Part shown: positions 1 to 64,000 of the stretch, one piece after another
How the letters are laid out: each line of letters starts with the position of its first letter
How positions within the stretch are numbered: the first letter of the stretch is position 1
DNA from: Trichosphaerium sp. ATCC 40318
Lineage: Eukaryota > Protista > Tubulinea
Assembly: GCA_038496445.1 (NCBI GenBank)
Contig: JALMLS010000378.1
Coordinates: 62,001-126,000, forward strand
Length of the DNA stretch: 64,000 bases
Direction of reading: 5' to 3'
Notes under the pieces: generated by a model
The model's database searches: none
Told to the model about the DNA's origin: nothing
Seen by the model: only the letters and a program-made list of their open reading frames with translations
Translations under genes and position numbers: made by a program

Positions 1-1799
1 AACCTAAATTAAAGAGTCTCAAAGCTTTTTATATTGGCGTCTAATTGCTTGCTTAGTATGCTGTAATGGCCGTTGTAAATAAATGTAAGAAGCTCATAGA
101 AGGTACTACCAGATTGTATAGTGAATGTATCTTGTCACTAACGATGATTGTAGAAAACGTTCGATTATTCTCTGGTTGCTTCCAAGTACGTTTTTAACAG
201 AAAAAAATAAGAAAATTCTGCAAAGCACGTGTTAATTTTTTACTAGTATCTCAAGCTCATAGATAGCTACGAACGTTTAAATGACTTTCCTCAAATTATT
301 TCAGAATGTCATCATAGCTTGATAGTGTGTATCCTAAAACGTTTCCTTTTCACAACTTTTGTGCACAATACAGAACTTCTGGTTTAACTTTAACACAATG
401 AAAGATTTTAAAGAGTTCGAAGACATTTTCGCCTTCAAGAACGTCCATGAAGATTTTTTGAGGTACAGTCGAATTATAGAGTTTACGGTTTGGTAAATGT
501 ATTAGTTTAAACGCAACAGCTCTCAAAATTCTGCTTGATAGTAACGTCTTGAAAGTAACTTCAGAAAACTCAATTTTTCAAGGATTGGGTAAGACCAAAA
601 CCTATTTGCAGCGTTCCTCTGCTAATTCTTGTGGTCTTGTAGTGTTATGGTTAAACGAAGATAAATCAAGGAAATCGTATCTTCCAGAACTCATAACAAA
701 GCTTAGATTTGCTCAAATGGATGTACGTATAGCGCGGCAAGATATGAGATTAATTTTAAAAAAGGTAAACTTCATAACAGATGTTGTTCTTCAAAACGCT
801 GATGTTAAGGAACTTGACGAGTTTCTGGTACGTGAAATGGTATTGATTATTAACTAACAAAATCTTTAAGGAGCTTGTACAAGTTGCTTTAATGTTCCAC
901 AGCTTCACAGAAAAGCGTAAACGAATATCAAAGGATCACTATTTCGGTCCAAAATACGAAAAAATGTTCATCACTAGAGATATAATAAATAAGGCACGTG
1001 ATACATCTAAATAGCATGGATTGTTTAATTATCCAATAGAAGCGAGAAACACGATTTGAATGGGAGGTAACAAATGTATCTGAAGTAGAAACAGAAATGT
1101 CAGAATCATTTTATCTCAACGGATACTATTTGTACGTTCGGATCGAAGAAGAAAGAATCCTTCACGACTGTGTTCTATGTCTGAATATTCGAATCGTTAA
1201 CGATTTTATAATAGGTGCCTTGTGTTGAAGAAAAAGCGAAGGAGAGAACATTTGGAGTTATACTTGTACACAGTAAGTGATTGTTACAACAATCTCTTTT
1301 AAATTTTGTTTATCTAACTTCTTCCTACAGGATGAGCACCAAACGGTTCGTGTTTATATATTTTACTTTACTACATTTCCTTAAAACGTACTAAAATATA
1401 TGCGTTAGCCACTTCCAGATAAGTATTTCGTTGCTGGTACGTCCGTCTTCACCTTTTTTGTTTTTAATTTGTTCAAAAAAAACTGATGTCATTGCTAGTC
1501 AAGTATAGATTTTGGGTTAAAGGTATCAATGTCTTTAAAATTAAGACTTTTTTTAACACCTAAGATAGACGTAAGAAGCGTAGAGTGGCATCCGACAACA
1601 GATAGGTGGTATGAAAACGTGTTCACTGATTTTTCAGGATATGGTACCAAATCCTTGCTTTTTTAAAATGAGCTTACTAACTCACCTACAAGGTACCTCC
1701 CGGTTCCTTAGTTGTGAGGATATAGCAAACGGTAATTGCTCGTATGTAAGTGATAACGACAGCGTCAGTATCCGCGTTGATGTAAAAATGGGCGATTAA
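1..1799 (+). CDS. BTB-BACK-MATH-like protein (5' truncated, multi-exon), probable Cullin3 adaptor
   Basis: Spliced reading gives a BTB end (YAVMAVVNKCKKLIE), BACK motifs (LLDSNVLKVTSENSIFQGL..WLNED..ELITKLRF) and MATH/TRAF-like segments (RFEWEVTNVS..SESFYLNGY..GTSRFLSCEDI..DSVSIRVDV). A GC-AG intron at 994-1039 joins BACK to MATH in frame. Confidence 0.65.
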
Positions 1800-2081
1800 T
1801 TTATAAATACAAATAAGTCGGTGATACACAATATGCCGTATTTATAAAAAAAAAACCACTCAACACTGGTTTGGTATCACGTGATACTTTAAGACATTTG
1901 GTGTACAGTTATTATTATCATATACAAGCCTTTGCTAGTACTTGTTTTAGACAGAACCAGTCGTATATTTAGCGGAAAGTTCCTTAATTGGATGGACATG
2001 TTACTGTGTTAAGTGCTGGTTTGGTAGCCAAAAAACTGTCGTAATAATAGAACGAGAGCAAGTCCGGCGTACGCCTCGATC

Positions 2082-2671
2082 ATGAATGTGTATAACCAGA
2101 AACAATCAGACATGTACTAGGTCATTTACAATTAATGTTTATTCTAACAACTAACTGTAGCCTGCTTTCGCTCCCTTTAGAGCTTCAATACATTATTTTT
2201 ACATTAAATCAACAAGTTTTCAAGGTATGGCCTTTATTATGCAGAAAAGCAGCTCTTTCATCTCGGTTTAACGAAAAATACAAAAAACAAGGCGAATGGC
2301 GCCGTAAAACTAAAGAAGGTTTACTCCTTTCTCAAAGATTTGACAACGGAGAGGAAAGTGGTATTTATAAAGAGTGGCATGAGAACGGAAATCTCAAGAG
2401 GATGTGTCATAAAGTGCGTGGGCTGAAGCATGGTGAGAGCAAGAGATGGGGTCCTGATGGGCGCTTGAAAGAACATTGTTTCTTTGAGAATGATGATGAG
2501 ATTGGGGAGTATAAATGGTGGGATGGTAGTGGAGTTTTACATGAGTACTATTATGAAAAAAGAATTGAAACAAAGAGGAAATTCTCCATTGTAGAAGTAC
2601 TCGATAATGTCATTGACGGATTTAAGAAATCATTTGTTGCTAAACCTGGACGCTTGGCTTGGGTGTATTGA
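2082..2671 (+). CDS. F-box-like + MORN-variant (YwqK-like) repeat protein
   Basis: LLSLPLELQYIIF F-box start; repeats GIYKEWHENGNLK / HGESKRWGPDGRLK / GEYKWWDGSGVL; one intron at about 2113-2160. Confidence 0.7.
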
Positions 2672-2841
2672 CATTATGTTCATTAAAAACAGTTGTTGGT
2701 ACCAACTATATTCCCGCTTTCGTTCAGCAAAAAGTGGATTTGCAAGTTGCAGAAACTATGATCCTGCACATGCGTCATTACAATAAAAAAAGATTCCCGC
2801 TATACACCAATTTTGTCGTTCAGTAATAAATCACATATTTT

Positions 2842-3158
2842 CACTTGCTTGGTAAGGACATTGAGGACATGAGGATGTTATTCAGGCCGTTGTCAAGCCA
2901 GACGGGCACTGGCAACCCCTCATCAAACCCACCGGACGGGAGTCCAACAACCCAACACCCAACACCCAACACCTATCAAAAACTAAAAACTTATCAAAAA
3001 CCTTGTAACACCCACAGCCCCCCATAGCGGGTGTGGTTCACCCGCTTGTCTGTAATATCGTTTAGCAGCGAAGGGATCGTAACCCTTAGTGTTTGCTGTG
3101 CTACATGCCTAGGCATGTGTGGAATGTACCGTCGTGTCAATAAACTGACTTAAAAAAA
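2842..3158 (+). mobile_element. Possible non-autonomous insertion (about 320 bp)
   Basis: GC-richer island flanked by a 14-bp direct repeat AAATCACATATTTT (2828, 3159), ending in AATAAA plus an A-run; internal hairpin AGCGGGTG-tggtt-CACCCGCT. Confidence 0.3.
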
Positions 3159-3246
3159 AAATCACATATTTTGAGTTTTGAACAAGCTGTTAAACTCAGT
3201 TGAGCTATTCATTATGTAGGGATTGTTTTATTTACATGTATACCGT

Positions 3247-4045
3247 TTAAAAAATATCGTGAATGGTGGTTTTGCCTTCTCTCATCTTTCGTCTTTTGTT
3301 TCTTTCCTCTAAATTTTTAGGAGGTGCTGGCTCTAAACTTGTGACTTGACGTAGTGTGATGGATAACCTCCTTCCTTTGTGAACTTTTACGCTGTCAATA
3401 ATTTGATCTTTTTTGAACTCAATACCGTGTTGCCAAACCATACTATGATAGAAACGTGTTGAGTCACAAAACAAGTTACGAAAAATATAGGAAAAAAAAA
3501 TATACCGTGAAGGACCTGTCATGACATATAAAGATCTTCGTTGCACGTGCACAGGCACTGTTTTTTTAATATCCAAATTACGGAAATGTACAACACAATC
3601 CGTTAACAGTGATAAGCAAGCAATCTCAGGGCCAAAACAATGTATTCTATCCTTGTGAAAGCGTATACCTTGAGAACCATCATAGTCATTACAAATGACT
3701 TGATCAAACGGTTGCCAATCGCTATTAATTGCTTCAATACGCTTTACTACAGACTCTAGAAGAGGTGGCATATCTAGACGGTCATTAGCGCATTTAGCAA
3801 CGCGCTCAGTCTGTTCAAACGTTAAGAAAAGTTCATAACTTTTAATACGCTTCAAAACATGCCTCATAGTCGTATTCATGTATAAATTGTTGTACACGAC
3901 GTGCTGTCAGCTGTTCCCATGTGTATTTGTTAATAGAAGCTAAGATTTGAGTTTCCTCTTCAGTGGATATGAAGTTAGGTACGTATAGGAGGCCTTCAAT
4001 GGTTTGGTGTCGAATAACCGTAAAGTTATTGGTAGACTTGCTCAT
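3247..4045 (-). CDS. AlkB-family 2OG-Fe(II) dioxygenase
   Basis: GLLYVPNFISTEEE, RRVQQF, NDY..GQGIRFHKD (HxD), SLYVMTGPSR, WQHGI, RLSITLR. The two overlapping ORFs are joined by a GC-AG intron at 3811-3862. Confidence 0.9.
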
Positions 4046-4179
4046 TATCACTGCATTCGCGCAGAATACAATCGACGCGACTAGTTATGCCTAAATCAAG
4101 CGATTTTAAACGGAAATACAGTCAACACCATTAAAACACCACAAGCTGCGTTATATCATCAACAGTACACGCACCGCTT

Positions 4180-4794
4180 ATGAATACTCTTTCCTTGTTA
4201 CCACCAGAGCTACTCCATTGTATTTTAAAGACAATAGATACCCCATTGCTTTTACTACGCGTCCGTGCGCTCAATACTGGTTGTAATAACGCTGTAGGAG
4301 CTATTCAAGAGAAACAGTTTAAACTATTCATAGAACGCGATTATCGCGCTGAAACAGACGGTAGTTATACTTGGACTCAATTGTTCAAGAAATGTAAAGA
4401 ATTTAACGTATTAGGCAAGTGGAAAACAAGAGTATCAGGTAATTCAGATGGACAAGCATTGCTTGACTTGTCTATGTCCACAACCGATATCCCTGACCTC
4501 TTGCACTATGATATTGTATTTAACAGGTGTTCCAACGATGATAGTGGGCATGGCAAAGTGTTACAAGGTTGTGGTATATTTCCTAAGCAAGGAGGATGGA
4601 CGAGAGAAATTCCTTTCGAATTCGTTGGTTTTTTTAATCCAAAAACTTTTGAAATAAGTGGCTCTATTACATGGACAAGCGCTGGTACTAGTAACCTATC
4701 AATATCTGTAAAATTTGCGAACAAAACAGCATATATTACAGGCACATATAACAACGGACCAAGCACAGGATGGATGAGAATGTTTTCAGAATAA
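4180..4794 (+). CDS. F-box protein with uncharacterised beta-rich C-terminal domain (intronless)
   Basis: N-terminal LSLLPPELLHCILKTI F-box motif; 204-aa ORF followed by AATAAA. Confidence 0.6.
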   Translation: MNTLSLLPPELLHCILKTIDTPLLLLRVRALNTGCNNAVGAIQEKQFKLFIERDYRAETDGSYTWTQLFKKCKEFNVLGKWKTRVSGNSDGQALLDLSMSTTDIPDLLHYDIVFNRCSNDDSGHGKVLQGCGIFPKQGGWTREIPFEFVGFFNPKTFEISGSITWTSAGTSNLSISVKFANKTAYITGTYNNGPSTGWMRMFSE

Positions 4795-4883
4795 CAAATG
4801 TATCAATAAAATACTAACTTTGGACACGTGACAGATCAGTACCCAATTTAACTGAAACTAAAATCGCACTGCTCAAGTGAATT

Positions 4884-7046
4884 TTATTCTAATGGCAATC
4901 CTACTTTCTTGTTTTTCATACGAATCTTTGTAATACCATTTGAACGGTGCGATTAATCTGCCTCTGACGGAATCTGTATGGAAATAATCTTTCACGAAGA
5001 GTTGGTGACTTTTTTAGAGATATGACGATAGACAAGATTACGAGTATTATGATGCCAACAACTATACTTATTATCACCTAATATACAAAGAGTCAGAAAA
5101 GTTAAAGAAGCAATGTTATGCGTACAATGATTATCCAATTTGTACTATTACATCCTGTTTTTGAACTTACAATTACCACAAGACTTTTTTCTTTAGGCAA
5201 AATATTAGTACTTGTATTACAATAAAAGTTTGTGCCTTGTTCGACAACAGACTTTTGAGTACATGAATCTTCATTACTGATTGATACAATTGGTCGTGTA
5301 AGGTTACAATAATCGCCTAAGATAGCGCGTAATTGTCAGTACTTAGGTTCAACGCATGTTAGTTTGGCTTACCTTGCCATTCAAGTATTGAAGAAGATTG
5401 TTTAAAGTCATTAACCACAAGAGTTGAGTTTTCATGAGGAAGAAAGCATCCGCCCACAGTTATCTTAACTCCTTCATTCAAGACAACAGTAGATCCACTT
5501 GGAACGATCAAATCGCCTTGAAAGGAATTATTAAAACATGCTCCAATATTTCAAACTTTCACGTGCCATCGAAAAACAAAGGTTCAGTAACCTGTAATGT
5601 TCCATTGACTACAGCTTTGTTTGATGGAATTGGGGGTAACGTTGATACAATTGAAGGTGAGACGATAGGTATTGCAGATGGAGGCATTGAACTTGGTGAA
5701 AGAGTTGTTGTAGTACGCAAAGTTGGCGGCTCTGTCCTAGAAATAGGAGCATCTGGTGTTGGAGCTAATGTTGTTGGGGGCTGCATACTTGGTGGAAACG
5801 TTGGTGGAAACGTCGGTGGATCCAATGGTGGTGGTACAGGCGGTACAAGCAATGATAAATTATCGAGAAAGATTTTGTTCGTATCCAAGTTTGAAGCATT
5901 GTTCCCAAGTAGAATATATGCTATTTTCCCTAAACTAAGGTTACAAGGCCCAACAAATCGTGACTTGCCGTTGAAGTTTGTGCTGCCAATAGTTATCCAC
6001 CGCAAATTAAATGGAATATTTACAGTTGCGGAAAGCTCAGATATTGTTCCATTGATGTAGAAGGTGCCGCTTGATCCTTGTTTAATCATTGCGATGTGTG
6101 TCCATGTGTTTGCTTGTATATTTTCATCCAATGTTAAAGTTTCAGTCTCATGAGATATTGTTGCGCGCCCATTTACTATGCTTTGTAATTAACAACCTCT
6201 GTTCATATTTCGTGCCTATGGAGATCCGAAAATCTGTTACCATACTAATCGATGGCATAGAAATTACTTCAATGGGTGTGTCAGATAGTTCTAAACGGCT
6301 TTAGTTTTTTTTTTTTGTTGCTACATGCCTGTGTAAACCCAAAAAGATAACACCAGGTTCTGCGAATCTATTTTGGTACCGAGAGGGTATAACGGCGAAG
6401 GTATTCCGGGCAGACTTGACGAAGCCTTTTAGATGTCAGACTAGATTTGACAATACCTTGTACATTTAATTTTAAGCGATATTGCTGCATGCATGTTACA
6501 TTCTAAGTTGTGGTTAGTTTTTAATGTTAACTCTAAACGTTCCTGGGGGTTGCTGTGACAAAAAATGGCTACAATATCAATCAACAAACAATACTTGAAG
6601 GAATGCTAACGCACGAGGACCCAAAACAAAGTGATGAGGTTGACCTTCAGTCATATTGAAAATTGGCACGATAGCGATTTCACTCCCGATATGAAAGCTA
6701 ATAATGAGCTGCTGACATTTTATGCTTTCTGTTATAGGCAAAGTTAAATTTGTATCCACGTCCTGACTCTCAAGTCTAAAATGATCGACAAAGCCTGAAT
6801 ACTCAACTTGTATCTCACTACGAAAGTTGTAATAATCTTCTACAATTTTTAAGCATACCATAGCGTGAGGTTAAAAGCACGAAAGATGTCATCACTTGCG
6901 GTAATATCTACAATTGCCCCAACCTATTGTAAAAATGTAAATATGACACACGACTTCATTTTTGTGACCTGCGAGTAAGCCACTGTTAGTACAAATGCGA
7001 AATTCAGCAGGGTTATCAACTGACTCTGTGATGTGTTCAAACACAT
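4884..7046 (-). CDS. Type I membrane protein family, copy 1 (signal peptide, LamG/ConA-like domain, Pro/Thr stalk, beta domain, TM, basic tail)
   Basis: Signal ending VAYSQ; WTHIAMIKQGSSGTFYING (LamG-like); PT-rich stalk; VNGTL..GDLIVPSGS; TM followed by KKSPTLRERLFPYR. Integrity of all exons not verified. Confidence 0.6.
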
Positions 7047-7106
7047 TAAACAAGTAGAGAGAAGGTGTGGTTGTCGCTAGATCTCCAATTTGGTAGCTTA
7101 GAAAGT

Positions 7107-7140
7107 GTATTCAAGAAATGTCCACGTTCACGTGATTTTA
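7107..7140 (-). promoter_or_regulatory. Conserved upstream element of the tandem family (GTATTCAA..ATGTCCACGTTCACGTGATTT); also at about 9577, 12130, 13108, 15533
   Basis: The same motif lies about 60-100 bp upstream of each paralog start although the flanks diverge; it contains the E-box TCACGTGA (degenerate in the pseudogene copy). Confidence 0.55.
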
Positions 7141-7414
7141 AGTTTTTAACTTTTATTACTCTTGTTCCGGAAGAAATGTTGCAGAGTATTCGATACCATG
7201 GTGAACATATCAAAAATTTATGTGGTGACGGATATTGCTCAACAAGGTGACATCTTCTTTCAAACAATGTGACTTTTGATTTCTTCAGCTGTAAAGAAGG
7301 CTTGGTTGTGTATCTAATTTATATGATGCAAGAAACAACTTTGGTATGTATTTGAAAGTGATCATAGAATTATAGTGACAATTTACTGTGGAAAAAACTA
7401 AGACAAATTTTATT

Positions 7415-9514
7415 CTAAGGCAATCCTATTTTCTGGTATAGATCTTAACTTTGTGACACCATTTCTTTACGATTAGTATTTCTCTTATATGATCTGTATG
7501 GGAATACTGTTTCACGGAGGGCTGGAAACTTTTTTAGAGATATGATGATAGCCAAGATGACGAGTATTATGATGCCAACAACGACGCATATTATCACCTA
7601 ATAAAACGAAGTGAGTAGGTCAGGGTAAAGCAAGTTGTCATTTTACAATGATAATCCAAGCTGTATTACATCCTTTGTTTGAACTCAAGATTACCACAAG
7701 ACTTCTTTCTTGACAAAAGACATCAGTACATATACAAATACGAGTTCATGCCTTGTTCAACAACAGATTTTTGTCTACAAGAATCTTCATTGTTGATTGA
7801 TACAATTGGCAGTGTAAGGTTGCAAGAATCCCCTAAGATAGCATGTAAAGGTGATGGTCGCACATGGTAAGGTGTATAGCTTTAAGATGTTGATAACTTA
7901 CCTTGCCATTCGACAATTGAAGAAGATTGTTTAAAGTCATTAATTACAAGAGTTGAGTTTTCATGAGGAAGAAAGCATCTACCCACAGTTATCTTAACTC
8001 CTTCATTCAAGACAACAGTAGATCCACTTGGAACGATCAAATCACCTTGAAAAAAAACATTAAAACGTGTCAATAGTTTTACTTTCACGTGCCATCAAAA
8101 AACAAAGGTTCAGTAACCTGTAATGTCCCATTGACTACAATTTTGTTTGATACACTGTTGTTCATTGGAATTGAATCAATTGAAGGTGACTCGGTAGGCA
8201 TTTCAGTTAGAGGCAATAAACTTGGGGAAAGGGTTGTGGGCAAAGTTGGTGATTCTGTAGTGGGACTTGGAGCTTCTGTTGGAGATATTGTTGTTGGTAA
8301 TGCACTTGGACTAACAGTAGTTGGATCCAGTGGTGGCGGTACAGGGGGTGTAAGCAATGATAAATTATCGTTATAGATTTGGTTCATAGCAGAGTTTGAG
8401 ACATTGCCTCTGAGTAGAATATATGCTACAGAACCTAAGTTTGTTAGAAGGCCACGGAAATAAAAGACTTACCATTTAGGTTCTTGCCGCCAATAACTAT
8501 CTCCTCCAAATCAAATGAAAAACTTACAATACCGGACTGTATAGGTTCTCCATTGATGTAGAAGGCAACGGTTGTTCCTTGCTTTATCATGGCGATATGT
8601 GTCCATGTGTTTGCTTGTATATTTTCATCGAAGGAGGTAGGAGCACCACCAAAATAAAAAGTTGGGTACCCTCTGTCTACACTTTTGTTATGAACAAAAC
8701 TCTATTCATATATCGTGCCTATTGAGACGTTGATGTGTAACAAGTTTGAGGCTTGAATAGAAATTACATCAATTGATCCATCAATATGTTCTATTAGTTT
8801 TAGTGCTTTAGTTCTTGCCATGATGATTATGCGTACCTGGGTAAACCCAAAAAGATAATGCCAAGTTCTCCGAATTTATCCGTTCCAAAGGTGAAGGTAT
8901 TCCATCTCTAGAATACGTATCCTTGTAGATTTCAGATACAATCTCTGTATTTATTCGTACGTTTAATTTTAAGCGATATTGCTGCATGCATGTTACATTC
9001 TAATTTGGTGGTTAGAATGCTATTTGTTTGGCACTAAACGTTCCTGGGAGTTGCCGTGACAAAGAATGGCTATGATATTATTCAACAAACAATGCATGAA
9101 TGTTAACGTACGGTGTTCATAAGCAAAGTGACGAGGTTTACCTTCTCTCATATTGAAAATAGGCACGATAGTGAAACCGTCTGTATTGGGGAGCTCCACA
9201 CATTGTATGCTTTCTGTTATCAAAGTTATGTTGGGGTTCCCAACTATTCTAAAATGGTCGACATAGCCCGAGTACTCAACTTGTATCTCACTACGAATGT
9301 TGTAACTATCTTCTACAGTTTTTAAACATACCATGGGAAAGATGTTGCCATTGGATGATCTTTGAGGTCCCCAGTAACTGTTATATCTAAAATATTTCCA
9401 ACAACCTATGAAATACTCAACCAACGCACGTGACGCCATTTTTTGTACCTGCGAGCAAGCTATAGGAAGCAATAAAGCTAAAACAAGACCCTCCAAATAG
9501 AACAGTCCGGACAT
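7415..9514 (-). CDS. Type I membrane protein family, copy 2
   Basis: Same exon architecture and nucleotide similarity to copy 1; signal MSGLFYLEGLVLALLLPIACSQ. Confidence 0.6.
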
Positions 9515-9959
9515 ATTACAAAATATAAATAGTAGAGAGACCGTGTTGCTTCCGTTTTTTTGAAATCTGAAAAGGTGTATTCAAAAAACTTTGACGTTCA
9601 CGTGATTTCACTTATAAAGCATTCAAAAAATGTCCACAGGTTCACAGTAACTTCACTTAAAAAGTGTTCGGTTACACTGGTAAGTCTGGAACTTCTGGAA
9701 ATATCAGACCAAACCACCAGCCTATAGAATGTATTTTGCGTGTAACACTGCCGTGAAAATGGAAATTATCCACCGTTGTAACAATCTAAACGGGCATATT
9801 TTCCAGAACTTCCGCTGAAAATTTTTTTGCGAACTATTTCCTGAAAAATGAAAGACTTAACTTCTCTTCAACTATTCAAGAAAGTCATTGTTTACGCTGC
9901 TACGATTCACAAACAAACATATCAAAGTGATCGCAAATAGTAAGTGACAATTAAACTGA

Positions 9960-12073
9960 GAATTTTATTGCCGGCGCAAGCTTTCTTGTGTACAGTGTTA
10001 CAGACCTAACTTTGAGACACCATTTGAACGTTACGATTGATATTTTTCTCATAGAATCTGAATGGAAATACTCTTTTGCGGAGGGTTGGTGACATTTTTA
10101 CAGATATGATGATAGCCAAGATGACAAGTATTATGACGCCAACAACAACACACATTATCACCTAATAAAACAAGTGATTAGCAGCGTAATAAATGTTAGG
10201 TGTTTTTACAATGATTATCCAATCTGTACTACATCCTTTGTTTGAACTCACGATTACCACAAGACTTTTTTCTTTAGTGCACAAGCTATTAGTACTTGTA
10301 ATCAAATAGAAGTACGTGCCTCGTTCAACAACAGATTGCTGTTTGCAAGAATCACCACTTTCGATGGACACAATTGGTCGTGTAAGGGTACAATAATCAC
10401 CTATTGAATAAGGATTAGTGCACTGTTTTAAACCTACTTCAGTTTCTAGTGCAATGGTTTGATCTTACCTTGCCATTCGACAATTGAAGAAGATTGTTTA
10501 AAGTCATTAACCACAAGAGTTGAGTTTTCATGAGGAAGAAAGCATCCACCCACAGTTATCTTGACTCCTTCATTCAAGATGACAATAGATCCACTTGGAA
10601 CAATCAAATCACCTTGAAATCATTAAAACATGTCATATTTCAAACTATCACGTGCCATCAAAAAACAAAGGCTCAGTAACCTTTAATGTTCCATTGACAA
10701 CAGTGTTGTTTGAATCAATTGACGTGATAGGCGTTCCAATAGGAGGTAATGAAGTTGGTGAAAGAGTTGTGGCCAAAGTTGGAGATGTATTAGAAGGGGT
10801 GTTGTTGACTGTGTACTTGGAACTACTGTCGTAGGATACATTGTGGGAGACATGGTTGGAGGGTTTTGCGATACAAACGTTGACAACTCATTGATATAGA
10901 TGGCGTGCATATTAACGTTTAATACATTTCCAAGTAGGATGTGTGCTACATGACCTAACATTTGTTATAAGGCGAAGGCAATATACGACTTGCCATTGAA
11001 GTTGCTGCCACCAATAACCATCCGCCCCAATTCAAATGAAATATCGACAGTTTCGGACTGTATAAATGTTCCATTGATGTAGAAGGTGCCGTTTGATCCT
11101 TGTTTAATCATTGCGATGTGTGTCCACGTGTGCTCTTGTATAGTTTTATTTATGAAAGTAGTTTTGCCATCGTGATGTATTGTTGGGTACCCGCTTTCTA
11201 CACTGTTGTTATTACTAAAATCTGTTCATATTTCGTGCCTATGGTGATCTCAAACTTCCCAACCGACCTTTTAAATGTAGCCTCCGCTATGTCAAGTACT
11301 TCAATGCGATCAACCGTGTCCTCTTATATGGCTTAGAGCTTTGTTTATTCTGTGATTATACGTACCTAGGTAAACCCATAAAGATAATGTAAAGTTCTCC
11401 AAAGTTAGCCGTTCCAAAGGTGAAGGTATTTCAACTCCAGGATACGTAGCCTTGTAGATTTCAGATACAATCTCTGTATGTTCGTACGTTTAATTTTAAG
11501 CGATATTGTTGCTTGCACGTTACGTTCTAAGTTGGTGGTTAGAATGCTATTCGTTTGACACTAAACATGCCTGCCAATATCCCATACACTCAACAGCTAT
11601 TGTAGCTGTTAACAATAAAAATACCTAAAGCATGCAAAAGTACCATGTAAAAAATTAAAGTGTTTCGGATGACCTTCGGTATCCATGTAAATAGGAAAGA
11701 TATCGAAAGTGATAAAGGACCCAGGTACATCAGTTACTATTTTACGACACTGTAGAGGTTGTTCTATTGGGAAAGTTTCATTCAAGTACTGTGTCTTAAT
11801 TCTAAAATGGTCGACAGACCCCGAGTACTCAACTGTTATCTCACTACGAAAGTTGAAATTATTCTACAATGGTTTCACGTACCACAATGCTTGGAATAGA
11901 TGATCTTTGAGGTCCCCATATACGGTTATATCTGAAATATTACCAATCTACTTTTAATACATAAACAACGCACGTGACGCCACTTTATGTACCTGCGAGT
12001 AAGCTACATGAAGCAGTAATGAGAAAATGAGCGCCTTTGCCAGGCGTAACTGGCGTATTGTATTAAACAGCAT
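9960..12073 (-). CDS. Type I membrane protein family, copy 3 (1-nt frameshift near 10797; pseudogene or assembly error; 3' end approximate)
   Basis: Homologous exons; the stalk frame changes at the GGGG run at 10796-10799. Confidence 0.5.
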
Positions 12074-12269
12074 AAATAATGTAGAGATGTCGTTTTACAA
12101 TCAATATCCACTTTGGTTAAGACTAAAACGCGTTCAACAAATGTACACCAATCACGTGATTTCAATTTTCTAACGAACTTTCATAATTCAATTTTGTTAA
12201 CGTGTCCCAGATAATGAACACCTAACATTCTGTATTCGAACAAAAGAACTTACTGTGGTAAGTGACTGA

Positions 12270-13140
12270 CATGCATGTATTTGTGTCCATGTATATATGC
12301 TTGTATTGCATCTTACGGTAATTAAACCATCTTCATGCATTATTGCAAGGTTTTCCTTTGCTATGCTTTGTAATTAACAACCTCTATGAAAGTCGTACCT
12401 ATGAAGATAGTTAAACCATTGGTGTCCCTCCACTTGGAAATAGTTGCAATGTCCAATGTCCGCTATGTGGCTATTAGTGTTTAGTTCTTGCCATGATTGC
12501 GCGTGCCTGGGTAAACCCAACAAAATAATACCAAGCTATCCGAAGCTATCTCTTCCAATAGTATAGTTATTCCACCAAAAGAATACGTATGTATCTTTTC
12601 GGTTTAGATAACAATCTCTGTAATGATAATTACGTGTAATTTTAGCGATATTACTGCATCACAATACGCCCTAAATTGGTGGTTAACAGGCTAGTTTTAA
12701 CTCTAAACTTTCCTATTGACCGTTGTGATAACTTGGACAATCAACAGCTAATGCAATAGTTAACAAAATATCATGATGAAGCATCAAATACTGGCACAAA
12801 GTACATTAAACTCAAATTGTCGCGATTTGCCTCGTTGGTCATGAAAATCGGGGTAACGTTTCAAAACGCTCCTATCTACACTGCAGTTTATGGGTTCTCC
12901 ACAGTACGTGTCCTATCAAGAATATTTTATTGAAGTATTGGCTCTCATTCTAAAACTATCGGCAGAGCCCGAGTACTCATCTCCAAAAGTGGTGATTATT
13001 TTAACTAGTTATTAAACATACCATCGGCTATTGTCCCTTGGTATTAAGTAGAGATTGGTGTTTATCTCCAAGTTCCGATTTCGTAGTATTTGAAACAGTT
13101 TAAAGCGTATTCAACATGTACACAGTAACGTGATTTCACG
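12270..13140 (-). pseudogene. Truncated, degenerate copy of the membrane protein family (5' half only)
   Basis: Homologous patches (gcctgggtaaaccc, cccgagtactc, aaacataccat, upstream motif) but no stalk or TM exons. Confidence 0.55.
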
Positions 13141-13376
13141 TTAATTAAAATAGCATTCATTGAAATATACTAAAGCGCTGTTACCAACTCAACCAAAGAC
13201 TGCGTATGACAGTATGTGGAAAGTATGGATACCTCGACGAATCTTGCATATCGTTCTGCAGACTTAGGTAGATTTTTTGTGACTCCACGTTCTAAAACCT
13301 TTGGTACGAATAAACTGTTAGCTTGAAGCTGACCTTTGACCGAAGGATGTTCTTGCGTAATTTGCGTACAAGAATT

Positions 13377-15469
13377 TTATTCTAATGGCATGCCTACTTT
13401 CTTGTGTACAGTGTTTTTCATGTTGAACTTTGTGACATGTCTCTGACGGAACCTGAATGGAAACACTCTTTCACGAAGAGATGGTGACTTTTTTAGAGAT
13501 ATGATGATACCCAAGATGACGAGTATTATGATGCCAACAACAACACATAGTATCACCTTAAAAACCGACTCAGCCAAGTTACAGTGAAGAACCAATTAAA
13601 CACTTACAATGATTGTCCAATTTGTATTACATCTTTTTTCGGCACTGACAAGGAGGATAAGCCTTTTTTCTACAACACAGTGTAAGATTAATAATGGGAA
13701 TTATGGATACCTTGTTCAACAACAGAATTTTGTTTACAAGAATCGCCATTGTTAATTGATACAATTGGTCGTGTAAGGGTACAATAATCACCTATATTGT
13801 GTGAAGTTCGTGCGAAAACAGTAGTCATGTGTTGATAGCTTACCTTGCCATTCGACAATTGAAGAAGATTGTTTAAAGTCATTAACCACAAGGGTTGAGT
13901 TCTCATGAGGAAGAAAGCATCCACCCACAGTTATCTTGACTCCTTCATTCAAGACGACAATAGATCCACTTGGAACGATCAAATCACCTTGATATCATTA
14001 AGCTCTATAATTTTAAACTATCACGTGCCATCAAAAAACAATGGTTCAGTAACCTTTAATGTCCCATTGACTACAGTGTTGTTTGATACACTTACACTGT
14101 TGTTGACTGGAATCGGGGTCGATGTAGATAAACTTGAAGGTAAAGTGGTCGGCAGTTCAGTAGGAGGTAGTGAACTTGGACCAAGTGTTGTAGGAGGAGT
14201 TGAAGTATGTGGAGTTGTGGGTGTGAGCACAGCTGGAGGTTCTGTAGTAGGCGGTTCTGTTGTAGATTTGGTTGATGGAGATTCAGTGGAAAAAGGCGGC
14301 TTGGTTGTAGGTGGTAGTGTACTTGGCTGTACAAGCGACTTTAGCTCCAGTTGATACCTGTTAACATAAGTGCCACTTTCGATGTGCATATTTGCTATAA
14401 TGCCTAACAGTTGTTAAGTCGCCTGATATATCCATTAATACTTACTATTGAACCCTGCATAAATCTCGATCTCATTTAACTATGTTGTACTGGTAAACTA
14501 TTTTCAAATTCTCCATTGATGTATACGCTGGCGTTTGATCCTTGTGTACTAATTGCAAAATGAGTCCATGTTTGTTTGAGAATTTCAAAACTGCGTTCGG
14601 AAGTGGAATCCTTAGCGTGGTATATTAGTTCACCAATTTCTGCATTGTGGTTATTAACAATATTCTGCTAATATTTCGTGCCTATGGAGATCACCAGTTC
14701 TTCGCCCATCCAAGATTTAAACGAAATTTTATAGGTATCCTGATTGACCTCTATGTATTTAAGTTAGCTTGGTTTAGGCAATCTTTTTTGGTGCCTTGAA
14801 AAAACACCAAGAAAGAGATAAAAATATCATTCGGAAACTGACGGAAAGGTAGTGTGTAGGTATTGGAAGCCTACTATATATTAGATAACATTTTTACGGT
14901 GAACTGTACTTCTAATCTTAAGCGATACTGTTGCGTGCAGTTATCCTAAGTTGGATTTAGTCTTCTTTGTCTTACTCAAAACGTTCCTGGCAATCAAGTG
15001 CTAACATTTTTTGTTAGAAGATATAAACGGCGGTGATGATTACGTAGGTACGGAGGTTTAATGCTAAAGTGTCGAGGGTCACCTACGACACCATCGCAAA
15101 TGGGAGTGATACTGAAAATGATGCTACCGCCATCTACACCGATCGTGAGGTTCCCACACTGTATACGGTCTAATATGCGAAACGTTTTATTCAAGTACTG
15201 TGTCTCAATTCTAAATTGGTCGACATTGCCCAAGTGCTCAACTTGTATCTCACTGCGAAAGTTGTAATAATCTTCTACAATTGTTAAACGTACCACAAAG
15301 GATAGATTAACCCAGTTGGATGGCCCTCATATACAGTTATATCTGAAATATTCCCAACCTAATATAAATACATAAACAACGCATGTGACGCCACATTATG
15401 TACCTGCGAGTAAGCTAAGGGAAGTACTAATACGAAAATGATCATAGTAGCGATATGAATCTCTGCCAT
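13377..15469 (-). CDS. Type I membrane protein family, copy 4
   Basis: Signal MAEIHIATMIIFVLVLPLAYSQ; WTHFAI..QGSNASVYING; PT stalk; VILCVVVGIIILVILGIIISLKKSPSLRERVFPFR. Confidence 0.65.
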
Positions 15470-15849
15470 GTTCAACCGGATAGAGCAAGGTAAAGAGGAG
15501 GTGTTTGTCGTTAAAGATCCAATTCGGCAACAAGTATTCAACAAATGTCCACGTTCACGTGATTTCACAATTTAAAAAAGTTTATCCATTCACATCGTAT
15601 TAAACCTGAGGCAAACAAATCCTACTATTCGATACTTGGGAAAGTGGTAAAGTTCTATTTGGTTTAAAAGGTGTTTTTAAAGCCAACTAATTGAATAGGT
15701 TTTTTGAAGATTGTTAGGAACTTATTTTTTGGTTGAGCGTATTGCTACAGTGAGTGCCATTGAATAGACGTGTTAAAGAGGGGTCACAGCTCGGTAAAAC
15801 TGTCATGTCATCAAATACAACTGAAATAGAACCGATAAAGGAATAAAAC

Positions 15850-16352
15850 CCATACCCGGTATTTAAGCAACGAGCAGCAATAAAATGAAGCTCTTTCTTG
15901 TTTTATCCGCAAACTCACATTTGTTATGATCATAAACTCCGATTTTTGCTTGTTGTTGCATAAACAGCTAATGTATCAGCATCTCTAGAACGATCAGAAT
16001 ACATAAGATGAATATAAAGACCATCGTATATGAGCTCTCCATCAAAGTAAGCTTCTCCAAGTCGAAAGCCAACATCTCATTTCAGGATAATAAGTCTCAC
16101 CTTGTTCAGTGCATCCACGCATCATAATACCTACAGCAACACCACCTTATTCAAAGGTTTTTCTATTGTCTGTAAACACCAGTTGCAATCCTTGTTTGGG
16201 CTTTAATTTCACAAATCTGAGTGATCTGCGCTATATACTCAGTGTTTGGATAATACTCTGTAGGAGGAACAACGTCGCCTAGTTCGCATGTGTACGTTCC
16301 TGATCGACCACCAAATACAACGGCAAGCACGCAAAGAAATATATAGTCTCAT
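15850..16352 (-). pseudogene. Possible degraded secreted-protein gene
   Basis: Signal-like hydrophobic start (LCVLAVVFGG) and coding-like composition broken by stops and frameshifts; no family recognised. Confidence 0.2.
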
Positions 16353-16879
16353 GCGGTTTGAAGGCTAAGAACGGCCTTTCACTGTTCTTAGCTACAAGGT
16401 CTTTGTCAATAGAATTTTCGCTTGAAATGGAATTCACTGGTTTCAGGCTTTGATAGGCAAAGTCACTCGCTGGAAGATTCTATCATAGCAAGGTTAAAGC
16501 TATGTCGATCTCATATTAAGCTGACTGCTGCCGTAAATAGCTAATGTAGCGGAAGACTATATTGTCGCTTCTTACACTTGCTTAACGTTTGAAAGAACTA
16601 TTACTCTTTGTTGTTTTATGGTAATAACGAATGGTGACTCGGAAAAGAAATAGAGCCTCTCGTACTGTTAACAATTCTTAATCTATTCGGTTGTAGAGAC
16701 AAGCAACAATTATGAAAAAAAAACTGCTTGCACAACAATCAATAAAACTAACCTAGCAGTTGTTCTCGATAGCGTCCATCCATACAACTTCCAAGAGACA
16801 GATGAACCGTAACCGTTTAAATGGTTCCACAAAGTTTCGGACTGACCAAATCATTGATGTGAAGAAACTTGGACTACCT

Positions 16880-19580
16880 TTACGCTTTGAACTGTTGAAA
16901 ATATCCTTGAAAAATCATGTAGCTACACTTTTTACAAAACAAACTTTTCCCAAACTATTCTAAGTAAAGCCGTGTTGACTTGTAAGATGCTGATCGGTAT
17001 CGATAGTATATTGAACGTCCGTAGTATTCAGCGCGCAAAGCAAAACCTCATACCCGTACCTCATCGTGAACCTCACTATTTAGAAAAACGTGGGTAACAA
17101 AAGGTCTATCTTTTCGTCTTGAGCATAAATGATGCTAGATACAACGTCTTACGAATACCCATAGCCATGGGGCGCGGAATAATCAATGCGAGTGTTTTTT
17201 CGTGGACTAGCGAGCGCCTTTACGTTTACATTAAAAAAGTTGTTCACACGTGCACACTTTATTTTTGAAGTGTCCACGAGCTTCTTTACTGTCTTAATCT
17301 CAATATTCCACGCTGTACACCCGAGTACTTGAATATATCGTGAAGAATGAGCGAGTTCGCGCGTGTCGTGAAGAGTAATATTTACTAACACAAAATAACA
17401 TGTTCTAGTGCTAGCTGGAGCGTTTGTGCTTTTGTGGAGATACACGGCTTCGCGATTGTTGTCAACCGTTTTTTTGTGATGTGATGTTACTTATTTTTTT
17501 TCAAGCGAGTAAGTTTGTCTTGCAATTGAACTCTTCGTTCATGCAGCAAGTTTTGAACAAGTTTTATTTTTTTCAGTGATTACTTTCGTGGTTTGTTTTT
17601 GGCCTCGACCAACACGACTACAACACGTTAAAACCACCAAGTTTTGATAGGCAAACTCTTTAGCCAGTCAATAAAACAAATATCAACAATACAAACATAA
17701 CAAACAACAAACAAACTTACAAACTGTTTCCTCAAATGATAAACACTTCGAAACTCTTAGTACGACATTCACTTTTTGTCAAATAAGCCTGCTCTAACAT
17801 AGTGCAATTCGTAGATACTGATATCAATGATTGTATGTGTGACCAATGCGTATGTCGTTCTATCAACTGAAATGTCAGCGACAGATGCACAAGCTGCTTG
17901 TCAAAGTACTCATGGCACAGATCTAGCAACAATCACTTCTCAACAAGACCACGATGATGCCATTGATGCCTGTAATGCCCTTGGCCTTGGTGAGCAATGT
18001 TGGATTGGCGCTACTGATGCCCTTGATGAAGGTACTGCGTTTAAGCAAATACTCCATCATAGCAAGGTCTCACTTTTTAATTGCAGACATATTCCTTTGG
18101 AGAGATGGAAGTGCTGTAGACTACAACCGATTCATGTCTTTGATTGTCACCAGGAATAGTGCTGGAAGAAACTGTGTTGCACTCTCAACCCTTTTTTCTG
18201 GATGGTTCTACGAAACATGTGACGCCTTCAGATACGCTGTTTGCAACGAACCTGTCACTGCAGCCCCTACCGACGCGCCTACAATGGCTCCATCAACCTA
18301 TGTTACCCTCAGCTCTACTTATGACGCTGTCTACGGACAAGATGCATGCCAATCTATCTACGGAACAGACATGGCCAAAATTACAAACGCAGCAGACAAC
18401 GCAGCTGTACAACAAGCTTGTGCTGATGCTGGAGCATCGCAATGTTGGATTGGCGCAAACGAAATTGCCAATGAAGGTACCTTAGAACGTCTTTCATGTG
18501 GCACCTCGTAAGTTCTTACTCTTTTATAGGTACTCTCGTATGGCATGATGGCTCTGCAGTGACATACACCAACTTTGATTCATCAAACAACAACGATCCT
18601 ATTGTCGATTGTGTTAGTATCTTTGCAAGTGGCACCGATGCTGGTAAATGGAGATACAATATCTGCGAAGAAGGTGTCAGACAAACTGTAGTATGCAACG
18701 CTCCTGAAACTGCATCATACGTTGCTGGTGGAATTTACGATGCCTCACTTGGTCAAGATGAATGCCAATCTATGTATGGCACAGATCTCGCCAAGATTCT
18801 AACTGAAGCTGACAATATCGCTGCACAAACAGCATGTGCTGATGCTGGAGCCTCACAATGTTGGATTGGTGCAAACGAAATAGCACTTGAAGGTATGTAT
18901 CCACTACTTTTTGAAAGCAATAGCTCTAACTTTGTTGATAAAGGTACTCTTGTATGGCATGACGGCTCTTCTGTTGAGTACACCAACTTTGATTCATCAA
19001 ACAACAATGACCCTATCGTTGATTGTGTAAGTATCTTTGCAAGTGGTACCGATGCTGGTAAATGGAGATATGACATATGCGAAGAAGGTGTCAGGCAGAC
19101 GATCCTTTGCAATGCTCCTGTTGTGCACTCATATGTGACACTTTCTTCAACATATGATGCTTCACTTGGACAAGATGCATGCCAATCTACCTACGGAACA
19201 GACATGGCCAAGATTACAAACGCAGCAGACAACGCAGCTGTACAACAAGCTTGTGCTGATGCTGGCGCTTCTCAATGTTGGATTGGTGCAAACGAAATTG
19301 CCAATGAAGGTACGTTCGATTTGTAGTACTTTGAGGTAACTCTAAAGTCTTACTCTACTAATAGGTACTCTCGTATGGCATGACGGATCTGCAGTGACAT
19401 ACACCAACTTTGATTCATCAAACAACAACGATCCTATTGTCGATTGTGTGAGTATCTTTGCAAGTGGCACCGATGCTGGTAAATGGAGATACGATATCTG
19501 TGAAGAAGGTGTCAGACAAACTGTCGTTTGTAATGCTCCTTAAACAAACACCATGTGCTTAATAAACAAGCTTTACACTC
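16880..19580 (+). repeat. Left arm of inverted segmental duplication (partner about 44960-47640)
   Basis: Near-identical reverse complement from about 17170-19580; weaker similarity outward to about 16880. Confidence 0.9.
17736..19543 (+). CDS. Secreted protein with four C-type lectin-like domains (copy A)
   Basis: Signal MINTSKLL|ILISMIVCVTNA; four units of AQAAC..DLATIT..CWIGA..EG|TLVWHDGS..Y.NF..DCV..W....C.....VCN, each with an intron at the same position. Confidence 0.9.
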
Positions 19581-19774
19581 ATTTGATCTTAAAACCACCT
19601 CTACTGATACTACAAGAAATAGTAGCTAGCATATCAATCGGTTTGCGTTATTTACTGTAGACAATGAAGTTGTATCACGTGATAAACATAAGAGCGTTAA
19701 AAAGCTATTGACGTGTGAAAATAACTTTATTATGCTATTGTGTTTATTGCAGAAAGTATTGAATAGGTAAAAGT

Positions 19775-22700
19775 TTATGACGATCCACGATGAAGCCTGA
19801 AAAGATCAAACCCTGTTTGATCACTTGTTGCTCTAACTGGTCTGCATCCATTACAGCAAGCGTTCTTTCTAATACACCAACATTTGTATGGCATTCCACC
19901 ACTGTATAGTAGATGTGGGAGTTCGCGAGTGTAGATTGCATCAGAACACTGTGGGTCTCTTGCTGCTGCAACGGCACATTCATTGGCAAAGAGATGCTGG
20001 CTCCATTGCTCGGCACGTCCTCGCATAAATACTTGTTTCTTACAATCCTTCCACGTTTGTCCAGCACAAGTATGGTGTCTTCTTCCTTGGCCAAGGTCTG
20101 CATAATTAAAGTGACCATCACAGTAACTGTCAGCCTGCCTAAAGACGAGCCTAGGAGGATCGAATGCAGGTGTATCCGTTTTTGGTTCAAAATCACAGTT
20201 TCTACAGTCGCTTGTCATTCGCCATTTTGGTTGACGTGTAACGTTTTTGTTAAGATTTGCGTCATCACAAGTTATGCATTCGTCTCCGTGTCTCCATGGG
20301 ATATCTTGATGTTGAGGAGGAGGAACAAATCCTGAGAATAGACGACCTGCGCCCTTGTACCAACATGTCGAGTTGTAAGCTGGGTCTCCTGGGTGTGTAA
20401 CTTCTTCTGGGCCAAAAGTTTCGGTAGCTCTTCGCGCACGGACGGTGTAACACATATCTACACGATCCCATGGTTCTCCAAGATTTGTCACGATGTCTTT
20501 GCATATTTGAGGAATGAGATTTGCTTGTCCGTTGTATCTGTTTGGTTGAAGTCCTCTAGGCAAGACCATGTATCCTGTACATCCACCGCGTATCTCACAA
20601 TCTCTTTCACAAATATTGCCGTCATTGTAGATTCTATGGCATGCTAAATATGCTGTTAGAGGAAGGAATCAAGACAAACAAATCAAAAACTAAAGCTTAC
20701 TAAATATTCTCTCTGGTTTAGGGAAGAAGCAATGATCAATACGACTAAAGAAACAAAGTCAGAACACAAACCGAAAAGAAAAGAAAAATTACGCACGTGT
20801 ATCCTCCAGCAGGGTTCGCAAGACCATAGATGTCTCTAACTTGTCTGTTCACATAGTTAACATCAATACAATCTCTGTAACCTCTCCATTGCCATTGAAT
20901 AACATAGTCTCCAAAGAAGAACCAGATGGTATCGCAAGTCTTACCATATCAGCATCTTGTGGTCTGTGTGCGAAATGATCAAACTTGAAGATACCAAGAA
21001 CAAAGTCAAGCTTGGAGTTAGTGTATTCACAATAATTTCTGACTTCAAGATTGTTCTTGTATCCGAATAATGTGGCGTCATCTCTCCATAGACCAAAAGC
21101 TTCAGGTCGGGGTATGTAGTTCGGAGAAGATTTAGGGATTGCTCCACTGTAGAATTGAAGGAAAGGGTTGAAGCCAGCATCTCTAGCTTTGAACTGTCTG
21201 TGGTACACAGGCAAGTTTCGACATGCACTGTTTGGTGCTTCTCTCATGTACGTGTCCATGAGATCAAAAGATACCTCGTTGAGTCTCACTTCATCTTCAA
21301 GCTTGAGGATAACGTAGTATGAAGGTTGAGTATGACCAACTGCCCATTCGATTTCAAATTGTTGATTTGGACCGACTTGAACATGAGGAGCAGCTTGTCT
21401 TCTTGAAGGACATGGTGTTTGGGTACTAGCGATATCTGAACTTCTGCCAATTCCGAATTGCCAGTTGTGAGCTTGAGTGGTAGGGAACGAAACCAAAGCG
21501 ATAAGGAAGAGAGACAAGACAACAGAAGTTGTCATCTTTCCAGATGAGCGCATTGTCAAGCCAAGGATAGCAAGAGCCATGAAGAGGAAGGAAGTTGTTG
21601 ATTTTGTACCACTCGATGTGGCGCCTCTCGCAGCAATTACAGTTCTACCAGGGTTGGCTGGTGGAAGAGTGTTGGCAAGACATTTACACATACGAAGTCT
21701 ACACAAAAAACAAAACGTAAGTAAAGAGTCGAAAAAGCAAAGTAAAAAACAAACAGTTTGATGTTGATATTCGTACCCGATTCTGGTATCACCACTTCTA
21801 GCATCACAAGTAACTCTATTTCCATTACGTCTTTGTTGTTGGCATCTGGTATCATCATAGTAGCAAAGGCCATCAGTACCCATAGTCGCTCCTTTGGTGC
21901 CACATCCGCTTACATATGGAAGTTTGCAAGGGAAGCTTTGTGGAATGATGAGTTGTTCAATTCTTGTTGGACTGTTAACACGCTCCATATGGACAACATC
22001 ACATTGTAGATTCTCTTCAGCACATCTAGCGGTACAAGATTGACCTCTCTACAAAGAATTGTTTAGTCAATGACTTTCATACTACCAATAAAACAAGAAT
22101 TGTTTTTACCTCGGATTGAAACCATGTTTGACGTGGTTTACTTCTGGTTGATTGAGTGAGTTTGAGCGGTCCCCTGCCACCATTATTTGGCCAATAAAAA
22201 GCGCCAGTATTAGCGTCACCTTGTTTAATCAAACAATGAAACGTTACTGGTCCTGTTCCTCTTGGTGGAGCCTTCCACTTCCATGTTGACTTAAGAGGCT
22301 TGAGTTCAGCGCTGTTATGTGTGATACTTTGGCGACATGAGTGTGAATTAGGCCAAGGTAATTGAAAAAAAGCTACAAGACAAGTCAACAGGTGAAACTA
22401 CGAAAAGCAAAGAAAACAAAGGCAGAAAAATTCGCCATGAAAAAAAAAGAAAAAGAACTTTTGCGTAGTTTGGAAAACATTTATATTTAGAAATGATTGG
22501 TTTTTTCCAGGTTTGTATACAACGTACGGTTCTTTTCATCTGGTAGAAGCCATTCTCCAACTCTGTTTCCATTATTGTCTTGGGCATAGATGAGAATACC
22601 GCGGTATTTGAAATCATAGTTGTTAACACGAATGCTAATGTCCATCACTGTTTCTGGAATGTATTGGGACTCTTGAGCGTCTTCTGCACCAGCCCAAGTA

Positions 22701-22939
22701 CTGTAGGCGTTGTGTCGAACGACCTTAGTTGCCCATGACATACGAGGTTCTGGTCTTTTTCTACAGGTTAGTCTGTCGACTACACCGTTTCCGAATACTC
22801 TGTAATCAGCAGGAGGACATCCCCAGTCAGGAGAAGCAGCATCACAGTTTGGTACAGACGCTGTAGGTCTTGAAGCACCATATACGGACGCAATAAGAGC
22901 AATCAAACAAAGCGAGGCCAAGATAGAGGCACCACGCAT
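19775..22939 (-). CDS. Secreted Reeler-domain / LPMO-like His-brace putative polyprotein with Cys-rich C-terminus (1-nt frameshift at about 20913)
   Basis: Signal MRGASILASLCLIALIASVYG; Reeler-like YRGILIYAQD..VGEW..C..THNSA..WKAP..GTGPVTF; double hydrophobic segment, then TQA|HNW..GH..YVIQWQWRGYRDCIDV; Cys-rich tail. Confidence 0.6.
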
Positions 22940-24408
22940 TGCTACAGATAAGATTAAAAACGTAACAAAAAAACGTTTCGTTCCCACGTGATTTTTGAAA
23001 AAAAGAAAACGATTTTGGTTCGACATGTGTAGATGATAAGAAAACGATAAATGATGGAGAAGTGCGTACTTGTAAGACTTGTTGCCACTGTTGTATTTGT
23101 TTAGGAAAACTGAAGATATTTATGTGATTTCTTAGCAAACGAGGTGTGAATTAATAATGCGATACCTAGAGAACTTGCGTTCGGTGCTGCTAGCTGCGAT
23201 GCTGTCGTTTTATTTCCTCAGATCACAACTAACACCTTTTCGCTTGTATTTATACATAACGGGAGTAGCGACGAACCGCTAGTAATAGGAAACGCGCAAG
23301 TTGTAGGCAAGTGTACTTTATACATCTACCGGGATAAGTTTTTTCCTGCGTCAAGAACAGAATGCGTTATATGACGGGGGTTTTTGCGGTTTTGTTCCCT
23401 TTAAAGAGCCCTCACAGCATACTCTAATACCGCAATAAAGAAACTCCACACAGCGCTCAATTAGGTCTCGCTGTATTCATCACTAGCGCTCGTTTTTGGC
23501 AACCAGAGCTCAACTTTAATAAACTAGTTAACACGTGCGCTTACCAGTAAAGCAATTTTTATTGTATTTTCTTGTAAAGCAACACAAAACTTGTTAAAGA
23601 TTGACACTACCTTTCTGCGCCTATTCTGTCTTTCCGACTTCCAATACTGGTAAAACTCAAACTACCGCGTTCTTTAGAACATTTCACATGTCATCATCAA
23701 AACCTGGTGATTTTTCCGCGTGAGCGCTGTACAGCAACTTCAGAGACATCAAATTACAGTTCTCCATCCTTAGTACAAAGAAGGCGTTTTGGAATATTAG
23801 GTAGTTTCGTAATATTATTTTCAGCACAAGAAGAATGCGAGGTGTTGGTTATTGTAATGAATCTTTGCTTTCACAATGTATTGCTAGTTGAATAGAGCCT
23901 TGCTCGTAAATCTATTCGGAGTAAAGGTAGATCACAATGAACACTTACAGCGGAAGTAGATAAAGCGTAAAGCGACTTCTCTGCGAGTTAAAACGCTATT
24001 ATTTCCCTTTTACTGCAAGAATCTGGATGAAAAATGTCGGTTGAAATATCACATGATTTTAAAGAAATATTGTTGTTTTACGCCTTTTTTTTTTTGGCGC
24101 TAGCAGTAGTTATCAATTGCTTCAGTTGTATTGTTACTGTAACGCAAACGAATCACTCGTGGCTTACGTAGAACGACGAGTTATCCTAAATTGTCAAAAG
24201 TCTGAAAAATGTAAAAGTGATATTGAACTGTTCTCCACAAAGGGAGACAACTGGGTTATGGCGCTCACTAGCCGATAGGCTCTTCCCCCTCCCAAACCTC
24301 TCCTAAAAGGGGGGCTTTCTAAATAGTTCCTATGGCATAATATAGGATAATTAGTGTGCCGAATTGTTGAACTACAAGTCTTATGTCAAATTACTAGTGC
24401 GTTTTTTA

Positions 24409-26595
24409 TTAATGAGAAACGTTTGCAATGTACGTTTGAAACGCATTGTACAATGCCTTTTGCTCTGTAGGTGGCATACTCTTGATCTTCATCATTAAAC
24501 CAGCGATAGTTATTGGTACAGTCTTGATAAATGATCTGTAGTATACAAACGCAAACATTGCCATAAGTGCTTGACAATCAAGACGATCAGTGACACCACC
24601 ATGTCCAGGTAATGAATCACCAAAATCCTAGATATTAATGTCAATAATCATCAAGCAAGTACGAGTTGTTGTTATCAACAAAAGACGTGTGGAAAGCGAC
24701 ATACCTTAATTTTTAAGGCACGTTTAAGTCCTGAGCCAAAGAAGCCACCGAATGGAGCTACAAGAGAAGCGAATGTTGATAGAACCAATGAGTGGAGTTG
24801 AATAGGTAGTAGCGTGATTGTTGGGCTTGTGTAACCAAACTACAAAAAAAAAAAAGTGAGCAAAGCGAGAACAAACAATAAAAAAATTATCGTTCGTCGT
24901 TTACCATCAAGAACAGTGTTCGTAAAGTTGCTGGAATCTCATATGCATAAGGAGCCATTGCAAAAGGAATATCACATTGGGAAGGATAAACATCAACGCT
25001 CTAGAGAAAGAAGACAATGAGATAAGGAAATGTCAAACAGGTCAAGAAAATAATAAGAAAAATAGCTAAATTAAAACAAAATTAACGTACAATTTTAGGA
25101 CAATACATGGCAGGGAACTGAGCCAAAAAATAAGAGAACTTAAAGAAAGGTAAGCCAAGGATGCCTAAAACAAAGACGATCGTACAAAAAATCCAAAAAC
25201 GAGTGTGCTGACGAAAGCGCCAACAAAACCTTCCCAAGTCTTATTTGGACTGAGAGCGATCAAAGGAGCCTTGATGAATTTTTTACCAAAGAAGAATCCC
25301 CAGATGTATGCCCATGTGTCATTACAAGCAATCAACATTGCTGGTAGCAAGAACCATATGACACCTAAAAAACAATATTAATTACCGCAGATAACACGTC
25401 GATATGGCGGAATGTCGCTCCAAATTTTGTTTTTGTTTAGCTGAAGAGGATCGTTCACTGAACGTTTTTCAGTATCCACGTACCTTCAAAGATTTGATAG
25501 AGCATTGGAGCTGTTTGTATAACTGCAACAAACATGATAATATGAGCATAAGCCCACTGCATGAATTGGTATTTGTAAGAACCACTAAACAAAAGAAATT
25601 AGATCATTTCAAAAAAAAAATAAAAATAAAACAAAAATCTTTTTGAACATTCTGTTCTCAAAGAATACGTACGCGCGAAGAGTGCATACAAATGTTACGA
25701 AACCAGCAATATACATGCCAAAGGCAACAAATTGGTGATGATGGGCAATGAGAGATAGAATAGGATGCTCAGAGTTGAACAGTTCTGGAAATCGGTTCAT
25801 TATAAGTCTACCGTAGACATAAAAGCAGCATGTCCCGAACCACCACCTAACCAACGGCGTCAGAGATAGTGAAAATACGCAAAACTGCAATAAACGGATT
25901 TTTTGAAATGAAAATAGAAATTTTCGTGAGTTGAATTAAAAGCACTGCAGGACGCTCGGATGTGATGAATGTGTACTGAAAAGTACCAAGTAATGCGTGT
26001 AGTTTTTTAAAAAAGGTTTTCAGGAGGTTTGGCCGATATTTAAAACTAGAATACGATAAATGCGCCGGGTTGGTGTTTTCGCATTAAACAGCGTTTTAAA
26101 AAGTGTTTTAGGGCATTTTAAGCCAAGTTAAAATAATGATTGGGGCAAAAGTGTCGTTAAAACGAGAGTAGCCTGCAAACAATCTACAGGGTTGGTGTGA
26201 CGAGACGTACCAAGTAAGGTAGTAAAAGATGGCCTCCCTAGGTACTTTTGTTTTAATCATCCTCCTATTGAGTAGAATGATTTCTCTACGTGCGTTGTGA
26301 GTTTATACGTGTTAACGAGTAGTTGTTACCTGTAAACCATAGTTTGAAGTACTAAAGCAGTACAAACAAGCGCCCAATGTCCTAGGTATAATATACCACC
26401 TAAAACAACGACCATAGCCAATGAACTGCATAAAATTAGTAAGCTTGGTACAATCACCATAAAAACGTACCTCCAGAATCTAATCCACCATTTGTTCCAT
26501 TTTAAGTCCAAATGATCTTTGCCTGTTGGGATAGGCTTAGTAACAGGTGTTTGATCACTACCGTCGGACTGTTTACGTCGTTGTTTCATCATCAT
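24409..26595 (-). CDS. CDS1: Phosphatidate cytidylyltransferase (CDP-diacylglycerol synthase)
   Basis: [62 protein letters not shown]; multiple TM segments. Confidence 0.95.
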
Positions 26596-27220
26596 TTGAT
26601 TTGTAACGAATTGAAACTTAAAACACTTAAGCCACACGCCAAAAAGAAGCAACGTGGTTAATAGTCCACGTTGACACGTTATATAATTCACAAATACTTG
26701 ACGAAAAGAACAAGGCTTCCAAGATGGCCTACAAGGAGATTTGGTTGCAAAACATTTTGTTGGTCAAAAACTACTTGTCACAAAGAATTAAATAGCTACA
26801 ACGAGCATTTACCACGTAGCTCAGGTCGTTGACTTGATGTTTCTGGCCAAAGTCGGTTTTGACAGTCAAGCTACTTCACAGAAGCATAGCGGCGTTTGTA
26901 ACGTTCACAGCTATGTGGTGCACTCGCTAAATGATATTAAGAGTCTTTTCGATAGTTTAAGCCCCAACGCTGCACACAAAGAGGCAGAATTATAATAAGT
27001 CCGCTAAATAACTGTATTTACCTCCAACACGCATGTACTCGTATATATTACGATTACAAGTCATTGTGACCACTTTCGTGCATAATCTCCTCAACATCGT
27101 GTACAATGCCGTAAAATACACGAAGACATTTCTATACGCGCTTATTACGCGCCCGAGTACGTTTCTAGTTGATACAACAAGCCACTCATTTTTTGTGTTG
27201 TAGACGAACGACATGGGCCT

Positions 27221-27967
27221 ATGTCCCTCCCACCTGAGATACAGCAGTATATATGTACATACAACCATGAGACATTCACAAAATGGCATCTCATGTGTTT
27301 TGAAGCAGCAACAAAAACTCATTTTGACGAAAAACTAAAAAGAAAAGGACTTTGGATAAAATGGTACAAAAGTGGTATTGTAGCTCAACATTGGAGGCCC
27401 TCAGGACTTTGTAAAGCATGGTATGAGAACCGTCAGATTAAAGCGGTGTGTCACATGAAAAGAGGTAAACGTCACGGGATGTATAAACAATGGTTTAAAA
27501 ATGGAAATCTTCAGTTTCAATGCAATGTCAAACATGGTAAGCATCAAGGTGAACATAAAACATGGCATAAGAATGGTCAATTAAAGGAACACTGTTATGT
27601 GAAGGATCACAAGGTACATGGCGTTCAAAAAAAGTGGCATGATAATGGTAAACTTAAAGTAAAGTGTACTATAAAAGATGAAAAGGCAGAAGGTGAATAT
27701 AAACAATGGTTCATGAATGGCAGATTGCACGTGCATTGTTTCATGAAGAATGGTAAGGAAGATGGTAAGTATAAGAGGTGGCACGCAAGTGGACAGTTGC
27801 TTATAGAATGTACAATGAAAGATGGTGTAGCAGAAGGACCTTATAAAAAGTGGTTCAGAAATGGTCAACTTAATATGAAATGTAACATGATAAACGGGAA
27901 AATACACGGTCCGCATAAGCGCTGGAGTTTTGATGGACAGCTACAATCTGATGATAACGGTACATAA
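27221..27967 (+). CDS. F-box-like + about 8 MORN-variant (YwqK-like) repeats
   Basis: SLPPEIQQYI; 24-aa repeats HGxYKxWxxNGxLxxxCxxKxGK. Confidence 0.8.
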   Translation: MSLPPEIQQYICTYNHETFTKWHLMCFEAATKTHFDEKLKRKGLWIKWYKSGIVAQHWRPSGLCKAWYENRQIKAVCHMKRGKRHGMYKQWFKNGNLQFQCNVKHGKHQGEHKTWHKNGQLKEHCYVKDHKVHGVQKKWHDNGKLKVKCTIKDEKAEGEYKQWFMNGRLHVHCFMKNGKEDGKYKRWHASGQLLIECTMKDGVAEGPYKKWFRNGQLNMKCNMINGKIHGPHKRWSFDGQLQSDDNGT

Positions 27968-28137
27968 AAAGACGACATTGTACAAAAACCAAAAAAAACT
28001 GTAAACAGAAAGAAATAAAAGACCTAAACAAACATTGGTTCAACTTTTTTTGCTCACCAACTGAATCACAAAAAGTCTTTGTTTTTTTTCAATGTAATTT
28101 TATATTTTCTATTATACATGTTTTTATTACGAAGACC

Positions 28138-31100
28138 TTACAAAGAGTATTTCAATAACCATTCACAAGTTTCAGCCAAAAGTGCAAACTCATGTTTCTT
28201 TGCGATTGTAGCAAAAATCTCAATCCTTTAAAAAAAAAACAGTCAGCAAAAAAAAACGTGTCACGTGTATCAATTGAGAAATTTTTTTGACATACCTCCT
28301 CTTTACAACGTCAGCATCTAGTTTAGTCTTGAATTTTCCAGCACACTCAGTACATAATCCAGCCATGTGCTCTACTTTGATGCCTTTGCATTTTTTACAA
28401 ACCAAATCCTGCATTTGATATGTACGGAGCTGTCTGTGTACAATTTGTATCAACCTCTGCTCGGCTACAGCTTTATCATAACTATGACCGCAATTTCCAC
28501 ATTTCCATTCAACCTGAGACAATAAATAAGCAACAGCACAAAGTAAACAAGGTTTCAACATAATTTTTTGTTCCTTCTATAAAATACCGAACTAAAAAAA
28601 AAGTAAAACGTACGGCAGTAAGACCCTTGTCGGCCAGGAGATCTAGATTCTTACTGTGCGTGCAATAGGAACAAAATACATTACGAAGAATAAAGGTATC
28701 ATCATTATCGTTATACTGAGCCTCTGGAGAGAAGGCGCCAACACCGATTAATTGAAGCAAATTCTAATGCAAAGTCAGTTTTCGATAAAAAAGAAATTGA
28801 AGCATACCCTCTTCAGTCTATCAATACCAGATTTCAGCGATGTTTTCAGTTGCAATAGGTGGCACACTAGATTTATGAACTGCAATACAGACGTTTTATC
28901 ATCTTCATCAGACATACTTAAAACAATCGTGTCAGCCAAAGAAAAAAAAACTGATAAAAAATAAGATTGCGCACGTTGACTCAAGTTGCCGTTGAACATC
29001 TTGGGTTGTAGGAAGTAAACGATGTGTAAAGTGCTCTACTAAGGCATCTTCATCCTCTTCCTCTTCATCTTGCTCAGTAATCATGTTATGCTTAGTATCA
29101 CCAGCAGAAAGATTTGCTTTATGTTTCTTATTATTTTCTTGCAACATACGCGCTTGTTGAAGCTCAGTAGGTGCATCAGCACGTCTAAGGTATAACTGCG
29201 TAACAAAGTCATATATCGTCACAGAAAAGTGGCGAATAATAGCAGCAGGCAATGTCTGTATGAGGCTCCACTGACCAACGACTCTACTGACTAAAGAAAA
29301 TTTTTAGAGAATCGTCTATTGAACAAACAAAAAAACCAAAGACTTACCAATCTCATTCTTATCTGTCATCCTCTCATCTTCACTACAAGGAATACCAACA
29401 AAATTTGTTCTATCCTTGAACAATAGAGTATCCCAATACTTCTTAGCAACAAGATCCACATACTGGAAGAGATTCTCGCTTTTGACTGTGTTTACCAAAA
29501 AGTCAAAGTAAGCTTTAGCTTCTTCCAAAGATGTCTTTGTAGTCCCAATGATTACCTAGGAAATGAATCAATAATCAAGTCTTCAACACTTTAATGACTG
29601 CTAACGTACCTTATTAAAATCGGCATACAAGATCTTGGCACCCAGACGCTTCAAATGAGCGATCAAACGTAGGAACACTTTTTTAATGAGTTTATGGATC
29701 ATTGAGTGGAATGCTGGGTCATAAAGACCAGATGTTGGTGAAGAAACCCAGTATAAGTAGTTTCTGACCATGGTATCAGCATAAACATTGTAATCTGTAC
29801 CAGGAGTATGATACACATCATGAGCCCTTTAAAGACAGTCAGAAATCAAGAAAAACACGTGGTAAGAGGAAAAAGGTACCATCTTGTCACGAGTGTTTTG
29901 AGAGCTCTGAATGCTGGTGCACAAGCCAAGAACTCGTCTCTTGGACCACGATCTGATGAATTATGCGCATGTGACTTTTGGTCATCAAGTGTGAGCTTCT
30001 CTTGGACCATTTGCATAATATCTTTCGCGGAGTCGAACATTTGAGCAGCTAATAAAAAATATGAGTCTTCAAAGACGCAAAGTCAAAAAAAAAAATACTT
30101 ACTGCCAAGATCGCGAATATGTGATGCTTCTAGGATAGTATTTACAGCTAAACCATTGATATCAATCTCAATAGATACAGTCTCACAACAAGCAGAGTTG
30201 ACAAGCTCATACTTTTCGAAGTCATCGACTTAAAGACATGTTAGTAACTTAAAGAAAAAAGACGGGGTAAAAAAAAAACATACTGTAAATATCATCGTTT
30301 TGCTCGCTACCGCCGAGATCTGGTTTATCTGTAGGCGAGTACCAAAGTACAATCTCACGTTGCTTCAGTTCACGTGCGAATTCGATATCACATAGAAGAC
30401 GGAGGTAATCAGGAGGGAAGTTTCCGATAGGTACACGAGCATATCGAGCTAATTCAATGGAGGTGTCATACCACTTTTCAATGGACCTAAAAAAAAAATG
30501 AACAAAAATTCCATGTAGGTTTTTGTTTTGAGATTACTACGTACAGTGCACGTTTAACAAACAAAGCAGCGCTGAATTCGAACCACTTGAATGTAGGATA
30601 AAGATTATCCTTCTCATTGCTGGCCATGGTGATAACAGGTACTTCCTGCAAAGTTGTGATATCTCTCATCATTGTAAATTTATCATTCTTTGATTGAAGG
30701 AGCTTCAACATTGTCAGCAAGTGGACATCAAAACAGTTCTACGTACGAATATTAGAGGTCCTTTGATGCCACTCTTGAGGTTGCTTAATACAGTATTGGC
30801 ATGACTAGTAGCAGCACGAAGAGTAGCAAGACGCATGGTTGAAACATCCAAAGTGTCAATATCTTTGACATTTTCTAGCGCTTTCGAGATGTTACCCATC
30901 TGCTCCTGAGCATGAGGTGTTGCGTAAATCACATGACAAGAACCATCATGTGGAGCATATATTCCGAAGGTAGCTCTAGTGTCTTTTTGACTGTGATAGA
31001 CGTATATGAACCTAAAACGCAAAAAGTTAGCAAGATGTACAAAAAAAAAAGCCTTAAAATGCATACCTTGGCCTGACCGTTAGGTAATCACTTATGGACG

Positions 31101-34100
31101 AATGAGCAGAACTAAATTGATCTAGACGCCAAGGAGAATCAATTGGATGCTCTTGATGAGCTTGCTTAACACTGCACATGCATCCCAAAGACATCATTGC
31201 GCGGAACTCTATTGGCATTTGTGTTCCATAGAATCCTTCAACATCAGGCGAGGATCGTTGCATATCCAATGTATTTTGTTGTGCCTTGTAAAGAGCTTCT
31301 GGTAAACGAACCTCATATAGATTTTGTCTATGACGGTTTCTTGGAAGCTTGTGAGAAACACTTTCCTAAAAAAGACGGTCAACCACATTCTTAAGAAAAA
31401 AGAAGGAAAAAAAATAACGACTCAAAACAACTCATCACGTACGATGCCCATGTGTAGTTTCTCGCCACCAGGAGTGAAGACATCTGCTTTCATATTTTCA
31501 ACTAGATCTTTAGGAACAGAATATGCGTTAAGATGGAATACACGATCAACACTCAACGAAACAGAAGTCATTTGATTTTCATCTGTAACAAACCATACTT
31601 TTAAGAATCCTACAAGAAAAAAAACAGATCAGCACCAAAAAAACCAGTCTTCATCTCAACTTTGTCTTCACGTACCTTGTGAGTCTCGCTCTCTAGGTTC
31701 AATTTGGATAATATGCCAAGGTTGTTGCGTAAGAGACATTGTCTGTTCTCTAAAGTAAGTCTGAAGCGCAGTATCATTACGTCTAGCTTTGGAACCTAAA
31801 CATATTTTTTAGTATTTTTTTTTTTACCAATTACCAGACAACGTACCATATTTCGTGCGTCTCAACTTCTTTTTATGACGCTGTAACTTCCATTTCTTTT
31901 TCATCCAAGCCAAGTATGCTCGAGGTTCGGTTTCCTCATTTGGAGCAGGACCAATATCCATGTCAATCATTTCTTCATCTTCATCTCCGTCACGTTTCCT
32001 AAAGCGAAAAAAGTAAGCATCCAACGTTAACTTGTATGAAAAAAAACAACTCTACTAGGGTCAATCATACCTCTTTTGACCTCTTGAGTTTCCTTTGGAT
32101 TTATATTTTGTGACAGAAGCAACAGCAGGTCGAGATCTCTTACCAACAAGAGTGTCGCCAATATTTTCTGAAAAAAAAAGTAAGTTTTTTGAGGTACAGC
32201 AAAAGGGCTTCAAAATCAAGTACCCATGTCCGCCAATGCTTCGCGAGAAATGGTCTGAAAACCAAGAGTAGTCTGCTTGCCGCTAAATAAATATATCAGA
32301 CGTTGTGATTATTATAAGGTATTTAGGGAAATAGACTAAAAAAAACAGTAAATAAAAATTAGGTGTACCGATTGGCCAATTTCTTACGAAGCCAGTCTGG
32401 TGGTGCTACACGTGGTAGAGGGCTTTCTTTTAACCCTTGCAATAGAGCAGGTATAACAACAATTTTCTGTATAACAGAAACAAGACGAGTACGGTAGTAG
32501 TCCCAATCCAAAATATCTCTAAAAGACAGAAACTTAGTACTAAAAAAATAAATAATTTCGCACCTCAGGTTGGCACCAGCCTTAGCCTTTGATACCCAAC
32601 GTGCTAACCATTTCGCACGCACTGCAGGATCTTGTCTCTTATTGAATAATACAACTGGAATTGCACGTTGTGTGACTTGAACACTTGTAGGCTCTTTTGA
32701 AATGACATACTCACAAACAAGACCTTTAGTAGATCCAGAGTCTTTTGTCATCTCAAGTAATCCAGCGTCAAGCATACGAGAAGCAGTAGTGATCCAAGCA
32801 TTCTTTGTTTTACCATACTCCTTAACATCCTTGTTCATCACACGTGACTCGGAGATTAATCGAATCAAACCTTCATCATCAAAGTTTGCACCCTTCGTAT
32901 CAAGAATGTCCAGATAGTACTCGCAAATACGTGCAATGTTGCTGTAAGCGCCTATTGCAAGAGAATTAGTATACCAAAGGTCTAATGGTACAACTGAAGT
33001 TGACACGTACCCTCAAGTCCTTCACCCATTAGTAGAGGTTTCTCGCCCGAAAGATCGCGTTTATCTTCGCTACCGAATAAATCTTCTTGGAATTCCTTAA
33101 TCAATTTGAGCTCTCCTCTTCTCTTCTTTTCGAAACCTTTAAGCTCAGAGAGATGACCAGTCTTATCGAATACAGCATAACGTTTTTTAAGTTTTTTACC
33201 TGTAATAGAGCGTTAAACAAGGCCGCCAAGAAACACAAACAAAAAAAAAAAACAAAAGTGGTTACCTTCTTCGGTGGAACTAGGCAGTAACATGCACTTG
33301 TATGGTCCATCTACTTCAAAGAAGATAGTACAAACCTTACTCTTATCATATAATCCAGTTTCAGGGTTAAGTGTTTGATATTGATCATTGGTAAAGTAAG
33401 CAAACGTTGCTTGATTTAGGATAGCACAAGCAAAGTTAACAGTAGTTTGATTACCAGACTTGCTCGTAAAAGTGAACTTTTCTGGAAATGATGACGGCAA
33501 GGTACACCAAATACCATCAGTATCAAGTTCTAGAGGTTGCCCTATTCTTTCTATAATCTCCCTGGCTCTCTTGATGATCTCAGCACCGCTGTGTGTAACT
33601 AAAACGTCAAACATTAGTGGAGGTTTTTTTGGAAGAAAAAGAAAGTACCAATTGCTGCCATCTCCATAGAGTACCATCTTGCTCCCCTTGCCATTACATA
33701 ACCGTAAAAGGAGTTCAAGATACACTTATGAGCCATTTGAAGTGAATCATACAGTATAGTACGGTCCTTTGCTACACGAACAGCAAGAGCGTCACCTTCC
33801 TCTTTGGCTTTTCTCAATTTTTTGCCCCAAACTTTCACGGAAGTTTTGTGCTCGTAACGTCTGTCACGGAAACTCTTTACACAGTCGACATAGAAAGAGT
33901 TTTCACGCATGCAGACAGTATCAGTACGTTGTAAAGTCTACATAAACATCAGCACAATCGAAACAACAACGACTAAAATCAAAACTTACCTCTTCTTTAT
34001 GTGTCCTATGGTACACCTGCTTAGAGTATGCTTTTAGCTCTGTCTTTAGTATATCGTTTTGTTGCTCAACAGGTAATTGATAATAATTAACAGTTATAGG

Positions 34101-37100
34101 CTCTTTGGTTTTATAGTTTATCATGACATTGCCGTCTCTGTCTTTCTTTTCATAAGCTTTAAAATGTCAAGGGAAAAAAAAATTACAAGTCATAATGGAA
34201 AAAAACGTTTCAGAGCCGATGTACGGCTGTCACGTGAAAAAATTATCGGTAGGATACACTGTGTCTCAATGCGACTTAAAACGCGATTGACTTCCTTGTG
34301 CTTTGCAGGAATGTAATCAACACGCCACTGCCAGTCCATGCGCCGTTTGCTGAAAGCACGTTAGTTTGTTGTAAACACACTCAAAAAAAAGACTTTGGAG
34401 CAGTGAAGCAATACGTACCAATCATTCTTAGGGTTGTTGTATATACAAGCAGAGCACATCTCATCATTAACAACAGAAGATGGCTGAAGCCTGTTCGTGA
34501 TGATAATATTAGGGTACATAGCTGATACGTCCATGTGATAAATCATAGGTTTTTCATGTCTTTTTGGCTCGCTTCTAAGCTCTTCAAGCTGTCTAACAAT
34601 CTCGTCTCTCACTTCCTCATAGTCTGTCAACTCTTCAACATTCTGGTGATGTTCTTCAGTAAGAGAGAATTTGAGAATTTCATCGACATTGTCCTTGAGA
34701 GTTTGAAGGTATTCAGTGTCCAATTCAAACTCCATTGGAATATCCTCTCTAGAAAAAAATATGAGTTCTTGCCTTTTATCAACTTTTTTTGACCAATCAC
34801 GTGCCTGAAAATACCAACAGATATGGCTTCTACGTGGCCACCGACATAAGTTTGCTTTTCAATGACATGACCATCGTACAAGTCGAATTGACGTTCAGAT
34901 TTCTTATTTGGAAAAATAATATTTTTATGACGTGCTTCCACCATCAACAACATTTCACATAATTTACCAGTACCCTTCACAAAGAGTTAATTACACTTGT
35001 ATGAAACGAGTTTAAACAGAAGAGCACATACCTTTCTCAAGACGTCATCTGGGTGAAGAGGCAGAATCATACAAAGAGAAAAGATGAACGGATGAACAAA
35101 CTTTTCATAGAGGTAATAAGTAGCGTATGCGTCAGATACAGAGTAATCTGACATTTTAGCAGGTTCATATTTGGCCATACGGACCATATCTTCTGGGTCA
35201 ACTTCAACAGGGTCATATTTAAGCTTTTTCTTAGTGACACCTAAAAAAAGAGTCAGAAAAGAATGACATTAGATGGCTTTCACAAAGAACGTACTCTTCA
35301 AACCCAGACTACCACGTGGTAGGTATGAATCACGAACGACCCAATTATAAGCATCTAAATGAGGTGCAAAACGTGCAGAGTAATAATCTTTTAATCCACC
35401 TCTCCTAAGAAAGCAAACAATGAGAATACTTGAATCAACGATAACAAAGGTAAAAAAAAAAAGACGTACTGTTTACATACACCGATTTCATCGTGCATAT
35501 TAAGCCCATGACGTTTAGAACGTGCCTCAACAAAAGGCCAATCGAAACCATCACCATTGTATGTGACGTATACATTTGGTCTGAGCTCTCTCATGTGTTC
35601 GAAGAACTTTTGCAACAACGATTTCTAGAAAGAAGAAAAAAAAATCAATCGTTTGATTCTCATGGATACAGAGCTTCAAAAAAATAAAATTCTAGCGTGA
35701 ACGCATACCTCGTCTTTACAATTGATAACTTCAAAAGGACCTGGCATGTCATCTGTCTCGACAGGCGTGTAATTAAAGGATTTCAAGTCAGCTCCAACAT
35801 GACGTCTGTTTGTGATCAAATATCCTTATTTAGAGATTAGCAATTGCTCCATAAGAACTATGTAATATGTACCTTGTCTATCAATCATGTAAGAAATCAT
35901 AAAAATCTCATCAAGATCAGCTGTAGGAAATCGAAGTTCAGCTTTTGTTGTTTCGATATCGAAAGCTAGAATCTTTGGTTCTGCTTTCATTTCAAGAAGG
36001 TCATTTCGACGTTCCATTGATGCAACACCACTCTTTACAGTAACATCATACCACATACCACAACGACGGTCTACAAAAAGGCGTTAACGCCTCGAAAAAA
36101 AAACAAAAAAGAATTTCCTGCTGTAATCGCTTTTTATCGCTTAATAACACTTACCAGTATCGATTGACACACGTTGGTAGTAGATAACATCAAACTCTCG
36201 GATATCAAGGATAAATTCAGAATAAAAGTCGGAATCCACATTTTGTGCCTTTCTCTCAACTCTATAGTCAAACGGTTAACCAACAAATCAAACGCCAACA
36301 ACAAAATAAGAAAAAAACGAAAACTTGCGATTCTTCGTTGAAAACTCATTTCAGAATATCGCAAACGCTAAGATACCAATGGAAACATACCTATCTGCGT
36401 TGTAAATCTCATCTGTAACAGACATGGCGCGATTTCTTTTAACAATTGGCATTAATTCTTTACGGACTTGTAAATAGTCCTGTACAGTGCGGAAAGATAG
36501 TTTCAAGTATAGTTTAGTCAATCCTGCCAAGTGGTTTTTCTAAACAAAGCCAACGATTAGAAAAAAACGTTTTAAATTATTTTACAATTTCTAGCGTTAA
36601 AAAGCACTCCACACAATTTATCAAGCGTCCGTGGTTACAATAAAAGTGACGTACCATATCTAAATCGATTTTGTCTACGCGCTCAATATCAACAAGTAGA
36701 GTGTCAAATCTACGCCTGAAAAAGTCCTCAACTTCTACAAAGGAATCCTCCTATAGCGTAGTGATAAGAGAAAAGCCGCAAATTCTACAAAATTGTTTGA
36801 AATGTACCTTTATGGCGATATAACAGTACGGGCATCTTGGAATCGTGACTTTGAACGTGGACGCATCCTTTAATGGATTAGAACAACGGCGGGAAAGTGT
36901 TAACATTACAAACCTGTTGTATAAAGTAATAATCCACCGCACTCAATAAACTGCCTGTTTTAGTGTCTTCTATGACGGTCTAAGCGTTGTTAAGCTTGGG
37001 CGCCAAAGTATTTGTTTGTTTTGTTTAAAATAATACCGTATGCATGTTTAGTAGCCAAGCGAGCTTAGTTACATCGTGGCCTTGATCATTTAAGCGTTCA

Positions 37101-37276
37101 AAACCGAATTTGCAATCAAGTTGATGTTCTTTTAACGCTCTATCGCGGCTATGTTGCTTTGGGTTGTACGCAGGCTTTTTATCCTGTTTGTACAATTTAT
37201 TGGTTGGTTTGCTATACTTTGATTTTCTCCCGTTGTAGTTTGTATTCTCTTTACCAGAGCTCCTCGTCTTCATCAT
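28138..37276 (-). CDS. POLE: DNA polymerase epsilon catalytic subunit (many short introns)
   Basis: Exo [10 protein letters not shown], Exo [13 protein letters not shown], Exo III YSVSDA; motif [12 protein letters not shown], motif [13 protein letters not shown], motif [11 protein letters not shown]; LDWDYY; C-terminal CxxC pairs (CSYC, CGNC, CKKC, CTEC). Confidence 0.98.
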
Positions 37277-37831
37277 TTTTAATAATTTTTGAGCATACAA
37301 TGTACGAGGCGGGAAGTATTTAAAATAATTTTTTTGAACTTTTTTTGAACAAAAAGTAACGGCAACTTTTTTCCAACTTGGTCGTTCAATTGGTATTCTC
37401 AATGTGAAGAGTATTATGTCAAAACTATACCTAAAACATCTCGAATAGACGCAATTAGCCTTATTTTAAGTAATAACGCTGCAAAACAAGTTAGCTATTC
37501 AACTTGTCAGTTAAATGAAGGAGAAATAGCTTTATTCGCGTAGAATAAGTTTCATTCGAGCAATTACATGGTCAGAACACCAAACGAGAGTGCGCGTCCA
37601 AAAAGTCTCAGGTGAACATAATTATCGGCTCCAGCGTCCGGAACCTTTATTCAAATTCAGTTATTAGACGTAACAGTTTACTTTGCTGTGTTGGATGTGT
37701 ACTAGTAGTGGGAGTACCGCAGTTTAAGAGATATCACGTTATACCGTTAGTGCACTACACGTTTTCATGTGCACGCTATCATAGCCTTAAATCATTATTA
37801 TTTACGAGAACCACAACATACAAAGCAACAC

Positions 37832-38851
37832 ATGGAAGATCAACATCTTGAAGACATTTCTACAGCCGATACACAGTTTTCTTCTGATCAATACTATAAT
37901 GATTCGGAACTTTTCGGTAAGAGAACTAATACGAAAATGTCACGTTTACTACCATACTTGTTAATCACTATCGCCCAAACTACTTCTCCACTCTGAACCA
38001 TCCTTTATGCTTTAATACTGATTACTGCAATAGCCACTGGCGTACCTGATTCTGAGGATCCTTTGTGCGATGAACAAGAGCAACAGCCACGAGATATGAC
38101 CCCGCTTATTTCGCAAGCACAGAATGGCAGACCACGATTCAGTACGTTAATAGATTCAATCGAAAATCGTTTTCTGACTATTGAACAGTTGATGAAAACG
38201 CTTCTAGAAGCAATACATACGTATCCTATATATCTCATTCGCTAAAGCGACGATCATCTCATTCCAGCAGTACGTCGTCAAGCGTGTACGCCGAAGATAC
38301 TAAAACGCTCTTTAGTTCGTCGTAGTCCTATAGTTCTATCACGACGCCGTGATATACTTCAAATACAGCAGTTTCAAGCCACAAACATAATGCCTCAATA
38401 CAATCCCAGACAGTTTACTCCTGCTGCAAATCCTAAGCTCCAACACGCTTCAAACGAAAGAAACAGACGCCGTGATAAGAGAAACAAGGTACCTTTATTC
38501 AAAAAAACTCCTTTTTTTTTGTGAAAGAATTCTAGAACTCACGTGTTTGTTAGTTTCTAAGACTTCAAGAGTTATTACCGTCACTCCCAAACCCAAATAC
38601 AGGTATACCTTTTGAACTGATTTGTGTGTACGGATTTTTCTTCTTCTGACAAGACCGATTTTAGGAAGTCCTAGAGTAACACAAATGCAAATACTAGACG
38701 CCGTTATCAGACACTTAAGACACATCGCTTTTACGGTAACTTTTTTTTTTGATCAACTTTTTTTTTTCTTCTGTTTCTTATGACGTTTGTTACTCAGATT
38801 GAACAAAATCGTCGATCTGATGAAGGTGAAGAGGATCAATTAATGGAATGA
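37832..38851 (+). CDS. Hypothetical multi-exon protein, divergent from POLE
   Basis: Coding-like segments bounded by GT..AG introns; exon chain uncertain; no domain recognised. Confidence 0.35.
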
Positions 38852-39194
38852 TGTTACATTTTGTGAACACGCTTTATGTATTTTATAGGCATTCAAACGA
38901 ATAACAAGCCTTTTCTTTGATATTATGTAAATATGTTATAAATAAACTTCAAAAATTTTTAATTCAATTACATTTGTCTGACCACTTTTGTTCTTTTTTT
39001 TGAAAAATTGAACTAAATCCTTGTTAATTTTGAACCGAAAAATGCGGAGAAATTGTGATCCCATCGATTATCATTATTTCCACGTGTAATTTCACCCAAA
39101 AAAAAAAAAAAAAAAAAAAAAGGTTTTAAAGTTTTCGTTCTCTTTTTGTTTACCATTCCTTCCATTATTAGTGTACTATCATGGTTTCTTAATG

Positions 39195-40297
39195 CTAGCA
39201 TTTACAATTATTATGTCTTAATTCTTCTGTGGAACCACTTCCATTCTCTAAATCTACATTGTCTTTATCGTTCTCCCTTTGCTGTTCAATCTCTTTGGCA
39301 TTTGAAACAATCCTATCAACAAGGAACGTAAACGCTTTCTCTATATTGATATTTTCCTTTGCTGATGTTTCAAACCACCCAGCTATTTTATGCTCTCTAC
39401 CTGTGTTACAAAAAACCATGTCAGAGAAACGCGTCATACAAAAAAAGAAAGGACTTACAAAATTCCTCCATTTCTAGTTTGCTTTCAGAGAAAATAGACT
39501 CACCAAGCAAATCGACCTTTAATGTGTTTTAAGAATTGCGTACAACTATAGTGTATGTTTCTACTTTCTCGTACCTTATTTGCGAGCAGAATAGCAGGTA
39601 TAGGCTCGTCATTTGGTAACCGTACTTTTTGGTCTATGTCAAATTTCCATTTCTTACTTGCATGAAATGTGCTCACTCTAGACACATCAAAAACAACTAT
39701 AGCACCAACGGCATTTCTGTAATATACCTACGACATCATTAGAAATGTTCGGAAAACGCCAATATTGTACACTGGTCATCGTATGATATCTTTCTTGTCC
39801 CGCCTAGCTAAAGTCATAAAAAATGCCAAAACAGTTTTTAACAAAAGAAAAGTTTGATGATTTCTTACGATGTCCCAAAGGTTTAATTCCACTGTCGTAT
39901 GCAAATCAACGGTAACGAAAACAGTTGCGAAATTTACACCAACCTACAAAAATTGGTAATGTGTTCACGTGGTTTCAAGTAGGAACCGGTTTTTACGCAC
40001 TGTAGATTCTGTATCTGCATAAAAATCACCATCTGCGAACCTTTTTATAATAGACGTCTTACCAGACCCTATATCACGTGTTAGGTAGTATATTACGTGA
40101 TTTTAAAACACTTTAACATAATAAAACACTCAAGTGCCTTAGAAAAACGTAAAATCACGTGGGCTGTGCAGTTCTTTGAGAGAAAGCGCGGTACCTAAGT
40201 CTCCAACAACGATTACTTTGTATTTTTTTGGTTTCTTTCTTTTAATCTTATTACTACTTGATACCTTGCTTGTTGTCTCTGGAGATTCTTTTGACAT
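39195..40297 (-). CDS. Rab GTPase, Rab32/38-like
   Basis: YKVIVVGDL|GSGKTS, WDI|AGQERY, VYYRNAVGA, VRLPNDEPIPAILLANK, WFETSAK, C-terminal CKC. Confidence 0.85.
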
Positions 40298-40504
40298 TAA
40301 GAACCAAACACCGAAATAATTTTTTTAGGGTAAAGAACATAACAAAAAAAGCAGTCAATCGACATTCAAAAATTGTGAAATCTACAGAGCTCTATGTATT
40401 CGCGGATATATTTCTTGATTAAACCATAGGCGGACCATAATATACCTGCGGTTGTGCGTGTTGATAGTAGTAAACTGGCAAAAAGTTGTTTAATTTGTGA
40501 AAGC

Positions 40505-40642
40505 CTTTTACTTTTTGGTTTTATTTTCTTAATTATCACACGTCATCACAGTTTTTACTTTTGAGTAATCGCCAACATTAGCAATATCAGTACAGAAGAT
40601 AAAAGAGATCTACATGTCACCATCATGAGATGTTTGGATGTA
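40505..40642 (-). pseudogene. Duplicated 3' fragment of the F-box/DUF1963 gene at 43242-44418
   Basis: High nucleotide identity to about 43215-43355 (ttttgagtaatcgccaacatt..catcatgagatgtttggatgtac). Confidence 0.85.
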
Positions 40643-40652
40643 CCAAACAAAA

Positions 40653-41000
40653 AGTTTTTTTTTTTTGTTTTTTTTTTGTTTTTTTTTTTTTTTTTTTTTT
40701 ACATTCTTGGGCTTCCGCCTTCGAATGCCATTTTTGCTAGATCAATGTCATAGCTGGATATCATTATGATATTTGATACGCCTGTAGGTGGGTAGTAGAG
40801 GTCTTCTACCTGTGGGTCCCAAGTCAGAGCGTATGTGTAGTCTGGGTTGGTATTAACCAAGATGCTTTTAGGGACTGTGACCGTGACTTTAATCACTAAT
40901 GGTCTGCCCAGGAGAGAATTGTATTTTTTACGAGCGTACTTTCGCACTGCTCGGAGTAGTCTTGACATGTCAAGCAGAAGTATAGATATTGTAGTTGTAG
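40653..41000 (-). mobile_element. Possible retroposed sequence: ORF ending TAA fused to an about 45-nt interrupted poly(A)
   Basis: T-rich tract at 40653-40700 directly abuts the stop of ORF 40699-40968 and lies next to the break in the DUF1963 fragment; 5' end unknown. Confidence 0.35.
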
Positions 41001-42255
41001 TATTCGTATGCTTCCACTAGACAAAAAATCAATTTTGCTTTTAACCAAGTAATTTTTTGCAATAAAAAAATTGTGGTTTGCTACAGTTTTCTTAAAAACC
41101 GTTCCAATGTGTTGTACGCACTCATCTAAGCACATTGTTATGAATTTATAGTATATATACGGATTTCGATGTTGGGTTTTGAGATGTAGAGTTATGAAGT
41201 AAATCGGGATTGTCTTTTTGAGAAACAAATGTGAAAAAATGTGAAATTCGAAAAAAGACGTAAATGCAACTTACACTGGTTTATGCGTTTCCGTGTGGTG
41301 TCTTCCAGGCGTATTATGATACTCATCTATATTTACAATCGACAGTAATTCACTAAAAATCCTAAGAGCTCAGAATTTGTGCGATCAACCTGTAGTAACT
41401 TGAGGTATGTTATTAGCGTAGAGTAAGATGTTTCCGAGTTGTTTTGATCCAAAAAAGCTTGATCTTTCTGTTATCACTTCCCTAAAGCGCTTATCGCTCA
41501 AAACATGCCTGCATTTTATAACATAAATGAAATATAGCGTTGGTGACGCTTTGAATCAGATACTTGCTTTTTCGGTTTCAAAAAACGTGATCGTACCGTT
41601 AATAATTTCTTTCAGCTTTGCTCCGGGGAAAAGCGTTTATGTACTATGAGAGATGGTTTCCTCGCTTTGACACCCTTGTTGGCAAGCTTGTTGTTTGGTT
41701 TCAACCAGCATTTCTTTTTTTTTACCTCAAAAACCGCTATCATTATTCGCAACGCGTACCATAATGTATTCATGATGCTTTGAAGATCTTTTTAGCTGGT
41801 TTTGCACCAACTAAAGCGATCTTGCTTGGAAACTCTTAAGCATGGTTTGTTCGCGTTATGAGCACAGATACAGGTAGAGAACGCAAACAATACGAAAGTG
41901 AAAAAAGTAAAAGTTATCACGCTTAAACTCTTTCAAAAAATGTCACACGTTTCTTCATCTCCATGCCGTAAAGAGTGTTGACTTCGAATTCATACTTCCA
42001 TTGAGCGAGTAATTCCTTGCTGAAGATTAATTCAACTTGAATTTCGCTATCTTCTTCCTCAGGTAAAACGTTAGCACCACTACTTGCTTGTACCTTATTT
42101 CCGTTGCGCCTGCATCTGCGCTGTTGTGAGGTCTGGGGTTTTCTTGTCAAAGTTGGGAGGAAGTATGCTGATCATCTTGAGGAAATAGTCGACTATTTCC
42201 AACTTTTTACGTTCTGGCGATAGATTCGGTATTCTATTCGTTTGGAACATCGCTA

Positions 42256-42380
42256 GGTGGAGTGCCATACAAATGCTGGTGTATTACAAACAAGGCTTGT
42301 TGCACTGGATGTAAACCAAAAGCAGCCGCACGCAATCACCAGGCTTTGATATTCATTCCCTTCATCGTGGATTGTCATAA
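42256..42380 (+). pseudogene. Inverted relic of the 3' end of the Reeler/LPMO-like gene
   Basis: GGVPYKCWCITNKACCTGCKP..GFDIHSLHRGLS* versus GGMPYKCWCIRKNACCNGCRP..GFDLFRLHRGSS* at 19775-19900; contains a frameshift. Confidence 0.85.
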
Positions 42381-42626
42381 ACATTTCAAGACTTCTAGCA
42401 ATGAACACTTCAATAAAGCATTCTAATCACATCATTATTTTTTTAACGTGATCATCACGTGCGATACAAGTTATTTTTAACCAGGTTTTCTTTTTTCTAC
42501 ATACTTTTGTATATCACTGTTGGTATTGAATCACATGTTATAATCGACGAAACAGCTGTTCAAGTTGACCACCATTGACAACTACTCAACCAATTTCTTA
42601 CTTCACTGTACAGCGTTCACACTCTC

Positions 42627-43013
42627 ATGGCAGGACAAGAGAATAAAACGTTATTTAAGCTAAATAATAACCAATTCTACACTGACGCATCCCAAATTAA
42701 AGCAGGCGATACCGTAGAGCACGTAATACAATACCGTGGGCCCACTCTTAGCTCAACAACAACTCCAAGTACGAATGAGGACTCTCCAGCCAACAAACCA
42801 GCTAATCAATGCCAATCAACTTCATATTTTTGTTGGGGCAGCAGACAACATTTTTATGTAGAAATGCCCAAGATTCTAAAGAAATTGGATGGCAGGGAGA
42901 TCGTTAACGTCTTTGCGGGGAAACACCAGGGACCCTTCGCCATGGAAATTGTAGTTATATACAAAAAGCGGACACCTAATGAAGCTCGCCTTCCAGATCA
43001 CATTCAATGGTAG
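42627..43013 (+). CDS. Hypothetical protein (128 aa, intronless)
   Basis: Clean ORF with ATG and downstream AATAAA. Confidence 0.5.
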   Translation: MAGQENKTLFKLNNNQFYTDASQIKAGDTVEHVIQYRGPTLSSTTTPSTNEDSPANKPANQCQSTSYFCWGSRQHFYVEMPKILKKLDGREIVNVFAGKHQGPFAMEIVVIYKKRTPNEARLPDHIQW

Positions 43014-43241
43014 ATAACTTGCTTGTACTAAAAAATACAATAAATTTATGTCTTAAGCAGTCTATAACTCCTTTGAGGCACTTTGTGCCAATTAGACAAT
43101 TGTAGGAGGCACGACTATCCAGGTTTTGTCGTAAGCTGATAATCTCGGACCAACGATAAGATTAGTTAGTAGTGAGTTTTAAAATCAATGAAGTGAGAGC
43201 AAATTTTTTTATTGTGTTTTCTAATCTTTTTGGTTTGATTC

Positions 43242-44418
43242 TTATGCATCATCACACATCATCATTTTGACTTTTGAGTAATCGCCAACATTGGCAATAT
43301 CAGTACAGAAGATAAAAGAGAACCACATGTCTCCATCATGAGATGTTTGGATGTACAACCTCTCGTTTTCACTTAACACAGAATTGCCTTGGTTACAATA
43401 ACTCTCGTATCCTCCAACACGATTACTGGACGGAAAATACCCGTCACGGAATGTGTACCATGGTCTGCCACTTTCAAAGTCCTCAAGTGCTTCTCTACTA
43501 TCCCATTTTTTATCTTTCTCTAAGTCTTCCTTAACCAATGACTCAAGCTTCCAGTGTTCGACAAAAAGGGTATCTCTTATGCCTGGAGCTACACACCTGC
43601 GTCCTAATCGTCCTTCCGCTGGCGCATAACCTCTGGCCCTTCTCAGTTTATTGTAATCTTCGGTATCCTGAAACAATAATTAGATTTCACGTGAAACGAA
43701 CAAAAGAAAAAAACAAGAAAGTAAGCGCACAATGTGGAACATGGAAGGACTTTGCCAATCAGTCTGAAAAAAGTACAAAATACCATTCTTCGGGAATAGA
43801 TCTTGAGTGCTCAACAAGTGACGAAAATCACGCATGTCAAGCTGCGCAACAAGTGCCTTACCATCACCAATGTTCCAGTTGGATATATCAGCATTATGAG
43901 GAACCATAGGGTGACCACCAATAAAGGATTTGGTTGTAGAGGAGCGACTACCAGAGAAGCTTCCAATAATTGATAAAGCACCCTCGTACTTTTCTTTCCA
44001 AGGAACAGTCTTGGATACGATTTTTTTCAGCTTCTCCAACTCGGATAGTATTTCTAGGAACTGATCCTTGAAGATAGACTTGTATGTAACCTAACAGAGC
44101 AAAGATCAACTCTCAAGGTACTAAATAGAGGATAATAAAGCGTACGTTATCACCAAACAGAGCTAACCACTCTGAAACATTGATCTTCATGGTTTTGAAG
44201 AAAGTGTGTTCGTTCAGCGTCGATTCTATGACATTGCGATACACCTTTTGTTCGAAAACTGGGTTCGCTGCTTCTTTGTGCCAGGTATTTGATACGGCGT
44301 GGATAGAGCCGATACTAGTCCAATGGCTTTGTAACAGAATGTGACGCCATATTTCTGTTGGTAGAGTTGGCAAAGGCATGTCTTCGCCTACCTGGCTTTT
44401 AATTTGTTGCTCAGCCAT
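43242..44418 (-). CDS. F-box + DUF1963 (YwqG-like) protein
   Basis: LPTLPTEIWRHIL F-box; KSFIGGHP..LVAQLDMRDF..FPKNGILYFF, RVGGYESYCNQ, DGDMWFSFI..D....DYSKV fit the DUF1963 pattern; two introns. Confidence 0.7.
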
Positions 44419-44959
44419 TTAGAAAAAAACGGATTTGAGATAGTGTCTCAACGTTGATTTTTTTTCTTGGTATGTTGGTTACCAGTCGCTTTTTTTGTTG
44501 AATATGACGTTTCTCGATTGTAATTGGTTGGATGACCAAACTAGTCCAAAATGAGTTCAAACGTAACAGTAGCTGTGCTGCTACAGTAGAGGATTGGATA
44601 CTAGCAATGTTTTAGTTGCCAGTTGTTAGTTTTCCAAAAATTGTATAAACTGTCTACCAGATAAAGGCGACAGGCACCAGATGCTCGTGTGTGTAGAAAA
44701 GGGTGGTAAGTTGAAAACTTAACCATAATTTTTTCGCTATTGATAAGGCTAATCAGTCGAGTTGGTCAAATACAACATCCTGCAGAATTACTAGTGATGC
44801 CCCGAATGACTTGGATTTGTTAAAACTGTAGTGCACACAGATGTTTACAGGGAAACTGTAGCTGTGAAATAAAGTTTTACTATCCATAATTTTTTGAGCT
44901 ACATCCACAAGAAATCATTATTTCAGAATTGAGAAGGAGTAACTATGACTTTGGAACAA

Positions 44960-47640
44960 CTGAGTGTGAAGCTGTTGGTTTATTAAGCACATGGTGTTTG
45001 TTTAAGGAGCATTGCAAACGACAGTTTGTCTGACACCTTCTTCACAGATATCGTATCTCCATTTACCAGCATCAGTGCCACTTGCAAAGATACTCACACA
45101 ATCGACAATAGGATCGTTGTTGTTTGATGAATCAAAGTTGGTGTATGTCACTGCAGATCCGTCATGCCATACGAGAGTACCTATAGTACAGTAAGACTTT
45201 AGAGTTACCTCAAACTACTACAAATCGAACATACCTTCATTGGCTATTTCATTCGCACCAATCCAACATTGAGAAGCGCCAGCATCAGCACAAGCTTGTT
45301 GTACAGCTGCGTTGTCTGCTGCATTTGTAATCTTGGCCATATCTGTTCCGTAGGTAGATTGGCATGCATCTTGTCCAAGTGAAGCATCATATGTTGAAGA
45401 AAGTGTCACATATGAGTGCACAACAGGAGCATTGCAAAGGATCGTCTGCCTGACACCTTCTTCGCATATGTCATATCTCCATTTACCAGCATCGGTACCA
45501 CTTGCAAAGATACTTACACAATCAATGATAGGGTCATTGTTGTTTGATGAATCAAAGTTGGTGTACTCAACAGAAGAGCCGTCATGCCATACAAGAGTAC
45601 CTTTATCAACAAAGTTATATCCATTACTTTCGAAAGTAGTGGATACATACCTTCAAGTGCTATTTCGTTTGCACCAATCCAACATTGTGAGGCTCCAGCA
45701 TCAGCACATGCTGTTTGTGCAGCGATATTGTCAGCTTCAGTTAGAATCTTGGCGAGATCTGTGCCATACATAGATTGACATGCATCTTGACCAAGTGAGG
45801 CATCGTATATTCCACCAGCAACGTATGATGCAGTTTCAGGAGCGTTGCATACTACAGTTTGTCTGACACCTTCTTCACAGATATCGTATCTCCATTTACC
45901 AGCATCGGTGCCACTTGCAAAGATACTCACACAATCGACAATAGGATCGTTATTGTTTGATGAATCAAAGTTGGTGTATGTCACTGCAGATCCGTCATGC
46001 CATACGAGAGTACCTATGGTAGAGTAAGAACTTACGAGGTGCCATATGAAAAACGTTTTAAAATTCTAGGTACCTTCATTGGCAATTTCGTTAGCGCCAA
46101 TCCAACATTGCGATGCTCCAGCATCAGCACAAGCTTGTTGTACAGCTGCGTTGTCTGCTGCATTTGTAATTTTGGCCATGTCTGTTCCGTAGATAGATTG
46201 GCATGCATCTTGTCCGTAGACAGCGTCATAAGTAGAGCTGAGGGTAACATAGGTTGATGGAGCCATTGTAGGCGCGTCGGTAGGGGCTGCAGTGACAGGT
46301 TCGTTGCATACAGCGTATCTGAAGGCGTCACATGTTTCGTAGAACCATCCAGAAAAAAGGGTTGAGAGTGCAACACAGTTTCTTCCAGCACTATTCCTGG
46401 TGACAATGAAAGACATGAATCGGTTGTAGTCTACAGTACTTCCATCTCTCCAAAGGAATATGTCTGTAATTAAAAAGTGAGACCTTGCTATGATGGAGCA
46501 TTTGCTTAAACGCAGTACCTTCATCAAGGGCATCAGTAGCGCCAATCCAACATTGCTCACCAAGTCCAAGGGCATTACAGGCATCAATGGCATCATCGTG
46601 GTCTTGTTGAGAAGTGATGGTTGCTAGATCTGTGCCATGAGTACTTTGACAAGCAGCTTGTGCATCTGTCGCTGACATTTCAGTTGATAGAACGACATAC
46701 GCATTGGCCACACATACAATCATTGATATCAGTATCTACGAATTGCACTATGTTAGAGCACAGGCGAAATTTAACAAAAAGTGAATGTCGTACTAAGAGT
46801 TTCGAAGTGTTTATCATTTGAGGATACAGTTGTAAGTTTGTTTGTTTGTTGTTTGTTATGTTTGTATTGTTGATATTTGTTTTATTGCCTGGCTAAAGAG
46901 TTTGCCTATCAAAACTTGGTGGTTTCAACGTGTTGTAGTCGTGTTGGTCGAGGCCAAAAACAAACCACGAAAGTAATCACTGAAAAAAATAAAACTTGTT
47001 CAAAACTTGCTGCATGAACGAAGAGTTCAATTGCAAGACAAACTTACTCGCTTGAAAAAAAATAAGTAACATCACATCACAAAAAAACGGTTGACAACAA
47101 TCGCGAAGCCGTGTATCTCCACAAAAGCACAAACGCTCCAGCTAACACTAGAACATGTTATTTTGTGTTGGTAAATATTACTCTTCACGACACGCGCGAA
47201 CTCGCTCACTCTTCACGGTACATTCAAGTACTCGGGTGTGCAGCGTGGAATATTGGGGTTAAGACAGTAAAGAAGCTCGTGGACAATTCAAAAATAAAGT
47301 GTGCACGTGTGAACAACTTTTTTAATGTAAACGTAACGGCGCTCGCTAGCCCACGAAAAAACACTCACATTGGCTTTTCACCCACCGTTATGAGTAATCG
47401 TAGGGCGTTGTGTCTCTAAGACCAAAAGATAAACCTATTGTTACTAAACAGTTTCGCGATATGAGGGGCACGATTACTACAGCTATCAGATCGTTGTCAC
47501 GTTAAAATATACACGTGAAGTTGCTATTGATTTGAGTAAAATCTGAAACGTTCTAGCATGGCTTTTTACTAAGAATAGTTTGGGAAAAGGTTGGTTTTGT
47601 TTACACTGTTGCTGTTTAGCCTATCACGTGATTCAAACAG
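44960..47640 (-). repeat. Right arm of inverted segmental duplication
   Basis: Reverse complement of 16880-19580. Confidence 0.9.
45002..46817 (-). CDS. Secreted protein with four C-type lectin-like domains (copy B)
   Basis: Near-identical to copy A; indels seen fall in introns. Confidence 0.9.
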
Positions 47641-47750
47641 CGTTCAAGGTTAAACTAGCTCTTTGCACATGCGCCTCAGGTATTTTTACCACTGATTAGT
47701 GTCACCGTAAGCGCGGAGCACTGGTTAAAAGAACGTGTGCTCTTCGTGTT

Positions 47751-49179
47751 TCAATCGTAATTACCTATTATTATACCTTCTCTACATAAAGAATCTTTAA
47801 CATCTCTGCTGAGCTGGTTGCCATCCGCCCACAGGTACTGCAAACCCTTCAAAGCCTTAATCCCATCTTCTGTAACGCTTGTTTTTGATATATTAATACG
47901 TCGCACGCCCACCAATGCCTTGATACCCTCATCTGTAACGGAAGTACCTGTTAAAACAATATGATCTACACCTGCCAATGCTTTTATACCTTCATCTGTA
48001 GCTGAAGTATATGAGAGATCAATATAATCTGAACCAGGTAATGATTGTATACCTTGGTCGGTAATAGAATCACAACCGCTCAAACTAACATCACGTGCGC
48101 CAGCCAACACCTTCAAACTTTCATCAGTTATGCTTGTCTGTCTTAAAAAAATCTCTTCTACACCTGCTAGTGCTTTAACACCTTCGTCTGTCACCTTTGT
48201 CTCTTCTAAAACAATTATATGCACGCCTGCTAGCGCCTTTATACCTTCGTCTGTAACCTTAGTATAAGATAAATTAATTTCATAAACTCCAGCCAATGCT
48301 TTTATACCCTTGTCTGTAATTGAGTCACAGCTACATAAATCAATAGTATGCACACCAGCAATAGATTCAAGACCGCTATCAGTTATCAGGCCATTACCAT
48401 CAATACTCAATGTGTGTACTCCAGCAAGCACAGCAAGACAGTTATCTGTAATTGTTTCGTTGAAAGACAAGTGTATAGCATGAACACCAGCAAGAAGAAT
48501 GACCTCTTTCTCTGTAACTACGTCTCCAAGATTTATCTCAAACACACCTTTAAGTGCTTTTATAGTTTTTTCTGTTATACCTTTACACCCAACAAGTGTG
48601 ATAGTATGAACGCCCTTTAATGTTTGTATTCCTTCATGTGCTATTGCAGTGCGTCCAATGTCAATAGTATGACAACCTTTGAGTGCTACAATGCCTTCAT
48701 TCGTAATATCTTTGCAAGCAAAAAGCTTAATAGTATGAACACCTTTCAATGCTTTGATTCCTTCATCTGTAACTGATGTCCAAGAAAGATCAATAGTGTG
48801 ACACCAGCAAGTGCTTTGATTCCTTCATCTGTAATACTTTTGCAATGTGAAATATCTATTGTATGTACATCGTTAAGCAATAGTAAGCTGGTGTCTGTTG
48901 TTTTTCTAAATCGTACAAAAGAAACACGTGTATTTCGAAGTAGAGGGCTACCAGATAGCATAGATATCCTATATTCATTCTTTACTGTAATACAGCCATA
49001 TCCAACATGGTTATGTACGATGTTATGCATTAAATGACAAGTTTGCGCTGAAATAAGCGTAAAGGCATTGCATTTAAGAATATGAGATAATTTCGACTGG
49101 CAGCGTAAAAAGCAGACAGTTCTGTTGTGCTATGTTTTTGTATCTGGTGCTTTCCTTTTGAGACGTCACCTTGTTCCAT
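47751..49179 (-). pseudogene. F-box + LRR (ITDEGIKALxGVHTIDLS) gene with two frameshifts
   Basis: F-box LFTLPVEIIS is broken at about 49085; 1-nt deletion at about 48800 (ggtgtcacact for GVHT); about 15 LRRs. Confidence 0.65.
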
Positions 49180-49442
49180 ATTTTATTGCTGTAGCTTTTT
49201 AAAGTCAAATAAAGCTGTGTTACTACAACAGATAAAACAGCTACCCAAAATTATGGGTCTTAAATGTAGCAATAGACTTAATAACCAAAACATTCATTCA
49301 TTCTTCTGGATTCATTCTCCAAGTTCTTTATAAGGACAAAATATATACCACCAATAAAGTTGGGTGGATCCTACATGGCAGCCTACAATGAATTAGATAC
49401 AACAATAACTAAGAGTCGCCATTTCGATAGAAAGCATTTTGT

Positions 49443-52400
49443 TTATTTGATTTCAATTAGAAAACATGTACAAAGAACAAGAAGTAGTGTTGCTGTTGAA
49501 ACGTATGCTGAAGATGGCGAAGATCCTTGTTCTGTTGGCGATGCTACAGGTTCTGTTGGTGATGCTCCAGGTTTATTTGAAGGTGGTGTAGTTGGTTGCA
49601 TGGGTTCAGGTGTAGGTACGGATGGAGGGACAAAGTCGTTCAAACAGCTGTCAGTATTCTGTTCATTTTGAACGAAAAATTCAAGTTCTGTTCCGAAAAT
49701 ACCCGAGTACGTATTTGCTGTTACCTAAAGGTGTATAAGACACGATTCAGAGAGTAGATGTACTTACAAAATATAAATTCTCATCGCTGTCATAAAGCAT
49801 ATCTCCTGGTGTTGCTCCATAAGTTTGGAATCTTCTTTCAGTTCGAGTAACTACGTTGGTTGATAGAGTGTACTCAACATTGAGTTGATTCAAGGGAGCA
49901 TTTCCGTAATTCCCAAGATGCAACATGATCCTGAATTCATCTTGTGAACCATATAAGGCAGATACAGATATACCACGGTACTGGTTATAGTTAAAAGTTG
50001 CAGAAGTAAAATTTGTATCTAGCTCAATTGGATCTTCACTTGAGATTGTTCCGTTCTGACAATTAACCTTTACTCTAAAAGCCAAGAGTCTACCATCAAA
50101 CAACGATGGTGCCATAAGAAGCATTGTACGTGTTTCTGTGTTGTAAGCCATGTGCTTTGGGTTCATTCGTGGAAATCCACTTTCATACTGGAAGCCAGGT
50201 ATTGTATACGATTGGAATACCTACATACAAGGTTAATTGCTTGTTTTGAAAACTACTGTTTCACCAAGAAGAATAAAGTGAGAAAGTACGTACTTGTTCA
50301 AATATATAGGGTGTGAGAATTAATGTCCTTGTTAGTGAGTTTAAGGCATAGTTAACAAAGCAGTCATTCTCAATCTGTAGTACTGCCTCTAAAATATGCG
50401 TAATATTTCTGTCTTGATGTGTAATCTCTCCACCATTTGTCAACCACACAGTGGTCCTTAGAGTCTTTGTAGACCATATACCTGCATCTTAAATGAAGGT
50501 TATTTAGATAACTACAAATAGAATTGTGTACTCGGAACATAATGTGTCTGATAAATTGACCTGGAAGTTAAAAGAACGAGTGTACTCGGTGTCTTGACTC
50601 TCACAGTTTGCTAGGCGCAAATAAATTAGGATATTGTACGTATTTAAGGTGTTCGTACTGTGGCATTGGCGTCAAAGCTCATAAATCTTCGACTGCTACT
50701 ATATTGCAAGAACAATCTGACTTCATTCAATCCTTGCAAAATAGCAATTGGATAACCCTCAAATTCAAACATGTGACTGTAACGGCCAAACGCGAGATCT
50801 ATTACTATGTTGGTACCAACTATGTTGATTTTGTACCTTCGTAGGACATGAAATAGATGCGACCAAGATAAGGATAGCTGATATCATTGCCAACTGCTAC
50901 AATAAGAAAACGAACACCATTCAATGTGCCCAATCCAGTTTTAGTTACTGTGAATGTAAAGTTTCGTAAGCTATCATCAAATTGTCTGAGACTTTGTGGA
51001 AAACCGCAATCAAGAAATGAGATTGGTGCTAGAGTAGAAACATATTAGAACATCTATACTCTTGTTTTCCAATATTAAACAATACGTACATATGACAGCA
51101 GTCTCAGTTGTAATAGGAGGTGTGGTGTATTCGCAAGTATCCAATACTCTATAATAAAATGGAGTGAATCCCTCATCAGGAGTTGCAGACAACTGGGAAA
51201 TGTAAGAACAAGAAAAAAACAACATGATACTAAACGTACAATAATATGACAATCATATCCAAACAGAATGTTCGCAATATGAACAGAACCTTCACGGAAA
51301 TTAACTCCTGCTCTTGTTATATCACCGTTATCTTTCAACGCGATCACTGGTTGATATGAATCACTTCCATGAGTAATATAAGCGATGATTTCCCCGGCTT
51401 CGTCTTCAGTTGATGTCATATCGATAAATGCACTAGCTCTGTAAAATTCAATCTCAATGTTTGTTATTTCAATTGCGGTTCCTGTAAGCGATACAACACC
51501 TGCATCATAGTCCACATTCATGAATTGAATGTAGGATGTACGAGATTTTGATGTGTCCATGTTCCAAGCAATCACGTGTTTACCACGTGCAAAATTTCTC
51601 ATCACTTTGAACGAATGAGTATTGTTTTGATCCAGATTGTTAACCACAAGCGTTGATCGCTTCTTAGTGTTTGCGCCTTTTGAAATAACCACAGCTGTGA
51701 GATTGCGTTCATCTTTGGTGCCATACACGAGAAGGAGGTTATTCTTGTCTCCAAGAGTTAAGGAAATATCTTCTACATTGCTCAAGTCTAGTAGAGCAAA
51801 GTCAGCTTTACATGTACATGTACTTTGTTTGAATTCTGAGGTACCGAACGATATTTCTTTGGTCTCTTTGACACTCTCTGGAGAAGTAAAAGAGCTTAAA
51901 GTCACAAGTTTCGAAGTACTAAGGTAAGCATAGTAATATAAATCATCGACTAATATATTGATTAGAGTCAGTAAAAATGCGAGTGAATCGTACTCTGGTC
52001 ATAAACAGCGCTAAATGATCGAATGGTTGCATCATCAGGAATATCTGTTGCGTTAAGGCTTCCAACTGTTATTAGGTAATACTTATATAGCATTAGGGGA
52101 CTAATGACCTTTTCAAAACTTACACTTGATGTTGATGCATTGTAGTGAAGCCATCGTAAATATAGATCATTACTGTTCCTGCTCAAATATATAATAGCCA
52201 TCTCGTCTTTACCAGGAACTACAGCAACAAGTCTTCCGTAAATAGAATCTCCCACCTCTTGAAGACCACCATTTCCAATGCCTGAGGGACGAATATCAGA
52301 GGTTATCATGAGGCGAATAATACGTACTTGATGCTTGGCCTGCGAATACTTTAAATGTCGTTTCGATGAAACCTCGTTTTGATCTCTCAGTGGAATCATC

Positions 52401-52662
52401 ATCTTCAGCAGGTACCAGTACAACCGTTTTTCCCCCTCCGACAATACCCCTTGCCATTGGCACGCGCAACCCAAATCTCTCATTGTACCGGACATACTTT
52501 TCTGTAGGTAAAATACCACTACTAAACGCACCTAGAGAAAATTACCAAAGTTTGTAGTTTAAAAGAAATGTATTTAGAGCACATCTACATTCCAGAAATC
52601 GATCTCTTACCTCCTGCCAGTGTACATATGAGTATTATTCTATACGCTATCAAGCGTGTCAT
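49443..52662 (-). CDS. Large secreted, probably GPI-anchored, beta-rich surface protein
   Basis: Signal MTRLIAYRIILICTLAG; long beta-rich exons; Pro/Thr/Ser linker and hydrophobic C-terminus PSSAYVSTATLLLVLCTCFLIEIK. Confidence 0.6.
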
Positions 52663-53207
52663 TGTTTAAGTTGTTTAACGAACCTAACTTTAAGTTGTGT
52701 TAAGCGAAGGTCACGTGCAATAGTTGCCCCACTGTCGTGTGTTATGGTAGCCAATAGTGGGGTGATAGTTAATCTACACTGTGACTTATAGTGGTGAAGT
52801 TACCTAGAAAATAACGCTACCTCGCTTAGAGTATCTTCAACATCTAATCGGACGATGTCGATTGTTTTTCACCAATCACTGAAATCTGTTGAGAAAAAGC
52901 GACACGTAGTGCTTCTATTGTTCTGAGAAATTGCTAATGCTTTGTCCATTTTGATTTGGCTTTGTTTGTTCCTTCCACGTCAGTGCGATGGTTCCTATCA
53001 TTACACCAAAAACGTGCACTTGAATAAGTAAGGTACGTATTTACAAGAAGCGCCTTCATGGTTATGAGGCTTGGGAAGGTCTGGATACGTGATTCAGGGA
53101 TTGAAACTGAATGAGACGTATGTCTCCTCCACAAACGACAACGCATGAATCAGCAGTAGTTTGAGACTTGTTTCAATCTTTTTGAGATAGTTTATTTCAA
53201 TACTAGT

Positions 53208-54932
53208 TCAAGCAACAACCTTTGTAGGATGCGGGTTAAGCTTTGCGAGTAATTCAAGTTTCGCTGTTATAGGAGTCATCCAATCATCCTCTAGTAATCC
53301 TCCTATTAAAAAACCTATTAGTACTGTACAATATTTAAATCACGTGTAGTACTAACCTGTGTCTGAAGAGTCAGGGTTCATACACCAGAAAAAATTATCA
53401 GTGACATCATTATCTTGCAACCATTTTATAAATCTATTGATCCATTGACCATCAGCACCATCTAAATGACCTCCCCATTCACCTACAACAAGAGCTTGAC
53501 CTAAAACGGAATAAATTACATTTTTTAGTAAAAGTCACGTCACGTGACAGCATAAAGAACTCTGTTACGGACCAGTTTTTTTTGGAATAAATCCGAAGTG
53601 ATTTTGCCAAATAGCAGGCATATTCTCAGGAAAGTTTGGATCTTTCCAGTAAGGTTGGTAAGCAACATCTGGTCCATATGTGTGCGGGGAGTATACAAGC
53701 TTATCTTGTAGGTTGATTTTTATTGGAGCTGTATTGACACCTATCAAGTTACCACCATAAAAGCAGTTTTGAGCGCAAGGAGGTGAAGACGCAACACCTT
53801 CTGCGAAAACAAGAAACCTAAACAAAACCGATCAGAATCATGTTTTTTTCTAGACTCAGATACCGTTCTCCACCATTTGAATGGATATAGTTTGATATGC
53901 GCGCTACCGCTGCATCCCAATCCGTCTTAAGATTTCCAGTGTTCCATGTACCTGTATAGTTATAGTTAGAAGAGAACACTCAAGAAGTCAATGTCACCTT
54001 GAAAAGGTTCGTTCTTTAAATCAAAAGCAACTACATTCCATGTGTTAGCGTAGCGCTTGATAAGTTTGGACTAGAGGTTGTTATCAATATTACTTATGCC
54101 AGTAAGTAACTCAAAGGGTACGTACCCATCCTTGTAGAACTAATGACTCAGGGTGAGATCCATCATACCTTTCGACACTGGTTAAAAAAATGTTTCATAA
54201 AATCTGGCTTACCATAGTCCATTACTCGCATATGCATCAGCTTCGAAAGAATGCAAATCAAGCATGATTAAGATACCACGTTTACCAGCTTCGTTTATTA
54301 TTGTATCCATAACTTGCATAGATGTCAAGCTGTTGACAAAAAAATAAATACTAACAAACAAATATTATTTACTTATTACTTACTTCTGTATATCTTGGTT
54401 TATTAAGTCGCCAGAATGATTATAGTTCCCGATACCATTAGGCATGGGATCATCCAATACCAAATCAAGGTAAAACGGAACACGCATCGCATTGAAATCT
54501 ACGCACTGTCAGTAAAAACAAAAAACTCGAAAAAAAAAAAAAGAAAAAAAAAGTTAACCGTTGGCTTGAATGAAGTCCAAAAAGAAATGATAATCAATGT
54601 CCCATAAACCATGGAATACGCGAATAGATGTCTAAGATTAAAGATTTAGAAGTACTTCAAACGAAAAATAACAGTGACAGCCAAAAAAGGCGAGACGTAA
54701 CTTCGAAACCAAACCAACTGAGTCCTTTTAGATAAAAACGCTCATTATTAAGCCATAAACTAAAACGTGGTTTGTTTAATCAATCACGTGCGATAATCAC
54801 GTTTCTGCCCTTTGCATACCTGCCGTTACGCGATTTTAAGTCTAATAGAGTACTGTTTCCTTTCACTTTCTTTGTACTGGCGAATGTTAAGCACAAAACG
54901 AGAAGCAGTGCAAACAGAGTTTGTTGTATCAT
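53208..54932 (-). CDS. Secreted GH5 endoglucanase (cellulase, GH5_1-like)
   Basis: GLSWFGFE, NAMRVPF, LIMLDLH, AFDLKNEP (acid/base Glu), VYSPHTYGPDV, VGEWGG (nucleophile Glu), WCMNPDSSDTGGLL.DDW; signal peptide. Confidence 0.93.
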
Positions 54933-55173
54933 TGCTGAGTACGTTATTTGAGTAAAACTAACATTGAATTTTCTTGGTCAGTTGACTTATCACGTGACCT
55001 AGCTTTCGTAAAGTTTAGTAAACGTATCACATAATTACATAACCAATACGTTACATAAGGCATTCAGTTTCATTCGTGAGATCCAAGTTGGTTTTGCTAA
55101 ATGTACATTTGGTTTTTTATTTTATTTTTCAAAGGTGCATACAAGGTTGTTGATTAAGATTTGTGTTTTACAT

Positions 55174-58100
55174 TTACATAACGCTGCATGCGTCTCCTTT
55201 ACCACCTGTTTCTTTTTTCCATTGTATCATTTGTTCTTCGTAATCCTCAACTTGCTTCAAGTACGATAACGGAGGCCATTGATTCTTTTCAACATTTTTC
55301 TTATTTGCACCCTGCGAAAAAACAGTCAGCAAACAACGTAATCTTGAGGATTTGATTTGAAACAAACAGTGTGAGTAGGTAGTAGGTACCTTAATTAGCT
55401 TGTAATCTTTTCTTTGTGTAACAGCTTGATAATTAGTACCTAGGCAACAGAGTGAGCACATGTTTTTTGTGGTTTTTTAAATCATTTTTAACGTACTCAA
55501 GAAATGTAAGCAAAACGCTTCTAACTGCTTTGCTGATGCTGATTGAGCATCGAGTAGCATTTGTGGTATCGATAGATCTGCTTTGATGACGCTATCAACT
55601 ACAGCCTATAACAAATCCATAAGACATGAGGTAATCGCACAAAACAAACTACGTACAGTTTCCACACTTTTAGAGAGGTACAACTCACATAACGTGACTA
55701 GTCTCTTCAAACCAAATCTGTTAGCGAGCTTGAGAATACCCATACCATCATTACCAATAATGGATGAATGATCAGTGTATCTACAAAACCAATAAGCCAA
55801 GAAAAAACCAAAAAACTGTTGTTTCTAAAAAAACTTACATGTACTCCAAGAAAGCAAGGAATGTCTTCAGCGTTGTATTCTCAATGACGATGTGCTAAAG
55901 ATAATATTAGTTAATCTTTTACACGGAATACTGGACTATAAATCTTACTTTTTGTTGTGCTTGAGGTTCTTCTTCCTCCTGTTTCTCCTCTTTCTTATTT
56001 TTTTCGACATTAACTTCTGCTTTCGGTTTTTCTTCTTTTTGTACTTTGACCTTCTTTGCTTCGCTCTGTTGTTGTGCAAGTTTTTCAAGCATTTGCTTTG
56101 CTACAAAGTTTTCAACAAGTTGACCCATCTCTTTACGGCAAACTGGACAATCACTACTGCGTTCTTTCCAAGCTAAAAAACAAAAATCAACAAGATTATT
56201 CATCTTAAAAACAGAACTACTGACGACGTACCTGTGATGCATTTACGACAGAAAGTATGGCCACAAGTCGTTATCAATACAGGATCATAGAAGAGGCTAG
56301 CACATATAGTACAAACGAGTTCTTCGTTCTCTTCTTCGTCCAAATCATCTTGAACAACACCGGCGCCAGCACCGACGTTTGGGTTTTGTTTTGGTTTTTG
56401 CTTCTTGACAGACTTGAGAGGATTGACACGAGCAATGAGGAGTTCAAGTGGTTTACACCGCGTTTTAATAAGCGCTCTATGACCAGGAACTATAACGCCA
56501 TTGACATCAAAGAACACATCAGCATCACGGCTCTTGTTTAAGTAAAGAGACTTGGCATGTTCTCCAAGTTGATCACAAAGATATGTTCCAAAAGAAGGAT
56601 TAAGAAACTCATTGCCTTCACTGATATTCTCGCATATTTGTTGAAGCTCTGGTAGAAGGAACAATTTGGCTGCAGCTGCTATTTCTTCCAAATGGTCATT
56701 TTTGTCTTTCGCAAAAAGTCAGTTGAAGATTCCGACTTTTCAAGTAGAGTTTTGATAGTTGCTTACCTGTGATTGTGGCTTGTCCAGTATACAAAAATTC
56801 GAGCACACGCATGAACACTGTATGTGTAATATCTGGGGTGAGATGTATAATATTTGTTTTACCCAGCTGTAGTTCTTTAATTGGAGGTACTTTTCCAGCT
56901 TCAATATTCTTGCTTGAAAAAGCTTTTCCATCACCAGCATCACGTGTCTTTAAAAGTCGTCGGAAAAACTCTGAGGCACATGTGAGAATAATTTTATGCG
57001 CTTGTATTGTAGATCCTTCAACGATTATACTAACATCAGAGAGATGAGGATATTTGATAAGAAACTTGAGATCATCGCCTAAAAAAATTCCAATAAGTTT
57101 TCCATTGCTTGTTGCTTCAGTTGAAGGGCTTCTTCAGTCGGTATGAAGGCGTACCGAAGGTAGATGTTTTTATATTTATCCAAGGAGCTGGTACACCTGG
57201 AGGTAAAGCTGGTGCTACAGGCATAGGTTTCTTGTTCTTTGATTCTGATTTTTTCTTCATTTTTTGTTTTTTCATATTTGCTGGACTTAACACTGAACGG
57301 ATAGCTGTATCGAACAGATTCTTTACACCCTTTTGTGTTAAAGCACTGTTTTCTATATATGCAAAGGCACCAACCTCTAAGAAATTAAGTTAAAACAAAG
57401 AGAGTCATCTGAATGCTATTTAAAAGAAAATCTCACTTGCCTTTGGCTAACTGTTGTCCCATTGCAGCTGTAACAGGGATCATGCCTTTTTCTCTTAGTT
57501 TTTTGAGACTCTCTGGGTTGTTGATCAAATCCACTTTATTACCAGCCTGAAAAAGAAGAAAAGTTTCAGCGAACGAACAGAATATTAAATGGGTTTTTTT
57601 TTTGTCTTTGTTTGAAATGTCACGTGGTATCACAGTCACGTACAATTATGATTGGTGTAGCGGGACAGTGGTGTCTAATCTCTGGAATCCACTTTGTTTT
57701 AATATTATGCATAGATGTCTCTGACATTACAGACAAACAAACTACAAAGTAGGTAAGCCATCGGAACAGAAAAAAGCCCAAAAAAAGCAACAAAATCCGA
57801 CGGTCGGAGTTTTTTGACGTACTGATAAAGACATCTGTTTGGGGGTACGATAACGGGCGTAGGCGATCATAATCTTCCTATTTGAAGGGTATTAGACGTA
57901 TTTGGGCAATAGAAGTTGTTTTGTTGAACTACGAATATATACGAACCTGTCCAGCAGTGTCCCAAAGACCAAGATTTATTGGCTTTCCATCTATCATTAC
58001 ATTGGCTAAAGGATTGTCAGATTTTGGCAGTTAACACGCTAAAACGTGTTCGTTTGGTTCATTACGCACCTGAATAGTTATCAAAAACAGTAGGAACATA

Positions 58101-58282
58101 TTCTATGATCTAGTTAGTATTTTTAAACCAAATACGCGGTGTACCCCCAGGAAACGCGTTCGTTGTGTATGATATGAGTAAGCTAAGGCGAAATGAGCGG
58201 TTTTGTCGCGAAATGTATTGTTATCATACCAGCTTTTTCCTACGGCCCCATCGCCAACGACAACGCACTTTATTGCTTGCAT
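55174..58282 (-). CDS. RhoBTB / RacA-type GTPase with RING insertion and CaaX
   Basis: [45 protein letters not shown]; Pro-rich linker; two BTB domains; QWPP C-terminal domain; CSVM end. Confidence 0.92.
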
Positions 58283-58910
58283 TTGATGTTGTGGTGTTAT
58301 ATTTTTGTTGATAAATAAACAATAAGCTAAAAGAAAGTTTAGCCTAACCAACACTTTTTATCAATTTTATTAAACACGAAAATAAAGTCACTCCTAGCTC
58401 GCTCAGTACTAGTAATGATATCAACGTGCACTTAAGATCTTGCGTAAGGTACTTGGTAAAGAAACACCTTTTCATTTTAGTATAAATGTTTCAACGACAG
58501 CTGAGTTGTCTGAATAGGTTGAAGCCTAGCACTTCAATCGGTGCATGTTATAAGTGCCTTAGCCTTTGGCAACGATATTGGAGGATACACATATCCACCA
58601 AGCTGATTAACGGAAAGATATTTTGAAGTTAGAGTGGAAACTATTTAAGCAATTTACATAAGCAATTTTGTTTGAAGACGACTTGAGATTGAATGTTTAG
58701 TATTCACGTGCTCATACACTCCGCATGTATAGCAATCTACTGATTGCTTGTAGATAATAATAGATTAGTAAACCACATATTTCACAAGTGTTCATGGTAG
58801 CTAATGCAAGTGTTACTAGTGTCAATCTCTTGGTTTTCATGACTTTAAATGAGTTGACCAAAAGTAAACGAAATTGGTTCAAGCGTTGTGTGAACAGCAA
58901 GTGGTTCTCA

Positions 58911-61091
58911 ATGGAGGTAGACGAAGATCTATTATACTCCGACTACATAGAAAAACAAAGAAGAGGTGGTTTATTCAAGGTAACGCTGTGAACAAACTGT
59001 AAAATATCTGAAACTTGTCAACTTGTTAATCAAATTGTCTCTGACGCATTAAACAGAAGTGGTCTAAGCGTAAACTAGAACTAAGGAAAGATTGCGTTGA
59101 ATACTTCAAGAAAGATTCAAAACAAGTACGACAATACCCTCATAATATATGTTACATTCAGACGACGTTGACACGTGATTTTTTTTTGTTTAGTTTTACA
59201 TCAAACGAAACTCTTTTCAGTTAGAGGAAGTTCTTAATGTACGGTTGGTAAACGAAAGATCATGGTATAAAAAAGGTGAAAAGCTTAAAGAGTTTCGTAT
59301 ATACACTGTTGAAGGGTTGTTATGTTTCCGTTCAGGTACGTATTTTTAGAAAAAAAACAACAAACAAATACAACTACTGCAATTTTTTTACGTTTTTGAA
59401 CGGTTCACGTGCTTTTAACCTGATTCACGCGTCTTTTCACTCAAATGTGATTAAACTTGTGTAGGTGCAGAGAATGCCAGATTGTGGGTGGAGCGCATAA
59501 ATCGAACTAAAGACGGTACAAAACTACTTTCTAGTGAAGAACTGACATCACAAATTAAAAGTTGTTGAGTCGCGAAAAAAGAGAAGTACTGTTGCAAGAT
59601 CTTGCTCAATAGCTCCAGCAGTGATTACAAATTACCCTGGAACGATAAGTCGTGCGTCAGCACCAGCCAGGAAGGCGGAACTACAACGTGAAGAATGGTA
59701 CTTCAGAAAAAAAAAGAACTAATTAAAACTCCTGTTCTTCAAAAGGGAGGGTTTCAAGAACCGTTATAAACAAATCCATCGTTTTTATGAATTTCTGAAT
59801 ATTACATATTGCGTTAATTGTTCGAACATTTTCTACATAACTACTAGTAGTTGTATAGATAACATTTCTTATCAATATAAATCACGTGTATATCTCTAAC
59901 ACATTGCTTCACCTTTTTCACAATTGACGTTTCATGTGTCTCTCTTGTTTCTTACTTCTTTTCTTTAGGAGCGCACCTTGTAATATCAAGCCTAAAGCGG
60001 CTACTACAAGAGAACCAAGAAGAAGTCAAAGACCAGCTCTACAAGATACGTACTGGAACAAAAACAACAAATCAATGCAAAAAAAGCAAGCCCAAATAAT
60101 AGAAGAGGAAGAAGAGGAAGAGGGAATTAACACTAACACGGAGTTCAAAGAAACGAAAAATATTTACAGCCGTTATAACGCCGGACATCCTAATGCTGAT
60201 ACCGAGAAAATAAGAAAAAACTTAGAAAAATTCAACAAGACAGTAGCTGGGAACCAGGATACTGACAGTACTATGACCACTAAAACTGGTCATACGTTTA
60301 TAAGCGACTATGCATACAATGACTTACTTCAGAACTTGGATGACCTTGAACCTCAACCGCCCTTGGAAGACAACGTGAACAAAGATTCTGATTCCGAAGA
60401 CTTATCCGGAAGCAGTGACTCAACGGATATCCCAAGAAGGGAATGGTATCGAGGAAGAGGTGCCGCTAATAGTGGTATTGATCCTCCTAAGAGGAATACA
60501 ACCGCGGCTGTAGAGAGGCCTCTCCGGAAGAAAGTTACAAATCCTGGATTAGTGTATTCTCAAAATTTTGGAATATCACTACCAGATAGCTTATTGGACC
60601 AACAAGGCAACTATGGTGGTTTACCCGGTCAAGAGGTACCTCAACATATGCGAAGGATCCATAGTCCAATACCAGCAACCCCACGTAAAGCTGTTGAAAC
60701 TACTACAGAAAGCGACGCGTACAGTGTTTTACCCAACAAAGAAGAGTTACGAAGGCGTTCCAGAGCTGCTTCCTTACCTACAAACCAACGACGACCTTAT
60801 ATGGCTCCTCCTAATCGCCCAGTTCCTAGACCAAATCGCCTTTCGCCACTTAGAGCTAACCGTCAGGAACAAACGACGCTAACGCCCAATAGAACATCTG
60901 GAGGTAGACCTACAAGAGGTGTTACTCCTCCAAGGAGAGGTGCTGTCCCAACAGCACATGGGTTTAGTATACCTGGTCAAAGACATCATCACCTGAGAAG
61001 TAGTCCTGAATATAATGCGCTCCCAGAATCTCCTACAACAGTTCGGCGGTTCCCAACAGGACCTAACCTTAAATTGCCTCAAATAAAGTAA
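58911..61091 (+). CDS. N-terminal PH-domain protein with long disordered Pro/Arg-rich tail
   Basis: DYIEKQRRGGLFK|KWSKRKLEL..VEYFK..FRIYT..CFRS|..ARLWVERIN; 385-aa low-complexity final ORF; middle exons uncertain. Confidence 0.6.
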
Positions 61092-61318
61092 AACAAACTA
61101 GCAAAACTTGACTTGTGAATAAAAAACCGCTTAGTTGGAACTTCGTTTTATTATTATTATTTCGGCAACCTATTTTTACTAATTATTTCAAAGACAACAC
61201 GTGTTGATTGGGAACAAGTTACATTAGTTTGTGAGGCTAGTTTAACTCAAACGTCTGGGTATATCTATGGTTACTTAGAACATAAACGCGCTGTTCTAAT
61301 ATAAGCCTTTTTTTATTA

Positions 61319-62332
61319 TTACCACATATGAGTGAGTTTTCTATCAACAAGCTCAGGGTCATGTGGCGTTGCACCAATAACTGGAACCTTTCCAAATACA
61401 TCACTTGAAAACCAATTATAGTTCCCAGGTAGAATTTTAGTTATAGAGCAGTTAGCTATATATAATAGAATACTAGATGTAACAGGTGCTTTTAGCACAT
61501 GTGTAATCATAGACTTTATCGTGCCACCATGAGCAAACTTGAAAAAAAAAAAGTCAATCAAAGAAAAAATGTGAAATGCAGAGAGCCTTAAAGCATAGCT
61601 GACTTACAATAAAGACACACTCCCCAGGATGATTCTTTACAATCTCTTCATATCCTTTAGAGGCTCTAGCACGAAGATCTTACGACACTATTAGCAGGGT
61701 TGTAGTTTAGGTTATTGTAAAGGTACCGCCATCTGATTCTCCGTTTGGATATTTTTCACCAGCCTTGTGATTCTTGAATTCCGGTAGTGCTTGGATCTGA
61801 GCACCTGTGAGTGTCTGCCAGTCTCCAAAATCAATCTCACGAAATCGTTCATCTTCTTTTACTTCAAGTTTGAGATGTTTGGCGACGATTGACGCAGTTT
61901 CACTCTAAAACAAACAATTAGAAAAGTTAACAATTTTTCATTTCCTTTTTGTCAAATCAGACACGTGAAATGAACTGATTACGCTTAGAAAACGTACTGC
62001 ACGCTTTAAATCTGATGAATAGATAGCGTGGACCTTTTTATTAAGTCCGACAATGTACTTTGCTAGTTTCTCAGCCTGACCTCTTCCAACATCATTTAGA
62101 GAAGTATCGAACTGTCCTAAACAGATAATTAGACTCTACGACGCTGTTGATTCTGAAAACAACTAACAGTGCGCAAATACGATCTATAGGTTTATATGTA
62201 TCTATTTAGGCTCTCAAACTACGTTGTACCTTGTATCCGTCCAGTTTTGTTATAATCTGTTTGTCCATGACGAATAAGCCAAATCTCGGTGGAGTTTGCA
62301 GCGCTAAGCTCAGGTATGTTGTTTACACTCAT
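61319..62332 (-). CDS. Histidine phosphatase / phosphoglycerate mutase family protein
   Basis: IWLIRHGQTDYN..IQG, YSSDLKRA, REIDFGDW, GES, FAHGGTI. Confidence 0.92.
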
Positions 62333-62441
62333 ACTATTCTAAAAAGTTGCTCACGTTTGCAAAAACAGTTCAATGAACCAAGTTTCCACTTAACTTGATT
62401 TGCTTAAGGCAGTACGACTCCTCAACGTTTGGTTACAACAA

Positions 62442-64000
62442 ATGATGAATTTCTCAGGGATTTCGGTAGATCAAGCGCTTGCTTACTACTATGAGAACCA
62501 TAAAAAAGCGTATACTAAAATAAAGGGAGAACAAATCAAAACTTTTGTAAAACAAGTTGAAAGCATATTAGACGCCGCAAATATAAGTGTAGCTAAACGC
62601 TTAGATGATTTACTTTACAAACAAATTGATACTGCCATCTATACAACCAATCAACCGTCAGTACCTTCTAAGGACCTTACAGTACCTAAACGCAAAGAAC
62701 TAAAGAGGTATGGACCAACATTTCGTATGATGAATTGTTTTTTTGTTTGTTTGTTTTTTTTACTAACACGTGGTACCAAAAGTGTACAATATATGATCCA
62801 TGAGGAACAAAGTATATTAGAGTTTCCTATAGAGATTATTTCAAATATTTTTCATTACACAAAACACAATGCAAGGTTTTCTGCCGCTCAATCATGTAAG
62901 TTATTTTCCAATGTTATTCATGATATTGTGGGATACGAGACAGTTTATCTCTCAAGTATTTTCGATATTCTAAAGGTTAGACAGTATAAAGGCATAATGG
63001 ACAACAGTCTCATTATAATACATGAAGATAGATACCTTAGTATCTATCAATTGTTATCTGGGTGTCGTAGCATAAAAATATCAAACTGGTGTGGCAATAA
63101 TCTCAGAGCAATCGCAAGCGCTCGATCTATTGACCTAAGCGATTCATTCAGAATAACTGATGAAAGCATACAAGACTTGAAAGGAGTTCATACAATTAAC
63201 TTAAGCGACTGTATGGTAACAGATAAAGGTATACAAGCTTTGAGAGGAGTACATACAATTGACATTCGACATTGTGATGCTGTGACAGATGAAGGGTTAA
63301 AAGCCTTGGAAGGAGTTCATAGCATTAACCTTCGCTATTGTACCAAAGTGACGGATGAAGGTATAAGTAAGTTGAAAGGAGTGCACACAATTGATCTCAC
63401 AATGTGTAAGCATATAAGTGATAAAGGTATAAGTAAGTTGAAAGGAGTTCACACTATTGACCTCTCAATGTGTGATCAAATAACAGATGAAGCCTTAAAA
63501 GCGTTGACAGGAGTCCATTCAATATACTTAGCAGGATGCCATCGAGTTACTGATGAAGGCATAAAATCATTGAAAGGTGTTCATACTATTGATCTTAGTA
63601 GTTGTTGCCGTATAACAGATGAAGGTGTAAAAGCATTAAAAGGGGTACACACAATTGAGCTCAGCTATGTGACAGTTACAGATGCAGGTATCAAAGCATT
63701 GAAAGGAGTTCATACCATTACTCTCCGATATTGTAACACAGTGACGGATGAAGGGATAAAAGCTCTGAGAGATGTACATACAATTACCCTCTACCATTGC
63801 AACCAAGTTACAGATGAAGGGATAAAAGCGTTGAATGGTGTTTATAGCATCAGTTTGTGGTTTATGCACTCAGTGACAGATGAAGGGATAAAAGCTTTAA
63901 AAGGTGTACACACTGTTACTCTTCATGAGTGTGGTCGAGTGACAGATGAAGGGATAAACGCATTGAAAGATGTACCTAAAATTTATATCAATCATTGTAG
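62442..64000 (+). CDS. F-box + LRR protein (3' truncated)
   Basis: ILEFPIEIISNIF F-box; more than 10 repeats of VTDEGIKALKGVHTIDLSxC running off the window end. Confidence 0.85.
   Translation, partial: MMNFSGISVDQALAYYYENHKKAYTKIKGEQIKTFVKQVESILDAANISVAKRLDDLLYKQIDTAIYTTNQPSVPSKDLTVPKRKELKRYGPTFRMMNCFFVCLFFLLTRGTKSVQYMIHEEQSILEFPIEIISNIFHYTKHNARFSAAQSCKLFSNVIHDIVGYETVYLSSIFDILKVRQYKGIMDNSLIIIHEDRYLSIYQLLSGCRSIKISNWCGNNLRAIASARSIDLSDSFRITDESIQDLKGVHTINLSDCMVTDKGIQALRGVHTIDIRHCDAVTDEGLKALEGVHSINLRYCTKVTDEGISKLKGVHTIDLTMCKHISDKGISKLKGVHTIDLSMCDQITDEALKALTGVHSIYLAGCHRVTDEGIKSLKGVHTIDLSSCCRITDEGVKALKGVHTIELSYVTVTDAGIKALKGVHTITLRYCNTVTDEGIKALRDVHTITLYHCNQVTDEGIKALNGVYSISLWFMHSVTDEGIKALKGVHTVTLHECGRVTDEGINALKDVPKIYINHC

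What the first reader, a model, noticed from the sequence alone, without database searches (positions are those of the whole stretch)
19775..22939. Putative signal-peptidase-processed polyprotein: Reeler domain plus an LPMO-like His-brace enzyme released by an internal signal peptide
Seen: one reading frame runs signal peptide > Reeler-like domain > Cys-rich module > S/G/T spacer (TSSGTKSTTS) > hydrophobic helix FLFMALAILGLTM > short basic loop RSSGK > second helix MTTSVVLSLFLIALVSFPTTQA > HNWQFGIGRS. There is no stop between the halves. Established: lytic polysaccharide monooxygenases need His as residue 1, produced by signal peptidase, so they normally sit at the N-terminus of the precursor. 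Inference: the first helix is a GPI-signal or stop-transfer and the second is an internal signal peptide cleaved at TQA|H, as in viral polyproteins. This would yield a membrane-anchored Reeler protein and a free His1 copper protein at 1:1 from one mRNA, a way to place an LPMO-type domain downstream in a fusion.
Basis: partly seen in the sequence, partly recalled or inferred. Interest (0 to 1): 0.9.

Follow-up and report, generated by a model that had tools for sequence, protein, structure and literature searches.

The report
Internal signal peptide before LPMO-like histidine
One spliced amoeba gene encodes a Reeler-domain surface protein, a two-helix membrane hairpin and an undescribed LPMO-like domain whose invariant first histidine follows a mid-protein signal-peptidase site, so cutting there would free the N-terminal histidine that copper "histidine-brace" proteins need; about ninety distant protist relatives share the layout, but this copy has a one-base frame break.

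Summary
They are not one raw reading frame. The junction itself lies in one exon with no stop: GPI-like spacer, helix FLFMALAILGLTM, loop RSSGK, helix ending TQA, then His.

An exhaustive HMMER search found 283 relatives. Of 139 with the HNW motif, 91 carry it internally. Position -1 is A/G/S in 90 of those 91 and position -3 is small in all 91. The loop is positively charged, and there is no conserved Met to restart translation. Trinity/MMETSP transcripts of Flabellula, Rhizamoeba and two other protists encode the whole precursor in one ORF.

The HNW domain matches no Pfam, NCBIfam or PDB sequence. A confident AlphaFold model resembles LPMO and LPMO-like structures only moderately (Z 5.4-7.5). 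H1, H46 and Y204 are invariant or nearly so.

Signal-peptidase cleavage, copper binding and GPI anchoring are inferred, not shown. No RNA run was listed for this genome. I found no description in the literature searched. The scan has already noted the same layout on at least eight other pieces of this genome.

The parts
22877..22939 (-). Start codon and N-terminal signal peptide MRGASILASLCLIALIASVYG
   Evidence: aligns with the N-termini of P0001 and P0007
22528..22876 (-). Exon 1 remainder: N-terminal half of the Reeler domain
   Evidence: Pfam Reeler E 0.012, sub-threshold; tblastn collinear with P0001, P0005 and P0007
22373..22527 (-). Intron 1 (155 nt, GTACGT..TGTAG)
22110..22372 (-). Exon 2: C-terminal half of the Reeler domain (..ITHNSAELKP..APPRGTGPVTF..LIKQGDANTGAFYWP)
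   Evidence: tblastn 46-48% identity to P0001 and P0002. Homologues pass the Pfam Reeler threshold. The model of P0001:1-336 matches the F-spondin reeler domain, Foldseek E 6.7e-10 and VIA Z 11.8
22049..22109 (-). Intron 2 (61 nt)
21777..22048 (-). Exon 3: Cys-rich module, resembling the C-terminal domain of MGAT5
   Evidence: Pfam Glyco_transf_18 E 0.035 at profile positions 477-509; 4 homologues down to E 1.2e-05; model residues 208-324 against MGAT5 636-741, Z 10.3
21699..21776 (-). Intron 3 (78 nt, in frame, no stop; GTACGA..GTGTAG). It makes the ORF look continuous.
   Evidence: Spliced, the sequence fits the family pattern C..R.C.C
21626..21698 (-). Start of exon 4: end of the Cys module (LRMCKC..) and linker
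21590..21625 (-). Ser/Gly/Thr spacer GATSSGTKSTTS with omega-like triplets (SSG, ATS)
21551..21589 (-). Hydrophobic helix 1, FLFMALAILGLTM (GPI-signal tail or stop-transfer)
21536..21550 (-). Short basic loop RSSGK (net charge +2; predicted cytosolic)
21470..21535 (-). Helix 2 = internal signal peptide MTTSVVLSLFLIALVSFPTTQA; predicted signal-peptidase site after TQA
21467..21469 (-). Invariant His (H1 of the HNW domain)
20915..21466 (-). HNW (LPMO-like) domain, first part, including EIEWAVGH (second invariant His) and ..AIPSGSS
   Evidence: phmmer: 283 hits, best E 1.7e-22; alignment A1; model and fold search
20913..20914 (-). Frame break: two bases (TT) where a codon is expected, in the run TCTTCTTTGG
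   Evidence: homologues are collinear across it
20797..20912 (-). HNW domain, last strands, in the other frame: GDYVIQWQWRGYRDCIDV.. (near-invariant Tyr and Cys)
20745..20796 (-). Intron 4 (52 nt)
20701..20744 (-). 44-nt mini-exon encoding RIDHCFFPKPERIF (family motif R.DHC)
20653..20700 (-). Intron 5 (48 nt)
19775..20652 (-). Last exon: Cys-rich tail shared with the family, then the stop codon at 19777-19775. An AATAAA follows.
   Evidence: No Pfam family

Best explanation
The locus is one spliced gene for a secretory precursor of about 923 residues. It belongs to a widespread but undescribed protist family.

Proposed steps (all inferred from sequence logic and family conservation):
1. The N-terminal signal peptide takes the Reeler domain and the MGAT5-C-terminal-like Cys module into the ER lumen.
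2. Helix 1 halts translocation. The short basic loop stays on the cytosolic side.
3. Helix 2 re-initiates translocation as an internal signal peptide.
4. Signal peptidase cuts after TQA. The downstream HNW domain then begins with a free histidine, the residue that histidine-brace copper sites (LPMOs, X325/Bim1, CopC/YcnI) require.

The result is two proteins at 1:1 from one mRNA. One is a membrane-held Reeler protein. It is held either by the remaining hairpin or, after transamidase cleavage at the Ser/Gly-rich omega-like site, by a GPI anchor. The other is a soluble product of about 560 residues: the LPMO-like domain plus a Cys-rich tail.

The hairpin reads like the fused remains of an upstream gene's GPI signal and a downstream gene's signal peptide (n-region = basic loop).

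The partner modules seen in the family (Reeler, DOMON, cupredoxin) suggest a redox or metal hand-over partner. That last point is speculation.

This particular copy has a one-base shortfall in the domain. It is either an assembly homopolymer error or a very recent pseudogene.
For: Shown:
- Gene model with canonical splice sites, collinear with homologues over residues 5-893 of P0001.
- The junction is uninterrupted in one exon.
- 283 relatives at E<=1e-3. 91 of 139 HNW-bearing hits have the domain internal.
- Position -1 is A/G/S in 90 of 91 and -3 is A/V/T/S/C/G in 91 of 91. This is indistinguishable from the 48 N-terminal cases.
- 72 of 91 show two hydrophobic cores. Loop charge is >0 in 56, 0 in 15 and <0 in 1.
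- A Met at the start of helix 2 occurs in only 14 of 72.
- An omega-like triplet lies upstream of helix 1 in 58 of 64, against 52% at control positions.
- Full precursors come from transcript assemblies: Flabellula baltica and Rhizamoeba saxonica (Trinity), MMETSP0206, Lotharella globosa, and contigs barely longer than the ORF.
- H1, N2, W3, R9, C19, H46 and Y76 are invariant. H29, Y204 and C207 are near-invariant.
- The AF2 model has pLDDT 88.9. Its best structural neighbours include LaX325 (Z 7.5), AA15 (7.0), AA13 (6.1), AA9, AA11, AA16 and AA10 (5.6-5.8). Model residue 1 aligns to chain residue 1.
- An internal GPI signal can be processed (Caras 1991, PMC2288913).
Against: - There is no direct evidence of cleavage, copper binding, GPI attachment or activity.
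- No RNA run was listed for this genome, so this gene's own transcript is unverified.
- The fold match to LPMOs is middling. It is mixed with pilins, p53 core and other beta-sandwiches at similar Z, and Foldseek gave nothing at E<=1e-3.
- There is no sequence membership in any LPMO Pfam family. AA9 appears faintly in 2 of 70.
- I could not inspect model coordinates, so the spatial proximity of H1, H46 and Y204 is untested.
- Helices 1 and 2 are short (13 and about 17 hydrophobic residues). Real topology could differ.
- This copy has a frame break.
Confidence: 0.62

Rival explanations
1. Uncleaved hairpin protein. Helices 1 and 2 form a permanent two-helix membrane anchor, and both ectodomains stay on one chain. 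The His is then not N-terminal, and the HNW domain is a non-copper binding or adhesion module.
For: Cleavage is not demonstrated. The fold match to LPMOs is only moderate and is shared with adhesin-type beta-sandwiches. The topology (both domains lumenal) is the same with or without cleavage.
Against: An uncleaved helix end would not need A/G/S at -1 in 90 of 91 or a small residue at -3 in 91 of 91, followed by an invariant His. The same motif follows ordinary N-terminal signal peptides in family members scattered through the tree, and there cleavage is the default expectation.
Confidence: 0.17
2. Two adjacent genes, or an internal promoter or start. The LPMO-like half is made from its own transcript, starting at the Met of MTTSVV, and the open junction is incidental.
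For: In this copy helix 2 does begin with Met. No RNA data exist for this genome. N-terminal-type family members exist.
Against: Continuous ORFs across the junction occur in 91 relatives, including de novo transcript assemblies of named species. A Met at that position occurs in only 14 of 72. There is no stop, no intergenic spacer and no intron in the junction exon.
Confidence: 0.06
3. This copy is a dead pseudogene. The frame break at 20914-20913 is real, so the locus makes at most a truncated product lacking the last strands (including the near-invariant Tyr and Cys) and the tail.
For: The one-base shortfall sits in the assembled sequence. A frameshifted fragment of a paralogous 3' end lies at 42205-42400, so decay of family members occurs in this genome. 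The domain sits on a long branch in the tree (1.55).
Against: About 340 codons, three splice junctions and a 44-nt mini-exon downstream of the break are all intact and family-like. That fits an assembly error in the run TCTTCTTTGG, or a very recent lesion. This rival concerns only this copy, not the mechanism.
Confidence: 0.4

Closest known systems
LPMOs (CAZy AA9-AA17) and the LPMO-like copper protein X325/Bim1
   Same: A secreted beta-sandwich whose first mature residue is a His produced by signal-peptidase cleavage. A second conserved His and a conserved Tyr sit on a late strand. X325 proteins are GPI-linked copper binders (own knowledge). The best structural neighbours of the model are LaX325 (6ibh, Z 7.5) and AA15 (5msz, Z 7.0).
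   Different: No detectable sequence similarity to any of them. The fold scores are only middling. The domain usually sits 300-900 residues into the precursor, behind a second signal peptide. It carries its own conserved Cys-rich tail.
Viral envelope polyproteins cut by host signal peptidase (flavivirus prM/E, pestivirus/hepacivirus E1/E2/p7, bunyavirus Gn/Gc)
   Same: A transmembrane segment, a short cytosolic loop, an internal signal sequence, and cleavage at a small-x-small site in the ER lumen. Several proteins come from one ORF (own knowledge; PMC7926653 and PMC5636883, listed).
   Different: This is a cellular multi-copy gene family of free-living protists. The cut is placed so as to create a functional N-terminal residue, not only to separate chains.
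DAF-hGH chimera with an internal GPI signal (Caras 1991, PMC2288913)
   Same: A GPI signal in mid-chain, followed by a further secretory domain, was still processed to give a GPI-anchored N-terminal product.
   Different: That was an engineered construct. Here the arrangement is natural and conserved, and GPI attachment is only inferred.
Reeler/DOMON redox-associated ectodomains (FRRS1/SDR2; cytochrome domain of cellobiose dehydrogenase as LPMO reductant)
   Same: The partner modules upstream of the hairpin are Reeler (25 of 82), DOMON (2) and cupredoxin (1). The Reeler-module model also resembles cytochrome f (Z 8.8) and YcnI (Z 7.9).
   Different: No cytochrome b561 or flavin domain is present. 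No cofactor ligand has been identified. The redox link rests on own knowledge plus speculation.

Membership tests
LPMO / LPMO-like histidine-brace proteins | His is residue 1 of the mature chain, directly after a signal-peptidase site | tested here: met
   TQA|H in the window. H is invariant. -1 is A/G/S in 90 of 91 and -3 is small in 91 of 91. Actual cleavage was not shown.
LPMO / LPMO-like histidine-brace proteins | A second copper-ligand His and an axial Tyr/Phe, close to His1 in space | tested here: inconclusive
   H46 is invariant; H29 and Y204 are near-invariant. They sit at a strand end and on the last strand of the model.
LPMO / LPMO-like histidine-brace proteins | Sequence match to a CAZy AA family model (PF03443 AA9, PF03067 LPMO_10, BIM1-like and others) | tested here: not met
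   No Pfam, NCBIfam or PDB-sequence hit. AA9 appears only faintly, in 2 of 70 at E 0.031.
LPMO / LPMO-like histidine-brace proteins | LPMO-type immunoglobulin-like beta-sandwich fold | tested here: inconclusive
   VIA-align Z 5.4-7.5 to X325, AA15, AA13, AA9, AA11, AA16 and AA10, with residue 1 aligned to residue 1. Unrelated sandwiches score alike. Foldseek gave nothing at E<=1e-3. Atlas TM 0.36-0.40 to LPMO_10 and BIM1-like clusters.
LPMO / LPMO-like histidine-brace proteins | Copper binding and oxidative cleavage of a polysaccharide | not testable with these tools
   Needs protein with a native N-terminus, EPR or ICP-MS, and activity assays.
Reeler domain (PF02014) | Match to the Pfam model above its gathering score, or the Reeler fold | tested here: met
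   The window's exon 1 alone scores 16.6 bits against a cut-off of 21. Collinear homologues P0003 and P0005 score 36.3 and 34.9 bits, and 25 of 82 match. The model of P0001:1-336 matches the F-spondin reeler domain, Foldseek E 6.7e-10, Z 11.8.
GPI-anchored protein (N-terminal product) | N-terminal signal peptide, then a small-residue omega site, a polar spacer and a hydrophobic tail | tested here: met
   SSG or ATS lies 7-9 residues before the 13-residue helix 1. An omega-like triplet occurs in 58 of 64 relatives against 52% at control positions. This was a rule-based check only; no NetGPI was available.
GPI-anchored protein (N-terminal product) | The hydrophobic tail lies at the C-terminus of the precursor | tested here: not met
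   About 560 residues follow helix 1. Only the internal-signal precedent of Caras 1991 makes anchoring plausible.
Signal-peptidase-processed polyprotein | An internal h-region with a c-region obeying the -3/-1 rule, oriented with the cleavage site in the lumen | tested here: met
   Helix 2 with FPTTQA. The loop before it is positively charged in 56 of 72 and negative in 1 of 72. The upstream domain is already lumenal through the first signal peptide.
Signal-peptidase-processed polyprotein | Two separate chains are demonstrated | not testable with these tools
   Needs expression and N-terminal sequencing.

The most novel reading that the evidence does not exclude
A cellular, conserved 'self-splitting' secretory precursor. 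Free-living protists use a second, internal signal peptide to manufacture the catalytic N-terminal histidine of a new copper histidine-brace family in mid-protein. In the same step they deposit a membrane-anchored Reeler, DOMON or cupredoxin partner next to it at 1:1. That partner may act as its electron donor or copper hand-over partner. The hairpin would be the fossil of a GPI signal fused to a signal peptide.
Probability: 0.45. Interest if true: 0.85.

Novelty: new variant of a known kind. Interest (0 to 1): 0.75.

Why it matters
LPMO-type copper sites need the alpha-amino group of His1, and this is usually taken to confine such domains to the N-terminus of a precursor. Here is a natural, widely conserved way round that rule. 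It is also a rare cellular counterpart of the signal-peptidase polyprotein strategy known from enveloped viruses.

The finding defines an uncatalogued family with invariant H, N, W, a second His and a Tyr. At least 283 clusters were found in Amoebozoa, Rhizaria and other protists. The consistent pairing with Reeler, DOMON or cupredoxin modules gives a testable hypothesis about extracellular redox partners.

For annotation, domain-position filters that require an N-terminal His would miss every internal member.

Tried and rejected
- RNA evidence: the look-up of sequencing runs listed no run, so read laying could not be used.
- The search for homologous proteins with the LPMO-like region and with the tail found nothing. 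The word index is too insensitive at about 30% identity. The exhaustive phmmer search succeeded.
- The search for related loci in genome contigs (bacteria and archaea only) found no relative.
- The protein-atlas feature search gave only weak leads at 0.76-0.78 (LPMO_10; SCE4755 polysaccharide monooxygenase). NCBIfam did not confirm them.
- I considered an intron to explain the frame change near 20915, with donors at TTT|GTTCTT or G|GTATCT. I rejected it. Every such intron deletes residues that are collinear with homologues (..FDxAxFxIPxxxGxGxY..), and the stretch has coding, not T-rich intron, composition.
- I considered further 3' exons for the PDPxC module that many homologues carry. None is open downstream, an AATAAA follows the stop, and the paralogous fragment at 42.2 kb ends the same way.
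- A search for stand-alone Reeler + Cys + GPI proteins gave only fragments or intron-broken calls. It was uninformative.
- A profile comparison against a real LPMO alignment was not possible, because no LPMO sequence was available by reference.
Full report
**1. What is in the sequence**

The window is eukaryotic: GC 34-43%, with short GT..AG introns. The feature is a gene on the minus strand. Three-frame translation, canonical splice sites and tblastn of five homologues gave this model:

| Exon | Coordinates |
|---|---|
| 1 | 22939-22528 |
| 2 | 22372-22110 |
| 3 | 22048-21777 |
| 4 | 21698-20915 |
| frame break | two orphan bases, 20914-20913 |
| 4 continued (other frame) | 20912-20797 |
| 5 (mini-exon) | 20744-20701 |
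| 6 | 20652-19775 (stop at 19777-19775) |

The introns are 155, 61, 78, 52 and 48 nt. The 78-nt intron is in frame and has no stop. That is why the mechanical ORF 21988-20849 looks continuous.

The protein is about 923 residues if the break is read as X. It is collinear with P0001 over that protein's residues 5-893.

The junction runs spacer GATSSGTKSTTS, helix FLFMALAILGLTM, loop RSSGK, helix MTTSVVLSLFLIALVSFPTTQA, then HNWQF. It lies wholly inside exon 4 with no stop.

**2. The frame break**

After ..PQDADMVRLAIPSGSS the next in-family sequence, GDYVIQWQWRGYRDCIDV.., is in another frame. Only TT lies between the two.

Homologues read P..FD.A.F.IP, then seven residues, then Y[IV]..W.W.GY.DC. 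The window matches this residue for residue if one base is missing from the run TCTTCTTTGG.

Everything downstream is intact: about 340 codons, two introns and a 44-nt mini-exon encoding the family motif R.DHC. I read this as an assembly homopolymer error or a very recent lesion. I could not decide between them, because no sequencing run was listed.

**3. Relatives**

Pfam, NCBIfam and PDB sequence searches do not recognise the domain after the junction. An exhaustive phmmer search of 1.84 billion representatives found 283 proteins at E<=1e-3 and 85 at E<=1e-10, with a best E of 1.7e-22.

In most long hits the match starts 300-900 residues into the protein and includes the hydrophobic segment. 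Reading eight of them showed the same complete architecture:
- signal peptide
- Reeler domain
- Cys module
- Ser-rich spacer
- helix
- short basic loop
- helix ending small-x-small
- HNW domain
- Cys-rich tail

Figures for the best hits:

| Measure | Result |
|---|---|
| Hits carrying the HNW motif | 139 |
| HNW internal (80 or more residues in) | 91 |
| HNW within 80 residues of the start | 48 (7 of 73 full-length domains have a single ordinary signal peptide) |
| Position -1 in internal cases | A 77, G 8, S 5, P 1 |
| Position -3 in internal cases | A/V/T/S/C/G in all 91 |
| Two hydrophobic cores detected | 72 of 91 |
| Median lengths | cores 15 and 15 residues, loop 6 |
| Loop net charge | positive 56, zero 15, negative 1 |
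| Met near the start of helix 2 | 14 of 72 |

The distribution at -1 and -3 is the same in the N-terminal cases. Because a Met is so rarely present at helix 2, independent translation of the second half cannot be the family's rule.

**4. Transcript evidence in relatives**

Several full precursors come from transcript assemblies:
- P0007 is a Trinity transcript ORF of Flabellula baltica.
- P0013 is a Trinity transcript ORF of Rhizamoeba saxonica. Both species are Amoebozoa.
- P0031 is an MMETSP0206 transcript marked complete.
- P0022 is a Lotharella globosa UniRef entry.

The contigs of P0001, P0002, P0003 and P0005 are only 50-500 nt longer than their ORFs. One mRNA therefore spans both halves in relatives. 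For the window's own gene this remains untested.

**5. What the halves are**

N-terminal half. Pfam finds Reeler in 25 of 82 upstream regions, DOMON in 2, cupredoxin in 1 and TSP1 in 1. An AF2 model of P0001:1-336 has pLDDT 90.9. It matches the F-spondin reeler domain, with Foldseek E 6.7e-10 and VIA Z 11.8. Its Cys module (residues 208-324) matches the C-terminal domain of MGAT5 at Z 10.3. This agrees with weak Pfam Glyco_transf_18 hits.

C-terminal half. A 70-sequence alignment has H1, N2, W3, R9, C19, H46 and Y76 invariant. H29, Y204, C207 and others are conserved in at least 90%. The AF2 model of P0007:400-653 has pLDDT 88.9 and is a beta-sandwich.

- Foldseek found nothing at E<=1e-3.
- The exhaustive VIA-align search put LaX325 first (Z 7.5).
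- It was followed by AA15 (7.0), AA13 (6.1), AA9, AA11 and AA16 (5.7-5.8) and AA10 (5.6).
- In these matches model residue 1 aligns to chain residue 1.
- Pilins, p53 core and other sandwiches score alike.
- Atlas neighbours include LPMO_10 and BIM1-like clusters at TM 0.36-0.40.

So 'LPMO-like' is a reasonable description of how the domain probably works: an N-terminal His, a second His, and a Tyr on a late strand. It fails sequence membership of every catalogued family, and its fold match is inconclusive.

The tails hold no known Pfam domain beyond occasional WW or PAN.

**6. Mechanism**

Everything in this section is inferred.

The first signal peptide puts the Reeler and Cys modules in the lumen. 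Helix 1 stops transfer, and the basic loop stays cytosolic (positive-inside rule). Helix 2 re-inserts, and signal peptidase cuts after TQA. This exposes His1 of the HNW domain, which has no downstream hydrophobic segment and would be secreted.

The N-terminal product keeps either the hairpin or a GPI anchor. The region before helix 1 is Ser-rich (2.4-fold). It carries an omega-like triplet 6-13 residues upstream in 58 of 64 relatives, against 52% at random positions. An internal GPI signal was shown to work in a DAF-hGH chimera (PMC2288913).

The hairpin looks like a GPI tail fused to a signal peptide whose n-region became the loop.

In a domain tree the N-terminal forms are scattered among the internal ones, needing at least 5-6 changes. 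The two states therefore interconvert, or some 'N-terminal' forms are 5'-truncated contigs.

**7. Known or new**

Full-text searches found nothing that describes this:
- LPMO with internal signal peptide
- LPMO with Reeler
- histidine brace with signal peptidase
- LPMO with amoeba
- LPMO with protists and new family

The closest known things are LPMO and X325 proteins, viral signal-peptidase polyproteins and the engineered internal GPI signal.

The scan's own notes record the same layout on at least eight other pieces of this genome. Those are unchecked AI notes. My tests here were independent and agree with them.

**8. Verdict**

The interpretation passed all the tests I could run. The mechanism is probable but unproven. 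This copy is a flawed exemplar of an interesting family.

Noticed in passing
window 42205-42400 (+): An isolated fragment resembling the last ~55 residues of this gene's Cys-rich tail (..PYKCWCI..ACC.GC.. and the same ..LHRG.S-stop ending). It is split over two frames. It is probably a decayed piece of a paralogue.
   Followed up: partly
window 17954-19326 (+): The neighbouring convergent gene has tandem repeats of a C-type-lectin-like unit (Pfam Lectin_C E 2.4e-07; repeated ..CWIGANEIA.EG.. blocks). It is broken over overlapping ORFs, probably by introns.
   Followed up: partly
window 21777-22048 and P0001:208-324: The Cys-rich module between Reeler and the hairpin matches the non-catalytic C-terminal domain of the Golgi enzyme MGAT5 (Z 10.3, 19% identity; weak Pfam Glyco_transf_18 hits). 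I did not expect this relationship.
   Followed up: partly
model of P0001:1-336: After F-spondin, the Reeler-module model resembles cytochrome f (Z 8.8 and 8.0) and the copper protein YcnI (Z 7.9). From my own knowledge, both use a signal-peptidase-made N-terminus as a metal ligand. No conserved N-terminal ligand was seen here.
   Followed up: no
P0006 (ENA contig), residues 13-39 and 258 onward: One relative has a plastocyanin/azurin-type cupredoxin instead of Reeler upstream of the same Cys module, hairpin and ATA|HNW junction. Two others have DOMON.
   Followed up: partly
L001:3870-3888: The Logan contig carrying P0005 ends in the Nextera adapter sequence CTGTCTCTTATACACATCT, so its 3' end is a library artefact, not genome or poly(A).
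   Followed up: no
window 21699-21776 (-): The 78-nt intron is in frame and stop-free. Unspliced, it would insert 26 mostly hydrophobic residues into the Cys module. ORF-based gene callers would read through it.
   Followed up: yes

Follow-up and report, generated by a model that had tools for sequence, protein, structure and literature searches.

LPMOs are copper enzymes that degrade recalcitrant polysaccharides. Each new LPMO family from AA13 to AA17 has widened the known substrates, host range and histidine-brace chemistry of these enzymes, and we know of none that has been reported from phagotrophic protists, amoebae included. Among the systems closest to the domain described here, AA9 and AA11 are fungal, AA10 enzymes carry, according to the literature, a helical 'bud' between strands 1 and 2, and AA11 has the His spacing closest to that of our domain (His1/His60/Tyr140; PMC5094447). 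The X325/Bim1-type proteins, likewise fungal, are GPI-anchored, have an Asp on a Gly-rich loop as fourth ligand and, as reported in the literature, possess the brace, show no polysaccharide activity and have a role in copper import. Here we describe, in a window of 64,000 nucleotides (the whole stretch of amoeba DNA that was analysed), a minus-strand gene that contains one copy of an LPMO-like domain together with a one-base frame break. We consider it likely that this copy belongs to a so far uncharacterized family of LPMO-type histidine-brace domains from protists; we call it the HNW family, after the first three residues of the domain.

The upstream part of the gene model (21698..22939; all features given here lie on the minus strand) is based on per-exon searches and comprises exons 1 to 3 and the start of exon 4. 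Exon 1 (22939-22528) encodes a signal peptide and the N-terminal half of a Reeler domain, exon 2 (22372-22110) the C-terminal half of the Reeler domain, and exon 3 (22048-21777) a Cys-rich segment. Searched individually, with no joined spliced protein as query, the exons matched the same homologs in the same order; homolog P0001, for example, is matched at residues 31-129, 133-217 and 219-306 and then, by the domain, at 377-612. The Reeler match is weak in the window and clear in homolog P0003. At the start of exon 4 is a first hydrophobic segment (~21595-21551), and its translation then gives a signal-peptide-like hydrophobic segment, MTTSVVLSLFLIALVSFPTTQA (21535-21470), which starts with Met, ends in T-Q-A and lies inside the long precursor ORF. 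Residues 1-185 of the LPMO-like domain follow in frame A (20915..21469), as assigned by phmmer, by BLAST matches colinear with the homologs and by alignment. Beyond the frame break, comparison with homologs places the last two strands of the domain, GDYVIQWQWRGYRDCIDV..., in the other frame (20797..20912), upstream of a 52-nt GT...AG intron (20745..20796) whose junction restores WTRIDHC-type homology, and places the tail of the domain, with its near-invariant RIDHC motif, in exon 5 (20701..20744). The initial annotation had ended the domain at 20855; the domain in fact runs to 20797 and, across the intron, into exon 5. Exon 6 (19778..20652) encodes a Cys-rich C-terminal module that is common to 60 homologs, and the stop codon is at 19777-19775. 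Elsewhere in the window the C-type lectin ORFs that had been reported as neighbours are present, but none of the 20 largest open frames proved to be the reported GH5.

The first residue of the domain, His1 (21467..21469), begins the HNW signature in the alignment and is the putative N-terminal ligand of a histidine brace. As originally annotated, this residue comes directly after a predicted cleavage site, with TQA immediately before His1. The same arrangement is found throughout the family: 127 of 131 domains begin with His, and among these 127 the residue at -1 is A, G or S in 120 and the residue at -3 is small or V, T or C in 124. A hydrophobic stretch lies upstream of His1 in 114/127 domains, as compared to 6% at random control positions. 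An ordinary N-terminal signal peptide precedes 37 of the domains and an internal signal-peptide-like segment 90; in most members it would thus be a segment in the middle of the protein that exposes the N-terminal His. From these patterns in the sequences we infer that the mature protein starts at His1 as a result of signal-peptide cleavage.

An exhaustive phmmer protein search (E<=1e-3) identified 216 relatives, all without a family name and mostly 900-1500 aa long, so that the family counts at least 216 sequence clusters. The named sources are the amoebae Flabellula baltica and Rhizamoeba saxonica and the rhizarian Lotharella globosa (transcripts in each case), and all relatives whose source is named carry the label hypothetical or uncharacterized. 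Our analysis of the family covers 131 domains for the N-terminus, described above, and 76 aligned full domains for column counts. Six residues are invariant in all 76: His1, Asn2, Arg9, His46, Tyr76 and Asp206. Of the residues singled out by the initial annotation, Arg9 corresponds to the Arg noted after His1, and His46 (21332..21334), the His of FEIEWAVGH, is the only invariant His besides His1; both are thus present in this copy and in every full domain. Position 204, which in the window is the twelfth residue of the 20797..20912 piece (Tyr12, 20879-20877), is Tyr in 74/76 and Phe in 2/76, the same alternation that is found at the axial residue of LPMOs. Also conserved are the D-H-C residues of the RIDHC motif (D236 in 72/76, H237 in 75/76 and C238 in 70/76) and several Asp residues that are invariant or nearly so (D151, D181, D206 and D209). 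C19 and C207 (the latter being Cys15 of the same piece) are both present in 61 domains and both absent in 15, with no discordant case, and are the top covarying pair by mutual information. In a scan for contacts around His46 by the same measure C19-C207 alone stands out, the rest being noise at 76 sequences. At the level of sequence, then, chance does not account for the features that drew attention to this domain: no columns are more strongly conserved across this family of 216 relatives.

The closing strands GDYVIQWQWRGYRDCIDV are present from 20912, as originally noted, in a frame other than that of His1, and comparison with the homologs locates the break precisely. Homology in frame A continues through ...VRLAIPSGSS, the final good codon being 20917-20915; two surplus bases, tt (20913..20914), come next, and homology then continues in the other frame from GGA (20912). 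Because the homologs have exactly one residue where two bases remain in the window, one base is missing in or beside a TTT run. Other explanations of the break were considered and excluded. It does not lie at DADM, where the long ORF appears to diverge, since frame A homology extends to 20917-20915; and a tiny intron or a programmed frameshift is rejected, since no GT..AG pair fits both frames and the homologs show just a single residue there. This copy is either a very recent pseudogene or the product of an assembly error. That the locus is a dead pseudogene, from which the domain is not made whatever the rest of the family does, is in our estimation only slightly less probable than that it is not: the one-base break at 20914-20913 is followed, in the original frame, by a stop 22 codons downstream. 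The break is nonetheless the sole lesion, as all six exons are otherwise open and have canonical splice sites; nearly all of the family-invariant residues are retained, and the break lies in or beside a T run, where assembly indels typically occur.

Sequence searches do not connect the family significantly to any LPMO family, either in Pfam or among PDB sequences, which agrees with the original judgement that no family could be assigned. No Pfam match for the domain was obtained with the window pieces and seven full homologs. When 78 domain sequences were searched against Pfam at E<=10, the only matches of the domain were two sub-threshold ones to AA9 (E>=0.03), which makes AA9 the sole Pfam family with matches to several members (two of them, E 0.03), and LPMO_10 was detected in 0/78 even at E 10. 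A profile of the family gave no sequence match to PDB chains, including those of AA9-AA17 and X325, and phmmer with the window piece gave none to PDB sequences; Certhrax and a light-harvesting protein, which appeared in the phmmer and profile searches of the PDB, we regard as noise. With a profile of the last two strands the best PDB match was an AA11 LPMO, through the IP..PG.Y...W.W motif of the penultimate strand, at E 0.53. The domain thus shows no significant similarity to CAZy AA9, AA10, AA11 or AA13-AA17 in Pfam and the PDB; for X325/Bim1, there is no sequence match to 6ibh and no hydrophobic tail. In the literature that we surveyed on LPMOs with Reeler domains, Amoebozoa, protists, new families and histidine-brace reviews, a coverage that is incomplete, the HNW family is not described.

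Since the window protein cannot be read through its break, we modelled an ortholog (P0006:400-645, ~33-47% identical to the window pieces) with AF2, using a 78-row alignment. The model is a beta-sandwich with a pLDDT of 91 and a pTM of 0.88, in which His46 occupies a hairpin loop (residues 45-51) after the strand FEIEWAVG and a partly helical insert of ~105 residues comes after this hairpin. We propose His46 as the second copper ligand on two grounds, its invariance and its position in this loop of the model. A structural search of 48,161 PDB representatives returned LaX325 (Z 7.4), AA15 (7.1), AA13 (6.2), AA9 (5.9), AA10 (5.8), AA16 (5.7) and AA11 (5.7), all of these being below Z 8 and so in the range where a shared beta-sandwich arrangement alone can suffice. 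LPMO domains account for 13 of the top 50 matches, come from seven families and are each aligned from the N-terminal His; a second structural search agrees. The non-LPMO matches are alpha-2-macroglobulin/complement MG domains and pilins, which are the structural neighbours reported for true LPMOs. A shape search of the ESM Atlas placed LPMO_10 clusters at the top. Foldseek, which the initial annotation had put forward as a check, was less favourable when run against the PDB, with no match at E<=1e-3 and AA10 entries only at E ~0.05. We conclude that the model establishes similarity to LPMOs at the level of the fold, which at Z 5.4-7.5 falls short of proving homology.

The position of the aromatic residue on the last strand provides a further correspondence. 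Counting back from the last aligned residue, and presuming an ungapped last strand, Tyr204 of the model falls on the axial Tyr or Phe in 9/9 LPMO rows, which represent eight enzymes and span AA9, AA10, AA11, AA13 and AA15. Two residues before the axial residue, several LPMO families have a second-sphere Gln or Glu; the equivalent position in the HNW family is variable, a point that tells against the LPMO-type reading. The counterparts of Tyr204 are Tyr164 (5acf), Tyr140 (4mai), Tyr224 (4opb) and Phe193 (5ftz) and, in the AA15 and AA10 enzymes considered below, Tyr184 (5msz), Phe219 (4oy7, which occurs in both structural searches with the same counterpart each time), Phe187 (2ben) and Phe185 (4a02); the numbering of the axial residues is from PMC5094447 and PMC5823890. 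The original description of the domain as LPMO-like is supported by these findings: an invariant His after a peptidase-type site, a second His, a Tyr or Phe on the last strand and a predicted beta-sandwich, in the ortholog, whose best solved matches are LPMO-type families.

Compared family by family, the HNW domain most resembles, among LPMOs, AA15 (TdAA15A, PDB 5msz), the second-best match overall (Z 7.1 over 120 residues, 18% identity); AA10 enzymes (CBP21, CelS2 and EfAA10A) are matched at Z 5.3-6.0. In both families the alignment starts at the N-terminal His and reaches the C-terminal strand; both have an Arg a few residues past His1 and share the closing aromatic-x-x-Cys-x-Asp-Val, a likeness to AA10 and AA15 that the initial annotation had recognized. 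They differ in having an HG signature rather than HNW and a second His at ~91-144 rather than 46, and where AA10 has its bud the HNW domain has none, its own insert coming after the second His. AA11 and AA9 are matched at Z 5.4-5.9, with sequence matches that are not significant (E 0.53 and 0.03, respectively), and the last two strands are joined by a turn of 2 residues in HNW as compared to ~9 in AA11; the HNW family is, moreover, a protist one. The layout of the HNW domain is unusual, with a second His only 45 residues from the first and an insert placed unlike that of other families.

The top structural match, LaX325 (PDB 6ibh), raises the possibility that the domain is an X325/Bim1-type histidine-brace copper binder or handler that cleaves no polysaccharide and, at the cell surface or in the phagosome, takes up or stores copper or transfers electrons. 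LaX325 aligns from both His1 residues over 124-126 of 150 residues (Z 7.4-7.5, rmsd 3.3-3.4 A); X325 and HNW are alike in being compact sandwiches without a large AA10-type bud before the second His and in being secreted with an N-terminal His. The fourth coordination site, taken by an Asp in X325, could here be occupied by one of D151, D181, D206 and D209. The Reeler domain is found in ferric-reductase-type proteins too, and as a partner in the HNW gene it fits a copper-handling reading. X325 is ahead of AA15 by only 0.3 Z, however, which amounts to a tie, and there is no sequence similarity between X325 and HNW. Whereas X325 is marked by its Asp ligand, HNW keeps an axial Tyr/Phe as in catalytic LPMOs; it also has the ~105-residue insert after the His46 hairpin, and the translation of the window gene is without a C-terminal hydrophobic tail of the GPI type. 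The module that follows the domain, in addition, suits a macromolecular ligand. On balance we think a role confined to copper handling rather unlikely. Least probable by far is a beta-sandwich that acts as a binding module without a metal (discoidin/F5-8-type-C-like or an Ig-like adhesin) and whose N-terminal His is conserved for another reason: a language-model feature search did return F5/8 type C clusters at 0.94, and many pilin, adhesin and MG-domain sandwiches lie within 1-2 Z units of the LPMOs, but the F5/8 type C matches have only 141-148 features in common out of 256, fewer than is typical between true members of a family, F5/8 type C is rejected as the fold since neither structural search has a discoidin-domain entry among its top 50, and an adhesin has no known need for a first-residue His at a peptidase site, a second invariant His and a Tyr/Phe at the axial position.

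Taking the domain, then, as an LPMO-type histidine brace, we suggest the following. Signal peptidase would cut after TQA and leave His1 with a free amino group; this amine, the side chain of His1 and that of His46 would together hold one copper at the end of a fibronectin-III-like beta-sandwich, and the last strand would provide Tyr204 as the axial residue under the metal. A Cys19-Cys207 disulfide would tie the N-terminal segment to the last strand. The domain is followed by the Cys-rich module, the last ~125 residues of exon 6 (about 20161-19781) having a predicted PAN/apple-like fold. The model of this module has a pLDDT of 74 overall and of 80-96 in its C-terminal half; its top 12 structural matches are PAN/apple/MANEC domains (Z up to 6.7), and the next eleven are mostly PAN/apple or WSC-type modules too. 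It is plausible that this module binds glycan or protein. There is no membrane anchor, and the cleaved product would therefore be soluble, whether extracellularly or in the lumen of the secretory pathway or the phagosome. Unlike the features, conservation, fold and structural correspondences described above, the copper binding, catalysis and substrate of the HNW domain are things that we infer; the most likely activity would be copper-dependent oxidative attack on prey or cyst-wall polysaccharide.

A broader proposal, which we advance tentatively and think somewhat more apt to fail than to hold, is that HNW founds an auxiliary-activity family of its own, made up of catalytically active LPMOs that are widespread among phagotrophic protists (Amoebozoa and Rhizaria). 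Cleavage at an internal signal peptide would release these enzymes from a Reeler-anchored precursor, and the PAN/apple module would target them to prey or cyst-wall polysaccharides. If the domain is active, it would point to oxidative polysaccharide breakdown in protist feeding or encystment, and enzyme work would gain a new scaffold; should it do no more than bind copper, copper handling of the X325/Bim1 type would extend beyond fungi.

The LPMO-like domain is encoded on the minus strand by a eukaryotic gene whose introns are short and of the GT..AG type, in DNA with a G+C content of ~38–42%. Setting exon limits by eye and with a landmark search, we place exon 1 at 22939–22528 (signal peptide and N-terminal half of a Reeler domain), exon 2 at 22372–22110 (C-terminal half of the Reeler domain), exon 3 at 22048–21777 (Cys-rich), exon 4 at 21698–20797 (a hydrophobic hairpin, then the LPMO-like domain), exon 5 at 20744–20701 (the tail of the domain with its RIDHC motif), and exon 6 at 20652–19778 (a Cys-rich C-terminal module), all on the minus strand. 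Homology was checked exon by exon rather than on the joined protein, and all of the exons match the same long homologs with their order kept; in one of these, P0001, exons 1–3 correspond to residues 31–129, 133–217, and 219–306, the domain to residues 377–612, and the C-terminal module to residues 615–893. This colinearity indicates that the LPMO-like domain is the fourth module of a ~920-residue protein. The three features pointed out in the initial annotation (a start at His, a second His, and a closing strand motif) were all located on this strand. The hydrophobic segment MTTSVVLSLFLIALVSFPTTQA (21535–21470) directly precedes His1 (21469–21467), which opens the stretch HNWQFGIGRS that also contains Arg9; His46 lies in FEIEWAVGH (21334–21332), and the closing piece GDYVIQWQWRGYRDCIDV is read from 20912 in a frame other than that of His1 and His46.

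For this change of frame, a break at DADM was considered and rejected, as the long open reading frame only seems to lose homology there and the frame of the first piece is homologous further on, as far as DADMVRLAIPSGSS (last good codon 20917–20915), which fits the D.A.F.IP.... stretch of the homologs. Two bases, tt (20914–20913), are left over before the second frame restarts at GGA 20912 (G-D-Y...). Because the homologs have exactly one residue between the two pieces, one base is missing in or beside a TTT run. The rest of the gene is intact and nearly all family-invariant residues are kept; whether the window copy is a recent pseudogene or contains an assembly indel we judge to be about even.

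Neither Pfam nor a sequence search of the PDB gave a match for the LPMO-like domain, and a length-limited word search of proteins gave no relatives. With the first piece (175 residues) as query, an exhaustive phmmer search identified 216 proteins with E ≤ 1e-3 (32 of these with E ≤ 1e-10) that are 25–46% identical to it, none of which carries a functional name. They come from metatranscriptome and metagenome contigs, from EukProt transcriptomes (Flabellula, Rhizamoeba), and from one UniRef entry, an ‘Uncharacterized protein’ of the chlorarachniophyte Lotharella globosa; among the named relatives found, transcripts from two tubulinean amoebae, Flabellula baltica and Rhizamoeba saxonica, are the closest. 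We refer to these domains as the HNW family, after their first three residues, and found no description of it in the literature searched, reviews included. A seed HMM delimited 77 full-length domains of ~230–280 residues each, 76 of which were aligned together with the two window pieces. In this alignment His1, Asn2, Arg9, His46, Tyr76, and Asp206 are invariant (76/76), and Trp3, Trp201, Tyr204 (Tyr in 74 sequences, Phe in 2), Asp209, and the motif Asp236-His237-Cys238 are nearly so; His29 (69/76) and His98 (68/76) are less conserved. Cys19 and Cys207 occur together in 61 sequences and are missing together from 15, no sequence having just one of them, and they form the top mutual-information pair, which implies a predicted disulfide between the last strand, where Cys207 lies three residues past Tyr204, and the N-terminal segment. 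The Asp-His-Cys motif (exon 5, 20744–20701) follows the last strand, where the tail of our structural model is of low confidence, and its Cys is without a partner inside the domain; the motif could dock with the module that follows or come near the metal site.

According to reviews, a histidine brace combines a second His with an N-terminal His, of which both the side chain and the free amine take part. Of the 131 domains that include their start, 127 begin with His. For 127 domains the upstream sequence is long enough to inspect: position −1 is occupied by Ala, Gly, or Ser in 120 of them and position −3 by Ala, Val, Thr, Cys, Ser, or Gly in 124, and a strongly hydrophobic 10-residue window occurs within the 22 residues before His1 in 114, as compared to 6% of random positions in the same proteins. 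In 37 of these domains an ordinary N-terminal signal peptide precedes the His, which is no further in than residue 45; in the other 90 the His is deep within a longer protein. A start at an invariant His placed at a signal-peptidase-type site is what a histidine brace requires.

AlphaFold2, run on the ortholog segment P0006:400–645 in place of the window protein and with our alignment, gave a model (pLDDT 91, pTM 0.88) whose core is a beta-sandwich; residues 59–165 form a partly helical insert, and the tail beyond residue 216 is poorly defined. Foldseek against the PDB returned no significant match, its AA10 matches being at E ~0.05. In a second, Foldseek-independent search of 48,161 PDB representatives the model matched LaX325 (6ibh; Z 7.4, 126 residues, rmsd 3.4 Å), AA15 (5msz; Z 7.1), AA13 (4opb; Z 6.2), AA9 (5acf; Z 5.9), AA10 (4oy7; Z 5.8), AA16 (7ze9; Z 5.7), and AA11 (7p3u; Z 5.7), values that are modest, since by the search tool's own warning Z < 8 can mean merely a common arrangement. 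LPMO domains nevertheless make up 13 of the top 50 matches, and as very few chains in the library are of LPMO type, this number, from seven families, is far above chance. Interleaved with them are pilins, adhesins, and macroglobulin MG domains, the last of which are reported non-LPMO neighbours of real LPMOs. The top 1000 Foldseek chains, looked at again, give the same picture and add CBP21, EfAA10A, AfAA11B, and others, and a shape search of the ESM Atlas places LPMO_10 clusters at the top (TM 0.39–0.45).

Every LPMO alignment begins at the N-terminal His of the matched chain (residue 1, or His35, His30, His29, or His28 in entries whose numbering includes the signal peptide). When residues are counted from the last aligned pair backwards, on the assumption of a last strand without gaps, model residue 204 falls on the published axial residue in all verifiable cases (nine rows over eight enzymes, 4oy7 being present in both searches with the same outcome): Tyr164 of 5acf, Phe219 of 4oy7, Tyr140 of 4mai, Tyr224 of 4opb, Phe193 of 5ftz, Phe185 of 4a02, Phe187 of 2ben, and Tyr184 of 5msz (residue numbers from a table in PMC5094447 and from PMC5823890). 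As five LPMO families agree, this correspondence of model residue 204 to the axial position is unlikely to be due to chance. When the last two strands were made into a profile of 46 positions, its best PDB match was an AA11 LPMO (strand IP..PG.Y...W.W, E 0.53), and AA9 is the only Pfam family matched by more than one member (E 0.03); both echoes are weak and neither is significant alone.

Taken together, a start exactly at His1, an invariant His46, Tyr or Phe at the axial position, the adjoining disulfide, and the fold indicate that the domain is probably a member of an as yet undescribed family of histidine-brace domains of the LPMO type. The original proposal of an LPMO-like domain is therefore supported, as is its placement outside the classified families, for the HNW family is part of no sequence family that has either a solved structure or a Pfam model. 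The family differs from known LPMO families in its HNW signature, in having its two His just 45 residues apart, and in the very tight turn ahead of the axial Tyr; unlike AA10, it has no bud between strands 1 and 2; a long insert follows the second His instead.

Of the neighbours previously invoked as context, C-type lectin ORFs are present in the window but no GH5 was found among the 20 largest open frames, and the argument from context is weak. Both arms of a 2.4-kb inverted repeat (17184–19588 and 44954–47372, 96.6% identity) contain the lectin ORFs as well as internal direct repeats of ~400–800 bp, and the left arm stops ~190 bp short of the gene for the LPMO-like domain, on its 3′ side. 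A further repeat of 0.7–1.25 kb is present in four dispersed or tandem copies at 4880–14092 (77–81% identity); its copies share an open frame starting VFMRKKAS.HSYL.SFIQD (5428–6057, 13899–14351), and one copy gave no Pfam match. The window also contains a 2OG-Fe(II) oxygenase (AlkB-like) domain in an open frame at 3250–3906 (−) (Pfam E 4e-10), an open frame at 32362–33006 (−) with the DNA polymerase epsilon catalytic-subunit thumb domain (Pfam E 2e-43) that is a piece of a larger split minus-strand gene, and long open frames of LRR_6-type leucine-rich repeats at 47754–48749 (−) and 62394–63998 (+), the second of which continues past the window end.

The C-terminal module is common to 60 of the 150 relatives listed. 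Its model has a pLDDT of 74 (80–96 across the last 170 residues), and in the structural search its last ~125 residues resemble PAN/apple-type domains (Z up to 6.7), namely HAI-1 MANEC, the HGF N domain, the Sarcocystis lectin SML-2, apple domains of Toxoplasma MIC4, and kallikrein apple domains, with WSC modules, some of them from fungal copper oxidases, ranking lower; only 47 chains of the whole structural library reach Z ≥ 2, and the weak top match by Foldseek is consistent with a PAN/apple-type module. The translation of 42205–42377 (+) resembles the Cys-rich end of this module (last ~50 residues; tblastn E 1.7e-7) and may belong to another PAN-domain gene or gene fragment.

PAN/apple-type modules bind glycans or proteins. 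Such a partner module, like the conserved axial Tyr, leans towards a macromolecular substrate and so away from a copper binder like X325/Bim1, a reading that we consider only slightly less probable than that of a true oxidative enzyme and that draws on X325 being the top structural match of the model and on the family having no conserved Gln or Glu two residues ahead of Tyr204, a position at which AA9, AA11, AA13, and some AA10 enzymes carry one. That the HNW domain is a true oxidative enzyme is a tentative proposal that falls somewhat short of an even chance. The gene is without a hydrophobic tail at its C-terminus, so cleavage at His1 would yield a soluble, two-module protein composed of the LPMO-like domain and the C-terminal module.

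Follow-up and report, generated by a model that had tools for sequence, protein, structure and literature searches.

In the Cullin-3 adaptors KLHL3, KLHL11 and SPOP, the main contact with Cullin-3 is made by the alpha3/beta4 loop of the BTB domain, with its phi-x-E motif (PMC3616122); Stogios et al. call the same loop A2-B3 (PMC1257465). RhoBTB proteins have two BTB domains, and in the RhoBTB literature Cullin-3 is placed on the first (BTB1), not on the second (BTB2). The A2-B3 loop of BTB1 in human RhoBTB2 carries a 115-residue insertion (PMC1257465). In the papers searched, the only insertion described is in BTB1, in agreement with the initial annotation of the DNA considered here; it is given as "of unknown function", and no RING finger is described (PMC1257465, PMC4931677). 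Dictyostelium discoideum RacA and human RhoBTB1 and RhoBTB2 have been reported to lack a CAAX box (PMC8305917).

A 64,000-nucleotide stretch of the Trichosphaerium sp. ATCC 40318 genome (the window analysed here; contig JALMLS010000378.1, positions 62,001 to 126,000) encodes a protein of this family with a different arrangement. Dictyostelium RacA and animal RhoBTB1-3 have no RING finger and their known insertion is in BTB1, whereas the Trichosphaerium protein has a short BTB1 loop and a 139-residue, RING-containing insert in BTB2; unlike D. discoideum RacA and human RhoBTB1/2, it also ends in a CAAX box. Its GTPase differs from those of the described members in keeping the canonical residues equivalent to Gly12 and Gln61. 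TRIM23/ARD1 likewise combines a small GTPase with a RING E3 in a single polypeptide, an ARF GTPase domain lying at the C-terminus of this RING-B-box-coiled-coil E3. There, the GTPase belongs to another family, the domain order is different, BTB domains are absent, and the RING stands at an end of the chain instead of being enclosed by another domain.

The gene, its transcripts and its domains

The gene is real and expressed, and is a single-copy member of the RacA/RhoBTB family. Its coding region (55174..58282, minus strand, as for all features given below) was modelled from GT/GC..AG splice sites that keep one reading frame, yielding 16 exons, 716 codons and a stop. For each of the 15 introns, contigs from three studies (runs X1, X2, X3 and X5) show the corresponding spliced joint. 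This includes the GC-AG intron 7 (57377..57440, donor AAG/GCAAGT), for which the joint 57376/57441, with ends CT..GC, is present in both X1 and X3; a single 1599-nt contig from run X3 covers exons 8-16 without a gap. These contigs supply the cDNA confirmation called for by the initial annotation, and they keep the RING. The 70.3-Mb assembly holds the gene at one locus, and no second RacA-like gene was found in it.

The possibility that the arrangement is an artefact (a mis-assembly, a chimeric gene model, or a RING exon that is normally spliced out) is close to refuted. Independent contigs from X1, X2 and X3 hold the RING exons spliced as modelled, and no well-supported joint among the spliced contigs removes the RING, the event named in the initial annotation as speaking against its reading. 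Retention of the intron within the RING would bring a stop after nine codons, and skipping of exon 11, at 224 nt, would shift the frame. The X1 contigs differ from the gene at 16 coding positions, 13 of them synonymous, including both of those inside the RING. What could be said for an artefact is a single aberrant joint in run X5 (55489 to 57256), which would delete the whole BTB region; this joint has a depth of 3.5 with 25 unrelated letters in between, lies in low-complexity sequence and comes from a run in which the locus is almost absent, and it was itself rejected as an artefact.

The predicted 716-residue protein consists, in order, of a Rac-like GTPase domain, a proline-rich linker, BTB1, a conserved linker, the N-terminal half of BTB2, the RING insert, the C-terminal half of BTB2, a BACK-like tail and a CAAX box. 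The Rho-family GTPase domain (approximately residues 1-180; 57279..58282) includes the Rho insert, and its motifs, read directly from the sequence, are intact (G1 GDGAVGKS, the switch-I Thr, DTAGQ, NKVD and SAL), with the canonical Gly12- and Gln61-equivalent residues. Its alignment with relatives that match Pfam Ras at E-values of 1e-48 to 1e-50 starts at residue 1; the exon-by-exon Pfam matches of the domain itself are weak because the exons are short. The linker that follows (residues 198-216; 57171..57227) contains the family motif P-x-P-P...A-P-W-I-x-I, a consensus of alignment A1. BTB1 (approximately residues 222-350, including intron 9; 56644..57078) matches Pfam BTB on exon 9 (E 8.8e-13) and aligns to relatives, with an A2-B3 loop of about 30 residues in both the model and alignment A1.

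Between the two BTB domains lies a conserved linker, NPSFGT...LYLNK (residues 361-383; 56533..56601), which includes a near-invariant N-P-S-x-x-T block in A1. In all relatives this linker forms a single contiguous alignment block with the end of BTB1 and the start of BTB2, and its presence upstream therefore identifies the following BTB domain as BTB2. The N-terminal half of that domain (B1, B2, A1 and A2; residues 387-419; 56425..56523) was aligned to BTB2 of 61 relatives. The C-terminal half (B3 and A3-A5; residues 559-617, including intron 12; 55660..55894) begins at HIVIENTT (55894), right after intron 11; on exon 13 it matches Pfam BTB positions 72-109 (E 0.023), and it aligns strongly to the same half in relatives. 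A BACK/3-box-like region with a Q-W-P-P motif (residues 634-689; 55258..55560) aligns where three relatives (P0033, P0044 and P0070) weakly match Pfam BACK (PF07707); direct scanning of the exons gave no Pfam BACK match. The CAAX box, CSVM (residues 713-716; 55177..55188), is followed directly by the stop codon and is in line with the membrane targeting proposed initially; CAAX-like C-terminal tetrapeptides are present in 50 of the 61 relatives.

Assignment to the RhoBTB/RacA family, also made in the initial annotation, is borne out by the N-terminal Rho GTPase domain with its Rho insert, the two tandem BTB domains after a proline-rich linker, and the alignment to relatives. The best-matching named relative, an Acytostelium RacA-like protein (P0109; E 3.9e-157, local phmmer), is collinear except for the insert, with query residues 1-419 and 559-701 corresponding to target residues 1-419 and 429-571. 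The bipartite BTB1 of the animal proteins, with its large A2-B3 insertion, is absent, the large insertion being in BTB2 instead; the BTB1 loops of dictyostelid RacA-like proteins are also short, so a large BTB1 insertion does not define the wider family.

The RING finger within BTB2

According to the gene model and the alignment with relatives, the insert occupies the A2-B3 (alpha3/beta4) loop of BTB2 (residues 420-558; 55949..56424) and consists of a basic/acidic lead-in, the RING, a helical stretch and a Lys/Glu-rich linker. It brings the A1-to-A3 segment of BTB2 to 178 residues, versus 40-74 in relatives, and no comparable insert is found at the same place in the 61-relative alignment. The initial annotation had described this arrangement, and every element that it quoted for the RING, the linkers and the two BTB2 halves is found on the minus strand: the beginning of BTB2 (ADVFFDV...IKTRC) corresponds to residues 387-409, from 56523 downwards; the span given for the RING (56090-56400) lies inside the 139-residue insert (56424..55949); and the Lys/Glu-rich linker follows, after which BTB2 resumes. 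Its placement of the RING inside the second BTB domain agrees with the inter-BTB linker and with the alignment to 61 relatives.

The C3HC4 RING finger itself (residues 457-495; 56138..56313) has its zinc ligands at C457, C460, C473, H475, C478, C481, C492 and C495. Their spacing, C-x2-C-x12-C-x-H-x2-C-x2-C-x10-C-x2-C, fits the cross-brace pattern (C-x2-C-x9-39-C-x1-3-H-x2-3-C-x2-C-x4-48-C-x2-C). Between ligands 6 and 7 the coding sequence is interrupted, as initially proposed, by a 59-nt phase-1 intron (56173..56231), and the joint 56232 to 56172 is present as modelled in the 1599-nt X3 contig and in a 941-nt X1 contig.

Because the exon-10 part alone, which is what was scanned against Pfam, passes the gathering scores, the RING is not a chance pattern: it reaches 34.9 bits for zf-RING_UBOX (cut-off 25.2; E 1.6e-8), 34.4 for zf-C3HC4_2 (cut-off 27) and 30.8 for zf-C3HC4 (cut-off 21). 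Among NCBIfam models there was only a partial match to the rad18 RING, far below its cut-off. Solved RINGs of E3 ligases in the PDB are matched with E-values down to 2.4e-6 (PCGF1, RING2/BMI1, TRIM31, LNX and TRIM21), the best matches of the exon-10 half also including BARD1, and in a local alignment the RING of one relative, P0004, is matched on both sides of the splice junction (43 bits, E 1.2e-13). In RING domains, contact with an E2 involves a hydrophobic residue after the first Cys pair, a helix Trp, a Pro before the last pair, and a basic linchpin; read from the model, these positions are filled here by Ile459, Trp485, Pro493 and Arg496. The RING is complete, and binding of an E2 by it looks feasible.

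Inactive partners are common among RINGs, and this one could be a structural or partner-binding zinc module of the BARD1, PCGF or MDMX type that does not recruit an E2 of its own, mediating dimerisation or binding to another RING protein instead. The presence of PCGF1, BMI1 and BARD1, all partners in RING heterodimers, among the best PDB matches would fit such a role, and the helical stretch after the RING could be a dimer interface. All four E2-contact residues are present, however, and the modules that relatives carry in the corresponding position, U-boxes or, in a single clade, an E2 domain, belong to the catalytic pathway; we consider a non-catalytic role to be quite improbable.

Modules in relatives and the origin of the insert

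RacA-like proteins that carry a U-box or a RING number in the dozens in public protein sets, which also contain four with an E2 domain. U-boxes are found in proteins from Arcella, Amoeba, Rhizamoeba, Pelomyxa, Mastigamoeba and Anaeramoeba, and RINGs in those from Vannella, Stenamoeba and Lithocolla; the E2 form, as in Mataza, is found in one clade. Examples include Arcella intermedia A0A6B2KZ06, Vannella robusta A0A7S4IGK0, Mastigamoeba balamuthi m51a1_g9329, Anaeramoeba ignava M0811_02593, a Pelomyxa schiedti "rac gtpase", a Lithocolla globosa protein, and transcripts from Rhizamoeba, Flabellula, Amoeba, Pellita, Luapelamoeba and Stenamoeba. Some of the module-bearing relatives have been given the automatic UniProt name "RING-type E3 ubiquitin transferase". 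In all cases examined the module is in the alpha3/beta4 loop of BTB1, and never in BTB2. The Trichosphaerium protein shares with these proteins a common scaffold, a CAAX end (in most of them) and a putative E2-recruiting module in an alpha3/beta4 loop, but their BTB2 is uninterrupted, and most of the amoebozoan forms have a U-box rather than a zinc-binding C3HC4 RING.

In the sets searched, a module in BTB2 is found only in the Trichosphaerium gene and in transcripts about 98-99% identical to it, so that conservation of the BTB2 RING is documented at very shallow depth. A word search with exon 10 in a set of 5.8 billion proteins gave 55 candidates, none significant, and no exon-sized fragments combining the start of BTB2 with a RING. 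A metagenome scan with the same exon gave 42 loci, of which four are RacA-like without a BTB2 RING and the rest are unrelated RING genes; the start of BTB2 is followed by a RING in none of the 42. Nor, among the 150 matches listed in an exhaustive search of representative proteins, does any cover both the BTB and the RING portions in the order of this gene. The initial view that RING-bearing RhoBTB proteins were an unfamiliar architecture is therefore not upheld as it stood: U-box, RING and E2 modules are common in BTB1 of protist RacA-like proteins, and among the sequences compared only the placement in BTB2 sets this gene apart.

The RING may have come to BTB2 from BTB1 or have been acquired independently. 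In two rapidly built trees the gene groups with the U-box forms (SH-aLRT 81-91), with different sisters and never decisively. Against the Trichosphaerium RING, the RING of P0004 scores no better than unrelated TRIM-like RINGs, and no recent donor was found in the organism's own genome, where identity to the best other RINGs is only 44-53% over some 35 residues. One of these is TRAF-like. In one RacA-like gene from a metagenome (L020), the BTB2 loop is interrupted by an intron lying some eight codons upstream of the position of intron 11; this hints at an intron as the entry point of the insert, and is suggestive only.

Possible connections to the ubiquitin system

The reading that we favour, and regard as fairly probable, is that this is a RacA/RhoBTB protein in which the RING recruits an E2 in place of Cullin-3/Rbx1, forming a membrane-anchored, GTPase-gated E3; the mechanism that we infer is that of a self-contained ligase. 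The RING would bind a ubiquitin-loaded E2 directly, as suggested by its E2-contact and linchpin residues, and the BTB domains would provide dimerisation and substrate binding. Through its predicted prenylation at the farnesyl-type CAAX end, the ligase would be tethered to a membrane, and, if the autoinhibition model for RhoBTB is taken as a guide, the Rac-like switch would control it. As the RING fills the loop with which BTB adaptors dock Cullin-3, it would replace Cullin-3/Rbx1 on BTB2. Direct E2 recruitment would be a recurrent solution in this family, given how many protist relatives have a U-box, a RING or an E2 domain in the corresponding loop of BTB1.

Canonical Cullin-3 adaptors (KLHL3, KLHL11, SPOP and KEAP1) resemble these proteins in having a BTB domain followed by a 3-box/BACK element, and their phi-x-E motif resembles a G-x-F-x-E in BTB2 of many RacA-like relatives; in the Trichosphaerium protein, by contrast, the motif-bearing BTB2 loop is replaced by the RING insert. 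A phi-x-E-like motif is present in the BTB2 loop of 33 of the 61 relatives and is missing from that of the Trichosphaerium protein, where the RING insert stands; none is seen on reading the model right after helix A2 of BTB1 or in the BTB1 loop, so that the protein lacks the alpha3/beta4 phi-x-E of canonical CRL3 adaptors. Since about half of the relatives are also without a clear phi-x-E in BTB2, its absence is weak evidence here, and since BTB1 of human RhoBTB2 binds Cullin-3 despite a large insertion in the same loop, the insert alone does not exclude Cullin-3.

Another possibility would be a hybrid ligase, still assembled with Cullin-3/Rbx1, for example via BTB1, in which the RING is auxiliary and does not replace Cullin-3: it might serve in autoubiquitination and turnover, in priming of chains, or for a second class of substrates. 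The literature's assignment of Cullin-3 to BTB1, as reported for human RhoBTB2, would be consistent with this, as would a BTB1 that is uninterrupted save for a short loop and the retention of the BACK/3-box-like tail. We think it unlikely nevertheless, given that neither BTB domain has a visible phi-x-E and that relatives have repeatedly placed E3 or E2 modules in the Cullin-3-docking loop, a pattern with which substitution fits better than addition.

These proteins offer a natural experiment in how the RhoBTB scaffold can be wired to the ubiquitin system, many protists filling the loop of BTB1 and one amoeba that of BTB2. A sizeable subfamily of RacA-like proteins with such modules is present in databases, and was not found in the literature as far as this could be searched. 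RhoBTB proteins are candidate tumour suppressors, and RHOBTB2 appears in the neurogenetics literature. Several questions become testable. Can a RhoBTB act as a stand-alone E3? Is its activity gated by the GTPase? Is the BTB1 insertion of the animal proteins the remnant of a module?

A more speculative extension, doubtful at present, is that loop-borne, E2-recruiting modules are ancestral or prevailing in RhoBTBs outside animals and dictyostelids, and that dependence on Cullin-3 is secondary. If this is true, RhoBTBs would have begun as membrane-anchored, GTPase-gated, single-chain ubiquitin ligases, and the BTB1 insertion of the animal proteins would be what remains of a U-box or RING that was lost. 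The Trichosphaerium lineage would then have lost the BTB1 U-box of its amoebozoan relatives and yet have a RING in the equivalent loop of BTB2, suggesting that the module is strongly needed.

Gene model, transcripts and the RING finger

The RacA/RhoBTB-like gene lies on the minus strand, from an ATG at 58282 to a stop codon at 55176-55174 (three-frame translation and splice-site reading), with 16 exons, 2151 coding bases and a product of 716 residues. Its 15 introns range from 42 to 97 nt, 14 of them GT-AG and one, in the GTPase part, GC-AG (57440..57377, minus strand, donor AAG|GCAAGT). From N- to C-terminus the protein comprises a Rac-like GTPase, a proline-rich linker, BTB1 (a clear Pfam BTB match, E 8.8e-13), a linker conserved in the family (N-P-S-x-G-T...L-N-K), the N-terminal half of BTB2 (residues 387-419), an insert of 139 residues (420-558), the C-terminal half of BTB2 (from residue 559, beginning HIVIENTT), a BACK-like tail and a terminal CSVM. 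A genome search found it to be the only RacA-like gene in the 70.3-Mb assembly. Adjoining minus-strand ORF fragments at window 53480-54490 resemble, by eye, a split glycoside hydrolase with GH5-type cellulase motifs (LDLHSFEAD..., ...YSPHTYGPD...).

The initial annotation placed a RING finger inside BTB2, and this is borne out: between the two BTB2 halves the sequence supplies the zinc ligands C457, C460, C473, H475, C478, C481, C492 and C495 (C-x2-C-x12-C-x-H-x2-C-x2-C-x10-C-x2-C), and the exon-10 part alone both exceeds the gathering score of three Pfam RING models and matches RING E3 domains of solved structure. Ile459, Trp485, Pro493 and Arg496 are present at the positions usually required for E2 contact.

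Contigs from four public sequencing runs (X1, X2, X3 and X5) were mapped to window 55100-58400. The runs themselves are only guessed to be RNA; contigs lacking introns have mRNA as their sole possible source. Their joints match all 15 modelled introns, including the GC-AG intron (spliced X1 and X3 contigs) and the 59-nt intron that splits the RING (56231..56173, minus strand); single contigs span exons 8-16 (X3, 1599 nt), 9-11 (X1, 941 nt) and 11-13 (X2, 279 nt). No well-supported joint removing the RING was found among the contigs of the four runs, so the refuting case named in the initial annotation, transcripts with the RING spliced out, did not materialize. One odd X5 joint, containing 25 foreign letters and located in low-complexity sequence, was not accepted. 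If exon 11 (224 nt) were skipped, the reading frame would be lost, and retention of the RING intron ends translation after nine codons. Identity between the X1 contigs and the window is about 98%, with 16 coding differences (13 synonymous); two fall inside the RING, both synonymous. The gene is expressed as modelled. A low-depth 192-nt X1 contig (record 2, window 55656-55840) reads unspliced through intron 12, and represents either pre-mRNA or a DNA trace in the run.

Relatives and the position of their E3 and E2 modules

Database queries were made exon by exon, and the spliced protein was aligned locally. When exon 10 was run exhaustively with HMMER against 1.84 billion representatives, 417 matches resulted (best 150 examined), and a profile word search gave 793 at E <= 1e-20 (best 120 examined); relatives were compared further by local alignments, Pfam scans and source look-ups. 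Of the relatives that carry a name, the closest among the matches listed is RacA-like P0109 from the dictyostelid Acytostelium (580 residues, E 3.9e-157), which has no RING and whose BTB2, in contrast to that of Trichosphaerium, is uninterrupted. The RING is likewise missing from forms in other dictyostelids, Ceratiomyxa, Planoprotostelium and Capsaspora, and from those of many invertebrates, which are annotated “rho-related protein racA-like”. In a 2021 survey of Rho GTPases across Amoebozoa (PMC8305917), RacA was verified only in Dictyostelia and Variosea, whose RacA proteins are of this RING-less kind.

A second large set of relatives bears an E2-recruiting module: a U-box (Arcella, Amoeba, Rhizamoeba, Flabellula, Pellita, Luapelamoeba, Mastigamoeba, Mastigella, Pelomyxa, Anaeramoeba), a RING (Vannella, Stenamoeba, Lithocolla, several metagenomic proteins), or a VWA domain together with a ubiquitin-conjugating (E2) domain (Mataza and three relatives from metagenomes). 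The alignments invariably place this module in BTB1, between helix A2 and strand B3, whereas the Trichosphaerium RING is in BTB2. No RING, U-box or E2 domain was found in BTB2 among the best 150 of 417 representative matches or the best 120 of 793 profile matches; an exon-10 word search of proteins gave no match with the N-terminal half of BTB2 plus a RING, and an exon-10 scan found no metagenome locus with that order. The supposition that a RhoBTB with its own RING is novel thus stands only for the BTB2 position among the relatives examined, built-in RING and U-box modules being common in RacA relatives. Searches of the full-text literature turned up no account of RhoBTB or RacA proteins that contain a RING, U-box or E2 domain.

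The BTB1 U-box is widespread in RacA-like GTPases of Tubulinea, Discosea, Archamoebae and Anaeramoeba (P0062, P0158, P0160, P0163, P0164, P0166, P0219, P0246, P0250, P0264 and others), and no description of it was found in the literature. As initially annotated, the known RhoBTB insertion is in BTB1: 115 residues at A2-B3 in human RhoBTB2 (PMC1257465), “of unknown function” according to a RhoBTB review (PMC4931677). This animal insertion, in the same loop, might be the remnant of a U-box. In Mataza sp. D1 P0260 (1196 aa) and in P0248, P0255 and P0265, which form one well-supported clade, the BTB1 loop holds about 620 residues including the VWA and E2 domains (in P0260, VWA at 428-543 and UQ_con at 691-820, E 1.3e-26). 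Two high-scoring family-profile matches, P0159 (Anaeramoeba ignava, 888 aa) and P0242, consist of three to five Rho-type GTPase domains in tandem.

Origin of the insert

Two quick maximum-likelihood trees, with inserts masked, both group the gene with amoebozoan U-box forms, with SH-aLRT of only 81-91 and different sisters. In local alignment the RING lies no nearer to the family's BTB1 RINGs than to unrelated TRIM-like ones, and a genome search found no recent donor in its own genome. The most similar other RING there (G000:C14:330555-333665; 49% over 37 residues) adjoins, by eye, TRAF-type zinc-finger motifs, and the locus was set aside as a TRAF-like gene rather than a RhoBTB. One possibility, a speculative one, is that the insert entered through an intron: its end coincides exactly with intron 11, and a distant, RING-less metagenomic RacA-like gene (L020:3020-3235) has an intron close to that position, in the BTB2 alpha3/beta4 loop just before a Y-F-S-E motif.

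The Cullin-3 docking loop and the GTPase

Stogios et al. (PMC1257465) denote the BTB core B1-B2-A1-A2-B3, preceded in long-form domains by beta1 and alpha1, so that A2-B3 corresponds to the alpha3/beta4 loop. This loop bears phi-x-E in KLHL3, KLHL11 and SPOP, and the hydrophobic residue of the motif buries the most surface in Cullin-3 (PMC3616122). A G-x-F-x-E-type motif is found in the BTB2 loop of 33 of 61 relatives; in the Trichosphaerium protein this stretch is absent and the RING insert is in its stead. Canonical adaptors thus dock Cullin-3, and via it the RING of Rbx1, at the loop where Trichosphaerium BTB2 has a RING of its own, and the E2-recruiting module would occupy the canonical Cullin-3 site. 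Because of this placement, the RING may substitute for Cul3/Rbx1 on BTB2; however, human RhoBTB BTB1 binds Cul3 despite an insertion in the same loop. Substitution by the RING, making a self-contained ligase, is plausible and fits the known role of the loop.

The GTPase retains Gly12- and Gln61-equivalent residues, the switch-I threonine, NKVD and SAL, and for that reason looks like a working switch, unlike the GTPase of human RhoBTB1/2 as described in the literature. CSVM is a farnesyl-type CAAX box; since 50 of the 61 relatives have similar ends, membrane targeting would be a family trait, not a peculiarity of the Trichosphaerium gene. RhoBTB-like proteins that carry an E3 module of their own form a broad subfamily, which was found described in no paper; within it, what is new here is the BTB2 position of the RING.
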